Shown here piece by piece: positions 1 to 56,659 of a DNA stretch of 56,659 nucleotides (position 1 is its first letter; each line of letters opens with the position of its first letter). The position numbers and the translations under genes were made by a program. The DNA comes from a virus: the IMG/VR virus record IMGVR_UViG_3300027648_000002, positions 1 to 56,659 of that record. One strand, given 5' to 3'. Below the pieces are notes generated by a model that saw nothing but the letters and a program-made list of their open reading frames with translations, did not search any database and was not told the origin of the DNA.

Positions 1-99
1 CATCGTCCACCGCAAGCTCGCCGAGTTGGTCGCAGGAGGACAGCTCACTCGAGCTATGCGCGAACGCACGCCTCGCTACCGCGTCGCTCAATCGACGCA
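1..99. repeat. Terminal overlap copy 1: bases 1-99 are identical to 56561-56659, the signature of a circularly closed contig
   Basis: Direct comparison of the first and last lines of the sequence. The match ends exactly at the contig end. Confidence 0.95.
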
Positions 100-325
100 C
101 GACGATCTGCGTCGGGAGATCGAAGATGCAACCCGTCGTCTGGCCGAGACTTATGACCCGAGTGATCCAAGCAAACTCGTCGGCATGATGTACCCCTGGA
201 AGGGGGAGCTGCGCGAGATCATCGATGCGAAGCTCGTGGACGGCCAGATGTACGCTCGATTCTCGTCATCGCCCGAGCGCATCACGATCATCTTCACAAC
301 GCCTCGGTCAACGAAGAGGGACTGA
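1..325 (+). CDS. 3-prime part of the same junction-spanning gene (bases 1-99 are the duplicated overlap)
   Basis: Base 1 is a third codon position. Stop TGA at 323-325. High GC3 and realistic composition (LTRAMRERTPRYRV...DLRREIEDATRRLAETYDP). Confidence 0.6.
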   Translation, partial: IVHRKLAELVAGGQLTRAMRERTPRYRVAQSTHDDLRREIEDATRRLAETYDPSDPSKLVGMMYPWKGELREIIDAKLVDGQMYARFSSSPERITIIFTTPRSTKRD

Positions 326-326
326 G

Positions 327-405
327 TGAGCCCCGCGAAGCAGTCGTCTGGCGTTAGGCACAAGGCCCCGTCCAAGGGCGCCCGGGGACTGCTTCGCGGG
401 ACTCA
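327..405. terminator. Large hairpin directly after the stop of the plus-strand operon; candidate terminator or structured RNA
   Basis: Perfect 14-bp inverted repeat, cccgcgaagcagtc (332-345) with gactgcttcgcggg (387-400). It extends by 4 bp after one mismatch and has a 41-nt loop. No U-tract. Confidence 0.4.
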
Positions 406-424
406 TCCGCCTGTAGGTGTACGA

Positions 425-445
425 AACATGCATTATCGCGCGTTG
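425..445. repeat. 21-nt motif AACATGCATTATCGCGCGTTG, copy 1; candidate regulatory or recombination site
   Basis: Exact 21/21 match to 3410-3430. Lies in a locally AT-richer, noncoding stretch. Confidence 0.9.
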
Positions 446-721
446 CAGAAAGCGCGTGTTTGCAGGCCAAACAGCACCCTCGTTGACATAACCGTCGGCG
501 CCCGCACGGAGACGAGTTGGTGCAGGAAAACCGTCGGATCTCAAGCTCTGGACTTTCAGCTACGATCCGACCTCACAGCGCCCCCGGCAGCGCCACAGCG
601 TCACCGGGGGCAGACACCGAAGTTCGGAGCTTCGATGCCCAGCAAGACTACTACCGCGACAACCGTCGCCACACGCCCCGTTGCACACGCAACTAACGGC
701 CCGCGTGCAACCGCGAGAGGC

Positions 722-1114
722 TCAGGCGTTGCCGAGCACGAGCCGAAGCTGGCCGACGAGGGCGCGCAAGACCCGCGGGTGCATCGTGTCGTCCACGGGC
801 TCAAGAGTGTTCACGACGCGGTCCGTCGGGAACTGCGTCTTCGCCTGGCGCAGCAGCGTGTTGTAGACCTCTGCGATCGGCATGCCGATGCTCGTCACGC
901 CATCCTCGGCGAGAAAGCGGAGATCCTCGTAGAGCTGCTGGGCATGCTCGTTCAACTGGGGCACCGGCACCATGCTACTCCGCAAGCCGAACGCGTCGAG
1001 GAAGCACTCCACCGCGGCCCTCGGGACCGGCTCCTGGTAGATCCCACGCCGACTCACCGAGAACCCGCCGAGGGTGCACAGCCTGCGCGCACGCTTGAGG
1101 TCTGCGGGTGACAC
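722..1114 (-). CDS. Hypothetical protein
   Basis: GTG start preceded by AGGAGG 5 nt upstream. Balanced composition. Diverges from the 1152 gene across only 37 bp. Confidence 0.6.
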   Translation of the reverse strand: MSPADLKRARRLCTLGGFSVSRRGIYQEPVPRAAVECFLDAFGLRSSMVPVPQLNEHAQQLYEDLRFLAEDGVTSIGMPIAEVYNTLLRQAKTQFPTDRVVNTLEPVDDTMHPRVLRALVGQLRLVLGNA

Positions 1115-1151
1115 GGATGCCTCCTATTGATCGAACGGAAAGGACTCCCAG

Positions 1152-1778
1152 ATGAAACGCCTCACGCTTCTCATAGCCGCCCTTGCGCTGCTTGCCTCAC
1201 CCACGGCCGCACTGGCCACAATCCACTACGGCAGCGTCACATTCGAACCGCCCGTGGAAGAACCCACGATCGGCCCCCAGCCACCCCCGTGCAACCCCCA
1301 GGAAACCAGCGAAGAATCTCGCGGCCATGCCGAAGGGCCGGAAGGCTACCGCTGCAAGCTCGCGACAGAGGGCCTGCACACGGTCAATGTCGCCTATAAC
1401 GACCAGGCCGGCACGCTCACGGTCAAGGTGGCCGTCTACGACCCGCAACTGTGGGGGCCGGTGCTCGCGCAGCAGGGCTTCACGCTCGTCTCACGCTGCA
1501 ACGACCTCACGCTCGCGCCATCGCTGGAAGGGAACTTCGCCGGCCAGGCGGACCGATACGCGCGGGGCGGCTATATCGAAGGGCAGGAAGAAAACTCGGT
1601 CACGCTCCAGGGCCACAACGGCAGCGTCGGCGCGACTGCGGCCTTCGGCGCGCAGGGCTACACGTTCACATGGTCTGATCGCGCGTTCGCTCACCGCGAC
1701 TGGCGCTTCCTTGAACTCAACGGCGGTGGCTGCGTGCGGCTGGGCGGCTGGCCCGCGAGCCATCGGCGACACCGCTGA
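1152..1778 (+). CDS. Secreted protein of unknown function (Sec signal peptide)
   Basis: N-terminus MKRLTLLIAALALLASPTAALA followed by TIHY. GGAAAGGA RBS. Stop overlaps the next start (TGATG). Confidence 0.7.
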   Translation: MKRLTLLIAALALLASPTAALATIHYGSVTFEPPVEEPTIGPQPPPCNPQETSEESRGHAEGPEGYRCKLATEGLHTVNVAYNDQAGTLTVKVAVYDPQLWGPVLAQQGFTLVSRCNDLTLAPSLEGNFAGQADRYARGGYIEGQEENSVTLQGHNGSVGATAAFGAQGYTFTWSDRAFAHRDWRFLELNGGGCVRLGGWPASHRRHR

Positions 1779-2266
1779 TGCGCGCGTTGATCCTCGTCCT
1801 TGGCATCCTGGCCATCATGCCTTCGGCAGCGCTCGGCGCCCAAGTGGCCCGGGAGAACCCGATAGCAGTGGCCGAGCACATCGCCGCCGGCTATTGGGGC
1901 ACGACGCCGTGCGGCGGCGCAATCACCATCACCCACGCCCCCGAAACGCCCGAACTTGAAGCAGGCTGGCTCGCACTCTACGGCCACGCGAGCCACGCTG
2001 AATCGTGGTCGTCGTGGGTATCTCCCGATGGTGCCAACAGCAAGGCCGCGCCTGCCAGCACCTTCACCAACTGCACAATCACCTTCAACTCGACACGCTG
2101 GCCCTCGGAAGCCGTCGAGGATACGTGGTTCGTCGAACTCTGCAGCGACATGGTCCACGAGTACGGCAACCTGTTGGGACTACCAGAGCTACGCAGCGGT
2201 GCACCATCGGTCATGGGCATGGGCACAAACGCGGTCGACCCGCCGCGCTGCGAAACCTTCTACTAA
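1778..2266 (+). CDS. Secreted protein of unknown function with a lone HEYGN motif
   Basis: Signal peptide MRALILVLGILAIMPSAALGA. Translationally coupled to 1152..1778. MVHEYGNLLGL looks like half of an HExxH site. Confidence 0.7.
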   Translation: MRALILVLGILAIMPSAALGAQVARENPIAVAEHIAAGYWGTTPCGGAITITHAPETPELEAGWLALYGHASHAESWSSWVSPDGANSKAAPASTFTNCTITFNSTRWPSEAVEDTWFVELCSDMVHEYGNLLGLPELRSGAPSVMGMGTNAVDPPRCETFY

Positions 2267-2949
2267 GACAAGGCCATCACGACCACCATGAACTGAGTGG
2301 CGTTCTGGACGGAGTTTTCGGGGTTCACGGTGACGACGGTGAACGCGCCTGTTTCAAGCGTCCTAACCGTAGTAACCCGGTTGGCGACGCTGAGCGCCGA
2401 CGCGGCCACAGCATATTTTGCGCTGGTCTTCGCCGTTTTCCAGTTCACTTTGTAAACTGCGGTTTCTTTCAGTTCGACGGATGAGAAATCACCGGATTGG
2501 GCTTCTATGGCACCCGCCGCACTGATCAGCGCCCACGACAGGAAACTCTGGCTCGCACCCCGCTCCAATGACACCGAGGCCGTCGGGGTGCCCGCGGTCA
2601 TAAACCAGTTGGTGCCGTCGGAGACGAACCGAGCATGCTGGTAGCCGACGAAGGTGATTGGTGTGATGCCTTCGATGAAGTCTCCGTAGATGAGTCCGGC
2701 GCCTCCACCTACTTTGACTTCATGTCCGTTGCTCAACACTTCGACTACGGCGTTTACTGATGCGGCGGGGAGTGTGATGGTGATCGCTGCGGTGCACTTG
2801 ATGAGTTCTCCGGAGGCGGCGGTGAAGCTTGAGCCGTGTTCTGAGACGAGCGTCAGGCGTTCTTTGAGGTAGGCCGTGACGCGTTCGGCGAGTTCCTGGA
2901 TGTCGGCGGCTCCCTTTTTCGCTTCTCCTGTGCTGGACGGATAGGGCAT
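2263..2949 (-). CDS. Putative tail fibre or receptor-binding (minor tail) protein
   Basis: Last virion gene downstream of the baseplate module. Beta-rich, T/S/A/V-rich sequence. No specific family recognised. Confidence 0.5.
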   Translation of the reverse strand: MPYPSSTGEAKKGAADIQELAERVTAYLKERLTLVSEHGSSFTAASGELIKCTAAITITLPAASVNAVVEVLSNGHEVKVGGGAGLIYGDFIEGITPITFVGYQHARFVSDGTNWFMTAGTPTASVSLERGASQSFLSWALISAAGAIEAQSGDFSSVELKETAVYKVNWKTAKTSAKYAVAASALSVANRVTTVRTLETGAFTVVTVNPENSVQNATQFMVVVMALS

Positions 2950-2985
2950 CGCGAACGGGGCTGCGGTGAGGTTTTCGGCTATGGG

Positions 2986-3357
2986 TCATCCCCCCGTTTC
3001 GTGATCTCGTGTAGCGTCCGGTTCGTGGGTCCGCTTGAGCAGGAAGTCATGGAGGCGCTTGGCGCCCCGGTAGCAAGCTCGCCAGGCTCGCTGTTCTACG
3101 CTGCGGGCGACACCACGCACTGGTGGGACGCTCTCACGCGCGAGCAGCGCGACGAGGTCTTCCTTTTCTCGCTCGCAGGCATCTCGGACGCTTTGCGGCG
3201 GATCGCCCGCCATATAGATGAAGTGGAGGCTGCCGCCGACAGTGCTGGCGACGACTAGCCCGTAGCCCGCGAAGAACCGAAAGAGCAGTGCCTCGCGCGT
3301 TGGCGCCCAGGGCGGCAGGTCGAACATGCGTCTGGCCTCATCGATGGTGAAGGCCAT
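2986..3357 (-). CDS. Hypothetical protein, possibly a fibre assembly or accessory protein
   Basis: Start moved to the internal ATG (MAFTIDEARRMF), which has an AAGGTG RBS. The ORF-track ATG at 3414 lies inside the 21-nt repeat. Confidence 0.5.
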   Translation of the reverse strand: MAFTIDEARRMFDLPPWAPTREALLFRFFAGYGLVVASTVGGSLHFIYMAGDPPQSVRDACEREKEDLVALLARESVPPVRGVARSVEQRAWRACYRGAKRLHDFLLKRTHEPDATRDHETGG

Positions 3358-3409
3358 CAGCCGACACCTTCTTCGCCCGTGTGGTATAGGGCACGAATCC
3401 GGTAGCAAT

Positions 3410-3430
3410 AACATGCATTATCGCGCGTTG
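3410..3430. repeat. 21-nt motif AACATGCATTATCGCGCGTTG, copy 2
   Basis: Exact match to 425-445. Intergenic, between the gp48-like gene and 2986..3357. Confidence 0.9.
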
Positions 3431-3434
3431 ACAT

Positions 3435-4046
3435 TTAGAACGTCCCTTCGGTCAGTTCTGTCCATTTGCGTCCGGCCGAGATTTCGTCCCACGCTTTGGT
3501 ACCGCTGAGCCATGCGTCGGTGGCTTCGGTGATCGTGTACCAGATGCCTGCGGGGATCACTTCGTTGATCGCGTTGTAGAGCGCCTGCGTGGCCTTCCCG
3601 GTCCCGACGATTAGAATGAAATAGTAGGCGTTGGCTTCGCCCAACGGCCCGGTGCGTTCCCGGATCGTGAAGACTTTGGTTCCGATGACCCGTTCGATGG
3701 CCTGGTTGAGCGCTTCTCGGGTGCCGCGCGAGAACCCGGCGTGTTCTTCGACGATCGCTCGCGCTTCAGCTTCGGTCGCACCGGCCGGGATGCTCACCCC
3801 CACGTACATCCCGAGATAGCCGAGGTACTTGAAGGGGCACAGGGCGGGGCTCATCAGCTTGCCCCACGCGGCGACGTAGCCGGCTTCGCCGTCGGAGCCT
3901 TCTTCTTCGGCGAGTTCCAGGACGGCTTGGAACATCACGCCGAGCGCGTTGAGGTAGCGGTCGAGGTCCGTCTTGCCGGCGACGACTGGCCCCGTGTCCC
4001 AGGGCGCCATGTTCGTCTTCGCGCGGGTGGCGAACGACACGGTCAC
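3435..4046 (-). CDS. Baseplate protein, Mu gp48 / P2 gpI (DUF2313)-like
   Basis: Sits immediately after the baseplate J gene with an ATGA overlap. The WGKLMSP...EAEARAIVEEHAGFSRGT pattern fits this family. Confidence 0.65.
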   Translation of the reverse strand: MTVSFATRAKTNMAPWDTGPVVAGKTDLDRYLNALGVMFQAVLELAEEEGSDGEAGYVAAWGKLMSPALCPFKYLGYLGMYVGVSIPAGATEAEARAIVEEHAGFSRGTREALNQAIERVIGTKVFTIRERTGPLGEANAYYFILIVGTGKATQALYNAINEVIPAGIWYTITEATDAWLSGTKAWDEISAGRKWTELTEGTF

Positions 4047-5515
4047 GCCGAGCTCACCACCACGTAGCTGTTCAGGGTTTCAGGCAGCGGCGCGGGGCCG
4101 AGCAGCGTGATGTCCACGGTCCCGGACGGCGTGGCAGCCGTCCCGGTTTTCAGACCCGTGGAACCCGAGAAGACGTAGGCGACGCCGGGCACTCGCTCAA
4201 TCAGGCCGATGAGCTGGTTGTAGCGCACCACACCATAGCCCTGGGTTGCGTTCAACCAGGAGTTGCCGCCGGTGGTGGCGGCTTCGGGGTTTCCCCATTT
4301 CAATGCGGAGAGGTAGGAGACGATCGCGGCTTTGACGTTCGCTTCGACGGATGAGGCGGTGTAGCCGGACAGAATATGGACTTGCGTCGTCACATAGATC
4401 GGGTCGTACGAGGCGGATTCTACGAAGATGACGAAGTTCAGCTCACGGTATTGTTCGAGGTAGCTTTTGATGGCCGTGCGTGCTTCGCTGCTGAGCGTTT
4501 TGCCTTCGGTGTTCGTGACGAAGACGGTGACCGTGCGCTGGTTTTCGTAGGAGCCGACGGCCGTCAGGCTCTCTTTGCCGGGTTCTGCGGTGGGTTCCGC
4601 GGAGAGTTTGAGCGTTTTCGCGCCTTCGTTGACGGACACCACGGTCGTGCCAGCCGGGATGTCCACACCTTGGATGATTGTGCCGGGGTGCGTCTGCGTG
4701 CCCGACGTTTTTTCTGGGGTGATCCCCGTGAAGGATGTGACTTCGGTGAGTTCGCCTTTGCCGCCGCCGGCTTTTTTCGGGGTGCCCTGGAAGGCGTTGC
4801 TTTCCGGGTTGTACCCGTCGATCGCGGTGGCGCGGCCCACCTCTACGCCAGCGGGCAGAATGCTCGACGGGATGTCCAGCACGAATTCGGAGTAGTTGCT
4901 GGCCGTGATCGGCCGGGGTGCCTGGAGCGCCAGCAGGGACGCGAGGCGGTTCATGTATTCTTCGTCTGATTCCTGGTTGACGCCGCCTGCGGATTCGCCG
5001 ACGATCGTGACTTCGCTCACCCAGTTCAGCGGGCTTTCAAGCTGGAGGGTGCCGGTCAGCCCGTTGAATTCCGTGCCGCGTTCCGCAGCGACGAGTTCCA
5101 CTTTGACCGTCGATGTGCCTTCTGCGATGGTGACTTCGTTGGCGACGTAGAACGCGAGTTCGCCGATGCGAAGCGCCGTGCCGGCCGGGATCGTGTGTTT
5201 GGCGTATTTGCCGCCTTCTTCCAGCAGCGTCCAGGTGGTCGTGACCGTGGCCGCTGCGCCTTCGCGGTAGGCCACTTTCAGGAGTTCGGTCCCGAACTTG
5301 CGGAAGATCGCGGGCGGCACGACTGCGGCGATCGTCGCGGCGTTGGACGCCATCAGCGACAGGACGCCGATCAGGATGATCTCAAGATCACCGTCGTTGG
5401 CTTCCCAGCCGACGACGCCGCGCGCTTCGAGTTCTTCTTTGAGCTTGGCGAGCGCTTCGTCGGCGAGCGTTTCCGGGGACGTCGTCACCTGGGCTTCTAC
5501 GAACGCTTCGCTCAC
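4043..5515 (-). CDS. Baseplate J-like protein (Mu gp47 / P2 gpJ family)
   Basis: 490 aa. Family-typical layout following a gp25-like gene, with a conserved-looking N-terminal region (ILIGVLSLMASNAATIAA...). Confidence 0.85.
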   Translation of the reverse strand: MSEAFVEAQVTTSPETLADEALAKLKEELEARGVVGWEANDGDLEIILIGVLSLMASNAATIAAVVPPAIFRKFGTELLKVAYREGAAATVTTTWTLLEEGGKYAKHTIPAGTALRIGELAFYVANEVTIAEGTSTVKVELVAAERGTEFNGLTGTLQLESPLNWVSEVTIVGESAGGVNQESDEEYMNRLASLLALQAPRPITASNYSEFVLDIPSSILPAGVEVGRATAIDGYNPESNAFQGTPKKAGGGKGELTEVTSFTGITPEKTSGTQTHPGTIIQGVDIPAGTTVVSVNEGAKTLKLSAEPTAEPGKESLTAVGSYENQRTVTVFVTNTEGKTLSSEARTAIKSYLEQYRELNFVIFVESASYDPIYVTTQVHILSGYTASSVEANVKAAIVSYLSALKWGNPEAATTGGNSWLNATQGYGVVRYNQLIGLIERVPGVAYVFSGSTGLKTGTAATPSGTVDITLLGPAPLPETLNSYVVVSSA

Positions 5516-5817
5516 TGGACGTCCACCACGATCTTCCTGTTCGCCGGGGCTAGTTCTTCGAGTTCGGCGATCGTCAGTTCAGCGCGGGGCTCCCAGCGTT
5601 CGATGGCGAGCTGGAACGGCGCGAGGTCGAGCGGGAGCGTCTGGAAGAGTGGCTGTGGCACGCCGAACGTCGTCAGGTCTGCACGGAAGCCGGGTTCGCA
5701 CAGCACGATGTTCAGCACGCACTGGCTGATCTCTTCGGCGCTGCCCTGCTCAACGGTCGCGGCCACGCCCCGGCTGTTGAAGCTCATCGGCGAGGCGAGG
5801 TGTACGGGTTCGCCCAT
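5512..5817 (-). CDS. Baseplate wedge protein, GPW/gp25 family
   Basis: 101 aa. ISQCVLNIVLCEPGFRADLTTFG matches the gp25 core pattern (IxQSIxxILxTxPGERxxxPxFG). Confidence 0.85.
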   Translation of the reverse strand: MGEPVHLASPMSFNSRGVAATVEQGSAEEISQCVLNIVLCEPGFRADLTTFGVPQPLFQTLPLDLAPFQLAIERWEPRAELTIAELEELAPANRKIVVDVQ

Positions 5818-5830
5818 TCGCCGTCCCTCC

Positions 5831-6430
5831 TCAGTCGGTCGTGAACGTCACACCGTCGATCGATGCCTGTGTCGCGCCCGAGGCGAAGTAGACCGTGACG
5901 ACACCGGCGGCACTGACCGTGATAGCCGTTGCCGAGGCCTGGGTCGTGTAGCCGCCGCTCGAGTCAAAGGTCGTACCGGTTGGCCGGAACCCGTTGGGAA
6001 GCGTGAAGGGAGAAGATCCGCTCGCGCCGCCCCACAGTGAGCCGCGTAGACGCACTTCATTGGCCTTCTTGCGGTAGGCGACCGTGAGTCGGCCGGCCTG
6101 GTTGGCCCAGGAGTTGAGGAGCGCCGGTTCGATCCAGCCCGAGTCCGAGTCACTCCAGACGCCTTCCCACCACAGCACAACGGGAACGTCTGCTTCGCCG
6201 CCCGGGAAGCCGACAACGACGCGGGCGCCCTGTGCCGGCAGGCTCGTGCCGTATTCAGCGCTCCACGAGCACGCGACGGGCGCTTCCGTGGAGTGTTCGG
6301 GCAGAATCACCCACACCGGGTCGCCGAACGCCGCCGGCGCGGCCCGGGCCGTGCTCACATAGCCGGGAACTAGCGGACGCTCGTCAATGGTCGTGCCTGG
6401 CAGCGCTAGGAGCTTCGCGGGGTTGGGCAT
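5831..6430 (-). CDS. Baseplate spike / assembly protein V-like (Mu gp45 position)
   Basis: Start set at MPNPAKLL, which makes an ATGA overlap with the upstream stop. OB-fold-like GARVVVGFPGGEADVPVVLWW. Synteny supports the call. Confidence 0.65.
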   Translation of the reverse strand: MPNPAKLLALPGTTIDERPLVPGYVSTARAAPAAFGDPVWVILPEHSTEAPVACSWSAEYGTSLPAQGARVVVGFPGGEADVPVVLWWEGVWSDSDSGWIEPALLNSWANQAGRLTVAYRKKANEVRLRGSLWGGASGSSPFTLPNGFRPTGTTFDSSGGYTTQASATAITVSAAGVVTVYFASGATQASIDGVTFTTD

Positions 6431-8508
6431 CAGCTCGGCCGGTAGTAGCCCAGAAAGCCCGATGGCCCGGTCGTCGGAGCTGGACCTTCCTCGGGGTCGC
6501 CCTGCTTGCCCATGCTGATCGCGTTCCCGTTGCCGACGTACACCGTGACGTGTGTCGTGGCGGATTCGCTTTCGCCGAAGAAGCAGAGGTCCCCGGGTTC
6601 GGGGATGCCGACCTTCTTGCACTTGGCGATCATCGTGCCCGTGTCGCCGATCGGTTTGTAGCCCAGCCCCGACGGGTCAGGCTTCCCGGCCGCCTTGTAG
6701 CACAGCGTGGCAAACGCCGAGCAGTCCATCGTGCGCGGCGACGGCCCGAACAGCGTCCCGCCGTTTTCGCGGTTGCTCGCCTCCGAATAAACGTACTTGC
6801 CCTTTTCCGCCAGCGCCTTTTTCGCGGCTTCAGCGACAGAGCTTGAGCTGCCGGAGTTCGTCGCTGCTTCGGTCGACGCGCCCGTGCTTGAGGCTTGCGG
6901 CTCTGGGAGTGGTGCGACGGGCGGCTCGAGCGTGAATGTCGTGAAGGTGTCTTTGAGGATGTTGCGGGTGGCGTCGGTCACGATCCACGGGCCGTCGAAT
7001 GGCCCGGAGTTCTGGAAGAAGAAGACCTCGCCGGCACGGTAGGCGTAGGGCGGACAGGTCAGCTCCAGCTTGATCTCCGACGGGGTGGAGGGTTTGCTGA
7101 TCCTCGACTTGCGCTGCACGCGGCCTTTGACCTTGTGTGCTTGGCGGTATTCGAAGGCGGTGTTGTCGAAGTTGCCCGTGAACGGGATGTTGATGACGCC
7201 AGTTTCCTCGACCTTGTGTCCTTGGGCGTCGTCGTGGATCACCTTGTTCGCGGGCACTTCGACGTAGAGCGAGGGCTTCTGGGCGCGTAGGTCGGGGCCG
7301 TCCATGTAGTACAGGTTGTTGCCGTTGGTAAACGCGAACCAGGTGACCTGCTGGGCGAGACGGGTGATCGCTTCCCAGGAGTCTTCATCAGGGTTTTCGG
7401 TGCTGCCCCGTTTGAGCTGAGAGACATCTGATTCGCCGGTGGACTTCTTGCCGAGCGTCACGCCGCCGTAGGCTGCGACGATCGCCTGTGCCTCCTTGAC
7501 GTTGGGGCCGTAGTTGGCTGCGCCTTTGGAGGGTTCTCCGGCACCTGAGCCCTGGGTGGCCTGTGCGACTTCGTAGGCCGGGGCGCTCGGGTGTTTCTGT
7601 GCGTATTCGATCGCGCCGCCCGTCCCCACTTCCAGGGTGCCCTTGCTGTAGGACTTCGACAGGAACGCGTCCACTTCCGATTCGACGTCGCCTTTCTTGA
7701 TGCCGAGACTGGAGGCTGTGCTTTCTTCGAACTGCAATAGGCCCGCGCCGCTGGTCGAGAAGTCGTTCTCGGTGATGCAAGCCGCGATCAACGCTTCGGT
7801 CGCGAGCACGGGGCTCTGTTTGCTGTTCGCGGTGCCCATGGCCTCGTTGATGAGCGCGCGCTGTTGGGCTGTGGGCTTCTGGCCCTTGATCGTGATCTGC
7901 GCTCCGGCGCCTACACCGCGCGACTTGTTTTCCTTCTGGAGCACCTGCGCCTGGGCTTCGTCGGTCAGTTCGCCTTCGGTCGCCGTCGCGGTTTCCTGGA
8001 TCACGTTCAACGCCGGGCAGATGAACGTGATGCGCGGCACCTTGCCGTCGATACCCACCTGGTCGACCATCTGCTTGATGAACTGTGCGCGGGTGGTGGT
8101 GCCCGGCGCGACGCTCAATGGCCCCGGCTGTTCGCGTAGCTCCGCGATGATCTTGTCCTCGAACGTCAGGATCAGCGTGGGTTCTGAGAAGTTTGTCTTC
8201 ACTTCGACGGCGCAGAACGTCCACAGCCATCCGGACTTTTCGGGGAATTCCACTTCGATCGGATCGAGGATGCCTTCTTCGTTGGTGTCAACGAATCCGC
8301 TGAGGGTGAGAACCCAGTAGGGGTCCACGACGTACACTTTGATGTAGGAGGCACCCTCGATCTGGGTCTCTAGTTCCACCTCGGTGATCGCCTGGGCGAG
8401 TTCCTCGTGTTCTGGTGTGCCTTTCTTGAAGCGTTCCGCCTCGGAGATGATGCGTGTCGCGAGGAAGCGCGGGATGCGTGTCGCTGACGGGCGCTGTTCT
8501 TCGCTCAT
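6430..8508 (-). CDS. Baseplate hub (Mu gp44 / P2 gpD position) fused to an SLT-like and an NlpC/P60 cell-wall hydrolase domain
   Basis: Central ITENDFSTSGAGLLQFEESTASSLGI fits an E...GLxQ lytic transglycosylase pattern. C-terminal MDCSAF...PGDLCFF...THVTVYVGNGNAISMG is an NlpC/P60 Cys-His core. Confidence 0.8.
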   Translation of the reverse strand: MSEEQRPSATRIPRFLATRIISEAERFKKGTPEHEELAQAITEVELETQIEGASYIKVYVVDPYWVLTLSGFVDTNEEGILDPIEVEFPEKSGWLWTFCAVEVKTNFSEPTLILTFEDKIIAELREQPGPLSVAPGTTTRAQFIKQMVDQVGIDGKVPRITFICPALNVIQETATATEGELTDEAQAQVLQKENKSRGVGAGAQITIKGQKPTAQQRALINEAMGTANSKQSPVLATEALIAACITENDFSTSGAGLLQFEESTASSLGIKKGDVESEVDAFLSKSYSKGTLEVGTGGAIEYAQKHPSAPAYEVAQATQGSGAGEPSKGAANYGPNVKEAQAIVAAYGGVTLGKKSTGESDVSQLKRGSTENPDEDSWEAITRLAQQVTWFAFTNGNNLYYMDGPDLRAQKPSLYVEVPANKVIHDDAQGHKVEETGVINIPFTGNFDNTAFEYRQAHKVKGRVQRKSRISKPSTPSEIKLELTCPPYAYRAGEVFFFQNSGPFDGPWIVTDATRNILKDTFTTFTLEPPVAPLPEPQASSTGASTEAATNSGSSSSVAEAAKKALAEKGKYVYSEASNRENGGTLFGPSPRTMDCSAFATLCYKAAGKPDPSGLGYKPIGDTGTMIAKCKKVGIPEPGDLCFFGESESATTHVTVYVGNGNAISMGKQGDPEEGPAPTTGPSGFLGYYRPS

Positions 8509-9317
8509 ATCGGCCTGATTAGCGTGCGGGGCACCTTGACCTTTGTGCCCGCCTTGAGGACCTTCAGGACGTTACTGCCGATCGCACGGTTACCGGTGTT
8601 GGCTTGAGCGAGTTCCCGGGAGACTTTGTTGTCATGGCAGTAATGAGCGCCGATGTCCGAGAGGGTGCGCCACTTGCCGTCAACTGGCACCGTCACGATG
8701 TTGATCTGGCTGCCGACGGCTTCGCGGGCCTTCGCACGGTCGGCAGCCGAGTTCAGGCCGTCATCGAACGCGGGCGCCACGTACTCGGTGAGGGTGACGA
8801 CTGCGGCCTGGCGGACGCGGTAGCCGTTCTCGTCGCGCATCACGCCTGAGCCGAGCGTTTTGTTCCATTCGATGCCGGTGATGACCCAGTACAGCGATTT
8901 GGTCTGGAACTGCAAGGGCACGAGCGGCGTTTCGCCGCGACTGTCGAACGATTCGACCTGGATCAGCGGGCTGTTGCCTTCGCCGGGTGTGCCGACGCCG
9001 CCTTCCTTCTGCGTTTTGAACTTGACGCCGCGGCCGGCCATCCATTCGAGGATCTGGATGTCGGTCTCGACGGCTTTGCTGTCCGCGACGGTTGAGGTGT
9101 CGAACAGGATCGGCACCTGTAGCGTCATCGGTTCGTAGCCTTCGAGGATCGTCAGCGACTTGCGCTGGGGCCGCTTCACGCGGGCGTAGATCGCGTAGCC
9201 TTCTGTCGGCTGGAGCGATTCGCTGTTAGCGAGGACCGCGAATTCGTAGCGTTCGACGGCCTTGCCGTTCGTCAAGAGCCCTTTGAAGCGCACTTCGCGG
9301 GACGTGAGGTTGAGCAT
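8505..9317 (-). CDS. Tail protein with a C-terminal LysM-like domain (Mu gp43 / P2 gpX-like position)
   Basis: C-terminus VTVPVDGKWRTLSDIGAHY...ELAQAN...LKAGTKVKVP fits the LysM pattern. Lies between the tape measure and the hub. Confidence 0.65.
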   Translation of the reverse strand: MLNLTSREVRFKGLLTNGKAVERYEFAVLANSESLQPTEGYAIYARVKRPQRKSLTILEGYEPMTLQVPILFDTSTVADSKAVETDIQILEWMAGRGVKFKTQKEGGVGTPGEGNSPLIQVESFDSRGETPLVPLQFQTKSLYWVITGIEWNKTLGSGVMRDENGYRVRQAAVVTLTEYVAPAFDDGLNSAADRAKAREAVGSQINIVTVPVDGKWRTLSDIGAHYCHDNKVSRELAQANTGNRAIGSNVLKVLKAGTKVKVPRTLIRPI

Positions 9318-9329
9318 TGCGGCCTCCCG

Positions 9330-11069
9330 TCAGGCGCGTGCCTGCCTTTGCAGCGTGTGCAGCGCGACCGATTCCGCGAGATGACGTTGGCTCCACGGGT
9401 CAGAGATCAGGGTTTCTGTGACCTCCCTGGCACCGAGGTGCAGGTGAATGTGCAGGTCTTTGCCGCCCGCGTGCGTGGGCGCGGCGACCCCGTAGGGTGC
9501 GGGCGCCGCTGGCGTGCTGCTGCTCTTGCCGAGTTCACCAATGGTGTTGACGTGTCCGGCGCCGAGCCCGAAGGGCAGGTGCTTCTGAACGTAGTTGTAG
9601 CCTTCGATGACCTTGTTGATCGCCTTGATGACGAGATTAATCCCCGTTTCTACGCTGCCCACAATGGCGTGGAACACGCCGCCGACGAACGAGGCGATAC
9701 CGCCGAAGACCGTTTCGACGCCCTTCTTGATCTTCGTGAAGTTTTTGATGATCTCGACGATCACGAACGCGGGCAGCGAGAGGGTGGCGAGCAGCAGTTT
9801 CCAGTGTTTGATGATGAAGCCGACGACGGTCCCGACGACCAGCTTGATCACCGCGAAGCCTGTCTGCACGATTTCGCGGAACAGCCGTATGTGCACGTAG
9901 GCCTCAGCGAGTATAGCGATCAATGCGGCGACGGCAACGATCACTATGCCGACGGGGTTGGCGTCCATGACCATGTTTAGCAATGCCCAGGCGTCTGACC
10001 AGCTGGAGATCGAGGCCGCGAGCTGCATCACCATGAGCACCTGTGAGCCCGCGGCGAAGATGGCCTCCCCGGCGGCAGCGGCGATCGTCGCCGCACGCAC
10101 GGCTAGGAACACCGCGGCGAAGGCCGCTAGGGCTGGCCACGCGACGCGTATGACGCTCGCGACGACACCGAACGCCGTCTTGAACACGGCGCCGATCTGC
10201 TTGGAGTGGTTCATCACTCCCTGGGCCATGCTCGCCAGGAAGATCCCGACCTTCGTGATCGCGGGCAGCAGCTTGCGGCCGAGGTCCTCCTCCAAGAGGT
10301 CCAGCGTGTTTTTGAAGTTGCTCATCGCGCCCGATGCCGTCTTGCTGTAGGCGGCGGTCGCGTTGCCGTATTTCTTGGCGATGACTTCGTTGATCTGCAG
10401 TGCCGTGGCCTGTTTGTCGAGCAGTTCGGCGTGCTTGAGCAGTTCGGGGTTCTGCTTCTTCTGCGCTTCGGTGAGCTTGTCGACGTAGGTCTTGACGGGC
10501 TGGATGATCCCGAGGTACTGCTGCGCTCTGCCGGCTGTGCCGGCCTGGGCGCGAGCGACGATTTTCAGGGCCGCGCTGTATTCCAAGTGGGCACCGCGGG
10601 CAAGGTTGACAGCCGCCGCATTGAGCTTGACGGCCGTGCTCGCTTTGCCCGTGACCTGGATGAGCTGTGTCAGGCCGCGGGCTTCTTCGATCGGTGAAAA
10701 GCCGCCATGCGTCGCTGAGCGCTCGACGCTTTTGTTGAGCACGTCCATCTGCTGCTTGCCGGCCTGTCCGGTGTTCTTCAGCGCGTTCTGGAGCTGGGCC
10801 TGCTGTTCCTGCCACTGTTTGCCGCCCGAGATGACGTCCTTCAAACCGAACGCCACAGTGCCCAGGCCGAGCGCGCCGACGCCGTAGCCGATCATGTTCT
10901 TCAGGCCACCGAACGCCTTTGACAGCAGGCCGGACTTCTTGCCGGTCTCATCGAGGCTGTCGCCTGTTTTGTCGGAGGACTTTTCGACGTCCTCCATCGC
11001 TTTGTTCGCGCTCTTGCTGTCGCCCGTCAACAGCCACCGGACGATGCGTGTCTCCGCTGAGCCACCCAT
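9330..11069 (-). CDS. Tail tape measure protein
   Basis: 579 aa, with an A/G/Q/K-rich helical N-half and hydrophobic segments. Position after the chaperone genes. Confidence 0.85.
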   Translation of the reverse strand: MGGSAETRIVRWLLTGDSKSANKAMEDVEKSSDKTGDSLDETGKKSGLLSKAFGGLKNMIGYGVGALGLGTVAFGLKDVISGGKQWQEQQAQLQNALKNTGQAGKQQMDVLNKSVERSATHGGFSPIEEARGLTQLIQVTGKASTAVKLNAAAVNLARGAHLEYSAALKIVARAQAGTAGRAQQYLGIIQPVKTYVDKLTEAQKKQNPELLKHAELLDKQATALQINEVIAKKYGNATAAYSKTASGAMSNFKNTLDLLEEDLGRKLLPAITKVGIFLASMAQGVMNHSKQIGAVFKTAFGVVASVIRVAWPALAAFAAVFLAVRAATIAAAAGEAIFAAGSQVLMVMQLAASISSWSDAWALLNMVMDANPVGIVIVAVAALIAILAEAYVHIRLFREIVQTGFAVIKLVVGTVVGFIIKHWKLLLATLSLPAFVIVEIIKNFTKIKKGVETVFGGIASFVGGVFHAIVGSVETGINLVIKAINKVIEGYNYVQKHLPFGLGAGHVNTIGELGKSSSTPAAPAPYGVAAPTHAGGKDLHIHLHLGAREVTETLISDPWSQRHLAESVALHTLQRQARA

Positions 11070-11575
11070 CAGACGCCCTTGTCTTTGACGATGATGTCGG
11101 TCGTCTCGTGCACGGTCTTGAGGATCTCCAGGTGCACCCGGCCGCGGGTGGCGTCATAGGCGGGTGCCATGTAGCGGTGCATTTCCTGGCTGACCCACTG
11201 TGTACGGTCGCCGAAGACGGGGTGGCGGAAGTGCCCGCCGCGTGACGCTGTGGCTGCTTTGCTGGCGCCCGTGTTCCCCAACTCAAAAAGGCCCGCGATA
11301 GCGACGCCTTTGCCGCCCGCAACTACGGCGACGGTGGCACCGGCTACACGGACCTTGGCGGTGGGCGGTATCGTTTCGCTGTGCTCTGAGGCGATCGAGC
11401 GGGCCTCCACGGCCATGATCTCGCCGGCGTTGCGCAGCCGCTTGCGTAGATCCTTGCCCATCTTCCCGCGAGCCTTGTACAGCGACCGTGCGACCTGTCG
11501 GAAGTCCCTCGTGTCGATTCCGCCCGTGCCACGGACCGTGACGGTCGAGTTGCGCATCTCGGGTCCTCGTTTCAC
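11069..11575 (-). CDS. HK97 gp10-like tail or neck component
   Basis: FRHPVFGDRTQWVSQEMHRYMAPA resembles the gp10-family C-terminal pattern. The true start may be the ATG at 11557, which has a GAGGA RBS. Confidence 0.5.
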   Translation of the reverse strand: MKRGPEMRNSTVTVRGTGGIDTRDFRQVARSLYKARGKMGKDLRKRLRNAGEIMAVEARSIASEHSETIPPTAKVRVAGATVAVVAGGKGVAIAGLFELGNTGASKAATASRGGHFRHPVFGDRTQWVSQEMHRYMAPAYDATRGRVHLEILKTVHETTDIIVKDKGV

Positions 11576-11583
11576 GTGAAACG

Positions 11584-11877
11584 TCAGCTTCGGTCGGCGA
11601 TCTCCGCTGCGGTCTCGTTCGCCATGTCGTACACCGCCCGCAGGATCGTCAGGTAGGCCGGGTCAGCGCCGACGCTCAGCTCGAGCATCCCGGAGCCCTC
11701 GCACTCGCGGCACTCGCTGGGATGCGACCACCAGCGGCGCCTCGAGCTGCCCACGCCGCGACAGGCCGCGCATGCTTCGGTGAGGACGCCGCCGAACAGA
11801 CGCCGGAAGTCGACCTGGACGCCGAGCAGGGCGCAGTTCGCAGCCAGCCGGACTAGCTGGCTGCCTCGGATTCCCCC
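11584..11877 (-). CDS. -1 frame extension of the tail chaperone (T-like domain), carrying two CxxCxGxG zinc-finger repeats
   Basis: The -1 frame opens just after a TGA at 11890-11892 and stays open to the TGA at 11584-11586. Nearly all third positions are G/C. It encodes ...TEACAACRGVGSSRRRWWSHPSECRECEGSGMLEL.... No canonical start precedes the first motif. Confidence 0.55.
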   Translation of the reverse strand, partial: GGIRGSQLVRLAANCALLGVQVDFRRLFGGVLTEACAACRGVGSSRRRWWSHPSECRECEGSGMLELSVGADPAYLTILRAVYDMANETAAEIADRS

Positions 11878-12410
11878 AACTGCTCCTCGTCAATGTCGCC
11901 GTCGACGATGCCCTGCTTGCCCATCAGCAGCCCGGCGTGGACCACCACCTGCGCCTGCTGGGGGATGATGAGGAACACGGCTTCACGGTTCGTGATCTGC
12001 GCCCCGTCGCCTGGCGTGTGCAGCCCGAGGTATTCCGCGAACGCGACATCGAGCTTGTGCGCCTCCGCGTTGAACTGTGCGGCTTCGGCCGTGGCCTGCT
12101 CGTCGGCATCGGGGCCGACCCGGATCTCGACACGCTCACAGGACGCCAAGAGAGTGTCGGCGGCGTTCAGAAGCTCCTGTGTCGCTTCGGTGTCCTCCTT
12201 GTCTTTGCCGCGCACCCTCGCGTTGCGTGCCGCGATACGCCGCTGCGTCTTGTAGTCGACGAGGTGGTAGATGCCGACGAGCCGCCCGTCATAGCCGGGT
12301 ATCGCGAGCCGCTCGAGACGGTCGCCCTGCTGTTCGGCGCGCTGGCGACGCAACTGCTCCTGCAGCGACTCCGCGGGACGCGGAAGCTCGGTCGTGACGG
12401 GTGCGTTCAT
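11853..12410 (-). CDS. Tail assembly chaperone (G-like, zero-frame product)
   Basis: 185 aa, acidic, between the tube and tape measure genes. A G5 run lies 7 codons before the stop. Confidence 0.65.
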   Translation of the reverse strand: MNAPVTTELPRPAESLQEQLRRQRAEQQGDRLERLAIPGYDGRLVGIYHLVDYKTQRRIAARNARVRGKDKEDTEATQELLNAADTLLASCERVEIRVGPDADEQATAEAAQFNAEAHKLDVAFAEYLGLHTPGDGAQITNREAVFLIIPQQAQVVVHAGLLMGKQGIVDGDIDEEQLGESEAAS

Positions 12411-12424
12411 CCGTTCCTCCTCAG

Positions 12425-12847
12425 CTAGCTGATTGGCCCATTCGGGCTAATTTTCAGTTGCAGTCTGACCTCCTCGGAGGCACCCGATTTGTAGTTCGGG
12501 CGCATGACGCCCGCCGCGACGCCCGTGTATGTGAAGACGTTGCCGGTGGATGCCTGTTCGGGGCCGAGCAGCGTGTAGCTCGCGGTGACGGCTGCCGCGA
12601 TGACCACGGAGCGCTCCATCGCCTTGTATGCCGTGACCATTGCTTCTGACCACAGCCGTTCCACGGTGATCGGCGAGCGCTTGGAGATGCCACCCAGCGC
12701 GATCTGTTCCTGCATAGCGCCGGGGAACACGATCACTTCCTCGGCTGCGATGTCGCCGCCCTCCACCATATCCCACGATTCGGCGTCGAGCGAAAGTCCG
12801 GCGATCGATACGTGGATCGAGACCTGGTCACTTCGGTATATCCGCAT
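12425..12847 (-). CDS. Tail tube protein (contractile tail)
   Basis: 140 aa, immediately downstream of the sheath gene. Confidence 0.7.
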   Translation of the reverse strand: MRIYRSDQVSIHVSIAGLSLDAESWDMVEGGDIAAEEVIVFPGAMQEQIALGGISKRSPITVERLWSEAMVTAYKAMERSVVIAAAVTASYTLLGPEQASTGNVFTYTGVAAGVMRPNYKSGASEEVRLQLKISPNGPIS

Positions 12848-12849
12848 GA

Positions 12850-14328
12850 CTACGCTCCCACAGATTCAGTTATTGGGACGGACACTATGAACTCGCTGAT
12901 CGAGTTGGCGTACGGCGAGATCCGGACTTTGAGTTCCGCGTTGAGTTCGCCCGCCTGCTCAGTGGCCGGCGTGTTGATCGGTTCACCCACATTTGCCACG
13001 CCGGCGGTCGCTGCCGATTCGCCGAAGAGGGCGTTCTCTTTCCAGTGTTCGGCGATGACGCCCTGGAGTTCGCCCTGGAGCTTTGACAGCAGGATGCCGC
13101 GCCCGTCGATCGTCCGCCCGAAATACTTTTCGAGCAGTTCTTCTGACTGTGCGATGAGGTGCATGCGCTCGCGGCTCGCGGACGCCTGCCAGAAGATGCG
13201 GTCTGTGGCATAGGTCAGCGCGGTGACGAACCCGTACAGGCACGGGATGCCTGCGGGTGTCACATACCAGGAGTTGATGCCGGCTTCGGAGAGTTCGGTC
13301 ATCTGCGCGAGCGTGAACGTGTTCGTGAAGCTCTGCACGAAGTTGCTGATGCCGCCTGCGGGCTGCCCGGGTGGTGACCAGCCTGGCCCGATCGGCGCCT
13401 GGTTGTCGTTGCCCGTCGTGGCGACCTGTGCACACAGCGCGGCGATGACGCCAGACCCGGCGATTTTCCTCGTGGTCGAGGGAGTGAGCCCCGGCACTAT
13501 GCATGAGCTGGAGTGAAAGATCATGTACCCGGCGATGCCGGCCGCGTAGGCTTCTTTGGCGGTGATCAACGTCGCCGGGTTCGACGAGTCCGCGAGGTCG
13601 CAGATCGCGAAGCGGTTGTTTTTCGACGCCTGGCAGTGTTCGCCCATCAACACGTGGATGCCTTTTTTGACGGGTTCTTTTTCGGTGGCGGGTATCCACA
13701 CCTGGCCAGGACCGTAGGTCTTGAGGATACGTTCGAGAGCTTCTTTCACTGCGGCTTCCAGGATTTCCGTCGCGGGGTTGACGCCGCCCGTGAGCGCAGC
13801 CGCCGCAACGACTTTCAGAGCTTCGCCTTTGCCCGTCGCGTATTCGCTGCCTTCTTCCACGACGATGTAGGGCGAGTTGATGCCGAGGAATTCCGAGGCT
13901 TTGGTGCCTTTGATCGTTTCGAGGACTTCGCCGGCTTCGTTCTGGATGACGAGTTCGGTGGCGTTCGCTTCGATCTTGAGCTTGTTGCCGAGCGTGCCGC
14001 GGTACTTGGCTTTGACGATCAGCGTTTTCGCCGCGCCAGCAGTGGCGAGTTCTTTGGAGGCTGCGGTCGCCGCAGATTCTTTGCCGATCCGGGTGACGTA
14101 CACCTGCGCGCCGCCGAGCGCGAAGAACGCCTGGATCTCGTCGTACATCACAGCGCTGGTCGCTGTGCGTTCGCCGAACGTGGCGACGTATGCCGAGAGG
14201 CTCTTGATGAGCGTGGTGGTGAACGGGCCGGAGTCGGTCAGGCCGAGCGGGAAGCCCGTGCCGGTGGAGATGGATGTCCCCGCCGATTGAGCGGTCTCCG
14301 TGGCGACCACTTTGATGCCGAAGGGCAT
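12850..14328 (-). CDS. Tail sheath protein
   Basis: 492 aa. Position and sheath-like N-terminus (MPFGIKVV...GFPLGLT...AQVYVTRIG). Confidence 0.85.
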   Translation of the reverse strand: MPFGIKVVATETAQSAGTSISTGTGFPLGLTDSGPFTTTLIKSLSAYVATFGERTATSAVMYDEIQAFFALGGAQVYVTRIGKESAATAASKELATAGAAKTLIVKAKYRGTLGNKLKIEANATELVIQNEAGEVLETIKGTKASEFLGINSPYIVVEEGSEYATGKGEALKVVAAAALTGGVNPATEILEAAVKEALERILKTYGPGQVWIPATEKEPVKKGIHVLMGEHCQASKNNRFAICDLADSSNPATLITAKEAYAAGIAGYMIFHSSSCIVPGLTPSTTRKIAGSGVIAALCAQVATTGNDNQAPIGPGWSPPGQPAGGISNFVQSFTNTFTLAQMTELSEAGINSWYVTPAGIPCLYGFVTALTYATDRIFWQASASRERMHLIAQSEELLEKYFGRTIDGRGILLSKLQGELQGVIAEHWKENALFGESAATAGVANVGEPINTPATEQAGELNAELKVRISPYANSISEFIVSVPITESVGA

Positions 14329-14367
14329 GGTGTTGCCTCCTGTTGGGCGGGGGTTGCGTTGCTTGCT

Positions 14368-15045
14368 CTACAGCGGTGTGCCGGTCGGCTCGCCGATGAC
14401 GGTGACCTCGCCGTCTTTGGCGGTCGGCGCGGGCTCGAATGGTTCTTCGACGCCTGTGTAGCCGGGCGATTCGGCGGGTGTCAGACCGGTCGGCCCGGCC
14501 TGCTGCTCGATGATCGGCGCGACCCAGATCGAGAAGATCGTCACGCATGCCTGCTCCCGGCGCTTTTCCGTTTCGGGGACCTCGGGCTTCGGGGCGCTCG
14601 TCATCCGGACCCACTGAAGCTGTGGGAGCTCCTGCTGTAGCTCGCCGTGCTGCAGCAGCGCCATCACGGCGGCGCCGAAGTGGGCGACCTGCTGGCGTGC
14701 TGAGTCTTCGGGCTGGGTCTGCTGGACGCCCTCATCGCCCATTCCGATGCAGTAGACGGTCACCTCGTACGCCTGGACGTAGCCGACGGACGCGCTGACC
14801 TCCGGCTCGCCGTTGGGGACGACGACGACGATCACGGCGGGCAGTTCGTCCTGTTTCCAGGCGATGGCTTCCTCGGTGCCGCCGTGGATGCTCTCGGGGG
14901 TCGGGGGACGTCCGATGCTGCCGCGCTGAAGGCCACGCTGTTCCTCGACTTCCGCGAGGTAGACGTTCAGCCAAACCTTGATCGTCTTGATGACGGCCTG
15001 CTCGACATCCCAAGTCGAGACGAGCGGCCCGATCAGCGTGGTCAT
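14368..15045 (-). CDS. Neck / tail terminator-like protein
   Basis: Position between the connector and the sheath. ELPAVIVVVVPNGEP...YEVTVYCIG resembles the terminator-family pattern. Weak call. Confidence 0.45.
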   Translation of the reverse strand: MTTLIGPLVSTWDVEQAVIKTIKVWLNVYLAEVEEQRGLQRGSIGRPPTPESIHGGTEEAIAWKQDELPAVIVVVVPNGEPEVSASVGYVQAYEVTVYCIGMGDEGVQQTQPEDSARQQVAHFGAAVMALLQHGELQQELPQLQWVRMTSAPKPEVPETEKRREQACVTIFSIWVAPIIEQQAGPTGLTPAESPGYTGVEEPFEPAPTAKDGEVTVIGEPTGTPL

Positions 15046-15995
15046 GCTATGGACGGGTGTCTGCGGGATGGCTGGAGCATCTCGCGGACGGAGTGGGGGA
15101 GTCCGACCATGGGTTTGCCGCCTTCGTCATCGGCCCGGGTCAGTGCGCCGCGGCCGACGGCTTGGGTGGTCTCATACCACCAGCGGATCGTCTCCACGGC
15201 TCCGCGGCGCACGTTGGGCGGCACGGTCGACTGGCCGGCTTCGTAGACGACGTGCACGGCGTTGCGGCCGGGCATGAACTCGATCACGCCGCCGCCCGCG
15301 GTGCGTCTGGTCAGCTCGCCGAGCTGCGGGTTGACTTCGACGCTGTAGATCGAGCCGAACACGGGGTTAGGGACGAGCGAGAGGGGATACTCGATCGGGC
15401 CGCGGAACTCCGAGACGCCGAGGATGTTCAGGAGCGGGTTGGTTCCCCAGCCGTAGGTGGGTGGGTGCAGGAGGCTGATGATGTTGCTGCCGCCGTCGAA
15501 GCGTTCGTCGTAGATCTGCGGCAGGATCGGCCCGACGACTTCTTCGATCAAGGGCCGTACGGCTTCGATTTCGCCGAGCAGCCAGTCGTCGTGCTTGTGG
15601 TTGTCCGGGTCGATGAACAGCTTCTCCTTCAGTTCGCCGAGACCGACGAGCTGCGCGGCGCTCGCGGCGAACAGGTTGGGCTGGATCTCGAGCCACAGAT
15701 AACCGGTGGTTGGGAAGCTCTGGACTTCTCCGCCGGCGAATTTGACGCGCCAGTTGACCATGTAGTTGCCGGGCGTCGCCGTGTCCGCTGCGGAGGGGGC
15801 GTAGTTCAGCTTGCCGGCGGCCGCTTCGACGATGTTGACTTTGCCCGTGAGCGGCGCGGGTTCCCTGGCGGTCAGGGAGCGTAGGATGAATTCGACGGTG
15901 GCACCTTCGAGCTTGACGGGTTCGCCGTTGGAGTAGCTGAGCTGTTCCCCGAAGACAGGCTCGGTGTCGCCTTGCACGATCTGAAAATCCGGCAT
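15042..15995 (-). CDS. Head-tail adaptor/connector protein with an N-terminal Ig-like (BppU_N-like) domain
   Basis: N-terminus IVQGDTEPVFGEQL...PVKLEGATVEFILR. The middle region LGELKEKLFIDPDN...LLGEIEAVRPLIEEVVG is gp6-like. Confidence 0.55.
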   Translation of the reverse strand: MPDFQIVQGDTEPVFGEQLSYSNGEPVKLEGATVEFILRSLTAREPAPLTGKVNIVEAAAGKLNYAPSAADTATPGNYMVNWRVKFAGGEVQSFPTTGYLWLEIQPNLFAASAAQLVGLGELKEKLFIDPDNHKHDDWLLGEIEAVRPLIEEVVGPILPQIYDERFDGGSNIISLLHPPTYGWGTNPLLNILGVSEFRGPIEYPLSLVPNPVFGSIYSVEVNPQLGELTRRTAGGGVIEFMPGRNAVHVVYEAGQSTVPPNVRRGAVETIRWWYETTQAVGRGALTRADDEGGKPMVGLPHSVREMLQPSRRHPSIA

Positions 15996-16004
15996 GGAGC
16001 ACCT

Positions 16005-17594
16005 CTACTCGCCCGTGCGCTGGGAGGGATTCGAGCAACCGAGCACTTGAGATGGGCCGCTCTTGCCTGAGCGTTGGGATGGCGACGAGAACCCCGGTAG
16101 ACCAGGGCTCGGCTGGAACGCTTTGTTGGCAGTTGCCGACACCGCGCCCGCACCATGGCCTATCGCGGTCGATGTCCTACGAATCGTCGCTATGGTCGCG
16201 AGCGCCATCCCGGCACCCGAGGTACGAACCGCAATGCTGGCCCTCTTGGTGGCGCTGGCGTTGACGACGCCTGCACCATGCACGACGGCGGTGGCTGACG
16301 GCACCATCCGTCCCGACGCGGTCGCAGAGCCCGCTCCGTGGCCGCTCCCGGTGGCTGTAGCTCGACGGCCGGCCGTAGCCTGGCAGAGACCCGCCGTGTG
16401 GCTTTCGGCGACATTCGACGAGCGTTTGCTGCTGCCTACGGTGGACGCGGATCCGGCGCCGCTGGCGTGAGCTTCGTGTGACGCCAACACGGCATTGCCG
16501 GCTGCCGACGCCCCACCCGCCCCGTGAGCCACCACGGATGCTGTAGCGACACGCGACCCCGACGCGGTCGATCTACCGGTGCCGTGGGCAACAGACGAGG
16601 CCGACGCGATCCTTCCAACGGTCGCGGTCGCCTTCCCCGCACCCGACGTGCTGGCGGTGAGCGTGCCGCGCACCCCGTACGCCTGCAGAGGCAGTTCGCC
16701 CCATTCGATGGATTCCCAGGGAACCTTTTCGATCGTGGTGTAGGTCGAAGCGACCGACCGTTCGCTGTTTGTGCCGCCAGTCGTCTTGATCTTCAGGACC
16801 CCTTCACCGGCAGGGACCAGAAACGCGAGCGACTGAAATTTGCCTGCGCCTTCCCCAATCCGCAGTTCGAGACCGGTTACCGTCACCCAGCCGCCGCCCG
16901 AAGGGGTGCCCAGGTATGTCCCTACGCCCAGCAGGGCTCCGTTGCCGTGCGCGAACAGCCCGATCTGCACCTGCGTGGCCGTAGAGCCTGCGGGCCCGAC
17001 GTACAGGCGCATCATCCTTACGATGCCGCCGCCTTTGATCGGCAAGTATTCGCTGCGATAGATCACGCCCGGCAGCGCTTCGTGTTCGTTTTTGTAGGCT
17101 TCAGCTATCCCTGTCGATGGCCCCGCCAGCAACAGCAGCCCGGTCCCTTCGGCAGCGCAGAGTCCTGCGCCGTGAACCTGGGCGCTTGCCTGGACAGCGA
17201 TACGTGAGCTCGTGGCCTGCGCTTGCCCGGCGCCGTGCACAGCCGCGGCGCCAGCAGCAACCCTGGCGCCTTCGATCCGCGCGAGACCGGCACCAGTGAC
17301 TACCGCCGCAGATGAGGCGGTGCGCTTTGTGCTGGCAGTCGCTACGCCGGCGCCGTGAACGACGGCAGCAGTGGTGGCCACGCGCGACCCTTCAGCGCGA
17401 GCGCTCCCTGCGCCGTGGACTTCACCGGCACCCATCGCTACCCGCGAGGCTGTAGCCGCCCCAACGCCCGCACCGCTCACGGCCGCGAGCGCCACGCCCG
17501 GCGTCGCGGAGCTGCGGATAGGCCCGAACTCCCAGCTCCCGCGCTCATAGGCACGAGGGCGACGGCCCATGATCCCGCGCGCTATACGGGCCAT
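16005..17594 (-). CDS. Virion-module protein with about 15 tandem 20-aa HGAG repeats flanking a globular core
   Basis: Units such as VHGAGSARAEGSRVATTAAV and VHGAGVATASTKRTASSAAV recur N- and C-terminal to a roughly 170-aa beta-rich core. Good GC3. Confidence 0.7.
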   Translation of the reverse strand: MARIARGIMGRRPRAYERGSWEFGPIRSSATPGVALAAVSGAGVGAATASRVAMGAGEVHGAGSARAEGSRVATTAAVVHGAGVATASTKRTASSAAVVTGAGLARIEGARVAAGAAAVHGAGQAQATSSRIAVQASAQVHGAGLCAAEGTGLLLLAGPSTGIAEAYKNEHEALPGVIYRSEYLPIKGGGIVRMMRLYVGPAGSTATQVQIGLFAHGNGALLGVGTYLGTPSGGGWVTVTGLELRIGEGAGKFQSLAFLVPAGEGVLKIKTTGGTNSERSVASTYTTIEKVPWESIEWGELPLQAYGVRGTLTASTSGAGKATATVGRIASASSVAHGTGRSTASGSRVATASVVAHGAGGASAAGNAVLASHEAHASGAGSASTVGSSKRSSNVAESHTAGLCQATAGRRATATGSGHGAGSATASGRMVPSATAVVHGAGVVNASATKRASIAVRTSGAGMALATIATIRRTSTAIGHGAGAVSATANKAFQPSPGLPGFSSPSQRSGKSGPSQVLGCSNPSQRTGE

Positions 17595-17595
17595 C

Positions 17596-18807
17596 TCAGA
17601 TAACCGCCGAGCGTTGCACCGCCTGGCTCGCCATCAACACCCTGGGCAGCGCACTGGCCGCCGGCCCCACCACCACATAGGCGAGCGTGATGCCGCTCCA
17701 CAGGCCTGCTTCGGAGAACTTGCCCTTCGCGGTCAGCGTCGCGCCTTCCGCCGGGGTAGAGGTGTACTCTCCGCCGAGCGACAGGCCGGTCTGGTCAGCG
17801 CCCGTGAACGCTGTCATCCCGGCGCCGGCCGTGAACGTCCCGAGCGAGCCGGTGCTCGCGAAGAACGCGAGCCCGAAGTCGCCTTTGCCGCTGTTCGTTT
17901 TCGCCGAGGTCGATGCTTCGAGTTCGGTCGTGGCGAGCGCTGTCGTACCGGTCGCAGTCCCGCTCACGTCCACGCCCCCCGCGATGATGGCGACCTCACA
18001 TGCAGCGACATCAACCAGCACCAAGGAGCCCGCGACGGCCACTTTGACTTCGGTGATGCCTGCCGCGAGTCCTTTCGCTTTCCACGCCTGGAGGGTGGGG
18101 TGCACGCCGTCGTTGACTTCACCATCTAGGGTGTACGTGCTGCCTTTGTTGTCCGTTACGGTGGTGGCCGCGGCGACCCCCACGGCCGTCGCGACCGACA
18201 CGAACAAGTCGTTGCCGACGCCGGGTTCGGTGACCGTGACTTTGACAGTGCCCCCGCCGGACGGCGATTTTTCGGCGACGTGCCCGCTGCTGCGCCTGAG
18301 CGTCGCGGTTTCCGTTTCCACTTCGACGGACAGGTAGATCTCGTAGAAGTTGATCTGCGTCGAGCCGAGGTGTTCGGCCACAAGCAGTAGTTCTTCGAGC
18401 TTGGTCTTTGTTAGTTCTTCGGCCTGCGCTCTGGTCAGGCTGACCGTGAACCAGCCCTGGGCCGTGACTGTCGATTCCGGTTCGCTGCTCACCGATGGCG
18501 TGACGGTCCCGAACCGGATCAGTTTTTTCCCGGTCGCTGTCGATTTGACGTTGATATGGACCGTCGCGTTGACGACGGTCGCACCTTCACTGGTGAGTGC
18601 GCTCGTGAGCCCCGAAGGCAGCGTTAGGTTGCCTTCGACCTTCTTGCTGGCTGTCCCGATCTTCAGGAATTTGGCTGCGCCCGGGCTCGCGGGTTCTTCG
18701 ATCTGCCTCCCGACGACTTCTAGGGCAGTGCCGCCGCCTTCGATCGTCCATTCGTTGAGCGTGACTTCTTTGAGAAAGCAGTTGTATTTCTTCGTTTCGC
18801 GGGCCAC
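17596..18807 (-). CDS. Hypothetical virion protein (403 aa)
   Basis: Long ORF in the virion array with realistic T/S/A/V/G-rich composition. Confidence 0.6.
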   Translation of the reverse strand: MARETKKYNCFLKEVTLNEWTIEGGGTALEVVGRQIEEPASPGAAKFLKIGTASKKVEGNLTLPSGLTSALTSEGATVVNATVHINVKSTATGKKLIRFGTVTPSVSSEPESTVTAQGWFTVSLTRAQAEELTKTKLEELLLVAEHLGSTQINFYEIYLSVEVETETATLRRSSGHVAEKSPSGGGTVKVTVTEPGVGNDLFVSVATAVGVAAATTVTDNKGSTYTLDGEVNDGVHPTLQAWKAKGLAAGITEVKVAVAGSLVLVDVAACEVAIIAGGVDVSGTATGTTALATTELEASTSAKTNSGKGDFGLAFFASTGSLGTFTAGAGMTAFTGADQTGLSLGGEYTSTPAEGATLTAKGKFSEAGLWSGITLAYVVVGPAASALPRVLMASQAVQRSAVI

Positions 18808-18824
18808 TCAACGCTCCCGCGTGC

Positions 18825-19322
18825 TCAGCTCGGCCCCTGAATGAACTCGATGTAGGCGATGACCTTGACTTCCTGGGCCGCTTTGCACCGAAGCCCGAGC
18901 CCGACGAACGGCGATGTCAGCGCCGGGATTTCCGGCTCGCGGCCCAGGGGCGCCTGATACAGCAGCCCCGATGTCGGCGAGACCCGCCACACCTTCAGTG
19001 GGACGAGCGCCGTCGGCTCAGACGTTGCGGCAGCGAACGCCGTCATCGTGGCGGCTATCGCCGCCGCTGCGCCAGTGTTCCCGTTGCCTCTCGACATCGC
19101 CGGGGTCACGGACGTGTTGTTGGTGCCAGGCGTCGAGTTGGTCGCGTTCGTGGACTTGACGAGTTCGATCAGCACGGGTTCGTTGGCGGAGCTGACGCCG
19201 TTGAACGACACGCCGATCTCGACCACCTGGCCACCGATCAACGCCGTGGACTGCACCATCAGCACAGTCTTCGCGGTCGCCGCCGCGAGCGTCACTTCCC
19301 CGCTATTGGCCACATACTGCAT
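18825..19322 (-). CDS. Hypothetical virion protein
   Basis: 165 aa, in the array. Confidence 0.55.
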   Translation of the reverse strand: MQYVANSGEVTLAAATAKTVLMVQSTALIGGQVVEIGVSFNGVSSANEPVLIELVKSTNATNSTPGTNNTSVTPAMSRGNGNTGAAAAIAATMTAFAAATSEPTALVPLKVWRVSPTSGLLYQAPLGREPEIPALTSPFVGLGLRCKAAQEVKVIAYIEFIQGPS

Positions 19323-19325
19323 GAG

Positions 19326-19919
19326 CTACTGCGCGCCGAGAAGGTCGAGCGTGCTTTTTTTGACTTCGAACGAGCCGGCAGCAGAGAAAACTTCGGCCGT
19401 CACTTTCGCCAGCGCATACAACGTCCCGGCCGTCAACGCGGAATGGCTGGACACCCAGTTGACGGTGCACGCGCCCGCGATGACGACGGTGGCAGCGGCT
19501 TCTGATTCGGTCAAGGACTGTGCCGCCGCTTTCATCGTGACCGCTGCCCGCGTGTCGGACACCTCGGCGGCCTTGTGCACCGTGGCTGAGGACACGTTCG
19601 TGGTCCATGTGGCCTGCGCGAAGCTGGCCGTCTCAGAGAGTTCGATTTCGGTGGTGGAGACTTCTTTGACGAAGAACAGGCGTTCTGTGGCCGTCGTCCC
19701 TGTCAGTGACGCAAAGAGCGCGCCCGCGGTAGGACCAGCGAGTGCCGAGAAGTAGATCAGCATGCCGGTCGTCAGCCCGTGGGCTGTGTTGGATTTCAGG
19801 ATCGCGCCGGTACTCGTCCAGGTCTGCGCGAGCGTGGTGTCTTCATAGCAGCCGAGGTCTTTGACTTTGGCGACCATTTCGGCGAGCATCGCGTTCTTCG
19901 CATCCCCGGTGTACGGCAT
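19326..19919 (-). CDS. Hypothetical virion protein
   Basis: 197 aa, in the array. Confidence 0.55.
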   Translation of the reverse strand: MPYTGDAKNAMLAEMVAKVKDLGCYEDTTLAQTWTSTGAILKSNTAHGLTTGMLIYFSALAGPTAGALFASLTGTTATERLFFVKEVSTTEIELSETASFAQATWTTNVSSATVHKAAEVSDTRAAVTMKAAAQSLTESEAAATVVIAGACTVNWVSSHSALTAGTLYALAKVTAEVFSAAGSFEVKKSTLDLLGAQ

Positions 19920-19923
19920 CGCT

Positions 19924-20205
19924 CTACACCTGGCCTACGCTGATCGTGATGTGGTCTTTGACGGCACCCTCGTGGGGTGCGTGGCCGTCGTTGCCGTGGC
20001 CTTTCAGGCTCGCGGTCAAGGGCTCTGTGCCGAGCGCCCCGCTCGCGGCGAGAGAGACGCACGCTGCTTGGGCCGCCTTCACCTGCTCGGCCTCCTCGAC
20101 GGTCAGCTCGCGCTCGGGATTGCCCGACGGGACCACCGGCGCGTCCTCGGCTGCCTGCGCGAAATCCTCACCCGCGGTCGCGGGTACAACTGCTTCCCAG
20201 CTCAT
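19924..20205 (-). CDS. Hypothetical protein
   Basis: 93 aa, acidic, in the array. Confidence 0.5.
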   Translation of the reverse strand: MSWEAVVPATAGEDFAQAAEDAPVVPSGNPERELTVEEAEQVKAAQAACVSLAASGALGTEPLTASLKGHGNDGHAPHEGAVKDHITISVGQV

Positions 20206-20214
20206 AGGACGCTC

Positions 20215-20571
20215 CTAGATGTAGACGATGGTGAGCGGCGATGAGACCGCCGCGCTTGCGTGGATGATCAGCGACGTGGGGATCGCCGCTGGCAGCGAGT
20301 AGACCGTCGGGTTGGCCGGGCTGATGAGCAGACCCGTGTCTGCTTCGTTGGCGCTCGTGCGTAGCTTGAGTTCGGCTGTGCTCGCCGTGGGTGGGATGAT
20401 CAGGGCCGCCACCGTCCCTGCGGGCACGGTGAAGCGGTTGTCGCCGATGGTGAGCGGGGTGGCGAGCGTCTCGCCGATCACGACCGTGCCCTGGATGGTT
20501 ATCGGTCCGATCTGCCGGGAGCCGGCGGGCTCGGTCGCCGAGAGGCCCGTGATGTTCAGCGTGCCCGCCAT
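20215..20571 (-). CDS. Hypothetical small beta-rich protein
   Basis: 118 aa. ATGA-type junction with the upstream gene. Confidence 0.55.
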   Translation of the reverse strand: MAGTLNITGLSATEPAGSRQIGPITIQGTVVIGETLATPLTIGDNRFTVPAGTVAALIIPPTASTAELKLRTSANEADTGLLISPANPTVYSLPAAIPTSLIIHASAAVSSPLTIVYI

Positions 20572-21368
20572 TAGGCGAGCATGACCAGCGGCGCGATCGT
20601 CTTGCTCGTGACGGTCGTTTCCAGTTTGGCCTGTGCTTTTTCGCCGCCTTCGGATGCGGGCGCGGTCGTGAACGACAGGCCGATCGGGCCTTCACGGGTG
20701 CCCTGGGTGCCTTTCTGCTGAAAGCCCGCTTTGTAGTTCGTCTTGGCTTCTGGGGCCGTGACGGTCCAGCACGTCGGCGCGCCCGAGGTCACGATCGCGA
20801 ACATGACATAGATGAAGCCGTTGGGGCAGTTCGCTTCGGTCGCTTCGACGGTCCCTTTCAGCTTGAACCACGTCATCGTGTGCGCAACCCATGCCGTGCT
20901 GCCGCGGTTCGGTGATTCCTGGATCAGGACAGGCGCGGCGCTCTTGCCTTCATAGAGCGCGGCGACACCCCCCGTGGTGGTCCCGGCGGTTTCCCCGGTG
21001 AACACTCCGACTTCGGAGAAGATGTCGCCGAGTCGCACTGGCACCGCGACGACGTTCTGGACGGTCGTGGCACCGGGCGGCGCTTCGTCTTTCAAGCTCC
21101 CAAGCCCCATGTAGTCGCCGTTGGAGCGGCCCAGCCGGGACGGGAGCGCGACCTGTCTGACGTTGCCGTACAGGACCGCTGTCTCGCCCAGCGCCGAGCT
21201 TTCAGCGCCAGCGGCCGCCGAGACCTCTGAGGACGGCCCGAGGCTCAGGTTCGCGAGCGTGGCTATGACCGTGCTCACGGGGATCGCGAGCACGTTGGCG
21301 ACTTCGGCGACGCCCATCCTGGCGCCATAGGCCAGGTCGAAGATGCGTTCGTTCTGCGTGATAGCCAT
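20571..21368 (-). CDS. Hypothetical virion protein, paralog of 21976..22599
   Basis: Shares VAVPV..GD, (A)PNG(F/Y), PTC..VT and a C-terminal ...PL..L. pattern with the 207-aa protein. Confidence 0.6.
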   Translation of the reverse strand: MAITQNERIFDLAYGARMGVAEVANVLAIPVSTVIATLANLSLGPSSEVSAAAGAESSALGETAVLYGNVRQVALPSRLGRSNGDYMGLGSLKDEAPPGATTVQNVVAVPVRLGDIFSEVGVFTGETAGTTTGGVAALYEGKSAAPVLIQESPNRGSTAWVAHTMTWFKLKGTVEATEANCPNGFIYVMFAIVTSGAPTCWTVTAPEAKTNYKAGFQQKGTQGTREGPIGLSFTTAPASEGGEKAQAKLETTVTSKTIAPLVMLA

Positions 21369-21379
21369 GCTCGCTCCCT

Positions 21380-21676
21380 TCAGATGATCTTTGCGAGGAT
21401 CTCCGAGGACTTGAGGACCACGAGGTCTTCGCCGTTGAACCGGATCTCTGTGCCGCCGTACTTGCTGTAGAGGACTTCGTGCCCGGCGGCGATCTCCGGC
21501 TCGATACGGACGCCTCGGTCTGTGAGGGCGCCGGGGCCTGTCGCGATCACGGTCCCGATCTGTGGCTTCTCGGCCGCGACAGCGGGAAGGATGAGGCCGC
21601 TCGCGCGCTCGAGGTCCTCCGGGGTGGGCCTGATGACTACCCGGTCAGCGAGCGGGCGGAGTTCCTGCTGGTGCAT
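21380..21676 (-). CDS. groES: GroES / Cpn10 co-chaperonin homologue
   Basis: 98 aa with an AGGAGG RBS. LRPLADRVVIRP, ASGLILP, AEKPQIGTVIATGPG and VLYSKYGGTEIRFNGEDLVVLKSSEILAKI are near-canonical actinobacterial GroES motifs. Confidence 0.9.
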   Translation of the reverse strand: MHQQELRPLADRVVIRPTPEDLERASGLILPAVAAEKPQIGTVIATGPGALTDRGVRIEPEIAAGHEVLYSKYGGTEIRFNGEDLVVLKSSEILAKII

Positions 21677-21711
21677 GCGTGGCCTCCTGGCGCATAGGGT
21701 TTCACTGAAAC

Positions 21712-21975
21712 CTATCCCGTCTTGAGGTCCGCCTCGGGATTGCAGGTCGGGCAGCGGTCGGCGAGCTGGTCGTGCTCGCAGCGCGGGCGCGGTGGCCGCC
21801 CGCGACGCGGGCGCGGCGGAACGGCCGTCTCCATCGCCTCGGGCGTCGCTGTCTCCAGCGGCGCGTCGAGCCGGGCAAGCTCCACGTCCATGCAGTGCAC
21901 CATGCTCGCGTCCCCCCGCGCCCGGGCGTTCGCCCGGGCCTCGCGGAAGGACTGGATGCGCTCGGCTCGCCCCAT
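21712..21975 (-). CDS. Hypothetical small protein
   Basis: 87 aa, directly abutting the flanking genes. Confidence 0.45.
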   Translation of the reverse strand: MGRAERIQSFREARANARARGDASMVHCMDVELARLDAPLETATPEAMETAVPPRPRRGRPPRPRCEHDQLADRCPTCNPEADLKTG

Positions 21976-22599
21976 CTACGTGAGGAAGATGAGCGGCACT
22001 TTTTCGAGGCCGACCTGGGCTTTGATCGTCAGGGCGGCTGCGGCGAGCGTCGCGCTTTTCTGTGCGGTGGTCACAGCGAAGCACGTCGGCGTGGTGGCGA
22101 ACCAGTTGTACTGCACTTTCGGTTTCATTTCGAAGCCGACCTGCGTGCCGGGTGTGGCCGCTTCGAGGTTCACGCCGGCGAACAGGTAGCCGTTTGGTGC
22201 GTTCGCGTTGTTGACGTACAGCGGGCTTTCCAGGGTGTAGGCGATGGCGGCGTATTCCGTCAGTTCGGTCGTGCCGCCCGCTTTGCTCTGCCCCAGCAGT
22301 TTCGGTTCGTTGGTGCCCGTGAGGCCCGAGTAGACCGCCGCGAACTGGTTCGTGATGGAGCTGCCGACAGCGGCCTGCAACATCGTGACCTTCGTGATGA
22401 CGTCGCCTTCCTGGACGGGGACCGCGACGAACGTGCCTTCTTTCGTCGTGATCATCGCCGCTGCGAGCAGCGAGTTGAGCCCCACGCCATACAGGTTGGA
22501 GCGTGCGGCGTTCTGCGAGTTGGTGACGTTGCTGGGGCGCCCCAGCAGCTTCCAGATCGGGTCTTCCTGGTGGTAGTGCCCGCCTGCGAGATCGGTCAT
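21976..22599 (-). CDS. Hypothetical virion protein, paralog of 20571..21368
   Basis: 207 aa, the first gene after the capsid-gene terminator. See the paralogy motifs listed for 20571..21368. Confidence 0.6.
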   Translation of the reverse strand: MTDLAGGHYHQEDPIWKLLGRPSNVTNSQNAARSNLYGVGLNSLLAAAMITTKEGTFVAVPVQEGDVITKVTMLQAAVGSSITNQFAAVYSGLTGTNEPKLLGQSKAGGTTELTEYAAIAYTLESPLYVNNANAPNGYLFAGVNLEAATPGTQVGFEMKPKVQYNWFATTPTCFAVTTAQKSATLAAAALTIKAQVGLEKVPLIFLT

Positions 22600-22628
22600 G
22601 ACTGTGTTCCTTTCGAGCGAAGTTGGTC

Positions 22629-22661
22629 GGGGCGACCCCCCTGGAGGGAAGGGGCCGCCCC
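22629..22661 (-). terminator. GC-rich stem-loop after capsid gene 1 (attenuator or terminator, no U-tract)
   Basis: GGGGCG (22629-34) pairs with CGCCCC (22656-61), and 4 further inner bp follow a bulge. Lies between the stop at 22675 and the next start at 22599. Confidence 0.4.
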
Positions 22662-22674
22662 GTGCGTGTGCTGC

Positions 22675-24387
22675 TTAGACCGCCGGCGGGTACGCCGTGG
22701 AGGTGTATTTGATCGAGCCGCCGCCGAGCGCCCCAAGGGGAGGTTCGAAGCCCGTCCCGGACGCGATGGCCAACGACTGGCCGTAGCGCATCAGGAACGC
22801 GTAATACTCGAACACCTGGAAGCGGATCTCCAGGGTGCCCGAGAGCACCTCGGAAAGCGCGCGGGTGCGGAGCAGCCCCTCGAACAGCCACGCGTCGTCG
22901 AACTTCGCGGCGAGCGCGATGTCCGCCGTGCCAGCACCGGGGGTGCCGCTGGTGTCCTTGGTCGGGATGTTCGCGTCGATGTAGACGTTGTGCGGCCCGA
23001 ACGGCAACGACCCGACCAGACCCTCTGCGGGCTCTTCGCCGGCGCCGTACAGGGCGCTGACGTTGTATGGCCCGAAGTCCGAACGGTTGGCCACCAGACG
23101 CCCAGACTTGCCTTCGGCACCGTCGAGGCCTGTCCCGAACCAGTACCAGCGGCGCGGGTGCATGACGAGATGAACGTTCTGCACAGCGAAACGCGACGCG
23201 GCGATCTGGGAGATCATCGCGCCCATCACCATGTTGAACGCGGTCACCAGCGGCGCCGCTTCGGTCCAGGTGACGGTGTTCGCCGACCAGTTCGTAGACG
23301 GGTACATGCCCTTGATCAGCCCGGCGTTCAGCGCGGTGGTGTTCGTGCCCGGCGCGGAGATCACCTGCCGGTCGAGGAACCTGTTGAGGTCCGCGATGAG
23401 GTCTTCCATGATCACCTCGTCGAGGTGATACGGGGACTGCTCGAGCAGTTGGATCGCGATGTCGGACTGGCCGGCTGCGGTCTTGACGTTCGCCGTCACC
23501 GCTTCGTCCGTCCAGTCTTTGTCAGCGACCGGGGCTGAGTCCTGGGTCTGGGCCGCGACTTCTGTGGGTTCTTTGATCTTCGGCAGGTTGATGCTGTCGG
23601 TGCCCTCGGGGAGCGGCATGCGACGGCACAGATCGGCCGTGGTGCGGCCCGCACGCAGGTAGGGGATGAACTCCGGCAGCCACAGCGGGGGGACGAAGAA
23701 CCCCCCCTGGCCGTCCAACCTGTTTGGGTTGACTCGCTTCTCTTCCAGCCGGGTGATGCCGAGCTGGCTGCGGACGAATGGGTCGTCGATCAGCCCTCGG
23801 GCACGGATGTTCAGCGGCCCGTGCAGTTCCCGGGTGATCTGGTGCTCGGCCGCGTCCGCCTCAGCACGGGCGCGCCGCTCGGATTCAGCGGCGATCTTCG
23901 GGAACTCGACGCGCATCTCTTTGATGTGGCTTTCGATGCGTTCGTCACCGGAGTTCCCGAGCTGCGCCCGTGCCCCTGGGAGGTCTTTCGCTGCGAGGTC
24001 ACGGAAGAACGAGAAGCCGTTCCCTCGTTCGTAGGTCAGCGGGTTGCTGATGACTTCCAGGCTTGCGGTGCCGCGTGAGGCCTCCTGCGCGTCCTGCGCA
24101 CGGCGTGCCAGCAGCTCCTCCTCGTCGATGCGGCGATCCAGTGCGTGGATCGCCGCGGTGCGCTGGTCGTGTGCGGCACCGAAGGCGCCCTCGTCCAGGT
24201 CGAACTGCGTGCGCTCCTCGTCGGTCACCTCTTTGGTGTCGCGTGCCTCAAACGCCGTGCGCTGCTCGCGGCGCTGAGTGATCGCGACAGCGGCCGCGTC
24301 GATCAGCTCCTTGCGCTGGTCCTGGAGCTGCTCGAGGATCGAACGCTCGTCGGTCGGCGCCTCTTTCTCTTTGGTTTCAGGGGGCAT
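22675..24387 (-). CDS. Major capsid protein, HK97 fold, with a long N-terminal coiled-coil (delta/scaffold-like) region
   Basis: Start at MPPETKEKE with an AGGAGG RBS. RVNPNRLDGQGGFFVPPLW and SDIAIQLLEQSP...ADLNRFLDRQV are Phage_capsid-type motifs. Confidence 0.9.
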   Translation of the reverse strand: MPPETKEKEAPTDERSILEQLQDQRKELIDAAAVAITQRREQRTAFEARDTKEVTDEERTQFDLDEGAFGAAHDQRTAAIHALDRRIDEEELLARRAQDAQEASRGTASLEVISNPLTYERGNGFSFFRDLAAKDLPGARAQLGNSGDERIESHIKEMRVEFPKIAAESERRARAEADAAEHQITRELHGPLNIRARGLIDDPFVRSQLGITRLEEKRVNPNRLDGQGGFFVPPLWLPEFIPYLRAGRTTADLCRRMPLPEGTDSINLPKIKEPTEVAAQTQDSAPVADKDWTDEAVTANVKTAAGQSDIAIQLLEQSPYHLDEVIMEDLIADLNRFLDRQVISAPGTNTTALNAGLIKGMYPSTNWSANTVTWTEAAPLVTAFNMVMGAMISQIAASRFAVQNVHLVMHPRRWYWFGTGLDGAEGKSGRLVANRSDFGPYNVSALYGAGEEPAEGLVGSLPFGPHNVYIDANIPTKDTSGTPGAGTADIALAAKFDDAWLFEGLLRTRALSEVLSGTLEIRFQVFEYYAFLMRYGQSLAIASGTGFEPPLGALGGGSIKYTSTAYPPAV

Positions 24388-24534
24388 TGGCCCCTCCTTT
24401 CGGGAGAACACCCTCGCGGGTGCTGGTGTGGTCTCTCCCGGGCGATACTCGACCTGCTCGGCCGGCACACGCGCGATTGCAAGGGGCGCGTGAAGGCGGC
24501 GAGGGCGGAGCCCAACGCGGGGTCACTGCAAGAT

Positions 24535-25815
24535 TTAGTAGCCCGACTGAACTTCCAGCGCTTTTCCGGTCAAATACGCCAGTCCCGTCGGGTAGCGGAA
24601 CAGCGCGGCGGCGTAACCGTGGAGCATGAAGCGCGCCTGCAGGGTGCCCGACAGGGTCTCCTTGTCCACCATCGTGCTCTTCGCTGTCTCGAACAGCATC
24701 GAGTCGGTGGGGCGGGCGCAGACGATGACGTCCTGGTTGCCGTTGATATTCACCGGGATCGCATCCGACAGGTAGGTCGGCCAGCCCAGGATCGGCGGTG
24801 CCACGGCAGGGCGCGTGTCGTCGAACGTGTACGGGACGGGCGGCAGCGCCTGGTGGCCCGGCACCGCGAGAGGAAGTTTCTCTTCGTCCTCTTCCGAGCC
24901 AATGTACGCCCAGCGGGCCGTCCGCATCAGCCAGACCTCGGGCGACACTTTGCGGGCGTCGCCGAGCTGTCCTGCGACCTTCCCGAGTTCCTTGAAGATT
25001 TCATAGCCTTTGGTGCCGGTCGCGGTTACTACCGACACGCCGCCGGCGCCTGTCGTGAGGTTCAAGATGCCTGCGATCTGCTGGTGGGATTTGCCGGTGC
25101 CGTTGAACAGCGCCGCCTCTAGAGCTTCGTCGTAGTCCTCCAGCAGGTCCTTGAGGATCGAGTGGTCCAGGTGCGCTCCGGCCGGGGACTGTTCGAGTAG
25201 TTGCATCGAACAGCCGGAGTTGCCGCTGAACGTCTCCACCCACGATTCGGCTGCGGCGTCGGTGAAGTCCTGGTCGGGGACCGGCGAGACATCCTGCGTC
25301 GCTTCAGCAGCGGTGCCGGGCGCCAGGATGCGCGGCAGCTTGATTTCCGAGACTTTGGCTGTCAGCGGGAAGGTGGGGATCAGGCTCGCGAGGACACGCT
25401 TGGCGCGCGGCGCCGTGGCGAAGGCCTCGTTGGCCCACAGCGGCGGCGAGAAGTAGCCGCCTTGGCCATCGATGCGGCTCGGGTTCACGCGCGTCTCAAG
25501 GCCCTCGGGGGCGCTGCGGTACACACGCTCCAGAAACCGCGGCATCTCGATGTCCATCTCGGCTGCGTGGCGTTGCAGGCGCCCGCTGGCCTCCTGGTCG
25601 CCGTTGATCTCGGCGAGCGCTCGGTCACGGAAGTAGCTGGTCGGGGTGTGCCGTTCGTAGGTCAGGGGTTCGCGGGTGGTGCGCACCTCGGGCCGGCGCA
25701 CGCGCTCTTCGGCGAGCACAACGTCGCGCAGCTCCGGCGGGATCGCCTCCCATGTCGCGCGGACCTCGTCGATCGCCGCGCGTGCCTGCTCCGCCGTGCG
25801 GGTCTCGTCAGTCAT
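24535..25815 (-). CDS. Second HK97-fold capsid protein, paralog of 22675..24387
   Basis: PLTYERHTPTSYFRD, RVNPSRIDGQGGYFSPPLW and CSMQLLEQSP...LEDYDEALEAALF align with capsid gene 1. Confidence 0.85.
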   Translation of the reverse strand: MTDETRTAEQARAAIDEVRATWEAIPPELRDVVLAEERVRRPEVRTTREPLTYERHTPTSYFRDRALAEINGDQEASGRLQRHAAEMDIEMPRFLERVYRSAPEGLETRVNPSRIDGQGGYFSPPLWANEAFATAPRAKRVLASLIPTFPLTAKVSEIKLPRILAPGTAAEATQDVSPVPDQDFTDAAAESWVETFSGNSGCSMQLLEQSPAGAHLDHSILKDLLEDYDEALEAALFNGTGKSHQQIAGILNLTTGAGGVSVVTATGTKGYEIFKELGKVAGQLGDARKVSPEVWLMRTARWAYIGSEEDEEKLPLAVPGHQALPPVPYTFDDTRPAVAPPILGWPTYLSDAIPVNINGNQDVIVCARPTDSMLFETAKSTMVDKETLSGTLQARFMLHGYAAALFRYPTGLAYLTGKALEVQSGY

Positions 25816-27314
25816 CGTGCGCCCCTCAACGCGAGCAGCTCAAGCTCCTGCTCAGCGCGCGTGGTGAGATCCGGCACACGTGCCCGCGCTGGCTCAGGCT
25901 CAGGCTCGGGCTTGTCGGGGTTCTCGACGCCGAGCACCTTCGCGAGTTCGGGGAGTGCCTGGTCGAGCTGGTCGTCGGCTTTGGCGATCCGGTCCAGCAC
26001 GGCGGTCAACAGCGTTTCGCGGGCGGTGGAGATCGGTTTGCCGACGCGCAGCTCGACTTCGCCATCGGCGGAGCGGATGCTTGTCGTCTTGCCTGTGGAG
26101 GGGCTTGCACCGAACGTGACGGCGCTGACGTCCCCGCCGTGCAAGGTGACGCTGCGGACTTTGCGGTCGGTCCAGTCCTCGTTCCACGCGTCGTCGGTGC
26201 AGCGGAACGCGAAGCTCATTTCGTCGACCAGGCCGCGTTCCATCTTCAGCTTCAACCGTTGTGCGTCGGGGTCCTCTGTGTCGAACTTGGCGTCGACCTT
26301 CAGGCCGCGCTCGGTCTCCTCGAGCATGAGGGTGCCGGGGATCTGCGAGTCCGGGCGCTCGGTGCGCGCGAGCGGCAGGCCTTCGTGTTCGACGCGGAAC
26401 ACCACGTCGGGGTTCTCCTTCAGAGTGCGCCTGAAGGCCCCGCGTTCGATCGTCTCTGTGAACCCGCCGACGCTGTAGGGCACGTTCGTCAGCGACGCGT
26501 AGCCCTCGAAGTGCATCATGCCGTCCTCGTCTACGCCACGGAACTCGCACTCGCGGACCGAGAACTGACGGTGCTCCAGGCTCTTGCCGTTACGCAGGCT
26601 TTCCGCACGTTGGCGGCGGCGCTCCAGCGCCCGCTGGCCGCTGCGGGAGTCCTTCGCGATTTCGCCGCTGCCGTCACAGTCAGGGCATTCCGTTGAGCCG
26701 CCCTTGACTTTGCCGGAGCCTTCGCAGGTCGGGCATTCTTCCATGTCCTCGGTGCTGTTTTCGACGGCGCGCTGGTTCGCCTCATACGTCGTGACGCGGC
26801 GCACCTTCTCGGGGTCGCCGAGGGTCACGCCGTCATCGTCGGCGATCGTGTACGTCACCTGCCACAGGTCGCCTTCGTATTCGTAGACGGCCCACTGTTC
26901 GGTCATGTCCGTGACGTAGGGGCCGTAGATCGCTTCGCCCTTCTTCTTTTTCGGCAGCGAGTCTGAGATGGCCGATTCGACGAGCTGGCGGCGGTCGTTG
27001 AAGGTTTCGCGTTCCTCAAGCGTTGACCAGACGCCCTTGGTTTCTTTCAGAGACCCGTCCGAGTTCCAGTTGTCGGGGATCAGGCTGGACAGTTTCAGCG
27101 CCTTGGCGCGCTTGATGACGTGAGCACGGATTGAGTCGTGGTCGGCGTTGCCGCGCCCGACGGCTTTGATCGCTTTCTTGAGGTCGTCTTCGTCGGCGAT
27201 CGGGTATGACCCGTCGGCCATCGCTTCGCCGTTCTTGGCCATTTCATCGCGGTCGGCCTGTTTGTACTTCGCGCGCCACTCGCGCGTCAGCGAGCGCTCA
27301 ATCGTCAAGGACAT
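25812..27314 (-). CDS. Prohead maturation protease (HK97 / S78 family) with a long N-terminal extension carrying a DnaJ-type zinc finger
   Basis: C-half: FEGYASLTNVPYS...GAFRRTL...VVFRVEHEG...DEMSFAF. N-half: YPIADEDDLKKAIKAVGRG and CPTCEGSGKVKGGSTECPDCDGSG. Confidence 0.9.
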   Translation of the reverse strand: MSLTIERSLTREWRAKYKQADRDEMAKNGEAMADGSYPIADEDDLKKAIKAVGRGNADHDSIRAHVIKRAKALKLSSLIPDNWNSDGSLKETKGVWSTLEERETFNDRRQLVESAISDSLPKKKKGEAIYGPYVTDMTEQWAVYEYEGDLWQVTYTIADDDGVTLGDPEKVRRVTTYEANQRAVENSTEDMEECPTCEGSGKVKGGSTECPDCDGSGEIAKDSRSGQRALERRRQRAESLRNGKSLEHRQFSVRECEFRGVDEDGMMHFEGYASLTNVPYSVGGFTETIERGAFRRTLKENPDVVFRVEHEGLPLARTERPDSQIPGTLMLEETERGLKVDAKFDTEDPDAQRLKLKMERGLVDEMSFAFRCTDDAWNEDWTDRKVRSVTLHGGDVSAVTFGASPSTGKTTSIRSADGEVELRVGKPISTARETLLTAVLDRIAKADDQLDQALPELAKVLGVENPDKPEPEPEPARARVPDLTTRAEQELELLALRGAR

Positions 27315-27323
27315 GCTGTCTCC

Positions 27324-28643
27324 TTACTTGCCGATCATCGCCGGGTCGCCCTTGCCGTTCGGCGGGACGGGTTCCTCCGTCGGCTCTGGTGCGTACTTCG
27401 CTTCGATGGCCTCTTCCGCTTCGGCCATGACTTTTTCGAGCAGCGTCGTGTTGATCGGCGAATTCAGTTTGTCGCCGTCCTGCTCGGGCGGCAGGTCGAA
27501 CAGGGCGCGTGCATCGTTCGGTGTGAAGAACCCGCCCAGGGTGCCCAGCGAGCCGGCCTGCGCGCGCTCTAGCGTGTCGCCTCGCAGCCGGTGGCTCATG
27601 TCGATCGAGACGTACTCGCCGGGCGGGTGGACGGCGGTCATCGCGGCTTCGTAGCGGCCCGTGTAGTCCTGCAACGTGTTTTTCGTGAAGCCCAGCTCCA
27701 TCTGCTCGATGCCGCGTCCCCAGGCCGTCGTCTTTTCGGTCATGCCGAGCATGTGCGGCGGGCAGCGGAAGATCGTCCCGGCGATTTCTTCGCCGGAGAA
27801 CCGCATCGATTCGAGGAACTGCGAGTCCTGCGGGGTGATCGAGATCGGCTTGACTTCGGTGTCGCCTGTCACGATCGCCGGGAGGTGCGCCTGGCCGAGG
27901 CCCTGGTGGGCGGCCATGAACGACCGGACCATTTTCTTCGTCTGGTCGGGGCTCAGGTCGCCCTTGACCTGGATCACCAGCGACGGGTTAGCGCTGTTGG
28001 AGAAGTAGCGGGCGCCGTAGGTGCTCTGCGCGAGCGACTTGCTCAGCGACAAGCGCAATGACTGGATCGGGTTGACGCCCTGAAGCATCCCCGGCATCGT
28101 CAACAGCCGCACGTGAAAGACGTCTTTGAGCGGGACTTTCTTGTTGAAGAACTGGTATTCCAGTTCGCCGTTCTGTAGCCGTCGGACGGTTGCGTTGTCG
28201 GCGGGGATCGGCTTGATCTGCGTCGGGTACAGCGTCGCTTTGTCGCGGCTGATGACCTGCCCGAAGAACTCGCCGCGCAACGCCAGCGACGCGACGAACT
28301 GCACCATCCAGTCGAACAGGCTTATCTCGCAGTACGGTTCCGTCAACAGCGGCCCGGGCTTGAGTTCTTTGGCCTTGCGCAGCACCTTGCTGTTCAGCAG
28401 CAGCAGCGGCGAGTTCGCGATCGACGAGGACAGCAGGTTCGAGCAGCCATACACCGCCGCGATCTGCAACGCGGACTCCTGGCTGACGGCGATCCCGGCA
28501 GCCGACCCGTAGCCGCCGGCTTCTGCGTTGGTTGGCGGTGTGGAGTTGCCCCATTCAGATCCAGGCTGTGCCGCTCGGGCGTCCTGTGCGCCGTCGCTGC
28601 GGAGGTCAAGCGCGTTCGCGACCGCTTTCGTGAGCAGCGACAT
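27324..28643 (-). CDS. Portal protein (HK97-type Phage_portal)
   Basis: Start at MSLLTKAV. Family-typical region ...GVNPIQSLRLSLSKSLAQSTYGARYFSNSANPS...AHLPAIVTGD...QFLESMRFSGEEIA. Confidence 0.9.
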   Translation of the reverse strand: MSLLTKAVANALDLRSDGAQDARAAQPGSEWGNSTPPTNAEAGGYGSAAGIAVSQESALQIAAVYGCSNLLSSSIANSPLLLLNSKVLRKAKELKPGPLLTEPYCEISLFDWMVQFVASLALRGEFFGQVISRDKATLYPTQIKPIPADNATVRRLQNGELEYQFFNKKVPLKDVFHVRLLTMPGMLQGVNPIQSLRLSLSKSLAQSTYGARYFSNSANPSLVIQVKGDLSPDQTKKMVRSFMAAHQGLGQAHLPAIVTGDTEVKPISITPQDSQFLESMRFSGEEIAGTIFRCPPHMLGMTEKTTAWGRGIEQMELGFTKNTLQDYTGRYEAAMTAVHPPGEYVSIDMSHRLRGDTLERAQAGSLGTLGGFFTPNDARALFDLPPEQDGDKLNSPINTTLLEKVMAEAEEAIEAKYAPEPTEEPVPPNGKGDPAMIGK

Positions 28644-28656
28644 GCGGCAGCCCCTC

Positions 28657-28905
28657 TCAGACGGTCTTGGCGGCCCGGCGCGTCCTACGTTCCGCCTTTC
28701 GCTCCGCGCGCCACAGCGTGAGCTTGACGCGCACATCGTGCACGGCGGCGAGCGTCAGCTTGATCGGGTTCAGCCCCTCGACCGCGAGCGCGAGCAGCCC
28801 GAGCACAACGCTCGCGCCGATCAGCGCCCAGCCGCGCCCCGCCAGTTCGTAGACGCCGGCGACGAACACGCTGCCGGACAGCCCGTAGAGCGCGTTGGCG
28901 AACAT
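28657..28905 (-). CDS. Small membrane protein (2 predicted TM segments)
   Basis: Hydrophobic stretches LYGLSGSVFVAGVY and GWALIGASVVLGLLALAV, with a basic tail. Confidence 0.5.
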   Translation of the reverse strand: MFANALYGLSGSVFVAGVYELAGRGWALIGASVVLGLLALAVEGLNPIKLTLAAVHDVRVKLTLWRAERKAERRTRRAAKTV

Positions 28906-29174
28906 CAGCCGCGCGAGGCCAGCTCGTCGGCTCTGCGCCGCTCGGCGATGGGATCAAGGCCCCAGACGGACCTGCCGATCACCGGACCCGCGACCTCGCG
29001 TCTGGCATCGTCTGGCAGCTCGTCGGTCTCGTCCAAATAGAGCGTCACCGTCTTGTAGTCAGCGGCTGCGTTCCATGTGCGGTAGACCACGTTGCCGTCG
29101 TCGTCGGTGACGGTCACGTGCAGTTTGGGCTCGCCGGCGACGTCCCCCCTGGTGAGCCCGGCGATTCCGGCCAT
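28905..29174 (-). CDS. Hypothetical protein
   Basis: 89 aa, acidic, coupled to its neighbours. Confidence 0.5.
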   Translation of the reverse strand: MAGIAGLTRGDVAGEPKLHVTVTDDDGNVVYRTWNAAADYKTVTLYLDETDELPDDARREVAGPVIGRSVWGLDPIAERRRADELASRG

Positions 29175-29480
29175 CTACTCGTACAGCGCGATCTCTGCGA
29201 CGAGCACGTGGAATTCGCGGCCACCGGGATCTTCGAGCGTCAGCGTGCCGGTCGTGCCGAATGCGTCGGCGACGGCTGCGATGTCGACGACATCCTTGGT
29301 CAGGCCGCAGTGGAGCGTGATGCGTCCCGACTGCGTGACGGGCGGTTCGACAGCTGGAGTGTCGGGCTCGGGTGTCTCGTCCGTCGACTCGGGCTGCTGC
29401 CCCGGTACCTCGTACGCGACGGGTGGCTGAGCCTCGGCCGGCTCGGTCTGCTGGGTCTGCTCTGCGACTGATGCCTCCAT
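29175..29480 (-). CDS. Hypothetical protein
   Basis: Start moved to the internal ATG (MEASVAEQTQ). The upstream part of the ORF-track ORF is R/H-rich junk. Confidence 0.5.
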   Translation of the reverse strand: MEASVAEQTQQTEPAEAQPPVAYEVPGQQPESTDETPEPDTPAVEPPVTQSGRITLHCGLTKDVVDIAAVADAFGTTGTLTLEDPGGREFHVLVAEIALYE

Positions 29481-29504
29481 TAGCGTGTCCTTTCTCTGGT
29501 TACG

Positions 29505-29960
29505 ATGATGGTCTTGCGACTCCCGCGATGGATTCGACGCCACCAACAGTCCGAGGCGCTGCCCGAGGGGTCGATCGTGGTCAACGCGCCAGTCCTCAAC
29601 TTCGGGGTGCGTGCACCGGCCGACCCGTTCCCTGCTCGGATCACGATGGAGCTGGCGACGACCCCGCATCCGGCGAGCGTTGACGGCCGGTGGGAGCGCT
29701 TTGCTCCCGAGGCCCTGGACGATCTTGCCATGCAGCTACCAGGGCTGCCCGTGCTGGTCGACTTCGCCGGGCCGCCCGTCGGGTACGTCCTCTCCGCATG
29801 CCGGCACCAGGACGGCGTCGAGGTCACGATGTCAGCCGAGCCGCATATCTCCGGCTACCTGGAAGGACTCACGGCGGGACCGGGCTTCAACATCGATGAG
29901 CTTGAGGGCGGCGTCGTCAAGAAGGCGACCGTCGGAGTGGTCGGGCTCTCACGCGATTAG
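29505..29960 (+). CDS. Hypothetical protein on the opposite strand (start uncertain)
   Basis: High GC3 throughout and realistic composition (FAPEALDDLAMQLPGLPVLVDFAGPPVGYV...GVVGLSRD). The minus-strand alternatives are R/S-rich junk. Confidence 0.5.
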   Translation: MMVLRLPRWIRRHQQSEALPEGSIVVNAPVLNFGVRAPADPFPARITMELATTPHPASVDGRWERFAPEALDDLAMQLPGLPVLVDFAGPPVGYVLSACRHQDGVEVTMSAEPHISGYLEGLTAGPGFNIDELEGGVVKKATVGVVGLSRD

Positions 29961-29969
29961 CATGGACGA

Positions 29970-30137
29970 GTGACGCCCGAGCAGCGCAAGGCGCTAATCA
30001 AGCGGATCTACCGCGAAGGTGAGCAGCCGAACTGCTGGCATGTGTTCGTGGGCGACAAGCAGTGGGACGTGATAGGGAATGCCGACGACGCCCGAGAGCA
30101 AGCGCGGTTGGAGAGGGCGCTCCAGGAAGAAGGCTAG
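29970..30137 (+). CDS. Small hypothetical protein (55 aa, below the ORF-track cutoff)
   Basis: GTG at 29970. VTPEQRKALIKRIYREGEQPNCWHVFVGDKQWDVIGNADDAREQARLERALQEEG. Its TAG overlaps the TerL stop in a convergent arrangement. Confidence 0.4.
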   Translation: MTPEQRKALIKRIYREGEQPNCWHVFVGDKQWDVIGNADDAREQARLERALQEEG

Positions 30138-31678
30138 GCGTAGGGGTCTGAGAGGTCCTCTCCGGCCTCGAGCATTTCCCGGTAGACCTCGTTCATGTCG
30201 ATGATCTGAGAGTCGGCGGGTGTGGGGAGGCTGCGCAGGCCCCACAGCGCCAGGGTGACGGCCACGAGCACGCTGATGTCGATGCTGCTGTTGATTCTGC
30301 TCCAGAGCCATGCCTCGCCGAGCGGTCGCTTGACGGCGCCTTTGATGGCGTCTGTCAGGTCGGGCTCGCCGAGGTGACGCAGCGCGGTCTGTTTGACGAG
30401 GTCGAAGATCGCCGCGCACGCTTGGGCGTGCTCTTTGGCGCTGATCGGCGTGAACTCGATGTGCAGCGCTTCGAGCTGCGCGGGCACGGGGCCGGCGAGC
30501 GTCTCGTCGAGGACCGTGCCGATGACCTTGTGGTCCTCTTTGAGCTTTTCGACACGTTGGGCGACCCAGCTCGTGCTGCGCTTGTGTTCGATGATCTCCA
30601 GGTGGGGCAGGCCGTCGGCCCGGTAGCCCGCGACGCATATCGCGCTGAACGAGCGGTCCGGGGTCGTGTCGCAGCCAAGGCAGACCGGACCCACGATCTG
30701 GGAGTCCGCGTCGATGCACTTCGCCCATTGGTCGGGGTCAATCACGGGCGCCACGTTTCCGTCGGTTCTCGGCCATGCTCCGACTCCCAGCCGCTGCACG
30801 GCGAACGTGCGACGGTCCATCGAGCGCTTCTCAAGCGCGATGTGCTCCGGGTCGATGCGCTTGCCCAGGCCGGGGTTCGCCAGCGCCCACATGCGCGGGT
30901 CGCCCGCGACCTTGTCCGGGACACCGTCGGGATCGTCAAACGGCAGCGACCACTCCATGTAGGCCAGGGCCGGGTCGTCGCCTTTGATGCCGCGCTCGCG
31001 GACCCTGGCGAACACGATCCCGTCATGCGACGGGTTCTCCTCGTCGACTGCCGAGCCGGTGTACCAGACCTGGATGTTCGGCATGGCCGACAAGGTCGGC
31101 AGCAGCGCGCCGTGCATCGCCATCGAGATGATCATGGCCTCGTCGAAGATCAGGCAGTCGATCGAGAAGCCCAGGCCGCCGCTGCCGGTGCGGGTGCGGA
31201 ATTGGATGGTCGGCGCGACCCCCGTTTTGCGGTTGCGCAGCAGCGTGATCGACTCGTTGCCGTGGCCGCGCAGAATTTTGTCTACACGCCGGTCAAGCTC
31301 CGGGTCGTTTTCGATCAGCGTCGCTACCCGCAGGAAGTGCTGCGCTGAGGTGTCGAACTGGTGTGCGGTGTGGACGATCAGGCTCTCTTCGAGCAGGAAC
31401 AGTCCGGTGATCTCCCGTGCCTCTAGGATCGAGCCCTTGCCGTTCTGGCGCGAGAGCATCTCGCCGACCTCGCGGGCCGCCCAGCGGCCGTCGGCGCGTT
31501 CGCCGAGCGCGTGCCCCAGCGAGAACTGCTGCCAGTCGTCGAGGTGCAGCCCCGCTTTGGCGGTGAGGTCGACCGCTTCTTCACCGGTCGATGTCGCGTA
31601 GGCCGGGTAGGTGCAGATCCTAGGTCGCTGCGCGCCGACGAGCGGTCCGGCGTTTGGCGCGACGATCGTTGAGCTCAT
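30134..31678 (-). CDS. Terminase large subunit
   Basis: 514 aa. SRQNGKGS (Walker A-like), CLIFDEA (Walker B) and a nuclease-half pattern. Upstream of the portal. Confidence 0.9.
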   Translation of the reverse strand: MSSTIVAPNAGPLVGAQRPRICTYPAYATSTGEEAVDLTAKAGLHLDDWQQFSLGHALGERADGRWAAREVGEMLSRQNGKGSILEAREITGLFLLEESLIVHTAHQFDTSAQHFLRVATLIENDPELDRRVDKILRGHGNESITLLRNRKTGVAPTIQFRTRTGSGGLGFSIDCLIFDEAMIISMAMHGALLPTLSAMPNIQVWYTGSAVDEENPSHDGIVFARVRERGIKGDDPALAYMEWSLPFDDPDGVPDKVAGDPRMWALANPGLGKRIDPEHIALEKRSMDRRTFAVQRLGVGAWPRTDGNVAPVIDPDQWAKCIDADSQIVGPVCLGCDTTPDRSFSAICVAGYRADGLPHLEIIEHKRSTSWVAQRVEKLKEDHKVIGTVLDETLAGPVPAQLEALHIEFTPISAKEHAQACAAIFDLVKQTALRHLGEPDLTDAIKGAVKRPLGEAWLWSRINSSIDISVLVAVTLALWGLRSLPTPADSQIIDMNEVYREMLEAGEDLSDPYA

Positions 31679-31925
31679 CGACGCCGTCCTCTTTCTGCTC
31701 CGGCGGCGCGAGCTGACGCAGCCGATCTAGAGTCTCACGAAGCTCTTTCGCCCTCACCAAGGTCTTGGAGTCCATCTCGCGGGCGAGTGCCAAGGCCGAC
31801 GCGGCGAGCGCCGACTCGGCAAGCTCCGGGTCGCGGCGGCGGATCGCCTCCAGGTCCCGCTTGACCGCGGCGGTAACGGCTCCCGCGCGTTTCGCTGCCG
31901 GTTTGGACGCCTTAGTCGTCGGCAT
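31620..31925 (-). CDS. Putative terminase small subunit
   Basis: Basic N-terminus (MPTTKASKPAAKRAG) and a helical body. Position immediately upstream of TerL, with a 59-nt overlap. Confidence 0.45.
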   Translation of the reverse strand: MPTTKASKPAAKRAGAVTAAVKRDLEAIRRRDPELAESALAASALALAREMDSKTLVRAKELRETLDRLRQLAPPEQKEDGVDELNDRRAKRRTARRRAAT

Positions 31926-32091
31926 CGCGCAGCCACGGCGCGATCCATATGGCGACGCGCTCACGCGACCGGATCGCCCGCACGCGCAGCCTGACCTCGG
32001 GTATCTTGATCGCCATCGTTCCCTCCGGCAGCTCGCGCCGAGGCTCGCCGCGGAGTTCCCTAATCAGCTCCGTCTCAAAGTCAAAGGCCAA
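31912..32091 (-). CDS. Small hypothetical protein (59 aa; TTG start, alternatively ATG at 32016 with a GGAGGG RBS)
   Basis: Open frame between the HNH gene and the TerS-like gene. Not in the ORF track because it is under 60 aa. Confidence 0.3.
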   Translation of the reverse strand: MAFDFETELIRELRGEPRRELPEGTMAIKIPEVRLRVRAIRSRERVAIWIAPWLRDADD

Positions 32092-32094
32092 CGA

Positions 32095-32391
32095 TCACCA
32101 CTCCCTTGATTTACGCGCCCGCAGCCGCCGGCGTCCCCGTCCTCGGTTCGCCGCCGCCACGTTGCACGGCTCATGCTCGGGTCCATGCGTGACGGATCGA
32201 TCGAGATCGTCATGGCCGAGATGCCACGGTTCGCCGGGCACGATCGGATGCCCGCAACGCCAGCAGCACACTTCGCCGCGCGCGACGGCCGGCGCCCACT
32301 TGGCGCGCAGACGCCGATGTTCCTTGCCATATCCCCGAGCGGCCGTCGGGGCTCTACGCCGGCCAGCTTCACGAGCCCGATTGCGCGGCAT
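32095..32391 (-). CDS. HNH endonuclease (terminase-associated type)
   Basis: GYGKEHRRLRAKW...CCWRCGHPI...WHLGHDD...HEPCN is a canonical HNH core. Start moved to MPRNRAREAG. Confidence 0.8.
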   Translation of the reverse strand: MPRNRAREAGRRRAPTAARGYGKEHRRLRAKWAPAVARGEVCCWRCGHPIVPGEPWHLGHDDLDRSVTHGPEHEPCNVAAANRGRGRRRLRARKSREW

Positions 32392-32557
32392 TCGACTTCG
32401 GGCCGAGCCAGTCGGCTTCGCGGAAGTTGATCTCTCCTGGCAGTGGGGGGACCGGCTCGTCGCGTACGAGTAGCCCGATGAAGGTCTCGCGAACATAGCC
32501 CGGCAATTGGCGTGCCTCGGCGATGGCGATGGCCCGCTCACGATCCACGTTCGACAC
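32369..32557 (-). CDS. Hypothetical protein
   Basis: 62 aa with realistic composition. First gene after the AT-richer gap at 32558-32661. Confidence 0.5.
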   Translation of the reverse strand: MSNVDRERAIAIAEARQLPGYVRETFIGLLVRDEPVPPLPGEINFREADWLGPKSNAAQSGS

Positions 32558-32661
32558 CTTACCAGTTTTGGCTCTAGAACGCCGTTTTCAGCGTTCGGTA
32601 GGAAATTTGCTGACCTGGGCGGGTCGCCTAGAGCAAACGCACACTTTTGAGGGTGGCGCGG

Positions 32662-32967
32662 CTACTGACCGCGAGCGCGCAACTGGTCGAGCGGGATCGC
32701 CGGCATGCCACCGTTGCCTTGGCCTCCTGCCAGTAGCTGGCGGCTGCGTGCTTCGCGGATCTCGCGTTCGCGCTTTGCTCGCAGCTCAGCGTTGGTCATC
32801 GACATCTCCTTGACCAGTTCCGTGACGAGACTCGCGTCCATCGGCACGCTGTACAGCGCATTAGGGCCACAGACGATCGTGATCTGCTTGTGCCCAGCCT
32901 CGTCTGCCTCGTCGCCATCGCCAATCGGGTAGACCTGAACTTGGCCTTGGAGCTCGTGAGTCACCAT
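32662..32967 (-). CDS. Hypothetical protein
   Basis: ATG at 32967 with AGGAGG 6 nt upstream. Confidence 0.55.
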   Translation of the reverse strand: MVTHELQGQVQVYPIGDGDEADEAGHKQITIVCGPNALYSVPMDASLVTELVKEMSMTNAELRAKREREIREARSRQLLAGGQGNGGMPAIPLDQLRARGQ

Positions 32968-33142
32968 ATACGCCCTCCTGGACAAGCTCTTGGATAGTGC
33001 TTCCGCAACCTGCACAGAGCAACTTCTGCGCGTAGACCATCGGTATCTCATGCCGACAGGCCGAGAGACCTCGAGCACGCCCACGGCGACGCAGCTCAAG
33101 GGCGAACCGCTCCCACCACAAGCTGCAGAGATCCGTAGTCAC
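32861..33142 (-). CDS. Possible Cys-rich small protein whose 3-prime 106 nt overlap the next gene
   Basis: Good GC3 only in the non-overlapping part (MTTDLCSLWWERFALELRR...CRHE...CAGCGSTIQELVQEG). The tail looks non-coding. Confidence 0.3.
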   Translation of the reverse strand: MTTDLCSLWWERFALELRRRGRARGLSACRHEIPMVYAQKLLCAGCGSTIQELVQEGVYGDSRAPRPSSGLPDWRWRRGRRGWAQADHDRLWP

Positions 33143-33267
33143 GTCACCATTGGGCTTATCGCACGGGTGCTGGCGTGTCGGCGCCCCGCGTCGCCTGGCT
33201 CGCGACCTGCTGGTGGTCCAATTTGCCTGCCTTGTTCGTCCGGGAATGTAGGCCCATGCAGTGGATC

Positions 33268-33594
33268 CTATCTCAGCAGGCTGAGCGACCTGCTGGGCTC
33301 AGTGCGCTTCTGGAACGCCGGGAGCCGGTCGGCCAAGAACTCGCGGACGCGTGCCTGGTCAAGCACGAGTTTGGACGGCCCGAAGGTCAGCACGATCCGG
33401 CCACGGTAGCTTGATTTGCCGGTCTTGTCGAAGTGGGCGAACAGCACTGCGGCGGACTCCTCGAGCAACGGCTTGAGCCGGTCCATTTCCTGGCGGCACG
33501 TGATCCACTGGTCGCCGGCCTCGGCGAGCGTCAGGCTTCGCTTGGAGACACGCGGCGGGGCTTGGAGGGTCGCGGTCGCCATCCCGACTACCAT
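33268..33594 (-). CDS. Hypothetical protein
   Basis: 108 aa with realistic composition. Confidence 0.55.
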   Translation of the reverse strand: MVVGMATATLQAPPRVSKRSLTLAEAGDQWITCRQEMDRLKPLLEESAAVLFAHFDKTGKSSYRGRIVLTFGPSKLVLDQARVREFLADRLPAFQKRTEPSRSLSLLR

Positions 33595-33643
33595 TCTAAC
33601 CGTCGTCCCGCAAATTGCGGAGGTTTTCGTCCCCCGTGAACCG

Positions 33644-33865
33644 ATGAGCCGAACGGCGAGCTATCCAGCCTCAACCACCGGCTATGGAGTCGTGCGGCTG
33701 AAGAACGGCAACACCTACGTGGGCTGGACGGTCTACGACGGTCGCGCGGTCACAGTCGACGGGCGCTTGCGCGTGATCGTGAACGGTGTCGTCGAGTACC
33801 GACCACGGCCACGGCGCACCGTTCCGCTGCATCTCATCCGCGAGGTTCTCTGGGACGAGCAGTGA
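33644..33865 (+). CDS. Small hypothetical protein on the plus strand
   Basis: Internal ATG of ORF 33416..33865 (MSRTASYPASTTGYGVVRLKNGNTYVGW...). No clear RBS. Confidence 0.35.
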   Translation: MSRTASYPASTTGYGVVRLKNGNTYVGWTVYDGRAVTVDGRLRVIVNGVVEYRPRPRRTVPLHLIREVLWDEQ

Positions 33866-33869
33866 TGTC

Positions 33870-34094
33870 CTACGCGCGTCGTGATCTCGCGGGCCGTGGC
33901 TCCCATGGCTGGCGCACGGCTTTCGCTGAGATGGCGACCGCCGGCGGCTCGGGGTCGCCATAGGACGCCAAGATGCGCTTCGGCTTGGGCGCCGGGTAGC
34001 ACCGGTTGAGGATCGCGATCATTCGGAGGTTCGACGCGGTCATCGTCTTGTGCGGCAGCCCGGACTCGCAGTTGAGGCATCTGCACACGGGCAC
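33870..34094 (-). CDS. Small Cys-containing hypothetical protein
   Basis: MPVCRCLNCESGLPHK.... Only the N-half looks protein-like. Confidence 0.3.
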   Translation of the reverse strand: MPVCRCLNCESGLPHKTMTASNLRMIAILNRCYPAPKPKRILASYGDPEPPAVAISAKAVRQPWEPRPARSRRA

Positions 34095-34166
34095 CTCACC
34101 TGTTGACTGCCTGCTCTCCGTAGCTCGCGCCAGAGTACAGAGTGGTGGCCATCGTAGCGCCGCTGG

Positions 34167-34610
34167 TCAAGCAGCGCGATAGCGAGCACGAATTCGGTCG
34201 ACGTAGGTGCGTCCCACGTTGTAGATGCGGGCGATCTCGCGCGCCGGCAACTCGCTGTCTGCGACCCATCGCTTCCACTGCGGCGACGAAAGTTCGGGTC
34301 GGTCGGATGGTGGAGGCTGACGCCGATGAGCCTCAAGCGCTGCCTTGGCGTCGCGCAGGATCAGCTCGAGCGTTCGCTGACTGTGCGCCTTGGCGAGTCG
34401 GCTTCGGAAGTGGTCGACCGATTTCAGTGCGAAGTCGTGCTCGCGGTCATCCTTGCGGTCGACGCCGCCCCGTGGTCGCTTGCCGCCCGGCGAACGCTCA
34501 TCCGCCACGCTGCCCTCGTTCTTCGACGCGTAATCCAGGGCCGGGACCTGGCTGATGAGCTCCAGTTCGGCTAGAACCTGGTGCAGCTCCCGGAGCGTGG
34601 CTGGGCTCAC
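34167..34610 (-). CDS. DNA-binding protein with a C-terminal HTH
   Basis: C-terminus ELPAREIARIYNVGRTYVDRIRARY is a typical HTH. Confidence 0.6.
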   Translation of the reverse strand: MSPATLRELHQVLAELELISQVPALDYASKNEGSVADERSPGGKRPRGGVDRKDDREHDFALKSVDHFRSRLAKAHSQRTLELILRDAKAALEAHRRQPPPSDRPELSSPQWKRWVADSELPAREIARIYNVGRTYVDRIRARYRAA

Positions 34611-34765
34611 CGTGTCCGGCGCTTCGCGGCCTTGCGTTGCTTGCGCGCTCTGGCAGTCTCCCGTTTACGCACGCGCTTGGCCTGGCGCTTGCTCAGCTTC
34701 CATTGGCGCCTGAACATGGCAGCGGATGGTAGCGCCGCCGCGCAGGCACGGCAAGCAACGCCAGC

Positions 34766-35101
34766 TCAGTTGCTCGTGGCCTCCTCCGTTGTAGCTGCGA
34801 GGGTTGGCAATGGAGGCCCGTCCTCGATGGCTGTGAGTGGGAAGTGGTTGCCGTTGGGCTTGCCGACCAGATACAGGCGCGGTGGTCCACCTTCGGGTGA
34901 CGTGAGACGCACGCGCTCGCCCTCACGCAAATCGAACAACGGCTCGCGTGCCTCGTGGATGGCGATAGCGACAGCCTCAGCCGTTGAGCGCCAGTACCCG
35001 TCAGGCTCGCGTTTCGGCTCGGACTGCATCGCCTGCTCCACGTCGAACAGCACTCGCTCGGCGGCGTCTATTTCCTGGGTTGACGGCTTCCAGTCGCTCA
35101 C
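34766..35101 (-). CDS. Hypothetical protein
   Basis: 111 aa. GTGA overlap with the upstream gene. Confidence 0.55.
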   Translation of the reverse strand: MSDWKPSTQEIDAAERVLFDVEQAMQSEPKREPDGYWRSTAEAVAIAIHEAREPLFDLREGERVRLTSPEGGPPRLYLVGKPNGNHFPLTAIEDGPPLPTLAATTEEATSN

Positions 35102-35565
35102 TGCGGGTCCTCCGTTGTAGCTGCGAGCGCGTCGTCGATGAGTCTCAACGCTTCGGCAATGTTGTCGTCCGTCTGGATTCCGTCCTCGATGGCCACGCGA
35201 AGCTCTTTGAGCGCCGCTCTCAGCTTGGCCTGCTGCTGCTCGGCGATGGCAAGACGAGACTCGGGGTTGGCCGTGTAGCGATCAAGCTGCTCTGGCGTCG
35301 GGTTCTCGACCTCGGCAAGGAATACCCATGGGATCGCGTCCAGCGCATCGCGGAAGTGCAGCCAGTCCTCCCAGGCAAAGACGAGATGGCCAGCGCCGCC
35401 TTTGTGGTAGGTGGGATCGCGTCCGGGACCGCTCGCATGCTGGCGCCCCGTCGAGACTTCCATGTGCGCGTGGTCGCCGAGCCGCAGGACCTCGAAGCAG
35501 ACGACGCGGCCTTCGTAGTCGGCCGGCGGCGGCGCATTGAGACGGACGATCCGCTCGGCAGGCAT
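35098..35565 (-). CDS. Hypothetical protein
   Basis: 155 aa, coupled. Confidence 0.55.
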   Translation of the reverse strand: MPAERIVRLNAPPPADYEGRVVCFEVLRLGDHAHMEVSTGRQHASGPGRDPTYHKGGAGHLVFAWEDWLHFRDALDAIPWVFLAEVENPTPEQLDRYTANPESRLAIAEQQQAKLRAALKELRVAIEDGIQTDDNIAEALRLIDDALAATTEDPQ

Positions 35566-35795
35566 CAGACGACCATCGGCTCTGGCTCGATTCTCAGGAA
35601 ACTGTGCAGGTCACAGCGAGAACACGACACCGAAGGAAACACTTCGAGGCCATTCTCGGCACGCCAGGTCGGCCAAGGGAGAATGGTCTCGACCTCGATA
35701 TCGGTCCCGTCCAAGTCCACGCAACGGTGCGCCAACCACACGTGCTTGCCGTCCTCGTCAAGCCACGCGTGCGCCCACATAAAACGGATGTTCAT
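35565..35795 (-). CDS. Hypothetical protein
   Basis: 76 aa, W/C/D-rich. Confidence 0.5.
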   Translation of the reverse strand: MNIRFMWAHAWLDEDGKHVWLAHRCVDLDGTDIEVETILPWPTWRAENGLEVFPSVSCSRCDLHSFLRIEPEPMVV

Positions 35796-35817
35796 GGCGA
35801 TAGCTCCCGGTCGTCGC

Positions 35818-35982
35818 TCACGAGTCCCTCCAGTTCGTCCAGTAGGCGGCGAAGGCTGCGCCGATGGCCTGGCGGCGCGACATCCCGAAGCTGCGCCGGC
35901 AGCCCAGATAGTGGCTAATCCAGCCGTACCGCCCGAGGGCGTGGAGAAGGCCCCTCGTCCAGTGCTCCCGGTCCTCGCTCAT
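35818..35982 (-). CDS. Small hypothetical protein (54 aa) starting MSEDREH
   Basis: ATGA overlap with the stop of 35979..36260. Shares its start-region sequence with the two upstream genes. Confidence 0.4.
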   Translation of the reverse strand: MSEDREHWTRGLLHALGRYGWISHYLGCRRSFGMSRRQAIGAAFAAYWTNWRDS

Positions 35983-36260
35983 GGTGTCGCAATCCTGTCA
36001 CCACTGGCAGCGATCACCTGCGCGTGGATACCGTTGATGATCGCCGAGCCCCCGATGGGCACCCACACGCGCCAGCGGTGACAGCCCTCGCAGCGCATCT
36101 GCTTATGCGTCTTGGCCAGCTCTCTCGCCCACTCATCGAAGGGGAGCGGACCCGGCCAATGCTGCGCTCGCAACGGGCAGTCCTCGTCCTCCAACCGCAG
36201 CCAGCCCCCGGCCGGAACGCGCGTCACAACCCGCGATAGCTCCTGGTCCTCGCTAGCCAT
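35979..36260 (-). CDS. Hypothetical protein starting MASEDQE (contains a CEGCH motif)
   Basis: Internal ATG with a GGAGG RBS. Confidence 0.5.
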   Translation of the reverse strand: MASEDQELSRVVTRVPAGGWLRLEDEDCPLRAQHWPGPLPFDEWARELAKTHKQMRCEGCHRWRVWVPIGGSAIINGIHAQVIAASGDRIATP

Positions 36261-36435
36261 CACGGGCCTCCGCAGCCCAACGTTCGGCCTCGCACAGCAC
36301 ACAGATCTCGAGGCCACCGCCAGCGTCTCGCCATTCATGGCCAGCGAACTCGCACGGTGCATTCGAGGGCCTGTCCTCGATCGTGCCGCCATCCCGAGGC
36401 GATCGAAATGCGCACTCCCGGTCCTCGCTAGCCAC
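36253..36435 (-). CDS. Small zinc-finger-like protein starting MASEDRE
   Basis: GTG start with a GGAGG RBS. CEFAGHEWRDAGGGLEICVLCEAER; paralog of 39476..39673. Confidence 0.5.
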   Translation of the reverse strand: MASEDRECAFRSPRDGGTIEDRPSNAPCEFAGHEWRDAGGGLEICVLCEAERWAAEARDG

Positions 36436-36721
36436 GGTCGGCCTCCGGAGCTACAAAGAGCCGATCAACGCGGGTAACACCGGCCGCTTCTCGGCCAGCA
36501 CGGGTCAGAGCAAAGGGCTGCTGGCCTCGCTTGATCTGCCGCGACAACAGCCCCCGGCGCTCCATCGCTTCGGCGCAACGCCACTCGCCCGCGTTCTCAG
36601 GACGCCAAAAGGCTTCCCCGTCGGGATTGGCGACCCCGGCCAGCTCCGACAGGTGGCGCCTCATGGCACCTGTCAAGGTGATCGTGCGTGGCCGCTCCTC
36701 GGTCTGTGGGGTGTCGGTCAC
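36428..36721 (-). CDS. Hypothetical protein starting (V)TDTPQTEE
   Basis: 97 aa, GTG start. Confidence 0.5.
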   Translation of the reverse strand: MTDTPQTEERPRTITLTGAMRRHLSELAGVANPDGEAFWRPENAGEWRCAEAMERRGLLSRQIKRGQQPFALTRAGREAAGVTRVDRLFVAPEADRG

Positions 36722-36942
36722 GACTCCGCCTCGAATAGGGATGGCCAGTCAGCGAGCACGCCGAGCCACGAACAGTGCTCGTACTGTTGCTTGGCGGCAA
36801 TGCGCTCTTCCTGTTCCGGACTAAGGGAGGCGCGCAGAGCAGCGATAGTGCCCGCTGGCAGCCCTTCCTCGCGTCGCAGCGCTTCGCTTGCCTCGCGAGC
36901 CGTGAGCGGCAAATTGGCCTGTGGGGTGTCGTGGTCGGTCAC
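36718..36942 (-). CDS. Hypothetical protein starting (V)TDHDTPQ
   Basis: GTG at 36942 in a GTGA overlap with the XRE gene stop. Confidence 0.45.
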   Translation of the reverse strand: MTDHDTPQANLPLTAREASEALRREEGLPAGTIAALRASLSPEQEERIAAKQQYEHCSWLGVLADWPSLFEAES

Positions 36943-37202
36943 GACTCTTCCTCTACCAAGCGTGCGATGTCGCTCACGCTGGTCCCGAGTGCTCGGGCGA
37001 GCCGGCAGACCGTCGTCCATGTCGGGTTGGCGGTGCCGCGCTCGATCCGGGCGTAGGCCGCGACGGTAAGCCCCGCCTTGTGCGCCAAGCCCTCCTGGGT
37101 TTCGTGGCGCAGACGCCGCACCTGGCGCAGCGTCTTGGCGAGGGTCTGGTCGGGTGCGCTCACAACACGCGGGATGCTAGCGGCCCGCTGCCGGTATGTC
37201 AA
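36939..37202 (-). CDS. XRE-family (Cro/CI-type) HTH transcriptional regulator
   Basis: LRQVRRLRHETQEGLAHKAGLTVAAYARIERGTANPTWTTVCRLARALG is a canonical HTH_XRE pattern. Confidence 0.8.
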   Translation of the reverse strand: MTYRQRAASIPRVVSAPDQTLAKTLRQVRRLRHETQEGLAHKAGLTVAAYARIERGTANPTWTTVCRLARALGTSVSDIARLVEEES

Positions 37203-37267
37203 GGCTCAGTTGTCCTCGAGCGCAGCGCGGACGCGATCGGGGCTTGACATCGCATAGCGCATCGACA

Positions 37268-37798
37268 TCATGGCCGTGGTGTGACCGAGGATCTGCTGGG
37301 TCGGCGAGGGCGCCGATTTTGGGCCTGTTCCTTCGGCGTCGCCCACCGACAGTTGCCAGGTTCGTAGTTGCCGTCGTTGTCGATGCGCTCGATGCTGTGT
37401 CCATCCGGCCGCTCGCCCATGTCGGCGAGGAAGTTCTCGAAGACCTGCCAGCGCTCGCAGACGGTGATGCCGCGGCCGCCGTAATGCTCGTAGTCCGGTG
37501 CCCTTGGGTTCGTCGTGCAGCGTTCTCGCATCGCCTGCCACGATTTGTAGGTAGGCGATCTGCTGGCTTTGCGTGAGTGACCGTGTCGGGTGTTTCGATC
37601 CCGCATCCGCTCAGCGGGGATACAGCCGCAGCTTCGTGTATGGCCGCAGCGCAGGTTGCTGACGCTCACGATGGTCTTGTTGCCGCAGTCGCAGAGGCAG
37701 AGCCAGTGAGCGCCCTTAGCTGTGCTCGCCGCAGGCGTCAGCACCTTCAAGCGCTCGAACTGCTGGCCCGTCAAGTCGAGCCGGTTGTGGCCGCCCAT
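37268..37798 (-). CDS. Phage DNA-binding or homing-endonuclease-associated protein (zinc ribbon plus a GRGI...NCRWAT..EQ..N module)
   Basis: WLCLCDCGN...CGHTRSCGC, YKSWQAMRERC, YGGRGITVCERW, DGNYEPGNCRWATPKEQAQN. Confidence 0.55.
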   Translation of the reverse strand: MGGHNRLDLTGQQFERLKVLTPAASTAKGAHWLCLCDCGNKTIVSVSNLRCGHTRSCGCIPAERMRDRNTRHGHSRKASRSPTYKSWQAMRERCTTNPRAPDYEHYGGRGITVCERWQVFENFLADMGERPDGHSIERIDNDGNYEPGNCRWATPKEQAQNRRPRRPSRSSVTPRP

Positions 37799-37868
37799 CT
37801 GGGCATCCTCCCATACGCTGGGGTTCGGATGCGTAGCCCGTAGTTACGGGGGCCGACAACCCGTTGCG

Positions 37869-37961
37869 TTGCGTATGGGCTTACGCAAAGGGTCGCCGTG
37901 CAGGCATCTCGTGGTGATGCAGGCTACTTTGTTTGCTGCGTACAGACAGGCCCTTTGCGTA
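37869..37961. promoter_or_regulatory. Cluster of TTGCGTA half-sites upstream of the recombinase gene (operator or res-like site)
   Basis: TTGCGTA-6 nt-TACGCAA palindrome at 37869-37888. An 11-bp inverted pair, TACGCAAAGGG (37882-92) and CCCTTTGCGTA (37951-61). An extra CTGCGTA at 37936-42. Confidence 0.4.
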
Positions 37962-37989
37962 GAAACCGGATTCCTGCCACACTGAAGCG

Positions 37990-38670
37990 ATGGCCCTCCA
38001 GTTGATCGGCTACGCCCGCGTCTCCACCGATGAGCAGGCGCTCTACGGTTACGGCCTGGACGCCCAGGAGTCAAAGTGCCGCGAGCACGCCCGGCGCGTC
38101 GGCGCGGAGATGGTGGTGATCCGCGATGAGGGAATCAGCGGCAAGGCACTCGACCGCCCAGGGCTGATGCGTGCACTCACGCGGATCGCCGCTGGAGAGG
38201 CCGACGGCCTGGTGGTCGCGAAGCTGGACCGGCTCACGCGCTCAGTGATCGACTTCGCGATGCTCTTGGAGTGGTTCACGGTCGCGGACGCGCTGCTCGT
38301 CGCGCTCGACTTCGACTTGGACACCTCGACCCCGTCCGGCCGGCTCGTCGCGACGATCATGTCAGCGGTCGCGGAGTGGGAGCGTGGCGTCATCGCCCAG
38401 CGCACGCGCGAGGGCCTGGCCGCAGCCCGCGCGCAAGGGCGCCCGGTCGGCCGCCCAGCAGTCCCCGATGAGCTGGCACACCGCATCCGCAAGCAGCGCG
38501 AGGACGGCGCGACGCTGCAGCAGATTTGCGACTCGCTGAACGCCGACAGGGTGCCGACCGCGCGCGGTGCGATTGCTTGGCGGCCATCCGCGATTCAGCG
38601 CGCACTCGGCTACGAGCGTCAGCCTCGACGCCGCAAGATCGCCACGCTCCCCGAGATCCGCCGACGCTAG
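37990..38670 (+). CDS. Small serine recombinase (resolvase/invertase family)
   Basis: LIGYARVSTDEQ (catalytic Ser), GLVVAKLDRLTRS, and a C-terminal HTH (ATLQQICDSLNADRVPTARG). 226 aa. Confidence 0.9.
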   Translation: MALQLIGYARVSTDEQALYGYGLDAQESKCREHARRVGAEMVVIRDEGISGKALDRPGLMRALTRIAAGEADGLVVAKLDRLTRSVIDFAMLLEWFTVADALLVALDFDLDTSTPSGRLVATIMSAVAEWERGVIAQRTREGLAAARAQGRPVGRPAVPDELAHRIRKQREDGATLQQICDSLNADRVPTARGAIAWRPSAIQRALGYERQPRRRKIATLPEIRRR

Positions 38671-38776
38671 TGCGACGCCTATTTGCAGGGCTTTTTACCA
38701 TAAATGGACCAACGACAGCGCGCTTCGCAGGCCCCGCGAAACTAATGGACCAGCTAGCGGAGTTGCCGGCAAGCGC

Positions 38777-39118
38777 TCACCGGAGCACCTCGAACTCGAC
38801 GCGCCAGACCCGCGCGAAGACATCAAAGCAGCCGTTGATCTCCGACCATGCGGCGATGAATGCCGAGACGCTCGTGAAGCCCTCTCGCTTGGCCTCTGCG
38901 CTCGACATTTTGCCGAGAATCATTCTCGAGCACAGGACGACGCACGCGGTGCCGACGCGCGGCTTGCCGCGCCCCGGCTGTACCGAGAACTCTTTGCCCG
39001 GCACGTAGATGCACCGGTCATGCCACCACGGCGACTTCGGGTTGTCCGAGCACAGGCGACGCGTGACCGTCTTCTCGCCAGCCATCACCTTCGCTGCCAG
39101 CTCGGCGCGGAAGATCAT
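38777..39118 (-). CDS. ASCH (PUA-like) domain protein
   Basis: MIFRAELAAKVMAGEKTVTRR...GFTSVSAFIAAWSEI fits the ASCH pattern. Confidence 0.65.
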   Translation of the reverse strand: MIFRAELAAKVMAGEKTVTRRLCSDNPKSPWWHDRCIYVPGKEFSVQPGRGKPRVGTACVVLCSRMILGKMSSAEAKREGFTSVSAFIAAWSEINGCFDVFARVWRVEFEVLR

Positions 39119-39483
39119 CCGCCTGCCTCCTGGGCAGCCTCGAGAGCGGCACGCGCGTGGTCGATGATCTGCGTCAGCGTGATCGTGCGTCGTGTGGCCG
39201 AGCCCGGCTCATCCATCGCCACAAGCCATTCGGCGAGCCCTCGGAGACGCTTGTTCTGCTCGGCTGTCGGGTCGGCTGGGGCACGAACCACACGCAGGAC
39301 GTGGCCGTCGGGCCGCATGTACGACGAGTCCCATCCTTCCCCTTTCCACCGGAGCCATTCCACCGGGTCTCCCTGCTCAATCTTCTCGATATCCACGAAC
39401 CGGCCAAGCGAGGGCTCCAACACTCGGTCGCCCACGGCAAGCTCGTCGGCTCTTACGACCTCGACCTGTAGACGCTCACTCAC
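39115..39483 (-). CDS. Hypothetical protein
   Basis: 122 aa, coupled. Confidence 0.55.
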   Translation of the reverse strand: MSERLQVEVVRADELAVGDRVLEPSLGRFVDIEKIEQGDPVEWLRWKGEGWDSSYMRPDGHVLRVVRAPADPTAEQNKRLRGLAEWLVAMDEPGSATRRTITLTQIIDHARAALEAAQEAGG

Positions 39484-39673
39484 GCGGTGCCTCGCGTTCG
39501 GTCAAGCAGGCGGAACAGATCTCCATGCCGCCGCCCATGTCCTCCCATTCGTGGCCCACCCAGTCGCAAAGACCCTCATCTGGGGCGTAGCCGTCGTCAT
39601 CTTCGGGACCGCCTGGGCCAGCGGGCGTACCGAAGAATCCCCTGTCGTGTCTCGCGCCAGGATCGATGCTCAC
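39476..39673 (-). CDS. Small zinc-finger-like protein, paralog of 36253..36435
   Basis: CDWVGHEWEDMGGGMEICSACLTERE. Confidence 0.5.
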   Translation of the reverse strand: MSIDPGARHDRGFFGTPAGPGGPEDDDGYAPDEGLCDWVGHEWEDMGGGMEICSACLTEREAPRE

Positions 39674-39682
39674 GCCGCACGC

Positions 39683-39964
39683 TCACTCATCGGAGTCGGC
39701 TTTCAGACGGCCGCAATCCTTGAGCAACGCGTCAATATCTCTCCACAGTTGCTCAGGCAGCTTCCACTCGTGACGCCAGCAGCGCTGCAATAGCTCAAGC
39801 ACCGGCTCCTTCTCGATGACTGGCACCACCTCGTCGCAGAAGACCACGTCGTCCGCGACGGCCTTTTTGTCGCCCGTTGGCGGCTCGACCTTGCTCGCTA
39901 TGCACCACGCCTCATCCCCTACAAGCCGGACCAGCGTCCATGTCCGGGGTGTGCCCTCAGCCAT
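39683..39964 (-). CDS. Hypothetical protein
   Basis: Internal ATG (MAEGTPRTW) with a GGAGGTGG RBS. The upstream part of the ORF is junk. Confidence 0.5.
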   Translation of the reverse strand: MAEGTPRTWTLVRLVGDEAWCIASKVEPPTGDKKAVADDVVFCDEVVPVIEKEPVLELLQRCWRHEWKLPEQLWRDIDALLKDCGRLKADSDE

Positions 39965-40313
39965 CTTCCACCTCCGAGAACACGGCAGCGAGGGCGAGCC
40001 GGGCCTGCTTACGCGCCGTTGAGCGCTGCCGTTCGAGGGCTTTGCGGTCGCCTCGTTGAAATTTGCGGTAGCTCGCCATGATCGCCTCCGTCGCGGCCTC
40101 GACGTCGGCTGCGGTCGCACGGTCCTCACGCAGCCGGGCGATCTCGCCGCGCAGCGATTCGTAGGTGTCGATGCGGGCGAGCGAGAACTTCGGGCAGTCG
40201 CATTTGTCGCAGCGGCCTTGGCCTTGCGTCTCGAGGTGGGCATGAGCGTCGCCAGGGTAATGCCAGTAGGCGCTATGCCCGCAGGTGCAGAGAATCGCGG
40301 CGAGGCCGGTCAT
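39957..40313 (-). CDS. Cys/His-rich hypothetical protein; its C-half is paralogous to 40870..41184
   Basis: CTCGHSAYWH...CDKCDCP, then LREDRATAADVEAATEAI...AAVFSEVEDG. Confidence 0.55.
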   Translation of the reverse strand: MTGLAAILCTCGHSAYWHYPGDAHAHLETQGQGRCDKCDCPKFSLARIDTYESLRGEIARLREDRATAADVEAATEAIMASYRKFQRGDRKALERQRSTARKQARLALAAVFSEVEDG

Positions 40314-40873
40314 GCGAGCCTCTCGTACGCCAGCAGCTCATCAAGTCGCGCCTCGGCCTCAGCGCGGGTGATCTCGCGTCCCTCGTACTTCGCTGCGTAG
40401 TGTCCAGCTGCGTAGACCTTGAACCAGTCGGAGTGCTCGAATGGATAGAGCTGCTCCATGTTGACCTTCCCTTGAATCTCAAGATGGCATCGCTGGCAAA
40501 GGGCCACGAGCTGATGCCAGCGGCAGTCGAACTTGCGCGTCGGGCCGCCGAGGTGGTGGACGGTGAGGATGCGCCACTGGGCCTCGCGCGTCCAGAGACC
40601 GTGGACGAAGACATGCACGTGCCAGTTGGGTTGCCCGTTCGCGATTGACGCGACCAGCGCGCCGTCCTCGTTGCGGACGCGCATCGGTCCTTCATGCTTG
40701 CACCGCTTGTCGCACGCTGACCACTCGCCGTCGCCGGACGCGTACGGATGCAGGCAGCGAACGCAGCGATCACCGGCGAGCACTCGGGCTTCGTGCTTGA
40801 TCCGCTTGTGCCACTCGGGCGGGTAGCCGTCGGGGCCAAGCTCGTCCGGCTCGTAGACGCGAAAGACGCTCAC
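40310..40873 (-). CDS. HNH nuclease
   Basis: CVRC...RILTVHHLGG...WHQLVALCQRCHLEIQ. GTG start in a GTGA overlap. Confidence 0.7.
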   Translation of the reverse strand: MSVFRVYEPDELGPDGYPPEWHKRIKHEARVLAGDRCVRCLHPYASGDGEWSACDKRCKHEGPMRVRNEDGALVASIANGQPNWHVHVFVHGLWTREAQWRILTVHHLGGPTRKFDCRWHQLVALCQRCHLEIQGKVNMEQLYPFEHSDWFKVYAAGHYAAKYEGREITRAEAEARLDELLAYERLA

Positions 40874-41184
40874 GCCTCCACCTCTGAGAACACGGCACCG
40901 AGGGCGGCACGGGCTAGGTCTTCCCAATGCTCCCGATGGCCCTCGACATTGGGCCACTGTTCGCCCCCGAGTCGCCCGTGGATGGCCTTGGCTGCGGCCT
41001 CGATGTCGGCTGCGATCGCCCGGTCCTCGCGCAGCCCCTTGGCCTGATCCAGTGCTCGCCAGTAGGCACTGATCTCGATGTATTCAACCATCTCGCCGCG
41101 CCGCGGCACCTCACCGTAGACGGGGTTCAGCACGTTTGGGACGCCGAAGTTCGCGGTCCCCTCTAGCGTGATGCGCCGACTCAT
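40870..41184 (-). CDS. Hypothetical protein, paralogous C-half to 39957..40313
   Basis: LREDRAIAADIEAAAKAI...GAVFSEVEA. ATGA overlap at the start. Confidence 0.5.
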   Translation of the reverse strand: MSRRITLEGTANFGVPNVLNPVYGEVPRRGEMVEYIEISAYWRALDQAKGLREDRAIAADIEAAAKAIHGRLGGEQWPNVEGHREHWEDLARAALGAVFSEVEA

Positions 41185-41597
41185 ACTCGCTCCCCGTAGA
41201 CGCGCGTCAGCCACCACTCAAGCCCATTCTCAGCCGCCCACAGCTCTGTCTCTACCGGGATCGCCTCACGGGGTATCCGCAGCGTCTTGGCTTGGTCGAG
41301 CTGGCCGTGGTGGGCGTGGCAGGCCCAGCGACAGACGGCGCTGCTCCACACCACTCGCTCGTCGCGGCTGACCTCCTTGCGGATCACCTGCGCGCGGATC
41401 AGGTGCGCGAGTTCGAGCCGGCCTGCGCACGGCGCCTGCGAGAACTGCGCGAGAAAGCAGGTCGGAGTCTCTCCCGGCAGGAACCCGTAGGTGTAGAGCG
41501 CCGGTCGCTCGCGGTCGCGTCGGCCCTTGGGTTGGCGCTCGGGCTTCGGGATCGGCCTGACGCCGGCCTTCGCCGTGTGGGAAGGTGCGATGCTCAC
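41181..41597 (-). CDS. Cys/His-rich protein, possibly a nuclease (family not resolved)
   Basis: IPKPERQPKGRRD...PCAGRLELAHLI...CRWACHAHH. Confidence 0.45.
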   Translation of the reverse strand: MSIAPSHTAKAGVRPIPKPERQPKGRRDRERPALYTYGFLPGETPTCFLAQFSQAPCAGRLELAHLIRAQVIRKEVSRDERVVWSSAVCRWACHAHHGQLDQAKTLRIPREAIPVETELWAAENGLEWWLTRVYGERV

Positions 41598-41613
41598 GCT
41601 GTCGCCTTCGCCA

Positions 41614-42306
41614 TCAGGTATTCCCCGGCGAGCCGTCCGAGCTGCACTTGAACTCCATCGCCGAGAGCGGACAGTCGGGATCGCTCCACCCGGCGGGCGC
41701 GCCGATCATCCACTCGACGAACGAGGGGCTCAGGCGCCAGTCCCTGAACCTGCTCCCAGCGTCGGATTGCGGGCTCGTACTCGCCCCACGGGAACGCAGC
41801 AGCCGGTCCAGCCCCGGCCGGATCGCCGCTCCCTCGCTCGGGCTCTTGTTGTAGCCGCCCTCCGTCGCCGCCGGCGTCGGCAGTAGCGACATCACCTCGG
41901 CGCGCAGCTCCCCCCAGTTGCCCTCGCGCGGCAGGCCCTGCTTCGATCCCTGGCGCGCCGCTCGGCCACGCTTGTTCTCGATGAGGACGAATCGGGGTCG
42001 AAGCTCGCCAACGGCCCGGGCCATCTCTCGCCAGAGCCGGGTCTCTGGGTGTGCGAGGCCCGTGCGCTTGCCCGCAGTGCTCGCGCCCTTGCAGGGGAAG
42101 CCGCCGGCGATGAGTTCGACTCGGGGAACAGAGTCAGCTCCGACGGCTCGCACATCTCCGACGATGGGCACTCCGGGCCATCGGATGCCGAGCAGTTCTC
42201 GCCGCCACTGGTCGACCTCGCACAGCCAGGAGTGCTTCCATCCTGCGAGCGTGAGCCCGTAGGCGAGCAGCCCGCATCCGTCGAAGAGTCCTCCGACCGT
42301 GGGCAT
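41614..42306 (-). CDS. DNA (cytosine-5) methyltransferase, compact form
   Basis: GLFDGCGLL (motif I), GGFPCKGAS (motif IV), LIENKRG (motif VI-like), LLPTPAA, FVEWMIGAPAGW. Only 230 aa, so the TRD/IX-X region is short or absent. Confidence 0.7.
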   Translation of the reverse strand: MPTVGGLFDGCGLLAYGLTLAGWKHSWLCEVDQWRRELLGIRWPGVPIVGDVRAVGADSVPRVELIAGGFPCKGASTAGKRTGLAHPETRLWREMARAVGELRPRFVLIENKRGRAARQGSKQGLPREGNWGELRAEVMSLLPTPAATEGGYNKSPSEGAAIRPGLDRLLRSRGASTSPQSDAGSRFRDWRLSPSFVEWMIGAPAGWSDPDCPLSAMEFKCSSDGSPGNT

Positions 42307-42307
42307 C

Positions 42308-42391
42308 TCACCAGACGTCCTTCCCCGGTTGGCGCTCGGGCTTGGGCACCGGCAGGACGCCGCTCTTGGCCGTGGAGGATGCGATGGTCAT
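42308..42391 (-). pseudogene. 27-codon orphan ORF duplicating the N-terminus of 41181..41597
   Basis: MTIASSTAKSGVLPVPKPERQPGKDVW versus MSIAPSHTAKAGVRPIPKPERQPKGRRD. ATGA overlap upstream, and its stop is 2 nt from the methyltransferase ATG. Confidence 0.35.
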
Positions 42392-42591
42392 GAGATCAGC
42401 TTCGCCTTGTTCAGCTCGCGGATGATGTTGCAGCACTTGCCCACGACGCGTATGCGTTCGGCTTGGCTAACAGGCTGTGCTGGTGAAGTGGGCAGACCGT
42501 CCGGGCCTTGCAGCGTCGCCACGATCAGCCTCGCTTCCGCGTGTAGCTGCTCTCTCAGCGAGGGGCTGCTCCCTGCCGCCGCTGCGGTCAT
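42388..42591 (-). CDS. Hypothetical protein
   Basis: Start at MTAAAAGSS in an ATGA overlap. Confidence 0.45.
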   Translation of the reverse strand: MTAAAAGSSPSLREQLHAEARLIVATLQGPDGLPTSPAQPVSQAERIRVVGKCCNIIRELNKAKLIS

Positions 42592-42812
42592 TGGAGGCTC
42601 TCCCACTCGTTCGCAGCGGCGTTCAGTGCGGCTGCGATCTCACGCGCCTCCGAGGACGTGATGTCATATGGGTCGCCGTCCAGATGCAAGGACAAGCCGT
42701 TCGTCGCTCCTCCCGCGCCACGGTCGCCGAAGTCGATCTGCACACAGAACGCGCGGTCGATCCTCACGACCGACGCGTCGGCCTTGGCGGCTGCGGAGTC
42801 AGTCGGAGTCAT
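42588..42812 (-). CDS. Hypothetical protein
   Basis: ATG at 42812 with GGAGG 6 nt upstream. Confidence 0.45.
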   Translation of the reverse strand: MTPTDSAAAKADASVVRIDRAFCVQIDFGDRGAGGATNGLSLHLDGDPYDITSSEAREIAAALNAAANEWESLQ

Positions 42813-42987
42813 CGCCATCCTCCACGACATGCCCCTCGGCGTCGAACTCCATGCCGAGCCGCTCGCCTATCGAACGCATCGCCTCACCGCGAATCTCACG
42901 GATGCGGTCCTCGTCGCCGTGCGCCAGAGCTTCGTTCCAGTCCGCCGCCCGTTCCGTCAGCGATCGATAGCGAGGCGCGTCGGTCAC
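42799..42987 (-). CDS. Hypothetical acidic protein
   Basis: GTG at 42987. The upstream ORF part is R-rich junk. Confidence 0.4.
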   Translation of the reverse strand: MTDAPRYRSLTERAADWNEALAHGDEDRIREIRGEAMRSIGERLGMEFDAEGHVVEDGDDSD

Positions 42988-43033
42988 GCGCCCAGCTCCG
43001 TGGCGTTGGCTTCGTGGGAGGGGGAGCCCGGCA

Positions 43034-43267
43034 TCACCAATCGCAATCCTCGACGACCTGGCAGTTCTCCCAGTCAAGGTCAGCCACATGCGCGTCGCCG
43101 AAGGTTTCGCGTATCAGTCGTTCCGCGAACTGCTGCGGAGTCTCGTCGTCATGGTAGGCGTGATCGAAATGGAAGCCACGTTTTCTCGGCGGCTGATCGC
43201 ACTCTACCCAGTGCCCACAACAGCCCGTGTCGCACCCGTACCCGCCATGCTGGACGATGATCTTCAT
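43034..43267 (-). CDS. Cys-rich hypothetical protein
   Basis: MKIIVQHGGYGCDTGCCGHW..., with a strong AGGAGG RBS. Confidence 0.55.
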   Translation of the reverse strand: MKIIVQHGGYGCDTGCCGHWVECDQPPRKRGFHFDHAYHDDETPQQFAERLIRETFGDAHVADLDWENCQVVEDCDW

Positions 43268-43314
43268 AGCAGCCTCCTGTGGGCTTCGTGGGAAGGGGAG
43301 ACGGTCACGCGGGT

Positions 43315-43530
43315 TCACTCGTCGCGGAAGCCGTTGACTATGTAGTTGACGAGGATGCGGTAGGGGTTGCCTGGCATCGGCACCCAGGACCAGAAGAGCA
43401 GGAAGCAAACCTCATCGAAGCCGATCCACCGCGCAGGCGACATTGCGAGCAGCGCGAACAGCAGAAAGAGCACAGTAAGGGTGGCGTGGACGCCTGCCAT
43501 CCATACCGCTTGCCGCTCCCTTTTGTTCAT
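43315..43530 (-). CDS. Small membrane protein (2 TM)
   Basis: MNKRERQAVWMAGVHATLTVLFLLFALLAM...VCFLLFWSWV. Confidence 0.5.
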   Translation of the reverse strand: MNKRERQAVWMAGVHATLTVLFLLFALLAMSPARWIGFDEVCFLLFWSWVPMPGNPYRILVNYIVNGFRDE

Positions 43531-43651
43531 CGGCCGGCGCTTGCGCTTGCGGGCTCTGACGCGCGGCAGCGCTACGGAATCGGCGCTCACCAGCTCAGCC
43601 CCACCCAAAAGAGACCAGCGAGGACAGCGAAAGCGAGCATTGCGAGAGGGG

Positions 43652-43858
43652 TCACGCGAAGCCCTCGCTGATCCTGGCGAACTGCTCAGTGATGTGCTTG
43701 AGGCGCAGGGCCTCGCAGCGTTTGCACCACAGGAGCGCGGCGTTGGCGTCGGCTGGGTTCGAGCAGCCTGGGCCGTCCTTACGGCGATTGTCGAACTCCC
43801 CGAAGCCGATGCAGCGGGGCAATAGCCCATGGCCGGCCTTTGTCGGCTGGTCGCTCAC
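43652..43858 (-). CDS. Small Cys-containing protein
   Basis: 68 aa with CIGFG...CSNP...CKRCE. Confidence 0.5.
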   Translation of the reverse strand: MSDQPTKAGHGLLPRCIGFGEFDNRRKDGPGCSNPADANAALLWCKRCEALRLKHITEQFARISEGFA

Positions 43859-44181
43859 GCCCGCGCCTGCCTCTCGGCTCGGTCGAGGAATGCGGCCGCG
43901 TCATCTTCGAGTGCGGCCCTCAGGTCATCGCGTGTCTGCCGCCATGCAGGTGCGCGAGTGGCCAGGGCGCGCTCGCAGTAGTCCCGGTTCATGCCGGGCT
44001 GCGCATCTCCGTCTTCGGTCGCCCATAGTGCCCACTCGAGGCCCTCGGTCGCCACAGCGAAGCGACGGCCGGCCTCCGCGATGCGTAGCCCGGTGGCGCG
44101 CATGTGCTCGAACTCGTCTGCAACTTGCGCGCGCTCACCCTTCGTCAGCGGCACGTTCGCCAACTCCTCCTCCGCGCTCAC
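43855..44181 (-). CDS. Hypothetical protein
   Basis: GTG at 44181 in a GTGA overlap. Confidence 0.5.
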   Translation of the reverse strand: MSAEEELANVPLTKGERAQVADEFEHMRATGLRIAEAGRRFAVATEGLEWALWATEDGDAQPGMNRDYCERALATRAPAWRQTRDDLRAALEDDAAAFLDRAERQARA

Positions 44182-44450
44182 GTCCTCACCGCCCGCTCCG
44201 GATCGGCGAACAGGCACTCAGGCGGGGGCGTCGGGATCGTGACGATCGCCCTGCTCGCCCATGCTTTGCGAAACGCGGTCTGCGCCTCTGGGTCGTCGAT
44301 GAGGCAATAGACACCGCGAGCACGGTGGCCGACATATGCCTTGAGCGAGCCGTCGGGGCCGTCCTCAATGCCGACCAGATAGGTCATCTCGCCGGACATC
44401 AGCGATGTAAGTCCTTCGCCTGCAACGTGCCTAACCTCGACGCTCGTCAC
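44178..44450 (-). CDS. Hypothetical protein (C-terminus ...PERAVRT)
   Basis: 90 aa. Confidence 0.55.
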   Translation of the reverse strand: MTSVEVRHVAGEGLTSLMSGEMTYLVGIEDGPDGSLKAYVGHRARGVYCLIDDPEAQTAFRKAWASRAIVTIPTPPPECLFADPERAVRT

Positions 44451-44650
44451 GTCCTCACCGCCCGGTTACGCGACTCGGCTTCGGCCTTCTCGCGGTCGCG
44501 CCTGACGTGCTTGCGCACTTCGTGGTAGCAGCTGAGCGACATGAGCAAACCGAAGACCGCGCTGAAATAGACCAGCAGGACACCCCCGCCCGCCAGCCCG
44601 CACGTCATGCCATGCGCCTTGTAGTGGCACGCGAGGATCGCCGCGCTCAT
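44447..44650 (-). CDS. Small membrane protein (C-terminus ...ESRNRAVRT)
   Basis: TM segment GVLLVYFSAVFGLLMSLSC. Confidence 0.5.
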   Translation of the reverse strand: MSAAILACHYKAHGMTCGLAGGGVLLVYFSAVFGLLMSLSCYHEVRKHVRRDREKAEAESRNRAVRT

Positions 44651-45765
44651 CCTCGCACCGCCCGGTTACGCGACTCGGGGGCGTTCAGCGAACCGCCGAC
44701 GGACGCTCGGGTGATGAGCCCTGCGTCGTCATGCGCTCCTAGAGCCTTACGCGATGTGGGTCGCTGCTCCCCATCGGGCGAGACCGATGTTGGCCGGGCA
44801 GCGCGTGCTTCTGCGCCGGCGGTTCGCTCAACGTCCTCAAGTTCAGTCCTCGCCCGGTCAGCTTTGCGTTGAGCGGCCATCGCCGCGTTGACGTTCTTGC
44901 GCGCGCGAAAGACATGCACCAGCGCCGCGCAGTCCTCGGCTGTCGCTGCGCAGTCCTCGATCTCGACGTTCCCGGCGTCATCGATCGCGACGATCACGAT
45001 CCGGTCCGGTGGCTCGATCGAGCACGGCTCGAACGCCTCGGCGTACAGTCTCGTTTGCCAGTGGGCCTGCTCGAAGATGCGGCCCTTGGCCGAGGTCTTC
45101 CAGTCGACGAGCGTCCGCTGCCCGCGCGACCAGCACAGCAGGTCTGGGCGTCCCGCATAGCCCATCGCCGGGTTGCAGACCGTGAACTCCACGAACCGCG
45201 AGGGGTCGTCCGGGTCGATCGGCTCCGGCCGCAGTTTTAGCCACGCCTTCGCGCAGCCCTGCACCCAGGGGTGCCACGCCTCCGGGTAGTCCGAGAAGCG
45301 CGGCGGCTTGCCCGTCTCGGCGAGCGTCTGGAACGCCTGATGGATCTCCTTGCCACGGTCGGCGGCCTCGTCCCTCACAGCGGTCGCGCCAAGGCCGAGC
45401 GAGCGGATACGCTTCACAACCTGATCGAGCGCTACCCCCTCAAGCTCGCCCGCCAGCATCGCTTCGACCGCGCCGCGCGCCCCGTGATCTTCATGCCAAT
45501 AGTACAGCGCCTCCTTTGAAAGCAGCCCGACGATCGAGGACACCGAGTCCAGTTCCTCACCGTCGAGCAGGTAGCGGCGGCGGGTCGTCTTCGCGGGCTC
45601 GCCGCGCTGCGTCAGCCACGCTCCAGCCGGCAGGTCTTCAAACCGCAGCAACCCGACGCCATCGATCCACCGCTCGAGCACATCGCCATCGACCACCAGC
45701 GTCTGCTCCATCGCGCCGGGAACGAGCGACAGGTCCTCGACGATGGCGAGGTCGCTAGGCGGCAT
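44647..45765 (-). CDS. PD-(D/E)XK (RecB/Cas4-like) exonuclease (C-terminus ...ESRNRAVRG)
   Basis: GYAGRPDLL...TLVDWKTS...HWQTRLYAEA gives the D, D/ExK and QxxxY motifs. Confidence 0.7.
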   Translation of the reverse strand: MPPSDLAIVEDLSLVPGAMEQTLVVDGDVLERWIDGVGLLRFEDLPAGAWLTQRGEPAKTTRRRYLLDGEELDSVSSIVGLLSKEALYYWHEDHGARGAVEAMLAGELEGVALDQVVKRIRSLGLGATAVRDEAADRGKEIHQAFQTLAETGKPPRFSDYPEAWHPWVQGCAKAWLKLRPEPIDPDDPSRFVEFTVCNPAMGYAGRPDLLCWSRGQRTLVDWKTSAKGRIFEQAHWQTRLYAEAFEPCSIEPPDRIVIVAIDDAGNVEIEDCAATAEDCAALVHVFRARKNVNAAMAAQRKADRARTELEDVERTAGAEARAARPTSVSPDGEQRPTSRKALGAHDDAGLITRASVGGSLNAPESRNRAVRG

Positions 45766-46099
45766 TGCTCGCCGCCTTCTTTCGGGCGGCGCGTCGCGCG
45801 TACGATTCGGCCTGCACCTTCGTTTTGCAGCGGCGGCAAATGCGTGTGCCTCTATATGGCTCCCAGTAGGTGTTCTCGGGTGTCATCTCGTGCCCGTGCT
45901 TGCAGTGGGTCTTGCGATGCAGACCTTTATGCTCCGCGGGCGTCAGGAGTTCGAGATGCTCGTCATAGCCCGGAGGGATGCTGCCATGCGCGTCTTCCCA
46001 AGCGGCGCGATGCGCGAGGCGCACACCGCGTTTATGGATGTGCACCTTGCCGTAACCATCCTTACTGAGGCAGCCTGCAAACTCAACGCAGTCGGTCAT
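45755..46099 (-). CDS. HNH_3-type homing-endonuclease-like protein with a shortened core and a C-terminal zinc ribbon
   Basis: KDGYGKV...LAHRAAWE, then THCKHGHEMTPENTY...ICRRC. Parallels 50639..51199 but lacks the HLCxNxxCxNPxHL segment. Confidence 0.6.
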   Translation of the reverse strand: MTDCVEFAGCLSKDGYGKVHIHKRGVRLAHRAAWEDAHGSIPPGYDEHLELLTPAEHKGLHRKTHCKHGHEMTPENTYWEPYRGTRICRRCKTKVQAESYARRAARKKAASNAA

Positions 46100-46563
46100 C
46101 TGGCTGGCTCGAATTCGTCGTCCTCGACGGCCTCAAGCACGCCGCCCTCCCACCGAACGGTCGGCAAGTCCAGGTCAGGATCATGCCCGACGACCACGCC
46201 TCGCGCCCACCGGCGGTGGCCGTCCCCATCGCACACGCTGCGCTTCCGCGACTCCACTCGGGTGCCGACAGCTACACGGCGACGTATCCCCAAGGCTGAG
46301 ACCGGGGGCGTCTCGGAGCACCGCTCGCTCTGGACGGGGGCGCTCACGACTCCGACTCCTGCGCTGCGGCCATGAACACCGACTGCGGCAAGCAGCTCTG
46401 GCAGCGCGTCGAGTGAGTCGGCGAGGAAGTACACGCGAAAAGGTGTGTCCCCGTGCCCGGAACAGGACTCCACAGTGCGGATGCCAGGGACCGCGTTCAT
46501 CGCTTCGCAGAGCAGGCGACACTCAGGATCAAGGTCGGCCGGTGGCTTCCACCCGTCGCTCAT
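46096..46563 (-). CDS. Hypothetical protein
   Basis: Start at MSDGWKPP in an ATGA overlap. Confidence 0.5.
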   Translation of the reverse strand: MSDGWKPPADLDPECRLLCEAMNAVPGIRTVESCSGHGDTPFRVYFLADSLDALPELLAAVGVHGRSAGVGVVSAPVQSERCSETPPVSALGIRRRVAVGTRVESRKRSVCDGDGHRRWARGVVVGHDPDLDLPTVRWEGGVLEAVEDDEFEPAR

Positions 46564-47018
46564 GCCCGCTCCACCTGCTCCATGTACCCAGCCAAAGCCT
46601 CCCGAAACGCCGGGAGAGTGGCCTGGGTCAAAGCCTCGATCGAGTCCACGCCGGCGGCGAGGCACAGCATCGCGAGTGCGTTCTCGTCGAGAAATTCGAT
46701 ATTGGTGGAGAGGTCAACGGCCTGTTTCTGGGTGAGCGGCTTCGTGACTCTCGGTTTGGTGGCCTTCTTCCGTCTCGCTGGGGCAGCTGGCGTTTTCCAC
46801 TGCCACGCGTCCACATGCGATCCGGGTACGGTCCAAACGGAAGATGCTCCGGTTGCCCAGTCTCGTTTCCAAAGCCTAAAGTCCGTCCGGTTCTCGACGG
46901 CCCGCTCGAATTCAGCCCGGTTGACCGCGCCATAGAGGTAGCTCCCCGACGACACCAGCACGCGGATCGCCGCGCGTGGCCCAACCCTTCGCCGCGGGGC
47001 TCTGCCGTTCGTCGTCAC
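46560..47018 (-). CDS. Hypothetical protein
   Basis: 152 aa. Confidence 0.5.
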   Translation of the reverse strand: MTTNGRAPRRRVGPRAAIRVLVSSGSYLYGAVNRAEFERAVENRTDFRLWKRDWATGASSVWTVPGSHVDAWQWKTPAAPARRKKATKPRVTKPLTQKQAVDLSTNIEFLDENALAMLCLAAGVDSIEALTQATLPAFREALAGYMEQVERA

Positions 47019-47635
47019 GAGGTGCTCCGTGCGGCCCTTGCGGCCTTAGCGTCGGATGAGAACGGCATCCGCTCTGCACGCCAGGCTTTGGCTGCGGCGT
47101 CGGCTTCCTCGGGCGTGTCGTAGTTGCCGAGGTGGTGCTTCTTGCCAGCGAGCTGCGCGTGCGCTGCCCACTTCCGCCTGTGCTTGTGCCAGGACACACC
47201 GCGAAACCCAGAGGTGCTGTTCGCGGGAGTACCGACGTTCTGTTTGTTGTCGGCGTCGCCGCGCTCGGCGATACGCAAGTTCTCGCGCCGGTTGTTGAGC
47301 GGATTGCGATCCTCATGCTCGCCCATACGGGGGTCGCCCGGCTCAAGGCGGAGGATCTGGCGGTGTATGGGGATCGTGCACAGCCGCCCGTTGCGACGCT
47401 CGCCTCTGACAACGTAGCCTTTGGTGCTCAGACGCCAGCGCCACTGGTTGAGCCACTCGAAGTCGGCGTCATCGACGAGTGCGTAGGCGCCGACGCTGCC
47501 GTCGGGGGCTCGAAGAGGGATCTCCTTCGTGGTGCAGTCCTCGTCGGGCTCGCCGTAGATGTCAGCGTCTCCCCAACCGTCTCGAAGCACGTCCGTCAGG
47601 CTCGCTGGTCCGTCGTGGTCTTGGAGCGGGGGCAT
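47015..47635 (-). CDS. HNH endonuclease fused to an AP2 DNA-binding domain
   Basis: GEHEDRNPLNNRRENLRIA...NKQN (HNH_3), then SGFRGVSWHKHRRKWAAHAQLAGKKHHLGNYDTPEEA (AP2). Confidence 0.8.
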   Translation of the reverse strand: MPPLQDHDGPASLTDVLRDGWGDADIYGEPDEDCTTKEIPLRAPDGSVGAYALVDDADFEWLNQWRWRLSTKGYVVRGERRNGRLCTIPIHRQILRLEPGDPRMGEHEDRNPLNNRRENLRIAERGDADNKQNVGTPANSTSGFRGVSWHKHRRKWAAHAQLAGKKHHLGNYDTPEEADAAAKAWRAERMPFSSDAKAARAARSTS

Positions 47636-47913
47636 CAGGCGACCTTCGTTTCAAGGAATACGGGACTCGTCTCGTCGATAACCACGAGGCCGTGGTGCAT
47701 GCCGCTAGCCGACGGCCCGCTCTCGGAGACGCCATGCTTTTCCATCGCTGCCCGGATGGCGTCGAGTCCCCAATGCGCGCCGAGCAGGCCGGCTGCGCTC
47801 TGGCGGAAGGTGTGGACGCAAGGCCGCGGCCCGTTGCCGTCGTCGTAGTCCGCAATGACAGCGAGCCGCGAGAGCGCGTCCTCGACGCTGACCTCAACCC
47901 GCTCGTCGCTCAC
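47635..47913 (-). CDS. Hypothetical protein
   Basis: 92 aa, GTG start. Confidence 0.5.
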   Translation of the reverse strand: MSDERVEVSVEDALSRLAVIADYDDGNGPRPCVHTFRQSAAGLLGAHWGLDAIRAAMEKHGVSESGPSASGMHHGLVVIDETSPVFLETKVA

Positions 47914-48014
47914 TTGTCATCGTCCTTCGCAGCGCGAGCCAGCGCGAGTGCGAGGAGCCCGGCTAGCACGAGGACGATGCCGATGCCGATGCCGATGGCA
48001 AGCAGGAGGCTCAT
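47910..48014 (-). CDS. 34-aa single-TM peptide (below the ORF-track cutoff)
   Basis: MSLLLAIGIGIGIVLVLAGLLALALARAAKDDDK. ATGA and GTGA overlaps on both sides. Confidence 0.35.
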   Translation of the reverse strand: MSLLLAIGIGIGIVLVLAGLLALALARAAKDDDK

Positions 48015-48190
48015 GCGCGGGGCCTAGGCTCGGGAGGCCAGAGGCTCTTGATGCTCACCCGGAGCGTTTTGGCGATCGTCTTGCGGTGGCGGAGCGGCAC
48101 TCTTTGCTTCCCGGTCTTCCACCTGGAAACCATGCTCTGGCTCACGCCGCACGCATCAGCGATCTGCCTGCCGCTGCCGATCTCGTACAT
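48011..48190 (-). CDS. Cro/YdaS-like HTH protein
   Basis: MYEIGSGRQIADACGVSQSMVSRWKTGKQRVP. Confidence 0.6.
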   Translation of the reverse strand: MYEIGSGRQIADACGVSQSMVSRWKTGKQRVPLRHRKTIAKTLRVSIKSLWPPEPRPRA

Positions 48191-48222
48191 TGCTTCTGCG
48201 AGCGGCGTGCGCGTGCGGCGGC

Positions 48223-48663
48223 TCACGCGACGGCGTCGGGGTCCGGGGTGATGCCGTGCTCTGCGAGATAGCCGGGATGCTTGCTCGCCATGTGCCGACG
48301 GATCTGCACGAACGACCGTCCGCAGCATGGGCAGAGCGCCGCTGCGGCACGCTTGCGTGCCTTCGTCGCGACACCCCTGTATGCGCGGGCGGAGGCGTCG
48401 GCCTGTTCGCGTTCGGCAAGTAGGCGTGCTGCGTACTCGCGCTCATCTGCCAGATCGCGCTCCAGCTTAGCCGCAGCGCCCTCGCCAGCCCTGACGTGCG
48501 CGTGCCCGTGCGGACAGTAGATCCTCGTCTGCGCGCGGCCGTCCCGGTGCTGTTGAGCCTGGAACTTGGCAAGCTCCGAGGGCACGGCGTGGTGTGTCCC
48601 GCACCAGCACACGACGCCGGTCAAGGTGCCCTCGTAGATCAGGGTATCCATGGCACTCATCAT
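48223..48663 (-). CDS. Zinc-finger / coiled-coil protein
   Basis: CWCGTHH...CPHGH...CPCCGRSF. First gene after the AT-richer gap at 48664-48724. Confidence 0.55.
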   Translation of the reverse strand: MMSAMDTLIYEGTLTGVVCWCGTHHAVPSELAKFQAQQHRDGRAQTRIYCPHGHAHVRAGEGAAAKLERDLADEREYAARLLAEREQADASARAYRGVATKARKRAAAALCPCCGRSFVQIRRHMASKHPGYLAEHGITPDPDAVA

Positions 48664-48724
48664 AGGCACCCCGTCGGCACCATGCAAGACCTGAACGTCA
48701 AGACTATGATGCTATTTGCGGGTT

Positions 48725-49162
48725 CTAGCCGCCGCATGCCGGGACCGACTCCGGCCACGCCCCCGGATCTCGCGCCTCCCAATAGTCAAAGATGATCGTC
48801 TGATGCTCGGGGCTCGCTGAGGACGCCGAGCCGTAGCGGCCCCCGCCAGCGGCGTCCCAGGTTGAAGGCATCCATTGGTAGGCGCCTTCATAGGGCGGAT
48901 CTACGATGTGCCAGTCTACGGTGCTCGCTGACTCGGAGCCGGGTTCTCCGGCCTCGTGGTTAGCCACACAGAGGTTGAAGGCGTCGAAGACGCTACGCCT
49001 TCGCCTATAGGCCCCAGCGACAGTCTTGGCAGTAGTACTCGCAGCAGTCGCCGTCGATGCTCTCGGCGATCTGGCACATGTTCGCTGGATGGCCTTCGAC
49101 GCCGCACATGAGGCAGGCGACCTTGCTGGTTCGTGCGTCGGCTGGCTGAACGGCGCCAGCAT
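48725..49162 (-). CDS. Rpf-like transglycosylase domain protein; the true start is unresolved
   Basis: FDAFNLCVANHEAG...YEGAYQWMPSTWDAAGGGRYG...EHQTIIFDYWEARDPGAWPESVPACG fits the Rpf/Transglycosylas domain. The only start codon (49162) forces a 158-nt overlap with a better-coding frame. Confidence 0.6.
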   Translation of the reverse strand: MLAPFSQPTHEPARSPASCAASKAIQRTCARSPRASTATAASTTAKTVAGAYRRRRSVFDAFNLCVANHEAGEPGSESASTVDWHIVDPPYEGAYQWMPSTWDAAGGGRYGSASSASPEHQTIIFDYWEARDPGAWPESVPACGG

Positions 49163-49193
49163 CGCGATCAGGGAGACGAGTGTGGGAATCCAA
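49005..49193 (-). CDS. Small CCHC zinc-knuckle protein
   Basis: TTG start with GGAGG 5 nt upstream. CLMCGVEGHPANMC matches CX2CX4HX4C. GC3 is higher than in the overlapping Rpf frame. Confidence 0.5.
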   Translation of the reverse strand: MDSHTRLPDRDAGAVQPADARTSKVACLMCGVEGHPANMCQIAESIDGDCCEYYCQDCRWGL

Positions 49194-49282
49194 CCGGACC
49201 TCCTTCTCGGAAAGCCCCAGCGTTAGGCCGAGGCCGGGCACACGCGCAACGCGCTGTGTCTTCGCCCGATGGGCGGACGCCG

Positions 49283-49312
49283 ACCGTATCCGCGCCTGCG
49301 GCGGCGTGTCAA
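49283..49312 (-). promoter_or_regulatory. Candidate promoter (minus strand): TTGACA, 18 nt, TACGGT
   Basis: Reverse complement of tgtcaa at 49307-12 and accgta at 49283-88. About 85 nt upstream of the zinc-knuckle start. Confidence 0.35.
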
Positions 49313-49337
49313 CCCCGCGAGTCCGCACGATGGAACG

Positions 49338-49362
49338 AAAAAAGAGCCCCACCCAGCTCTCG
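49338..49362 (-). terminator. Candidate intrinsic terminator (minus strand): 5-6 bp stem followed by a T6 run
   Basis: On the minus strand, AGAGC-TGGGTGGG-GCTCT followed by TTTTTT. Confidence 0.4.
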
Positions 49363-49531
49363 CCAGATGAGGCTCGTCCAACGGGTGCACCCTTGAGTGT
49401 CCACCACGATAGCCACACCTCAAGGCATCGGCCCGTCCCGTCGATACCCAGTGCATGGAGACGATGATGCGGAGCGGTCAGGTCACTGCCGAGCTACTGC
49501 TGGTGTTGCGGGCTGTGGAGGAACGACGCGC

Positions 49532-49816
49532 TCAGGGCAGCGGGAAGGTGAACCGGCAGCGTTGGTTGGGGCAGACGAGGACGCGCCAGCGCGGCATCGT
49601 CCACTCGCAGCCGCACATCGGGCAGCACCATGGCGTGGCACCCTTGCGATAGGCGATCACAGCCTCGATCGGAGTGCGGCCATTCATATGGCTCAGCCTA
49701 CCAGCGCCCTTAACGACGAACGCCCCGCCGGCCGAAGCCAATGGCGGGGCGCTCATGAGGGACCGGAGAGGGTCAGCCGGGATCTTACGCTTGCGCCCGG
49801 AGACGCATAGCGCCAT
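49532..49816 (-). CDS. Possible small zinc-ribbon protein (start uncertain)
   Basis: CCPMCGCEW...CPNQRC. No clear RBS at either ATG. Confidence 0.35.
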   Translation of the reverse strand: MALCVSGRKRKIPADPLRSLMSAPPLASAGGAFVVKGAGRLSHMNGRTPIEAVIAYRKGATPWCCPMCGCEWTMPRWRVLVCPNQRCRFTFPLP

Positions 49817-49907
49817 GCAGGCTTAGGCGCGGGCGCTCGGCGAACCGGAGGCGCCTTGCATCGGCGCAGGTCAGCGGCGAGCAGCCTGCCTGGGTAGGGG
49901 AGAGGTA

Positions 49908-50639
49908 TCAGACCCGAGCGAGGTCCGCTTGCAATGCCGCGAGGTCCAGGCCGAGCGAGTCGCCGCGTGCCTGCACCATCTGCTCGGGCAGGATGACCCA
50001 CGCCTCCTCAAGATAGTGAGCGAGGAAGCTGGCCTCGAGCACCGCGATGCCTCCCCACGTCGCGCAGTGCAAGCCGCCGTTGGGGCCGTAGCCGAGTGCG
50101 ACGACACAGTGCCCGTCTTCGGTCTGTTCCCCTTCGTAGACCCACGGCACCGTCTCGCCCGTCTGGAGCTGACGCTGGAAAGCGCGCTGCGCTGATTCGG
50201 GGCAGTAGATCCCGAGGTACAAGCCGCCGTAGAACGCGACCGCCTGATGCCACTCAAGCAGGCTCGTCGTCGAGACGGGCGCGTAGCCCGCGATCTTCTC
50301 GCCGAATAGGCCGGTTGTGTGCCACGCCTTGAGCACGTCGGCCTCAACGAGTCCTTCTTCGGTGTCGCCGTTCAGGCTGCGCCACTCGGCGAGCACTTCG
50401 GCTTCGTTGGGCACCGGGAAGTACTTCGTGAGCGACATCTCCGTGTCCCAGGCGGTGATCAGGTGAGCGACTCCAGCCATCGTGCAGTCGCCGTACCGAT
50501 CATTGCCGTCGATCGCGTAGCTCGCCTTCGGAACTTCACGGGTCGGCGGCGGCGTCGGGAGCGGCCCCGTGGCGTAGACGCTCAGATCCTTGAGTGCCGC
50601 CGGTCGGACAGCGGGCTTGCGGCCGGTCTTGTAGGGCAT
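49908..50639 (-). CDS. Papain-like cysteine peptidase (possible lysin or processing protease)
   Basis: NDRYGDCTMAGVAHLI (Cys) and EDGHCVVALGYG (His). ATGA overlap with the HNH stop. Confidence 0.6.
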   Translation of the reverse strand: MPYKTGRKPAVRPAALKDLSVYATGPLPTPPPTREVPKASYAIDGNDRYGDCTMAGVAHLITAWDTEMSLTKYFPVPNEAEVLAEWRSLNGDTEEGLVEADVLKAWHTTGLFGEKIAGYAPVSTTSLLEWHQAVAFYGGLYLGIYCPESAQRAFQRQLQTGETVPWVYEGEQTEDGHCVVALGYGPNGGLHCATWGGIAVLEASFLAHYLEEAWVILPEQMVQARGDSLGLDLAALQADLARV

Positions 50640-51199
50640 CACGGTCTCCTTGCTTTCGCATGTTCGCGGCGGCAGGTGCGGCAATGGCGCTTGCCGATGC
50701 GAAGGTAGGTGTTCTCCGGCGTGAACTCGTGGCCGTGCTTGCAGTGGGTCTGCTCGCTGCGCCAGCCCATGTCCCCGCGCCGTAGGTTCTCCTCGTGTGT
50801 CACGGGCTCGAGGTGCGCCGGATTACAGCAGAGCCGGTTGAAGCAAAGATGGTCCAGCTCGCGTCCGTCGGGGACCGTCCCAACCATCTCTTCGTAGGCG
50901 AAGCGGTGGGCTAGCGCGCTGCGGCCATGGCGTCGGAGTACACGCCCGTAACCTTTGCGGTCGCTCCCTGCGGTCCAGGGCCAGCATGGCCCCAAGTCAG
51001 GGCGTTGCTCGGGGATCGGGCCGTTCGTATCGACCTTGCGCCAGAATAGATCCGACACAGATAGTGGCGATGCCAGCAGCAGCGGGTCGCCATTACGCTT
51101 CCATCGCGCGTAGTGCATGGGGCACCAGCCGCGCGCGTCGGCGTCCCGCTCACATCCCTCGACGCTGCAAGTACCCTTCGCCATGCCTGCACGCTCCAA
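50639..51199 (-). CDS. HNH_3 homing endonuclease with a zinc ribbon
   Basis: RKGYGRV...LAHRFAYE...ELDHLCFNRLCCNPAHLEPVTHEENLRR, then THCKHGHEFTPENTY...CRTC. Confidence 0.8.
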   Translation of the reverse strand: MERAGMAKGTCSVEGCERDADARGWCPMHYARWKRNGDPLLLASPLSVSDLFWRKVDTNGPIPEQRPDLGPCWPWTAGSDRKGYGRVLRRHGRSALAHRFAYEEMVGTVPDGRELDHLCFNRLCCNPAHLEPVTHEENLRRGDMGWRSEQTHCKHGHEFTPENTYLRIGKRHCRTCRREHAKARRP

Positions 51200-51260
51200 T
51201 CGTGTGGACCATGCTCCCGGCTGATGGCTCAGCGCGGGAGCGCTTTCTTCCTATTTTACG

Positions 51261-51467
51261 CTAGCGAGAGGCGTCCTTGCTCGTCGCTCGCGAGACCCCC
51301 GAGTGGATCACTGCGTTGGCGAGCACGAAGATCCCGGCGATCACGCCGACGATCGTGGACTCCAGGGTCGTCGCCTGTTCGACCCCGATCACTCCGAGGG
51401 CGACGACGGCGTTGCCGATACCGACGATGAGCGCCGCGAGTGCGGCCTCGATACTTGAGAGAGGCAC
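51261..51467 (-). CDS. Holin-like small membrane protein (2 TM)
   Basis: 68 aa with two hydrophobic helices and a charged C-tail. Lies in the lysis block. Confidence 0.55.
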   Translation of the reverse strand: MPLSSIEAALAALIVGIGNAVVALGVIGVEQATTLESTIVGVIAGIFVLANAVIHSGVSRATSKDASR

Positions 51468-51513
51468 GTCAGTCTCCTTTGGTTGTGGTCATGGGCCGCA
51501 GTCTACTCGCGCT

Positions 51514-51675
51514 TCAAGCCCTCGATCTGCTCACCGATCGTGCCCGTGCCCTCAGTTTCCGCCGGTTCTCGTGGGCGATCAACGCTGCGATGACTGCGCC
51601 TGTCGCGCCGATGATGGCCGCGAGCAGGGTTGAGGCCGCGACGATCCAGACACCGAGTTCCACGGTCGCGAGCAT
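51514..51675 (-). CDS. 53-aa membrane protein (below the ORF-track cutoff)
   Basis: MLATVELGVWIVAASTLLAAIIGATGAVIAALIAHENRRKLRARARS.... ATGA overlap upstream. Confidence 0.4.
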   Translation of the reverse strand: MLATVELGVWIVAASTLLAAIIGATGAVIAALIAHENRRKLRARARSVSRSRA

Positions 51676-52166
51676 CAGATGACGCCCGCCGCTCGGAGGA
51701 ATGCCAGTGCCGCGATCGCCGCTATGCCCAGCGACACCTGATTGGCTCGTGCCACCGCTCGCTCAGCGCGCGTGAGGCGTTCGCGCTCAAGCAGTTCGCT
51801 GGTGCCAAGCTTCTCGCCGCCGACGCCAGCGCCGCCCCGCTCGATCGCGCCGAGCCGCGCGTCGGTCGTCTCACGCGACGATTTCAGTTCAGTCGCCAGC
51901 GCCGACGCGGTGTCTGCCGCTGATTTCTCGGCCTTCGTGGTCGCCTCTTTCTGCGCCGTGTCTTTCGTGCCCATCTCCTGACGCACCGAGGCGATCTTCT
52001 CGACGAACAACTCTCCCTGAGCCTTCTGCGCCTCGGTCACGCTCTCAACGAGCGCCTTCAGCGTGGCCTCCATCGTGGCCATCCGTTCGCCGAGCGAGAA
52101 CTCTGGTTGGGTGCGGCCGTAGCCGAACTCCGTGTCACGCTCGTCGTTTCCGTTTGGCTTCGCCAT
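51675..52166 (-). CDS. Coiled-coil protein with a C-terminal TM anchor
   Basis: K/E/A-rich helical body. C-terminus VSLGIAAIAALAFLRAAGVI. Confidence 0.55.
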   Translation of the reverse strand: MAKPNGNDERDTEFGYGRTQPEFSLGERMATMEATLKALVESVTEAQKAQGELFVEKIASVRQEMGTKDTAQKEATTKAEKSAADTASALATELKSSRETTDARLGAIERGGAGVGGEKLGTSELLERERLTRAERAVARANQVSLGIAAIAALAFLRAAGVI

Positions 52167-52169
52167 CTG

Positions 52170-52568
52170 TCACGTCCTGTAGGTCCGGGCTGAGCCGGGC
52201 AGTGGCGAGATCGCCTTCACTGCAGCGAGTACGTCTGTCAGGCCACCTGGGGTGCTGACGTCCAGGCGGTCGCGTACATCAGCGACAGCGGCCGTGACGT
52301 CGGCGATCCCGCCGTCCGTGTCGGGGTCCAGCGCGTCGAGGATTCGCTTCATGTGCTCAGCGTGGACATCAGCGCGCTTGGCCGCCGCGTCGAGCTTGCG
52401 GTGCATCTCTTCGACGGCGCCCTTGTGCCACAGCCATCCCGCGCCTGCCAGCAACGCAAGCGGGATGACGGCTACTACGTTGCCCCAGACTGCACGCTCA
52501 TACCAGACGGGCTGGCCTGGGCCGAAGAAGAAGAAGTGGACGAAGTGATCGGTGAAGAACGCCATCAT
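52170..52568 (-). CDS. N-terminally anchored membrane protein
   Basis: VWGNVVAVIPLALLAGAGWLW followed by a helical domain. Confidence 0.55.
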   Translation of the reverse strand: MMAFFTDHFVHFFFFGPGQPVWYERAVWGNVVAVIPLALLAGAGWLWHKGAVEEMHRKLDAAAKRADVHAEHMKRILDALDPDTDGGIADVTAAVADVRDRLDVSTPGGLTDVLAAVKAISPLPGSARTYRT

Positions 52569-52754
52569 CTGCTCCTTTGGGGGTAGGATCGCGGCTGCGC
52601 GGCGAGCGGAGGACCACGGCTGCGAAGGGAAGCTGGGCCTGCCCCGCCGTGGGAAACGACCAGGCAGGCGCCGCGCTTCGTATACGAGCCGTCCTCCCCG
52701 GGCGCTACTCAGGGCGTAGTGCGCCGCACCGCATGCAGCGGGTGCTCTTGCCCA

Positions 52755-53783
52755 TCAGGCAGGCGCCCGCCTCAGCTCGTGTTCGAGGCCGACGATCTGC
52801 TTGTCCGTGCTCCTGCCTTGCGGGACCCACACGCCGTAGCAGGCGTGCCGGTAGCCGGCCGTGTCGGGTAGGGGACGGTGGAAGGGTGGGTTGCGGCAGT
52901 CGTGCTTGGCCTCGAGCGCGCGGAGTGTCGTGCGCGTCGCGAGGTCGCTGTGGAGCTGCCGCTTGAGCTGGCCACGGCTTGGCGGTTTGGGCTTCGGCTT
53001 TGGCTTGGGGGGTTTCTCGTTGAGTTCGATCAGCCCCCGGTTCTGGTCGAGGTCTGTCGTCACGCCGAACCGTGAGCAGGTGCCGCAGGATTGCCACAGC
53101 ACGATTGCCGACGCGGGGTAGCCGCCGAACGGCGACGGCCCCGAGACGCCCCACTCGCTCGCCCATAGATAGCCCGCGCAATGCCCACCGCCGCCGGCCG
53201 CATACCCGCCGGGGTAGGAGAACACGCCGAAGATCGGGATGCCGAGATCTTGAGCCTCGCTGGTGAACTCGCAGGAGCGCCAGAACACGCCGGCCACCTC
53301 GGCGTCGAACCAGTAGCCCAACGGGGCGTGAGGCACGAGCTCGTGCGTGAACGCCATCTCTGAGGCGCCGGAGAAGCCGGGCTCCCCGAAGTCATAGACG
53401 CCGTAGGGGAGGCCGTGGTCGCGTGCGTCGCGGATCTGTTCGCGGAGGGAGGGCTCTTGGTTCAGCCCGAACGCGGCCTGGATGATGACGCAATGCAAGC
53501 CGGCCGTCTGGGGATACCAGCCTTGCCATTGCGACCAGTCAGCGCACTGCGACTCCGTGGCCGTGAGCGGCGAGACGAGACCGAGCTTGCCTTCGGCCTG
53601 CATCGCCTGGCGGACGCATTCGCCGGCAGACGGAGGCACGCGGGTGACGCACTTCGGGCCGCTCGGCTCAGAGAACGTGATCGTACTCGCGGGCCTGGAG
53701 GGAAGGCGCGAGGGGTGCGCGCCGCAGCCCGCGAGCACGGTGATGGCCGCCAAGGCGGCGAAGATCGACAGGCGCGCGCGCAT
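52755..53783 (-). CDS. GH25-type muramidase (endolysin) with a lipoprotein signal peptide and a C-terminal extension
   Basis: MRARLSIFAALAAITVLAGC (lipobox). ADWSQWQG, CVIIQAAFG, GLPYGVYDF, GYWFDAE and VLWQSCG...TTDLDQN fit GH25. A (KP)n linker follows. Confidence 0.75.
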   Translation of the reverse strand: MRARLSIFAALAAITVLAGCGAHPSRLPSRPASTITFSEPSGPKCVTRVPPSAGECVRQAMQAEGKLGLVSPLTATESQCADWSQWQGWYPQTAGLHCVIIQAAFGLNQEPSLREQIRDARDHGLPYGVYDFGEPGFSGASEMAFTHELVPHAPLGYWFDAEVAGVFWRSCEFTSEAQDLGIPIFGVFSYPGGYAAGGGGHCAGYLWASEWGVSGPSPFGGYPASAIVLWQSCGTCSRFGVTTDLDQNRGLIELNEKPPKPKPKPKPPSRGQLKRQLHSDLATRTTLRALEAKHDCRNPPFHRPLPDTAGYRHACYGVWVPQGRSTDKQIVGLEHELRRAPA

Positions 53784-54142
53784 CAGTCGCCGGCCCCGAG
53801 CCAGAGGTTCGGCAGTTTGCCCTCGTCATCGGGGTCGATTTTCTCCGCGAGGCGCTCCAAATTCTCGCCCCATTGACGCCGCGGCGCGGGCGGCTCATCC
53901 TCGATGCGTGCGGATCGGATCAGCGCGGGCACCGTCACGATGTCGCCGTCCCCCTTCTCGCCGCTCACCTCAACGATCAGCAGGCCGCTGGACACGTCGC
54001 CGATGCAGTTGAGGATTTCGTCGCTGACGCTCGTCTCGGAACTGCCGTGGTCGCGGATGATCTCTGGCAGGTCGTCCACGTTCATCTCGGGCAGTTCGAC
54101 CTCAAGCACCAACCGTCTCGCCAGCTTCGTCGTCTCGCTCAT
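53783..54142 (-). CDS. Hypothetical acidic protein
   Basis: 119 aa, coupled. Confidence 0.55.
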   Translation of the reverse strand: MSETTKLARRLVLEVELPEMNVDDLPEIIRDHGSSETSVSDEILNCIGDVSSGLLIVEVSGEKGDGDIVTVPALIRSARIEDEPPAPRRQWGENLERLAEKIDPDDEGKLPNLWLGAGD

Positions 54143-54363
54143 CGCTTCCTCCCTGGTAGCGGCTGCCCGCAGCCTTCACCGGTGTGACAGCCGTGCCATG
54201 ATTTGTCTCGCAACCCTTGGCAGACGCTGGCGCCCGTGTACCCGCATTCCTCGTGCCGTTCGATGGTGTGGACGAGCCACAAGCCACCCCAGACGACAGC
54301 CGCCGCCGCCATGAGGCCGAGAAGTAGCGCGAGCGTGCAGGCTATCGCTTCGCCACGGGTCAC
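54139..54363 (-). CDS. Small TM plus Cys-rich protein
   Basis: GTG start (VTRGEAIACTLALLLGLMAAAAVVWGGLWLV...CGYTGASVCQG...HGCHTGEGCG). The upstream ORF part is junk. Confidence 0.45.
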   Translation of the reverse strand: MTRGEAIACTLALLLGLMAAAAVVWGGLWLVHTIERHEECGYTGASVCQGLRDKSWHGCHTGEGCGQPLPGRKR

Positions 54364-54545
54364 GAACCCCAGCGTAGGGGAAGTGGCGCGCGCTCTCAGC
54401 CCCAGGTCCGATATCCCCCAGCTCGCGGGGATCAGCCGATAGAAGGCGGCGGGGCCAAGAACGCGCGTAGAAGGCGGGTCCCGCTTTGCCGTGCCGTCAC
54501 CTGACAGAGCCACTCCAGTACACCGGCCAGCGCGGCGGATGATAG

Positions 54546-54576
54546 TCGCCCGCGCCCCATCAAGAGGCGCGGGCGA
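54546..54576 (-). terminator. Perfect 11-bp stem-loop 15 nt after the stop of 54591..55034
   Basis: tcgcccgcgcc (54546-56), a 9-nt loop, then ggcgcgggcga (54566-76). No U-tract. Confidence 0.45.
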
Positions 54577-54590
54577 GCGCCAGACGTTTG

Positions 54591-55034
54591 CTACGCCGCG
54601 ATCGAGATGACCACGCTCTCGGTCGTCTCGGGCGTGGCCGAGACGATGGTCAGCGTGGTCGCGGGCGGCGAGGCTTCCGCGACTTCCGTGAGCGACGCCG
54701 TGCCGCTTTCCGGCTGGGTGGTGATCGTGACCTGCGCCACCGGGTGCGGGATCTGGATGCTGCCTTCGCCGTTCGCGGCGATCGGCACGGAGACGGTTTC
54801 GCTGGTCGGCTCGGCTGGCGCCGCTTCGGGCTTGAGCGCGGCGAGAGCCTCGACAGCCGGGTCCAGCGTGGCCACGGCCGCGGTCAGGTTGGCGAGGTTT
54901 GGCTGTTCGCCCGCGTTGATCTGCGCCTGCAAGGTGTTGAGCTCGTCCTGCAAGGTGCTGCGTGTGGTCGCGAGGTCCTCGCCGACTTTGGCGACGGCGG
55001 TTTCGAGCGCGCCGACCTGTTCCTGCTCTGACAT
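54591..55034 (-). CDS. Coiled-coil / PT-rich / beta-domain protein, the first gene of the leftward array
   Basis: Start at MSEQEQV with an AAGGAG RBS. Confidence 0.6.
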   Translation of the reverse strand: MSEQEQVGALETAVAKVGEDLATTRSTLQDELNTLQAQINAGEQPNLANLTAAVATLDPAVEALAALKPEAAPAEPTSETVSVPIAANGEGSIQIPHPVAQVTITTQPESGTASLTEVAEASPPATTLTIVSATPETTESVVISIAA

Positions 55035-55059
55035 CTGGTTCTCCTTGATCGAATGTATC

Positions 55060-55077
55060 TCGCGCCAAATAGCGCGA
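55060..55077. promoter_or_regulatory. Palindrome TCGCGC-caaata-GCGCGA in the divergent control region (candidate operator)
   Basis: 6-bp arms. Lies 26 nt upstream of the 55034 start. Confidence 0.3.
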
Positions 55078-55181
55078 ACGCTGTGCTCGAGCTCGTGTAC
55101 TCGCTCGGGCTGCAAGGTGACTCGTGTGGTCGTTCGGTCCATGCGTTGCAGGCTACCGACATCGAGTCGTTGCGCACGCAA

Positions 55182-55210
55182 TTGACATCTTGCCTGGGTC
55201 GGAGTAGTAT
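55182..55210 (+). promoter_or_regulatory. Strong sigma-70/SigA-type promoter: TTGACA, 17 nt, TAGTAT
   Basis: TTGACA at 55182-87 and TAGTAT at 55205-10. About 70 nt upstream of the ATG at 55281, which has an AGGAAGGG RBS. Confidence 0.6.
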
Positions 55211-55280
55211 CGCGAGAGAAGACGAAATAAGGGCGCCCGTTTCTGAGGCGGACGCCCGGCCACCAGGAAGGGTAGTCCTG

Positions 55281-55607
55281 ATGACAGCAACCAGCCTAAC
55301 CGAAGCGCGCGACAAGATTCTCGCCAGTGTCGCGAGAGAGACGGGCGTCCCCGTGAGCGAGATCAGCGATCCGCGTGCGCGCGGGCGGCGAGCCGTCGAT
55401 GCTCGACACGTCGCAATGTGGGTGGTGCGGGAAGTAGGCGAGCAGGGTTATGAGGGTGACGAGACTGAGGTCTACGCGCTGTTCGGCACGAGACTGAGGA
55501 CGATCGATAAGGCATGCTCACGGGTCTACGAGACACCCTCGTTGCGCGGTCTAGCGAAACGCCTTCTCAACGAGCACCGGCCAGCCACAAGCCTCGGGGT
55601 CGGGTAG
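55281..55607 (+). CDS. DnaA domain-IV-like (Bac_DnaA_C) HTH DNA-binding protein
   Basis: ILASVARETGVPVSEISDPRARGRRAVDARHVAMWVVRE...ALFGTRLRTIDKACSRV parallels the DnaA C-terminal pattern. Confidence 0.65.
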   Translation: MTATSLTEARDKILASVARETGVPVSEISDPRARGRRAVDARHVAMWVVREVGEQGYEGDETEVYALFGTRLRTIDKACSRVYETPSLRGLAKRLLNEHRPATSLGVG

Positions 55608-55624
55608 CGATCTGTGGATCTACC

Positions 55625-55920
55625 ATGGCACGCCAATCCGCAGTTTGCGAGCGCCGTGGCCGGAAGATGCGGAAATGGCTCAAAGATCCACACCCCTATG
55701 ACTACAAGCTCTACACAGAGAATGGGTGGAGCAGTGGAACGAGCGACTACGGAGACCCACCGGGGGGGTGTCGGGGGGGTTTCGCAAACTGCGGAAACGC
55801 GCCCGCGGCGCCGAGCCCCGGCCTGCCACGATCAACACTCTCGAAGGAGGACACGCCCCATGTGCCGCCGCATTCGCCCCAGCGAGATCCGCCAAGCCAA
55901 ACGCTTCGGCCACGAACTGA
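55625..55920 (+). CDS. Possible gene needing a -1 shift at a G7 tract (frame B 55625 to about 55768, then frame C to 55920)
   Basis: Frame B has the best GC3 up to the G-runs but no stop until 56272. Frame C has high GC3 after them. Confidence 0.3.
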
Positions 55921-56078
55921 TCGATCCCGCCGTCGTGCAGCGCTACCGAGAGCAGGACCAACGACCAAGCTCGGCTGCGGTCGACGACTACGGAGCGACG
56001 CTCGACGCGCTCGCGGCCGACATGCGCGAGCACATCGACACCGCCTTCGACCGCGCCCTCGGTCAGGGGCGTCGCTAG
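55860..56078 (+). CDS. Hypothetical protein
   Basis: ATG with a GGAGGA RBS and very high GC3 (MCRRIRPSEIRQAKRFGHELIDPAVVQRY...). Confidence 0.55.
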   Translation: MCRRIRPSEIRQAKRFGHELIDPAVVQRYREQDQRPSSAAVDDYGATLDALAADMREHIDTAFDRALGQGRR

Positions 56079-56080
56079 CG

Positions 56081-56272
56081 ATGACCGCAGATGACGCACA
56101 TGACAAGCTCGTGCGGGCGCTCGAGCACTATGTGACACTCGGAGAACGAGCCGAGACCGATCGCCAGCTGCAAGTCGCGGAGCGGCTCGTGCAGCCCCTC
56201 GCACTCGTCTCGATCGCGTTCGAGCTGCGAGAGATCCGGGCCGCGCTACAGCCCATCAGCGTGCCGCGATGA
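56081..56272 (+). CDS. Hypothetical protein
   Basis: MTADDAHDKLVRALEHYVTLGERAETDRQL.... Confidence 0.5.
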   Translation: MTADDAHDKLVRALEHYVTLGERAETDRQLQVAERLVQPLALVSIAFELREIRAALQPISVPR

Positions 56273-56448
56273 CGAGCACCCGCAAGATCACCGTGGAACT
56301 GCACGCCGACACGCTCGAGAAGTGGCGGTCAGCGATCCAAGCCTTCGACGAGGCGCGCCCGTTGGCACGAGAGACCTACTCCGACGCTGACGTGCTCACG
56401 CGCTGCGCCTTCCGCGGCGCAGGCGAGTACGAAGACGAAAGCCGATGA
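56269..56448 (+). CDS. Hypothetical protein (59 aa)
   Basis: ATGA overlaps on both sides (MTSTRKITVELHADTLEKWRSAIQAFDEARP...). Confidence 0.45.
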   Translation: MTSTRKITVELHADTLEKWRSAIQAFDEARPLARETYSDADVLTRCAFRGAGEYEDESR

Positions 56449-56659
56449 CGGTCCAAGACTCAGCCGTCCTCGACGCTGTTGAGGCCGCCGCACGCGAGCC
56501 CGGCGGGGACTGGCCGACCGCGCGACAGATCTGCCGGCAGATGCCAGGCGTGAGCCCCAACATCGTCCACCGCAAGCTCGCCGAGTTGGTCGCAGGAGGA
56601 CAGCTCACTCGAGCTATGCGCGAACGCACGCCTCGCTACCGCGTCGCTCAATCGACGCA
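56445..56659 (+). CDS. 5-prime part of a junction-spanning gene for a hypothetical, possibly winged-helix DNA-binding protein; it continues at base 100
   Basis: ATG at 56445 overlaps the stop of the preceding ORF (ATGA). The frame stays open to the contig end and matches ORF-track 26..325. The joined product is 146 aa. Confidence 0.6.
   Translation, partial: MTVQDSAVLDAVEAAAREPGGDWPTARQICRQMPGVSPNIVHRKLAELVAGGQLTRAMRERTPRYRVAQST
56561..56659. repeat. Terminal overlap copy 2
   Basis: Identical to bases 1-99. Confidence 0.95.

Follow-up and report, generated by a model that had tools for sequence, protein, structure and literature searches.

A two-repeat CxxCxGxG finger fused to the prohead protease of an uncultured soil phage, with a second copy predicted in its tail assembly chaperone

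Prohead proteases are usually seen as a catalytic domain joined to a capsid-targeting tail, and described proteases of the HK97 gp4 and T4 gp21 type lack the N-terminal extension reported here, in which two domains termed N1 and mid are followed by a zinc finger. The finger belongs to a class of CxxCxGxG repeat modules with two well-described representatives. In the cysteine-rich (CR) domain of DnaJ/Hsp40 proteins (PF00684; 1exk), which has the repeat motif in common with the phage finger, four repeats build two zinc centers, one from repeats 1 and 4 and one from repeats 2 and 3; this domain is inserted in the C-terminal substrate-binding domain and works together with the J domain. The anti-TRAP protein of Bacillus (RtpA; PDB 2bx9 and 3lcz; PF15777) has the same two repeats, short spacer and single Cys4 site as the phage finger, and is a free, TRAP-binding protein of 53 residues with a C-terminal oligomerization helix; the phage finger, in contrast, is embedded in a 500-aa protease and has no accompanying TRAP system. 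Among J-domain-free fingers of the DnaJ type, two papers describe the plant proteins BSD2, which acts on Rubisco, and PSA2/ZnJ2 as aiding the assembly of large complexes (PMC5818400, PMC7662858), and a small protein with two CXXCXGXG motifs was noted in Bacillus phage Riggi (PMC3853051). All of these are separate proteins, whereas here the finger, known from sequence, forms part of a protease and of a predicted frameshift product. Literature searches for zinc fingers in prohead proteases or in tail assembly chaperones turned up no paper, nor any report of a zinc finger in the T-domain of the latter.

The genome studied here, a complete phage genome from soil whose phage is uncultured, was analyzed as a single stretch of 56,659 nucleotides (IMG/VR record IMGVR_UViG_3300027648_000002), referred to below as the window. 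Its prohead (capsid maturation) protease gene is complete (25812..27314, minus strand; ATG start and 500 aa in the ORF list), is called identically in ENA, Logan and JGI contigs, and lies between the genes for the portal (27324-28736) and the major capsid protein (Phage_capsid, 24535-25815). The original prediction, which described this ORF as an S78 protease with about 250 residues ahead of it, agrees with the ORF list and with the Pfam domain boundaries. From the N-terminus the modules are N1, mid, the zinc finger, a helix, the S78 protease domain and a set of C-terminal helices. In an AlphaFold2 (AF2) model of the whole protein (pLDDT 84, pTM 0.46) the modules are confident and the linkers fall below a pLDDT of 50, so that the modeled protease is a chain of independent beads on flexible linkers.

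The catalytic part is conventional. The S78/HK97-family serine protease domain (residues 257-412; 26079..26546, minus strand) matches Peptidase_S78 (PF04586) with E=1.5e-20 and 74.4 bits against a cut-off of 21, and TIGR01543 with 75.9 bits (cut-off 59). Its fold resembles that of T4 gp21 (Foldseek against 5jbl, E=3e-4, probability 1.00), and the catalytic residues His310 and Ser367 are invariant in 87 sequences. The protein thus has its catalytic domain, invariant His and Ser, fold and gene position between portal and capsid in common with HK97 gp4 and T4 gp21. The C-terminal region (residues 413-500; 25812..26078, minus strand) begins with a disordered stretch and ends in two AF2 helices (430-461 and 483-499); it carries a conserved E.RAGK.LS motif in which R423, G425 and S429 are near-invariant, and, if HK97 gp4 is a guide, its probable role is to direct the protease to the capsid or to serve a scaffold-like function.

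The N-terminal half is without a significant fold match in the PDB, and its structural matches in BFVD are exclusively uncharacterized phage proteins. The N1 module (residues ~1-95; 27030..27314, minus strand) is a small helical domain predicted with a pLDDT of about 96 and defined by the motif DGSYPI...AV/IGRG...IPDNWxxDGS. It matches nothing in Pfam or PHROGs and hence has no name there; nevertheless, an N1 profile matched 6547 cluster representatives, in which N1 occurs as a stand-alone protein or within proteases, portal fusions and scaffold-like proteins. The mid module (residues ~96-185; 26760..27029, minus strand), modeled as one helix and a five-stranded sheet at a pLDDT of 92-96, gives weak PHROG matches to head maturation proteases and is found in just a subset of the protease homologues. 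Between the finger and the protease domain lies a basic, Arg-rich helix (AF2 helix 223-242) with its linker (residues 223-256; 26547..26648, minus strand), the consensus of which, ExR..A..L.G..E.R.F, is kept with or without the finger.

The finger itself forms a mini-domain at residues ~190-222 (26649..26747, minus strand). Its core, CPTCEGSGKVKGGSTECPDCDGSG (residues 194-217), maps exactly onto 26664-26735, where two CxxCxGxG repeats had been predicted, and reads CPTCEGSG-x8-CPDCDGSG, with the repeats starting at residues 194 and 210. Four of the six cysteines of the protease lie within this motif. A six-frame scan of the window found the CxxCxGxG motif just four times, grouped into two pairs, the one above and another at 11689-11772 on the minus strand. 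A single motif arises about once per shuffled window; pairs were absent from 300 mononucleotide shuffles and from 300 triplet-block shuffles, and a chance origin of the two observed pairs is ruled out by these 600 shuffles. The finger is modeled as a confident hairpin (pLDDT ~91) next to a linker of low confidence (177-187, below 50). Binding of one zinc ion through the four cysteines may be inferred.

Profile comparisons place the finger in the DnaJ-type/anti-TRAP sequence class, a likeness that is owed mostly to the short motif. With the single sequence, the best match in both Pfam and the PDB is anti-TRAP, and the alignment to 2bx9 spans both repeats and the whole finger; the Pfam E-values are 9e-6 for Anti-TRAP and 8.7e-5 for DnaJ_CXXCXGXG. 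Every single-sequence score lies under the curated Pfam or NCBIfam cut-off, including those of the anti-TRAP models (26 vs 32 bits in Pfam, 24.6 vs 65 for NF058604) and of PF00684 (23.2 bits vs a gathering cut-off of 32.7, covering profile positions 1-36 of 65). When 38 homologous fingers were combined into a profile, it matched the CR domain of E. coli DnaJ (1exk, E=5.5e-12, with both halves of that domain aligned), DNAJA3 (2ctt, E=6e-9) and anti-TRAP (2bx9, E=3.8e-6). Taken individually, 37 of the 38 fingers match PF00684 (E<0.01), 34 match Anti-TRAP and two match BSD2_CRD. A generic zinc ribbon was rejected, since families of that kind match only one or two of the 38 members and most profile matches are to the DnaJ CR and anti-TRAP; a DnaJ-CR-like motif pair, as had been proposed, is thus upheld.

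Assignment to this class does not make the finger a DnaJ zinc module in the full sense. The sequence class was upheld by the profiles, but the finger has two repeats, scores below the gathering cut-off and is not accompanied by a J domain: neither the J domain (DnaJ) nor DnaJ_C has a Pfam or NCBIfam match in the protease, and TIGR02349 aligns to residues 187-228 only (22.6 vs 377 bits). Relatives with four repeats do pass the PF00684 cut-off (34.7 bits in one such protein). Because there are only two repeats, the protease finger is, as judged from its sequence, half a DnaJ CR domain, with one predicted zinc center of anti-TRAP topology. The precomputed label PF27659 (CHP02642/TIGR02642) is wrong as a name for the N-terminal domain, since its match is confined to residues 189-224 (22.7 vs 101.4 bits) and thus marks the finger rather than a separate domain.

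In a nucleic-acid-binding or regulatory role, finger and basic helix would bind DNA or RNA in the prohead or regulate expression in the manner of a Q-type antiterminator. Weak matches to PHROGs resembling anti-termination protein Q and to TIGR02642/PF27659, together with the Arg-rich helix 223-242 that follows the finger, speak for such a ribbon. However, the matches to the Q-like families and to TIGR02642 fall well short of cut-off (22.7 vs 101 bits) and cover the motif only, the basic helix is kept irrespective of the finger, and the top profile matches are protein-binding modules. This explanation is considered very improbable.

The distribution of the finger was surveyed among the closest 119 protease homologues. 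It is present in 51 of these (~43%) and missing in 68, and it is absent even from some close relatives that retain the same capsid genes; parsimony requires at least 24 gains or losses. Where present, it is N-terminal to the S78 domain in 42 homologues and C-terminal to it in nine, usually follows N1 by no more than 20 residues, and also occurs next to N1 (ZnF-N1) in S78-less proteins of ~700 aa that, at their C-termini, match the end portion of a head-maturation-protease PHROG. All eight Cys/Gly columns are invariant in the finger-bearing homologues, in line with the expectation that the cysteines be conserved, and the consensus is CPTC.G[ST]GK[IV]..G...CPDC.G[ST]GE[IV]. Compared with its closest relative, the finger of the window differs at 13 synonymous and six non-synonymous positions. 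Optional and mobile, the cassette is conserved where it occurs. Its frequent loss, even among close relatives with the same capsid genes, shows that it is dispensable, a property that suits a neutral spacer as well as it suits a helper.

Variable placement also bears on the idea of a redox or thiol switch, according to which the four cysteines would form a zinc-releasing sensor or a thiol-disulfide catalyst that times protease activation. Thiol-disulfide activity has been reported for DnaJ-type fingers in other systems, and in the window the finger lies directly upstream of the protease domain. Among homologues, however, it may precede or follow the protease, its distance from it varies, and some of its carriers have no protease at all, which makes it a poor fit to a built-in activation switch; there is hardly any likelihood that timing of this kind is its function.

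A more substantial alternative is that the knuckle is an inert spacer, which would rigidify or protect a long linker, for example from premature self-cleavage, would bind no client and would spread as a harmless self-folding unit. The finger always sits in low-complexity linkers of low pLDDT, is gained and lost freely, as the count of at least 24 events and the finger-less close relatives with the same head genes attest, and has as its conserved residues those that the fold requires. Against this, purifying selection acts also at non-ligand positions of the finger, its placement right after N1 or mid is recurrent, and it has appeared independently in a second transient assembly factor, described below. 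The spacer explanation is on balance doubtful, with perhaps some chance of being correct.

Whether the arrangement had been seen before was addressed in deposited phages. In INPHARED, a 41-aa finger query gave weak matches only, and in none of the 60 records listed did the match fall within a protease gene. With an N1-ZnF query there were 19 N1 matches, of which one alignment (MT835500) extends to the finger position, and no CxxC pair is found there; four N1-bearing phage loci scanned directly contained no in-frame motif. With a ZnF-S78 query, none of the 872 S78 matches to deposited phages covered the finger, among the matches listed, and tblastn matches to deposited phages covered only the S78 part of the protease. 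Megablast of 5 kb of the genome against deposited phages recovered no near-identical or related phage. Fusion of finger and protease is real, and the suggestion that it is unlike anything in described phages holds for deposited phages among the matches listed; it does not extend to metagenomic actinobacterial phages, in which the arrangement is common, that is, unrecognized rather than rare.

The second motif pair had been placed in an extension of the tail assembly chaperone, and this location is correct: the pair is found beyond the chaperone ORF, in the -1 frame. The tail genes are ordered as sheath (12850-14328; phrog_23), a tube-sized ORF (12425-12847), a 185-aa ORF (11853..12410, minus strand), a 168-aa ORF and the tape measure (9330-11069; phrog_3981). 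The 185-aa ORF, which has no match in Pfam, PHROG or NCBIfam, is assigned as a G-like tail assembly chaperone by its gene position, and its relatives are 72% identical. Near its end is a candidate -1 slippery site, G GGG GAA (11871..11877, minus strand). At this site the window and two related loci (L085 and L086) retain TTGGGGGAA or GTGGGGGAA, with [T/G]TGGGGGAA conserved, and each of the three has its extension in the -1 frame. In the window this T-like extension (11584..11874, minus strand; ~96 codons) runs uninterrupted from the slip site to a stop at 11584, has no start codon before the first CxxC, and has a GC3 of 0.88, compared with 0.84 in real genes. These features suggest that a -1 frameshift yields the extended chaperone. 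Position next to tube and tape measure, an overlapping -1 extension and a slip site conserved in relatives are shared with the lambda-type G/GT chaperones; unlike in lambda, the putative slip site is GGGGGAA rather than a textbook XXXYYYZ heptamer, and the extension carries a lineage-specific finger insertion of 38 aa.

This insertion spans ~42 residues (net +38 aa; 11665..11793, minus strand; core 11689-11772), has a GC3 of 0.90, reads CAACRGVG-x12-CRECEGSG and matches DnaJ_CXXCXGXG with E=5.8e-4. At the insertion point the window has ...DFRRLF-(GGVLTEACAACRGVG...CRECEGSGMLELSVGA)-DPAYLTILRA..., and two close relatives, in which the finger is absent, have ...DYRRLF-VDGE-PAYLTILRA.... The relatives with an 83%-identical sheath thus keep the frameshift extension and are missing the zinc-finger insertion, and one of them carries a protease finger without a tail-chaperone counterpart. 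Searches with the chaperone ORF and its three-sequence alignment returned nothing from metagenome contigs and the same two loci only from IMG/VR, and no called proteins were found for the 96-aa extension.

A GroES/Cpn10 co-chaperonin gene was also said to be present in this genome, and is: it encodes 98 aa within the head-gene block (21380-21676, minus strand; PF00166), is preceded by AGGAGG, and its product matches PF00166 with E=1.1e-25 (89.9 vs 21.1 bits) and NCBIfam GroES models with E-values down to 1.4e-31 (NF001531, 96.1 vs 96 bits). From the two fingers and this gene the original prediction drew a dedicated assembly-chaperone toolkit. On such a reading the fingers would be true DnaJ-like chaperone modules that handle substrates, possibly passing clients to the host DnaK, and would be co-adapted with a phage GroES. 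The DnaJ-type sequence class, the presence of two fingers and a GroES gene in one 56-kb genome and the restriction of both finger-bearing proteins to assembly speak for it. Yet there are two repeats only, J domain, G/F region and DnaJ C-terminal domains are all missing, and no GroES was found in ~100 related loci, including the genome with the 83%-identical sheath, which carries the protease finger without the tail-chaperone finger. Because fingers and GroES are mismatched in relatives, the three elements co-occur in this one genome only and form no conserved set; on present evidence their co-occurrence does not exceed chance (chaperone finger in one of two genomes, GroES in no relative). The GroES gene is context, without link to the fingers, and a co-adapted toolkit is improbable.

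The most likely role for the finger, as far as may be inferred, is an accessory docking or holdase function. In the combined reading, to which we give about an even chance, it is a Cys4 knuckle and mobile cassette that provides a zinc-stabilized contact or holdase surface on transient assembly factors. Two CxxCxGxG turns, eight residues apart, would jointly hold one Zn2+ (residues ~190-222), and the knuckle would sit on flexible linkers between N1 and mid, as accessory head-assembly modules, and the S78 protease. To judge from the biology of HK97 and T4, the protease and the C-terminal helices would bring the entire chain into the procapsid; the N-terminal beads, finger included, would be passengers that are active in assembly and, as in other phages, lost upon self-digestion of the protease. 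In proteases as in scaffold-like proteins, phages of this group would repeatedly graft the finger beside N1 or mid, or lose it, and in this phage the half of the tail assembly chaperone that binds the tape measure would have received a second copy. The finger surface would help each transient factor to grip a client, which would be capsid protein or portal in the case of the protease and the tape measure in that of the chaperone. Stand-alone DnaJ-type fingers, plant BSD2 among them, offer a parallel, and DnaK would not be needed.

A bolder version, in which actinobacterial phages graft a mobile "clip-on holdase" onto factors used only in assembly, the protease or scaffold in the head and the frameshifted chaperone in the tail, giving a zinc-dependent grip on unfolded or intermediate capsid and tape-measure proteins, is quite unlikely; if true, it would constitute a new class of self-contained, virus-encoded assembly chaperone that is independent of Hsp70. 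More generally, if the finger is a zinc-dependent assembly helper, it would represent a new kind of built-in chaperone in phage morphogenesis and would account for the presence of one cassette on two unrelated factors that act transiently in assembly. Should it be a mere spacer, the value of the finding lies in annotation: PF27659, Anti-TRAP and DnaJ matches on phage proteases would denote a 30-residue finger and should be read as neither chaperone nor antiterminator. Proteases of soil actinobacterial phages also carry shuffled modules beyond the catalytic core, namely N1 (~6,500 clusters), the mid domain and the DnaJ-type finger.

Flanks of finger-bearing genomes were viewed over 10 kb. A 403-aa protein from the middle of the genome found nothing in IMG/VR. 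In a search for prophage relatives, the whole protease had no match in GTDB genomes. The alignment of its N-terminal part recovered 19 loci in GTDB genomes, all but one of them in Actinomycetota.

The minus-strand open reading frame at 25812..27314, which starts with ATG and encodes 500 residues, is a genuine, probably active prohead protease. This assignment follows from matches of residues 257-412 to Peptidase_S78 in Pfam (E=1.5e-20) and of the protein to NCBIfam TIGR01543, with a score above the cut-off, from the invariance of His310 and Ser367 across 87 aligned colinear homologues, from the match of the C-terminal half of the AlphaFold model to the T4 gp21 protease (5jbl, E=3e-4), and from the neighboring genes, a portal gene upstream and a Phage_capsid gene downstream. 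The pair of CxxCxGxG repeats that the original prediction placed in this protein is present exactly as described, as residues 194-217 (CPTCEGSGKVKGGSTECPDCDGSG), mapping to 26664-26735. A six-frame scan revealed only four such motifs in the window, arranged as two pairs, at 26664-26735 and 11689-11772 (minus strand), and ORFs with coding-like GC3 contain no other Cys4 (CxxC...CxxC) site. Shuffled windows contained about one single motif each, and a motif pair was observed in 0 of 600 shuffles.

As a single sequence, the finger matched Anti-TRAP (E=9e-6) and DnaJ_CXXCXGXG (E=8.7e-5) below the gathering scores, because half of each model was matched, and the best matches among PDB sequences were anti-TRAP 2bx9 and DnaJ 1exk. 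A profile was then made from the fingers of 38 homologues; its sole invariant columns are those of the two Cys-x-x-Cys-x-Gly-x-Gly units, so that the predicted cysteines are conserved. This profile matched the E. coli DnaJ cysteine-rich domain (E=5.5e-12, with each half matched), human DNAJA3 (6e-9) and anti-TRAP (3.8e-6). Individually, 37 of the 38 fingers matched PF00684, while families of generic zinc ribbons were matched by just one or two; this rejects the alternative of a generic zinc ribbon and identifies a DnaJ-type finger, whose sequence places it among the DnaJ/anti-TRAP-class Cys4 units. The zinc centers of DnaJ are formed by repeats 1 and 4 and repeats 2 and 3. In contrast, the finger described here has two repeats only and, by analogy with anti-TRAP, is expected to be capable of forming only one zinc center. 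Searches of Pfam and NCBIfam found no J domain or other DnaJ parts in the protease, and a true function coupled to DnaJ/DnaK is among the less likely roles of the finger. The precomputed PF27659 label (CHP02642/TIGR02642) aligns to residues 189-224, i.e., the finger, and where public tables label these proteases (P0001 and its relatives) as PF27659 or Anti-TRAP, the labels all stem from this 30-residue element; automatic annotation that takes them literally could go astray.

The AF2 model of the protease (pLDDT 84, pTM 0.46) is composed of independent modules, with linkers of pLDDT <50 at residues 94-102, 177-187 and 405-426. Two accessory modules, the helical N1 (residues ~20-90) and mid, which consists of one helix and a five-stranded sheet (residues ~103-176), precede the zinc finger (residues 190-222, pLDDT ~91), a basic helix (residues 223-242), the S78 protease domain (residues 247-400) and two C-terminal helices (residues 430-461 and 483-499). 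With flexible linkers around it, the finger forms an autonomous bead. N1, encoded by 27030-27314 (minus strand; protease residues 1-95), bears the motif DGSYPI...GRG...IPDNWxxDGS, and its profile recovered 6547 cluster representatives at E<=1e-3 from 1.84 billion; no named match was found in Pfam or PHROGs, nor was a solved structural relative. In every context checked, N1 belongs to head proteins. Microbacterium phage Cece has it inside a giant protease and Gordonia phage ChisanaKitsune at the C-terminus of its protease; it also occurs in portal-type fusions and, in Streptomyces phage KimJongPhill, as a stand-alone gene between MuF-like and scaffold genes. It is found at either protease end, and its stand-alone genes, of ~90 aa, lie in head modules.

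Comparison of the 120 best protease homologues revealed a kit of parts with varied module order. The order N1-mid-finger-S78 is that of the window's phage and its closest relatives, and others include N1-finger-S78, finger-S78, N1-mid-S78 lacking the finger (e.g., P0010-P0013, 45-48% identical to the query), and the permuted S78-N1-finger (P0016, P0021, P0036, P0049, and P0108). The occurrence of this permuted order alongside N1-finger-S78 suggests repeated recombination within linkers. A finger is carried by 51 of 119 proteins, N-terminal of S78 in 42 and C-terminal in 9, and parsimony on a neighbor-joining tree of S78 domains gave at least 24 gains or losses. This frequent gain and loss shows that close relatives can do without the finger. 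Where present, it is conserved: its codons differ from those of a 75%-identical relative by 13 synonymous and 6 non-synonymous changes, indicating purifying selection. The order portal, protease, MCP1, MCP2 (the latter two being adjacent major capsid genes) is common to relatives with and without fingers. One homologue, P0037, has an expanded array of six CxxC units, and a 700-aa protein in an IMG/VR locus (L034:9746-11845) has two motif pairs and reaches the DnaJ_CXXCXGXG gathering score. Proteins of this 700-aa type combine finger(s) with N1 but not S78, and look scaffold-like, as they match, at their C-terminal end, the tail of a PHROG of head maturation proteases.

The carriers of the finger are head-assembly factors and, once, a tail chaperone, in the half that binds the tape measure. 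The finger would bind one zinc, be carried into the prohead as part of the protease (targeting would fall to the protease's C-terminal region, as in HK97) and be discarded at maturation, having supplied a small protein-contact or holdase surface. With modest confidence, such a contact or holdase role is favored over an inert spacer with no client, because non-ligand positions of the finger are conserved, because it prefers one position, usually no more than ~20 residues past N1 or mid, and because both proteins that carry it in the window's genome act only transiently, in assembly. The contact or holdase role is also more likely than nucleic-acid binding or a redox switch. S78 proteases and DnaJ-type fingers are both known and their combination is new, with no sign yet of a new mechanism. 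Acidic or polar low-complexity linker flanks the finger, and a short motif, (Q)QNSA / ENAA / SENNAA, recurs after it in diverse homologues and may mark a place where the protease cuts itself.

The second motif pair, which had been predicted in the tail-chaperone extension, was found there (11689-11772, minus strand). The tail module comprises the sheath (12850-14328), a tube-sized ORF (12425-12847), the 185-aa tail chaperone ORF (11853-12410), a 168-aa ORF, and the tape measure (9330-11069), in that order, and the motif pair lies downstream of the 185-aa ORF in the -1 frame, which has a GC3 of 0.88, as in real genes. Because no start codon precedes the first CxxC in this frame, the second finger can apparently be reached only by frameshifting. 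Two IMG/VR relatives, with 82-83% identity in the sheath and 72% in the chaperone, both retain the extension in the -1 frame together with the junction sequence [T/G]TGGGGGAA, which supports a programmed frameshift of the lambda G/GT type. Their extension reads ...DYRRLF-VDGE-PAYLTILRA... without a finger; the window has at this position a net 38-aa insertion carrying the second finger. As the window's two fingers have only motif residues in common and differ in spacing (8 vs 12), they are separate acquisitions. The module shuffling and double graft are noteworthy for phage-assembly specialists.

The nearby GroES/Cpn10 gene is also real (21380-21676, minus strand), lying within the head-gene block with an AGGAGG ribosome-binding site. 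However, tblastn detected no GroES in ~100 related loci, and a 61-kb relative covered from protease to tail genes has no Cpn10 match on record; GroES thus looks like a recent acquisition by the window's phage. Flanking it are ORFs of 207 and 265 aa (21976-22599 and 20571-21368, both minus strand), which match overlapping positions in relatives, apparently as two paralogues where those genomes have one gene, so that a duplication would bracket the GroES insertion. In the 61-kb relative, the protease (P0078) contains a finger and the tail chaperone does not. Because GroES was not detected in these related loci and this relative has a finger in just one factor, the protease finger, chaperone finger and GroES coincide in the window's genome and do not form a conserved set. 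The observations behind the original prediction therefore stand and its interpretation is partly supported; a dedicated assembly-chaperone toolkit is not.

No DNA-level resemblance to any deposited phage was found, and deposited phages match only the S78 part of the protease. In INPHARED, a finger-only query found no finger beside S78 or N1 among the 60 records listed, a finger-S78 query matched 872 records with the finger covered by none among the matches listed, and an N1-finger query matched 19, with a single candidate lacking the CxxC pair, all with limited sensitivity for a 30-residue module. DnaJ-type fingers occur as separate phage proteins, e.g., in Bacillus phage Riggi (PMC3853051); no literature on such fingers in prohead proteases or tail chaperones was found. 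The proposed novelty of the arrangement therefore holds for INPHARED and the searchable literature, in which the finger-protease fusion is undescribed, yet the fusion is common in metagenomic data from uncultured actinobacterial phages. Genome matches are nearly all to Actinomycetota, the best being a Solirubrobacteraceae MAG with a prophage protease of the N1-finger-S78 order.

The window has a GC content of ~65% and genes almost all on the minus strand. Its bases 1-99 are identical to bases 56561-56659, which looks like a circular-assembly overlap and makes it probable that the window is a complete phage genome, ~56.56 kb long; the same 500-aa protease gene has been called on public contigs of 56,701 and 56,590 bp. 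Two neighboring HK97-fold major-capsid paralogues of 426 and 597 aa (24535-25815 and 22675-24468, both minus strand) match Phage_capsid and have the common motif RVNP.R.DGQGG.F.PPLW. Relatives keep the pair whether or not they have the zinc finger, and its members may be separate hexamer and pentamer proteins. Between the head-completion and tail genes, a 529-aa Ala/Gly/Ser-rich protein (16005-17594, minus strand) contains many V.HGAG.A.A-like motif copies, as read by eye. A small serine-recombinase-like ORF (37990-38670, plus strand; MALQLIGYARVSTDEQ...) and two ORFs with HNH-like Cys/His motifs (32095-32541 and 37268-37798, both minus strand), likewise identified by eye, may reflect a temperate lifestyle and homing-type nucleases.
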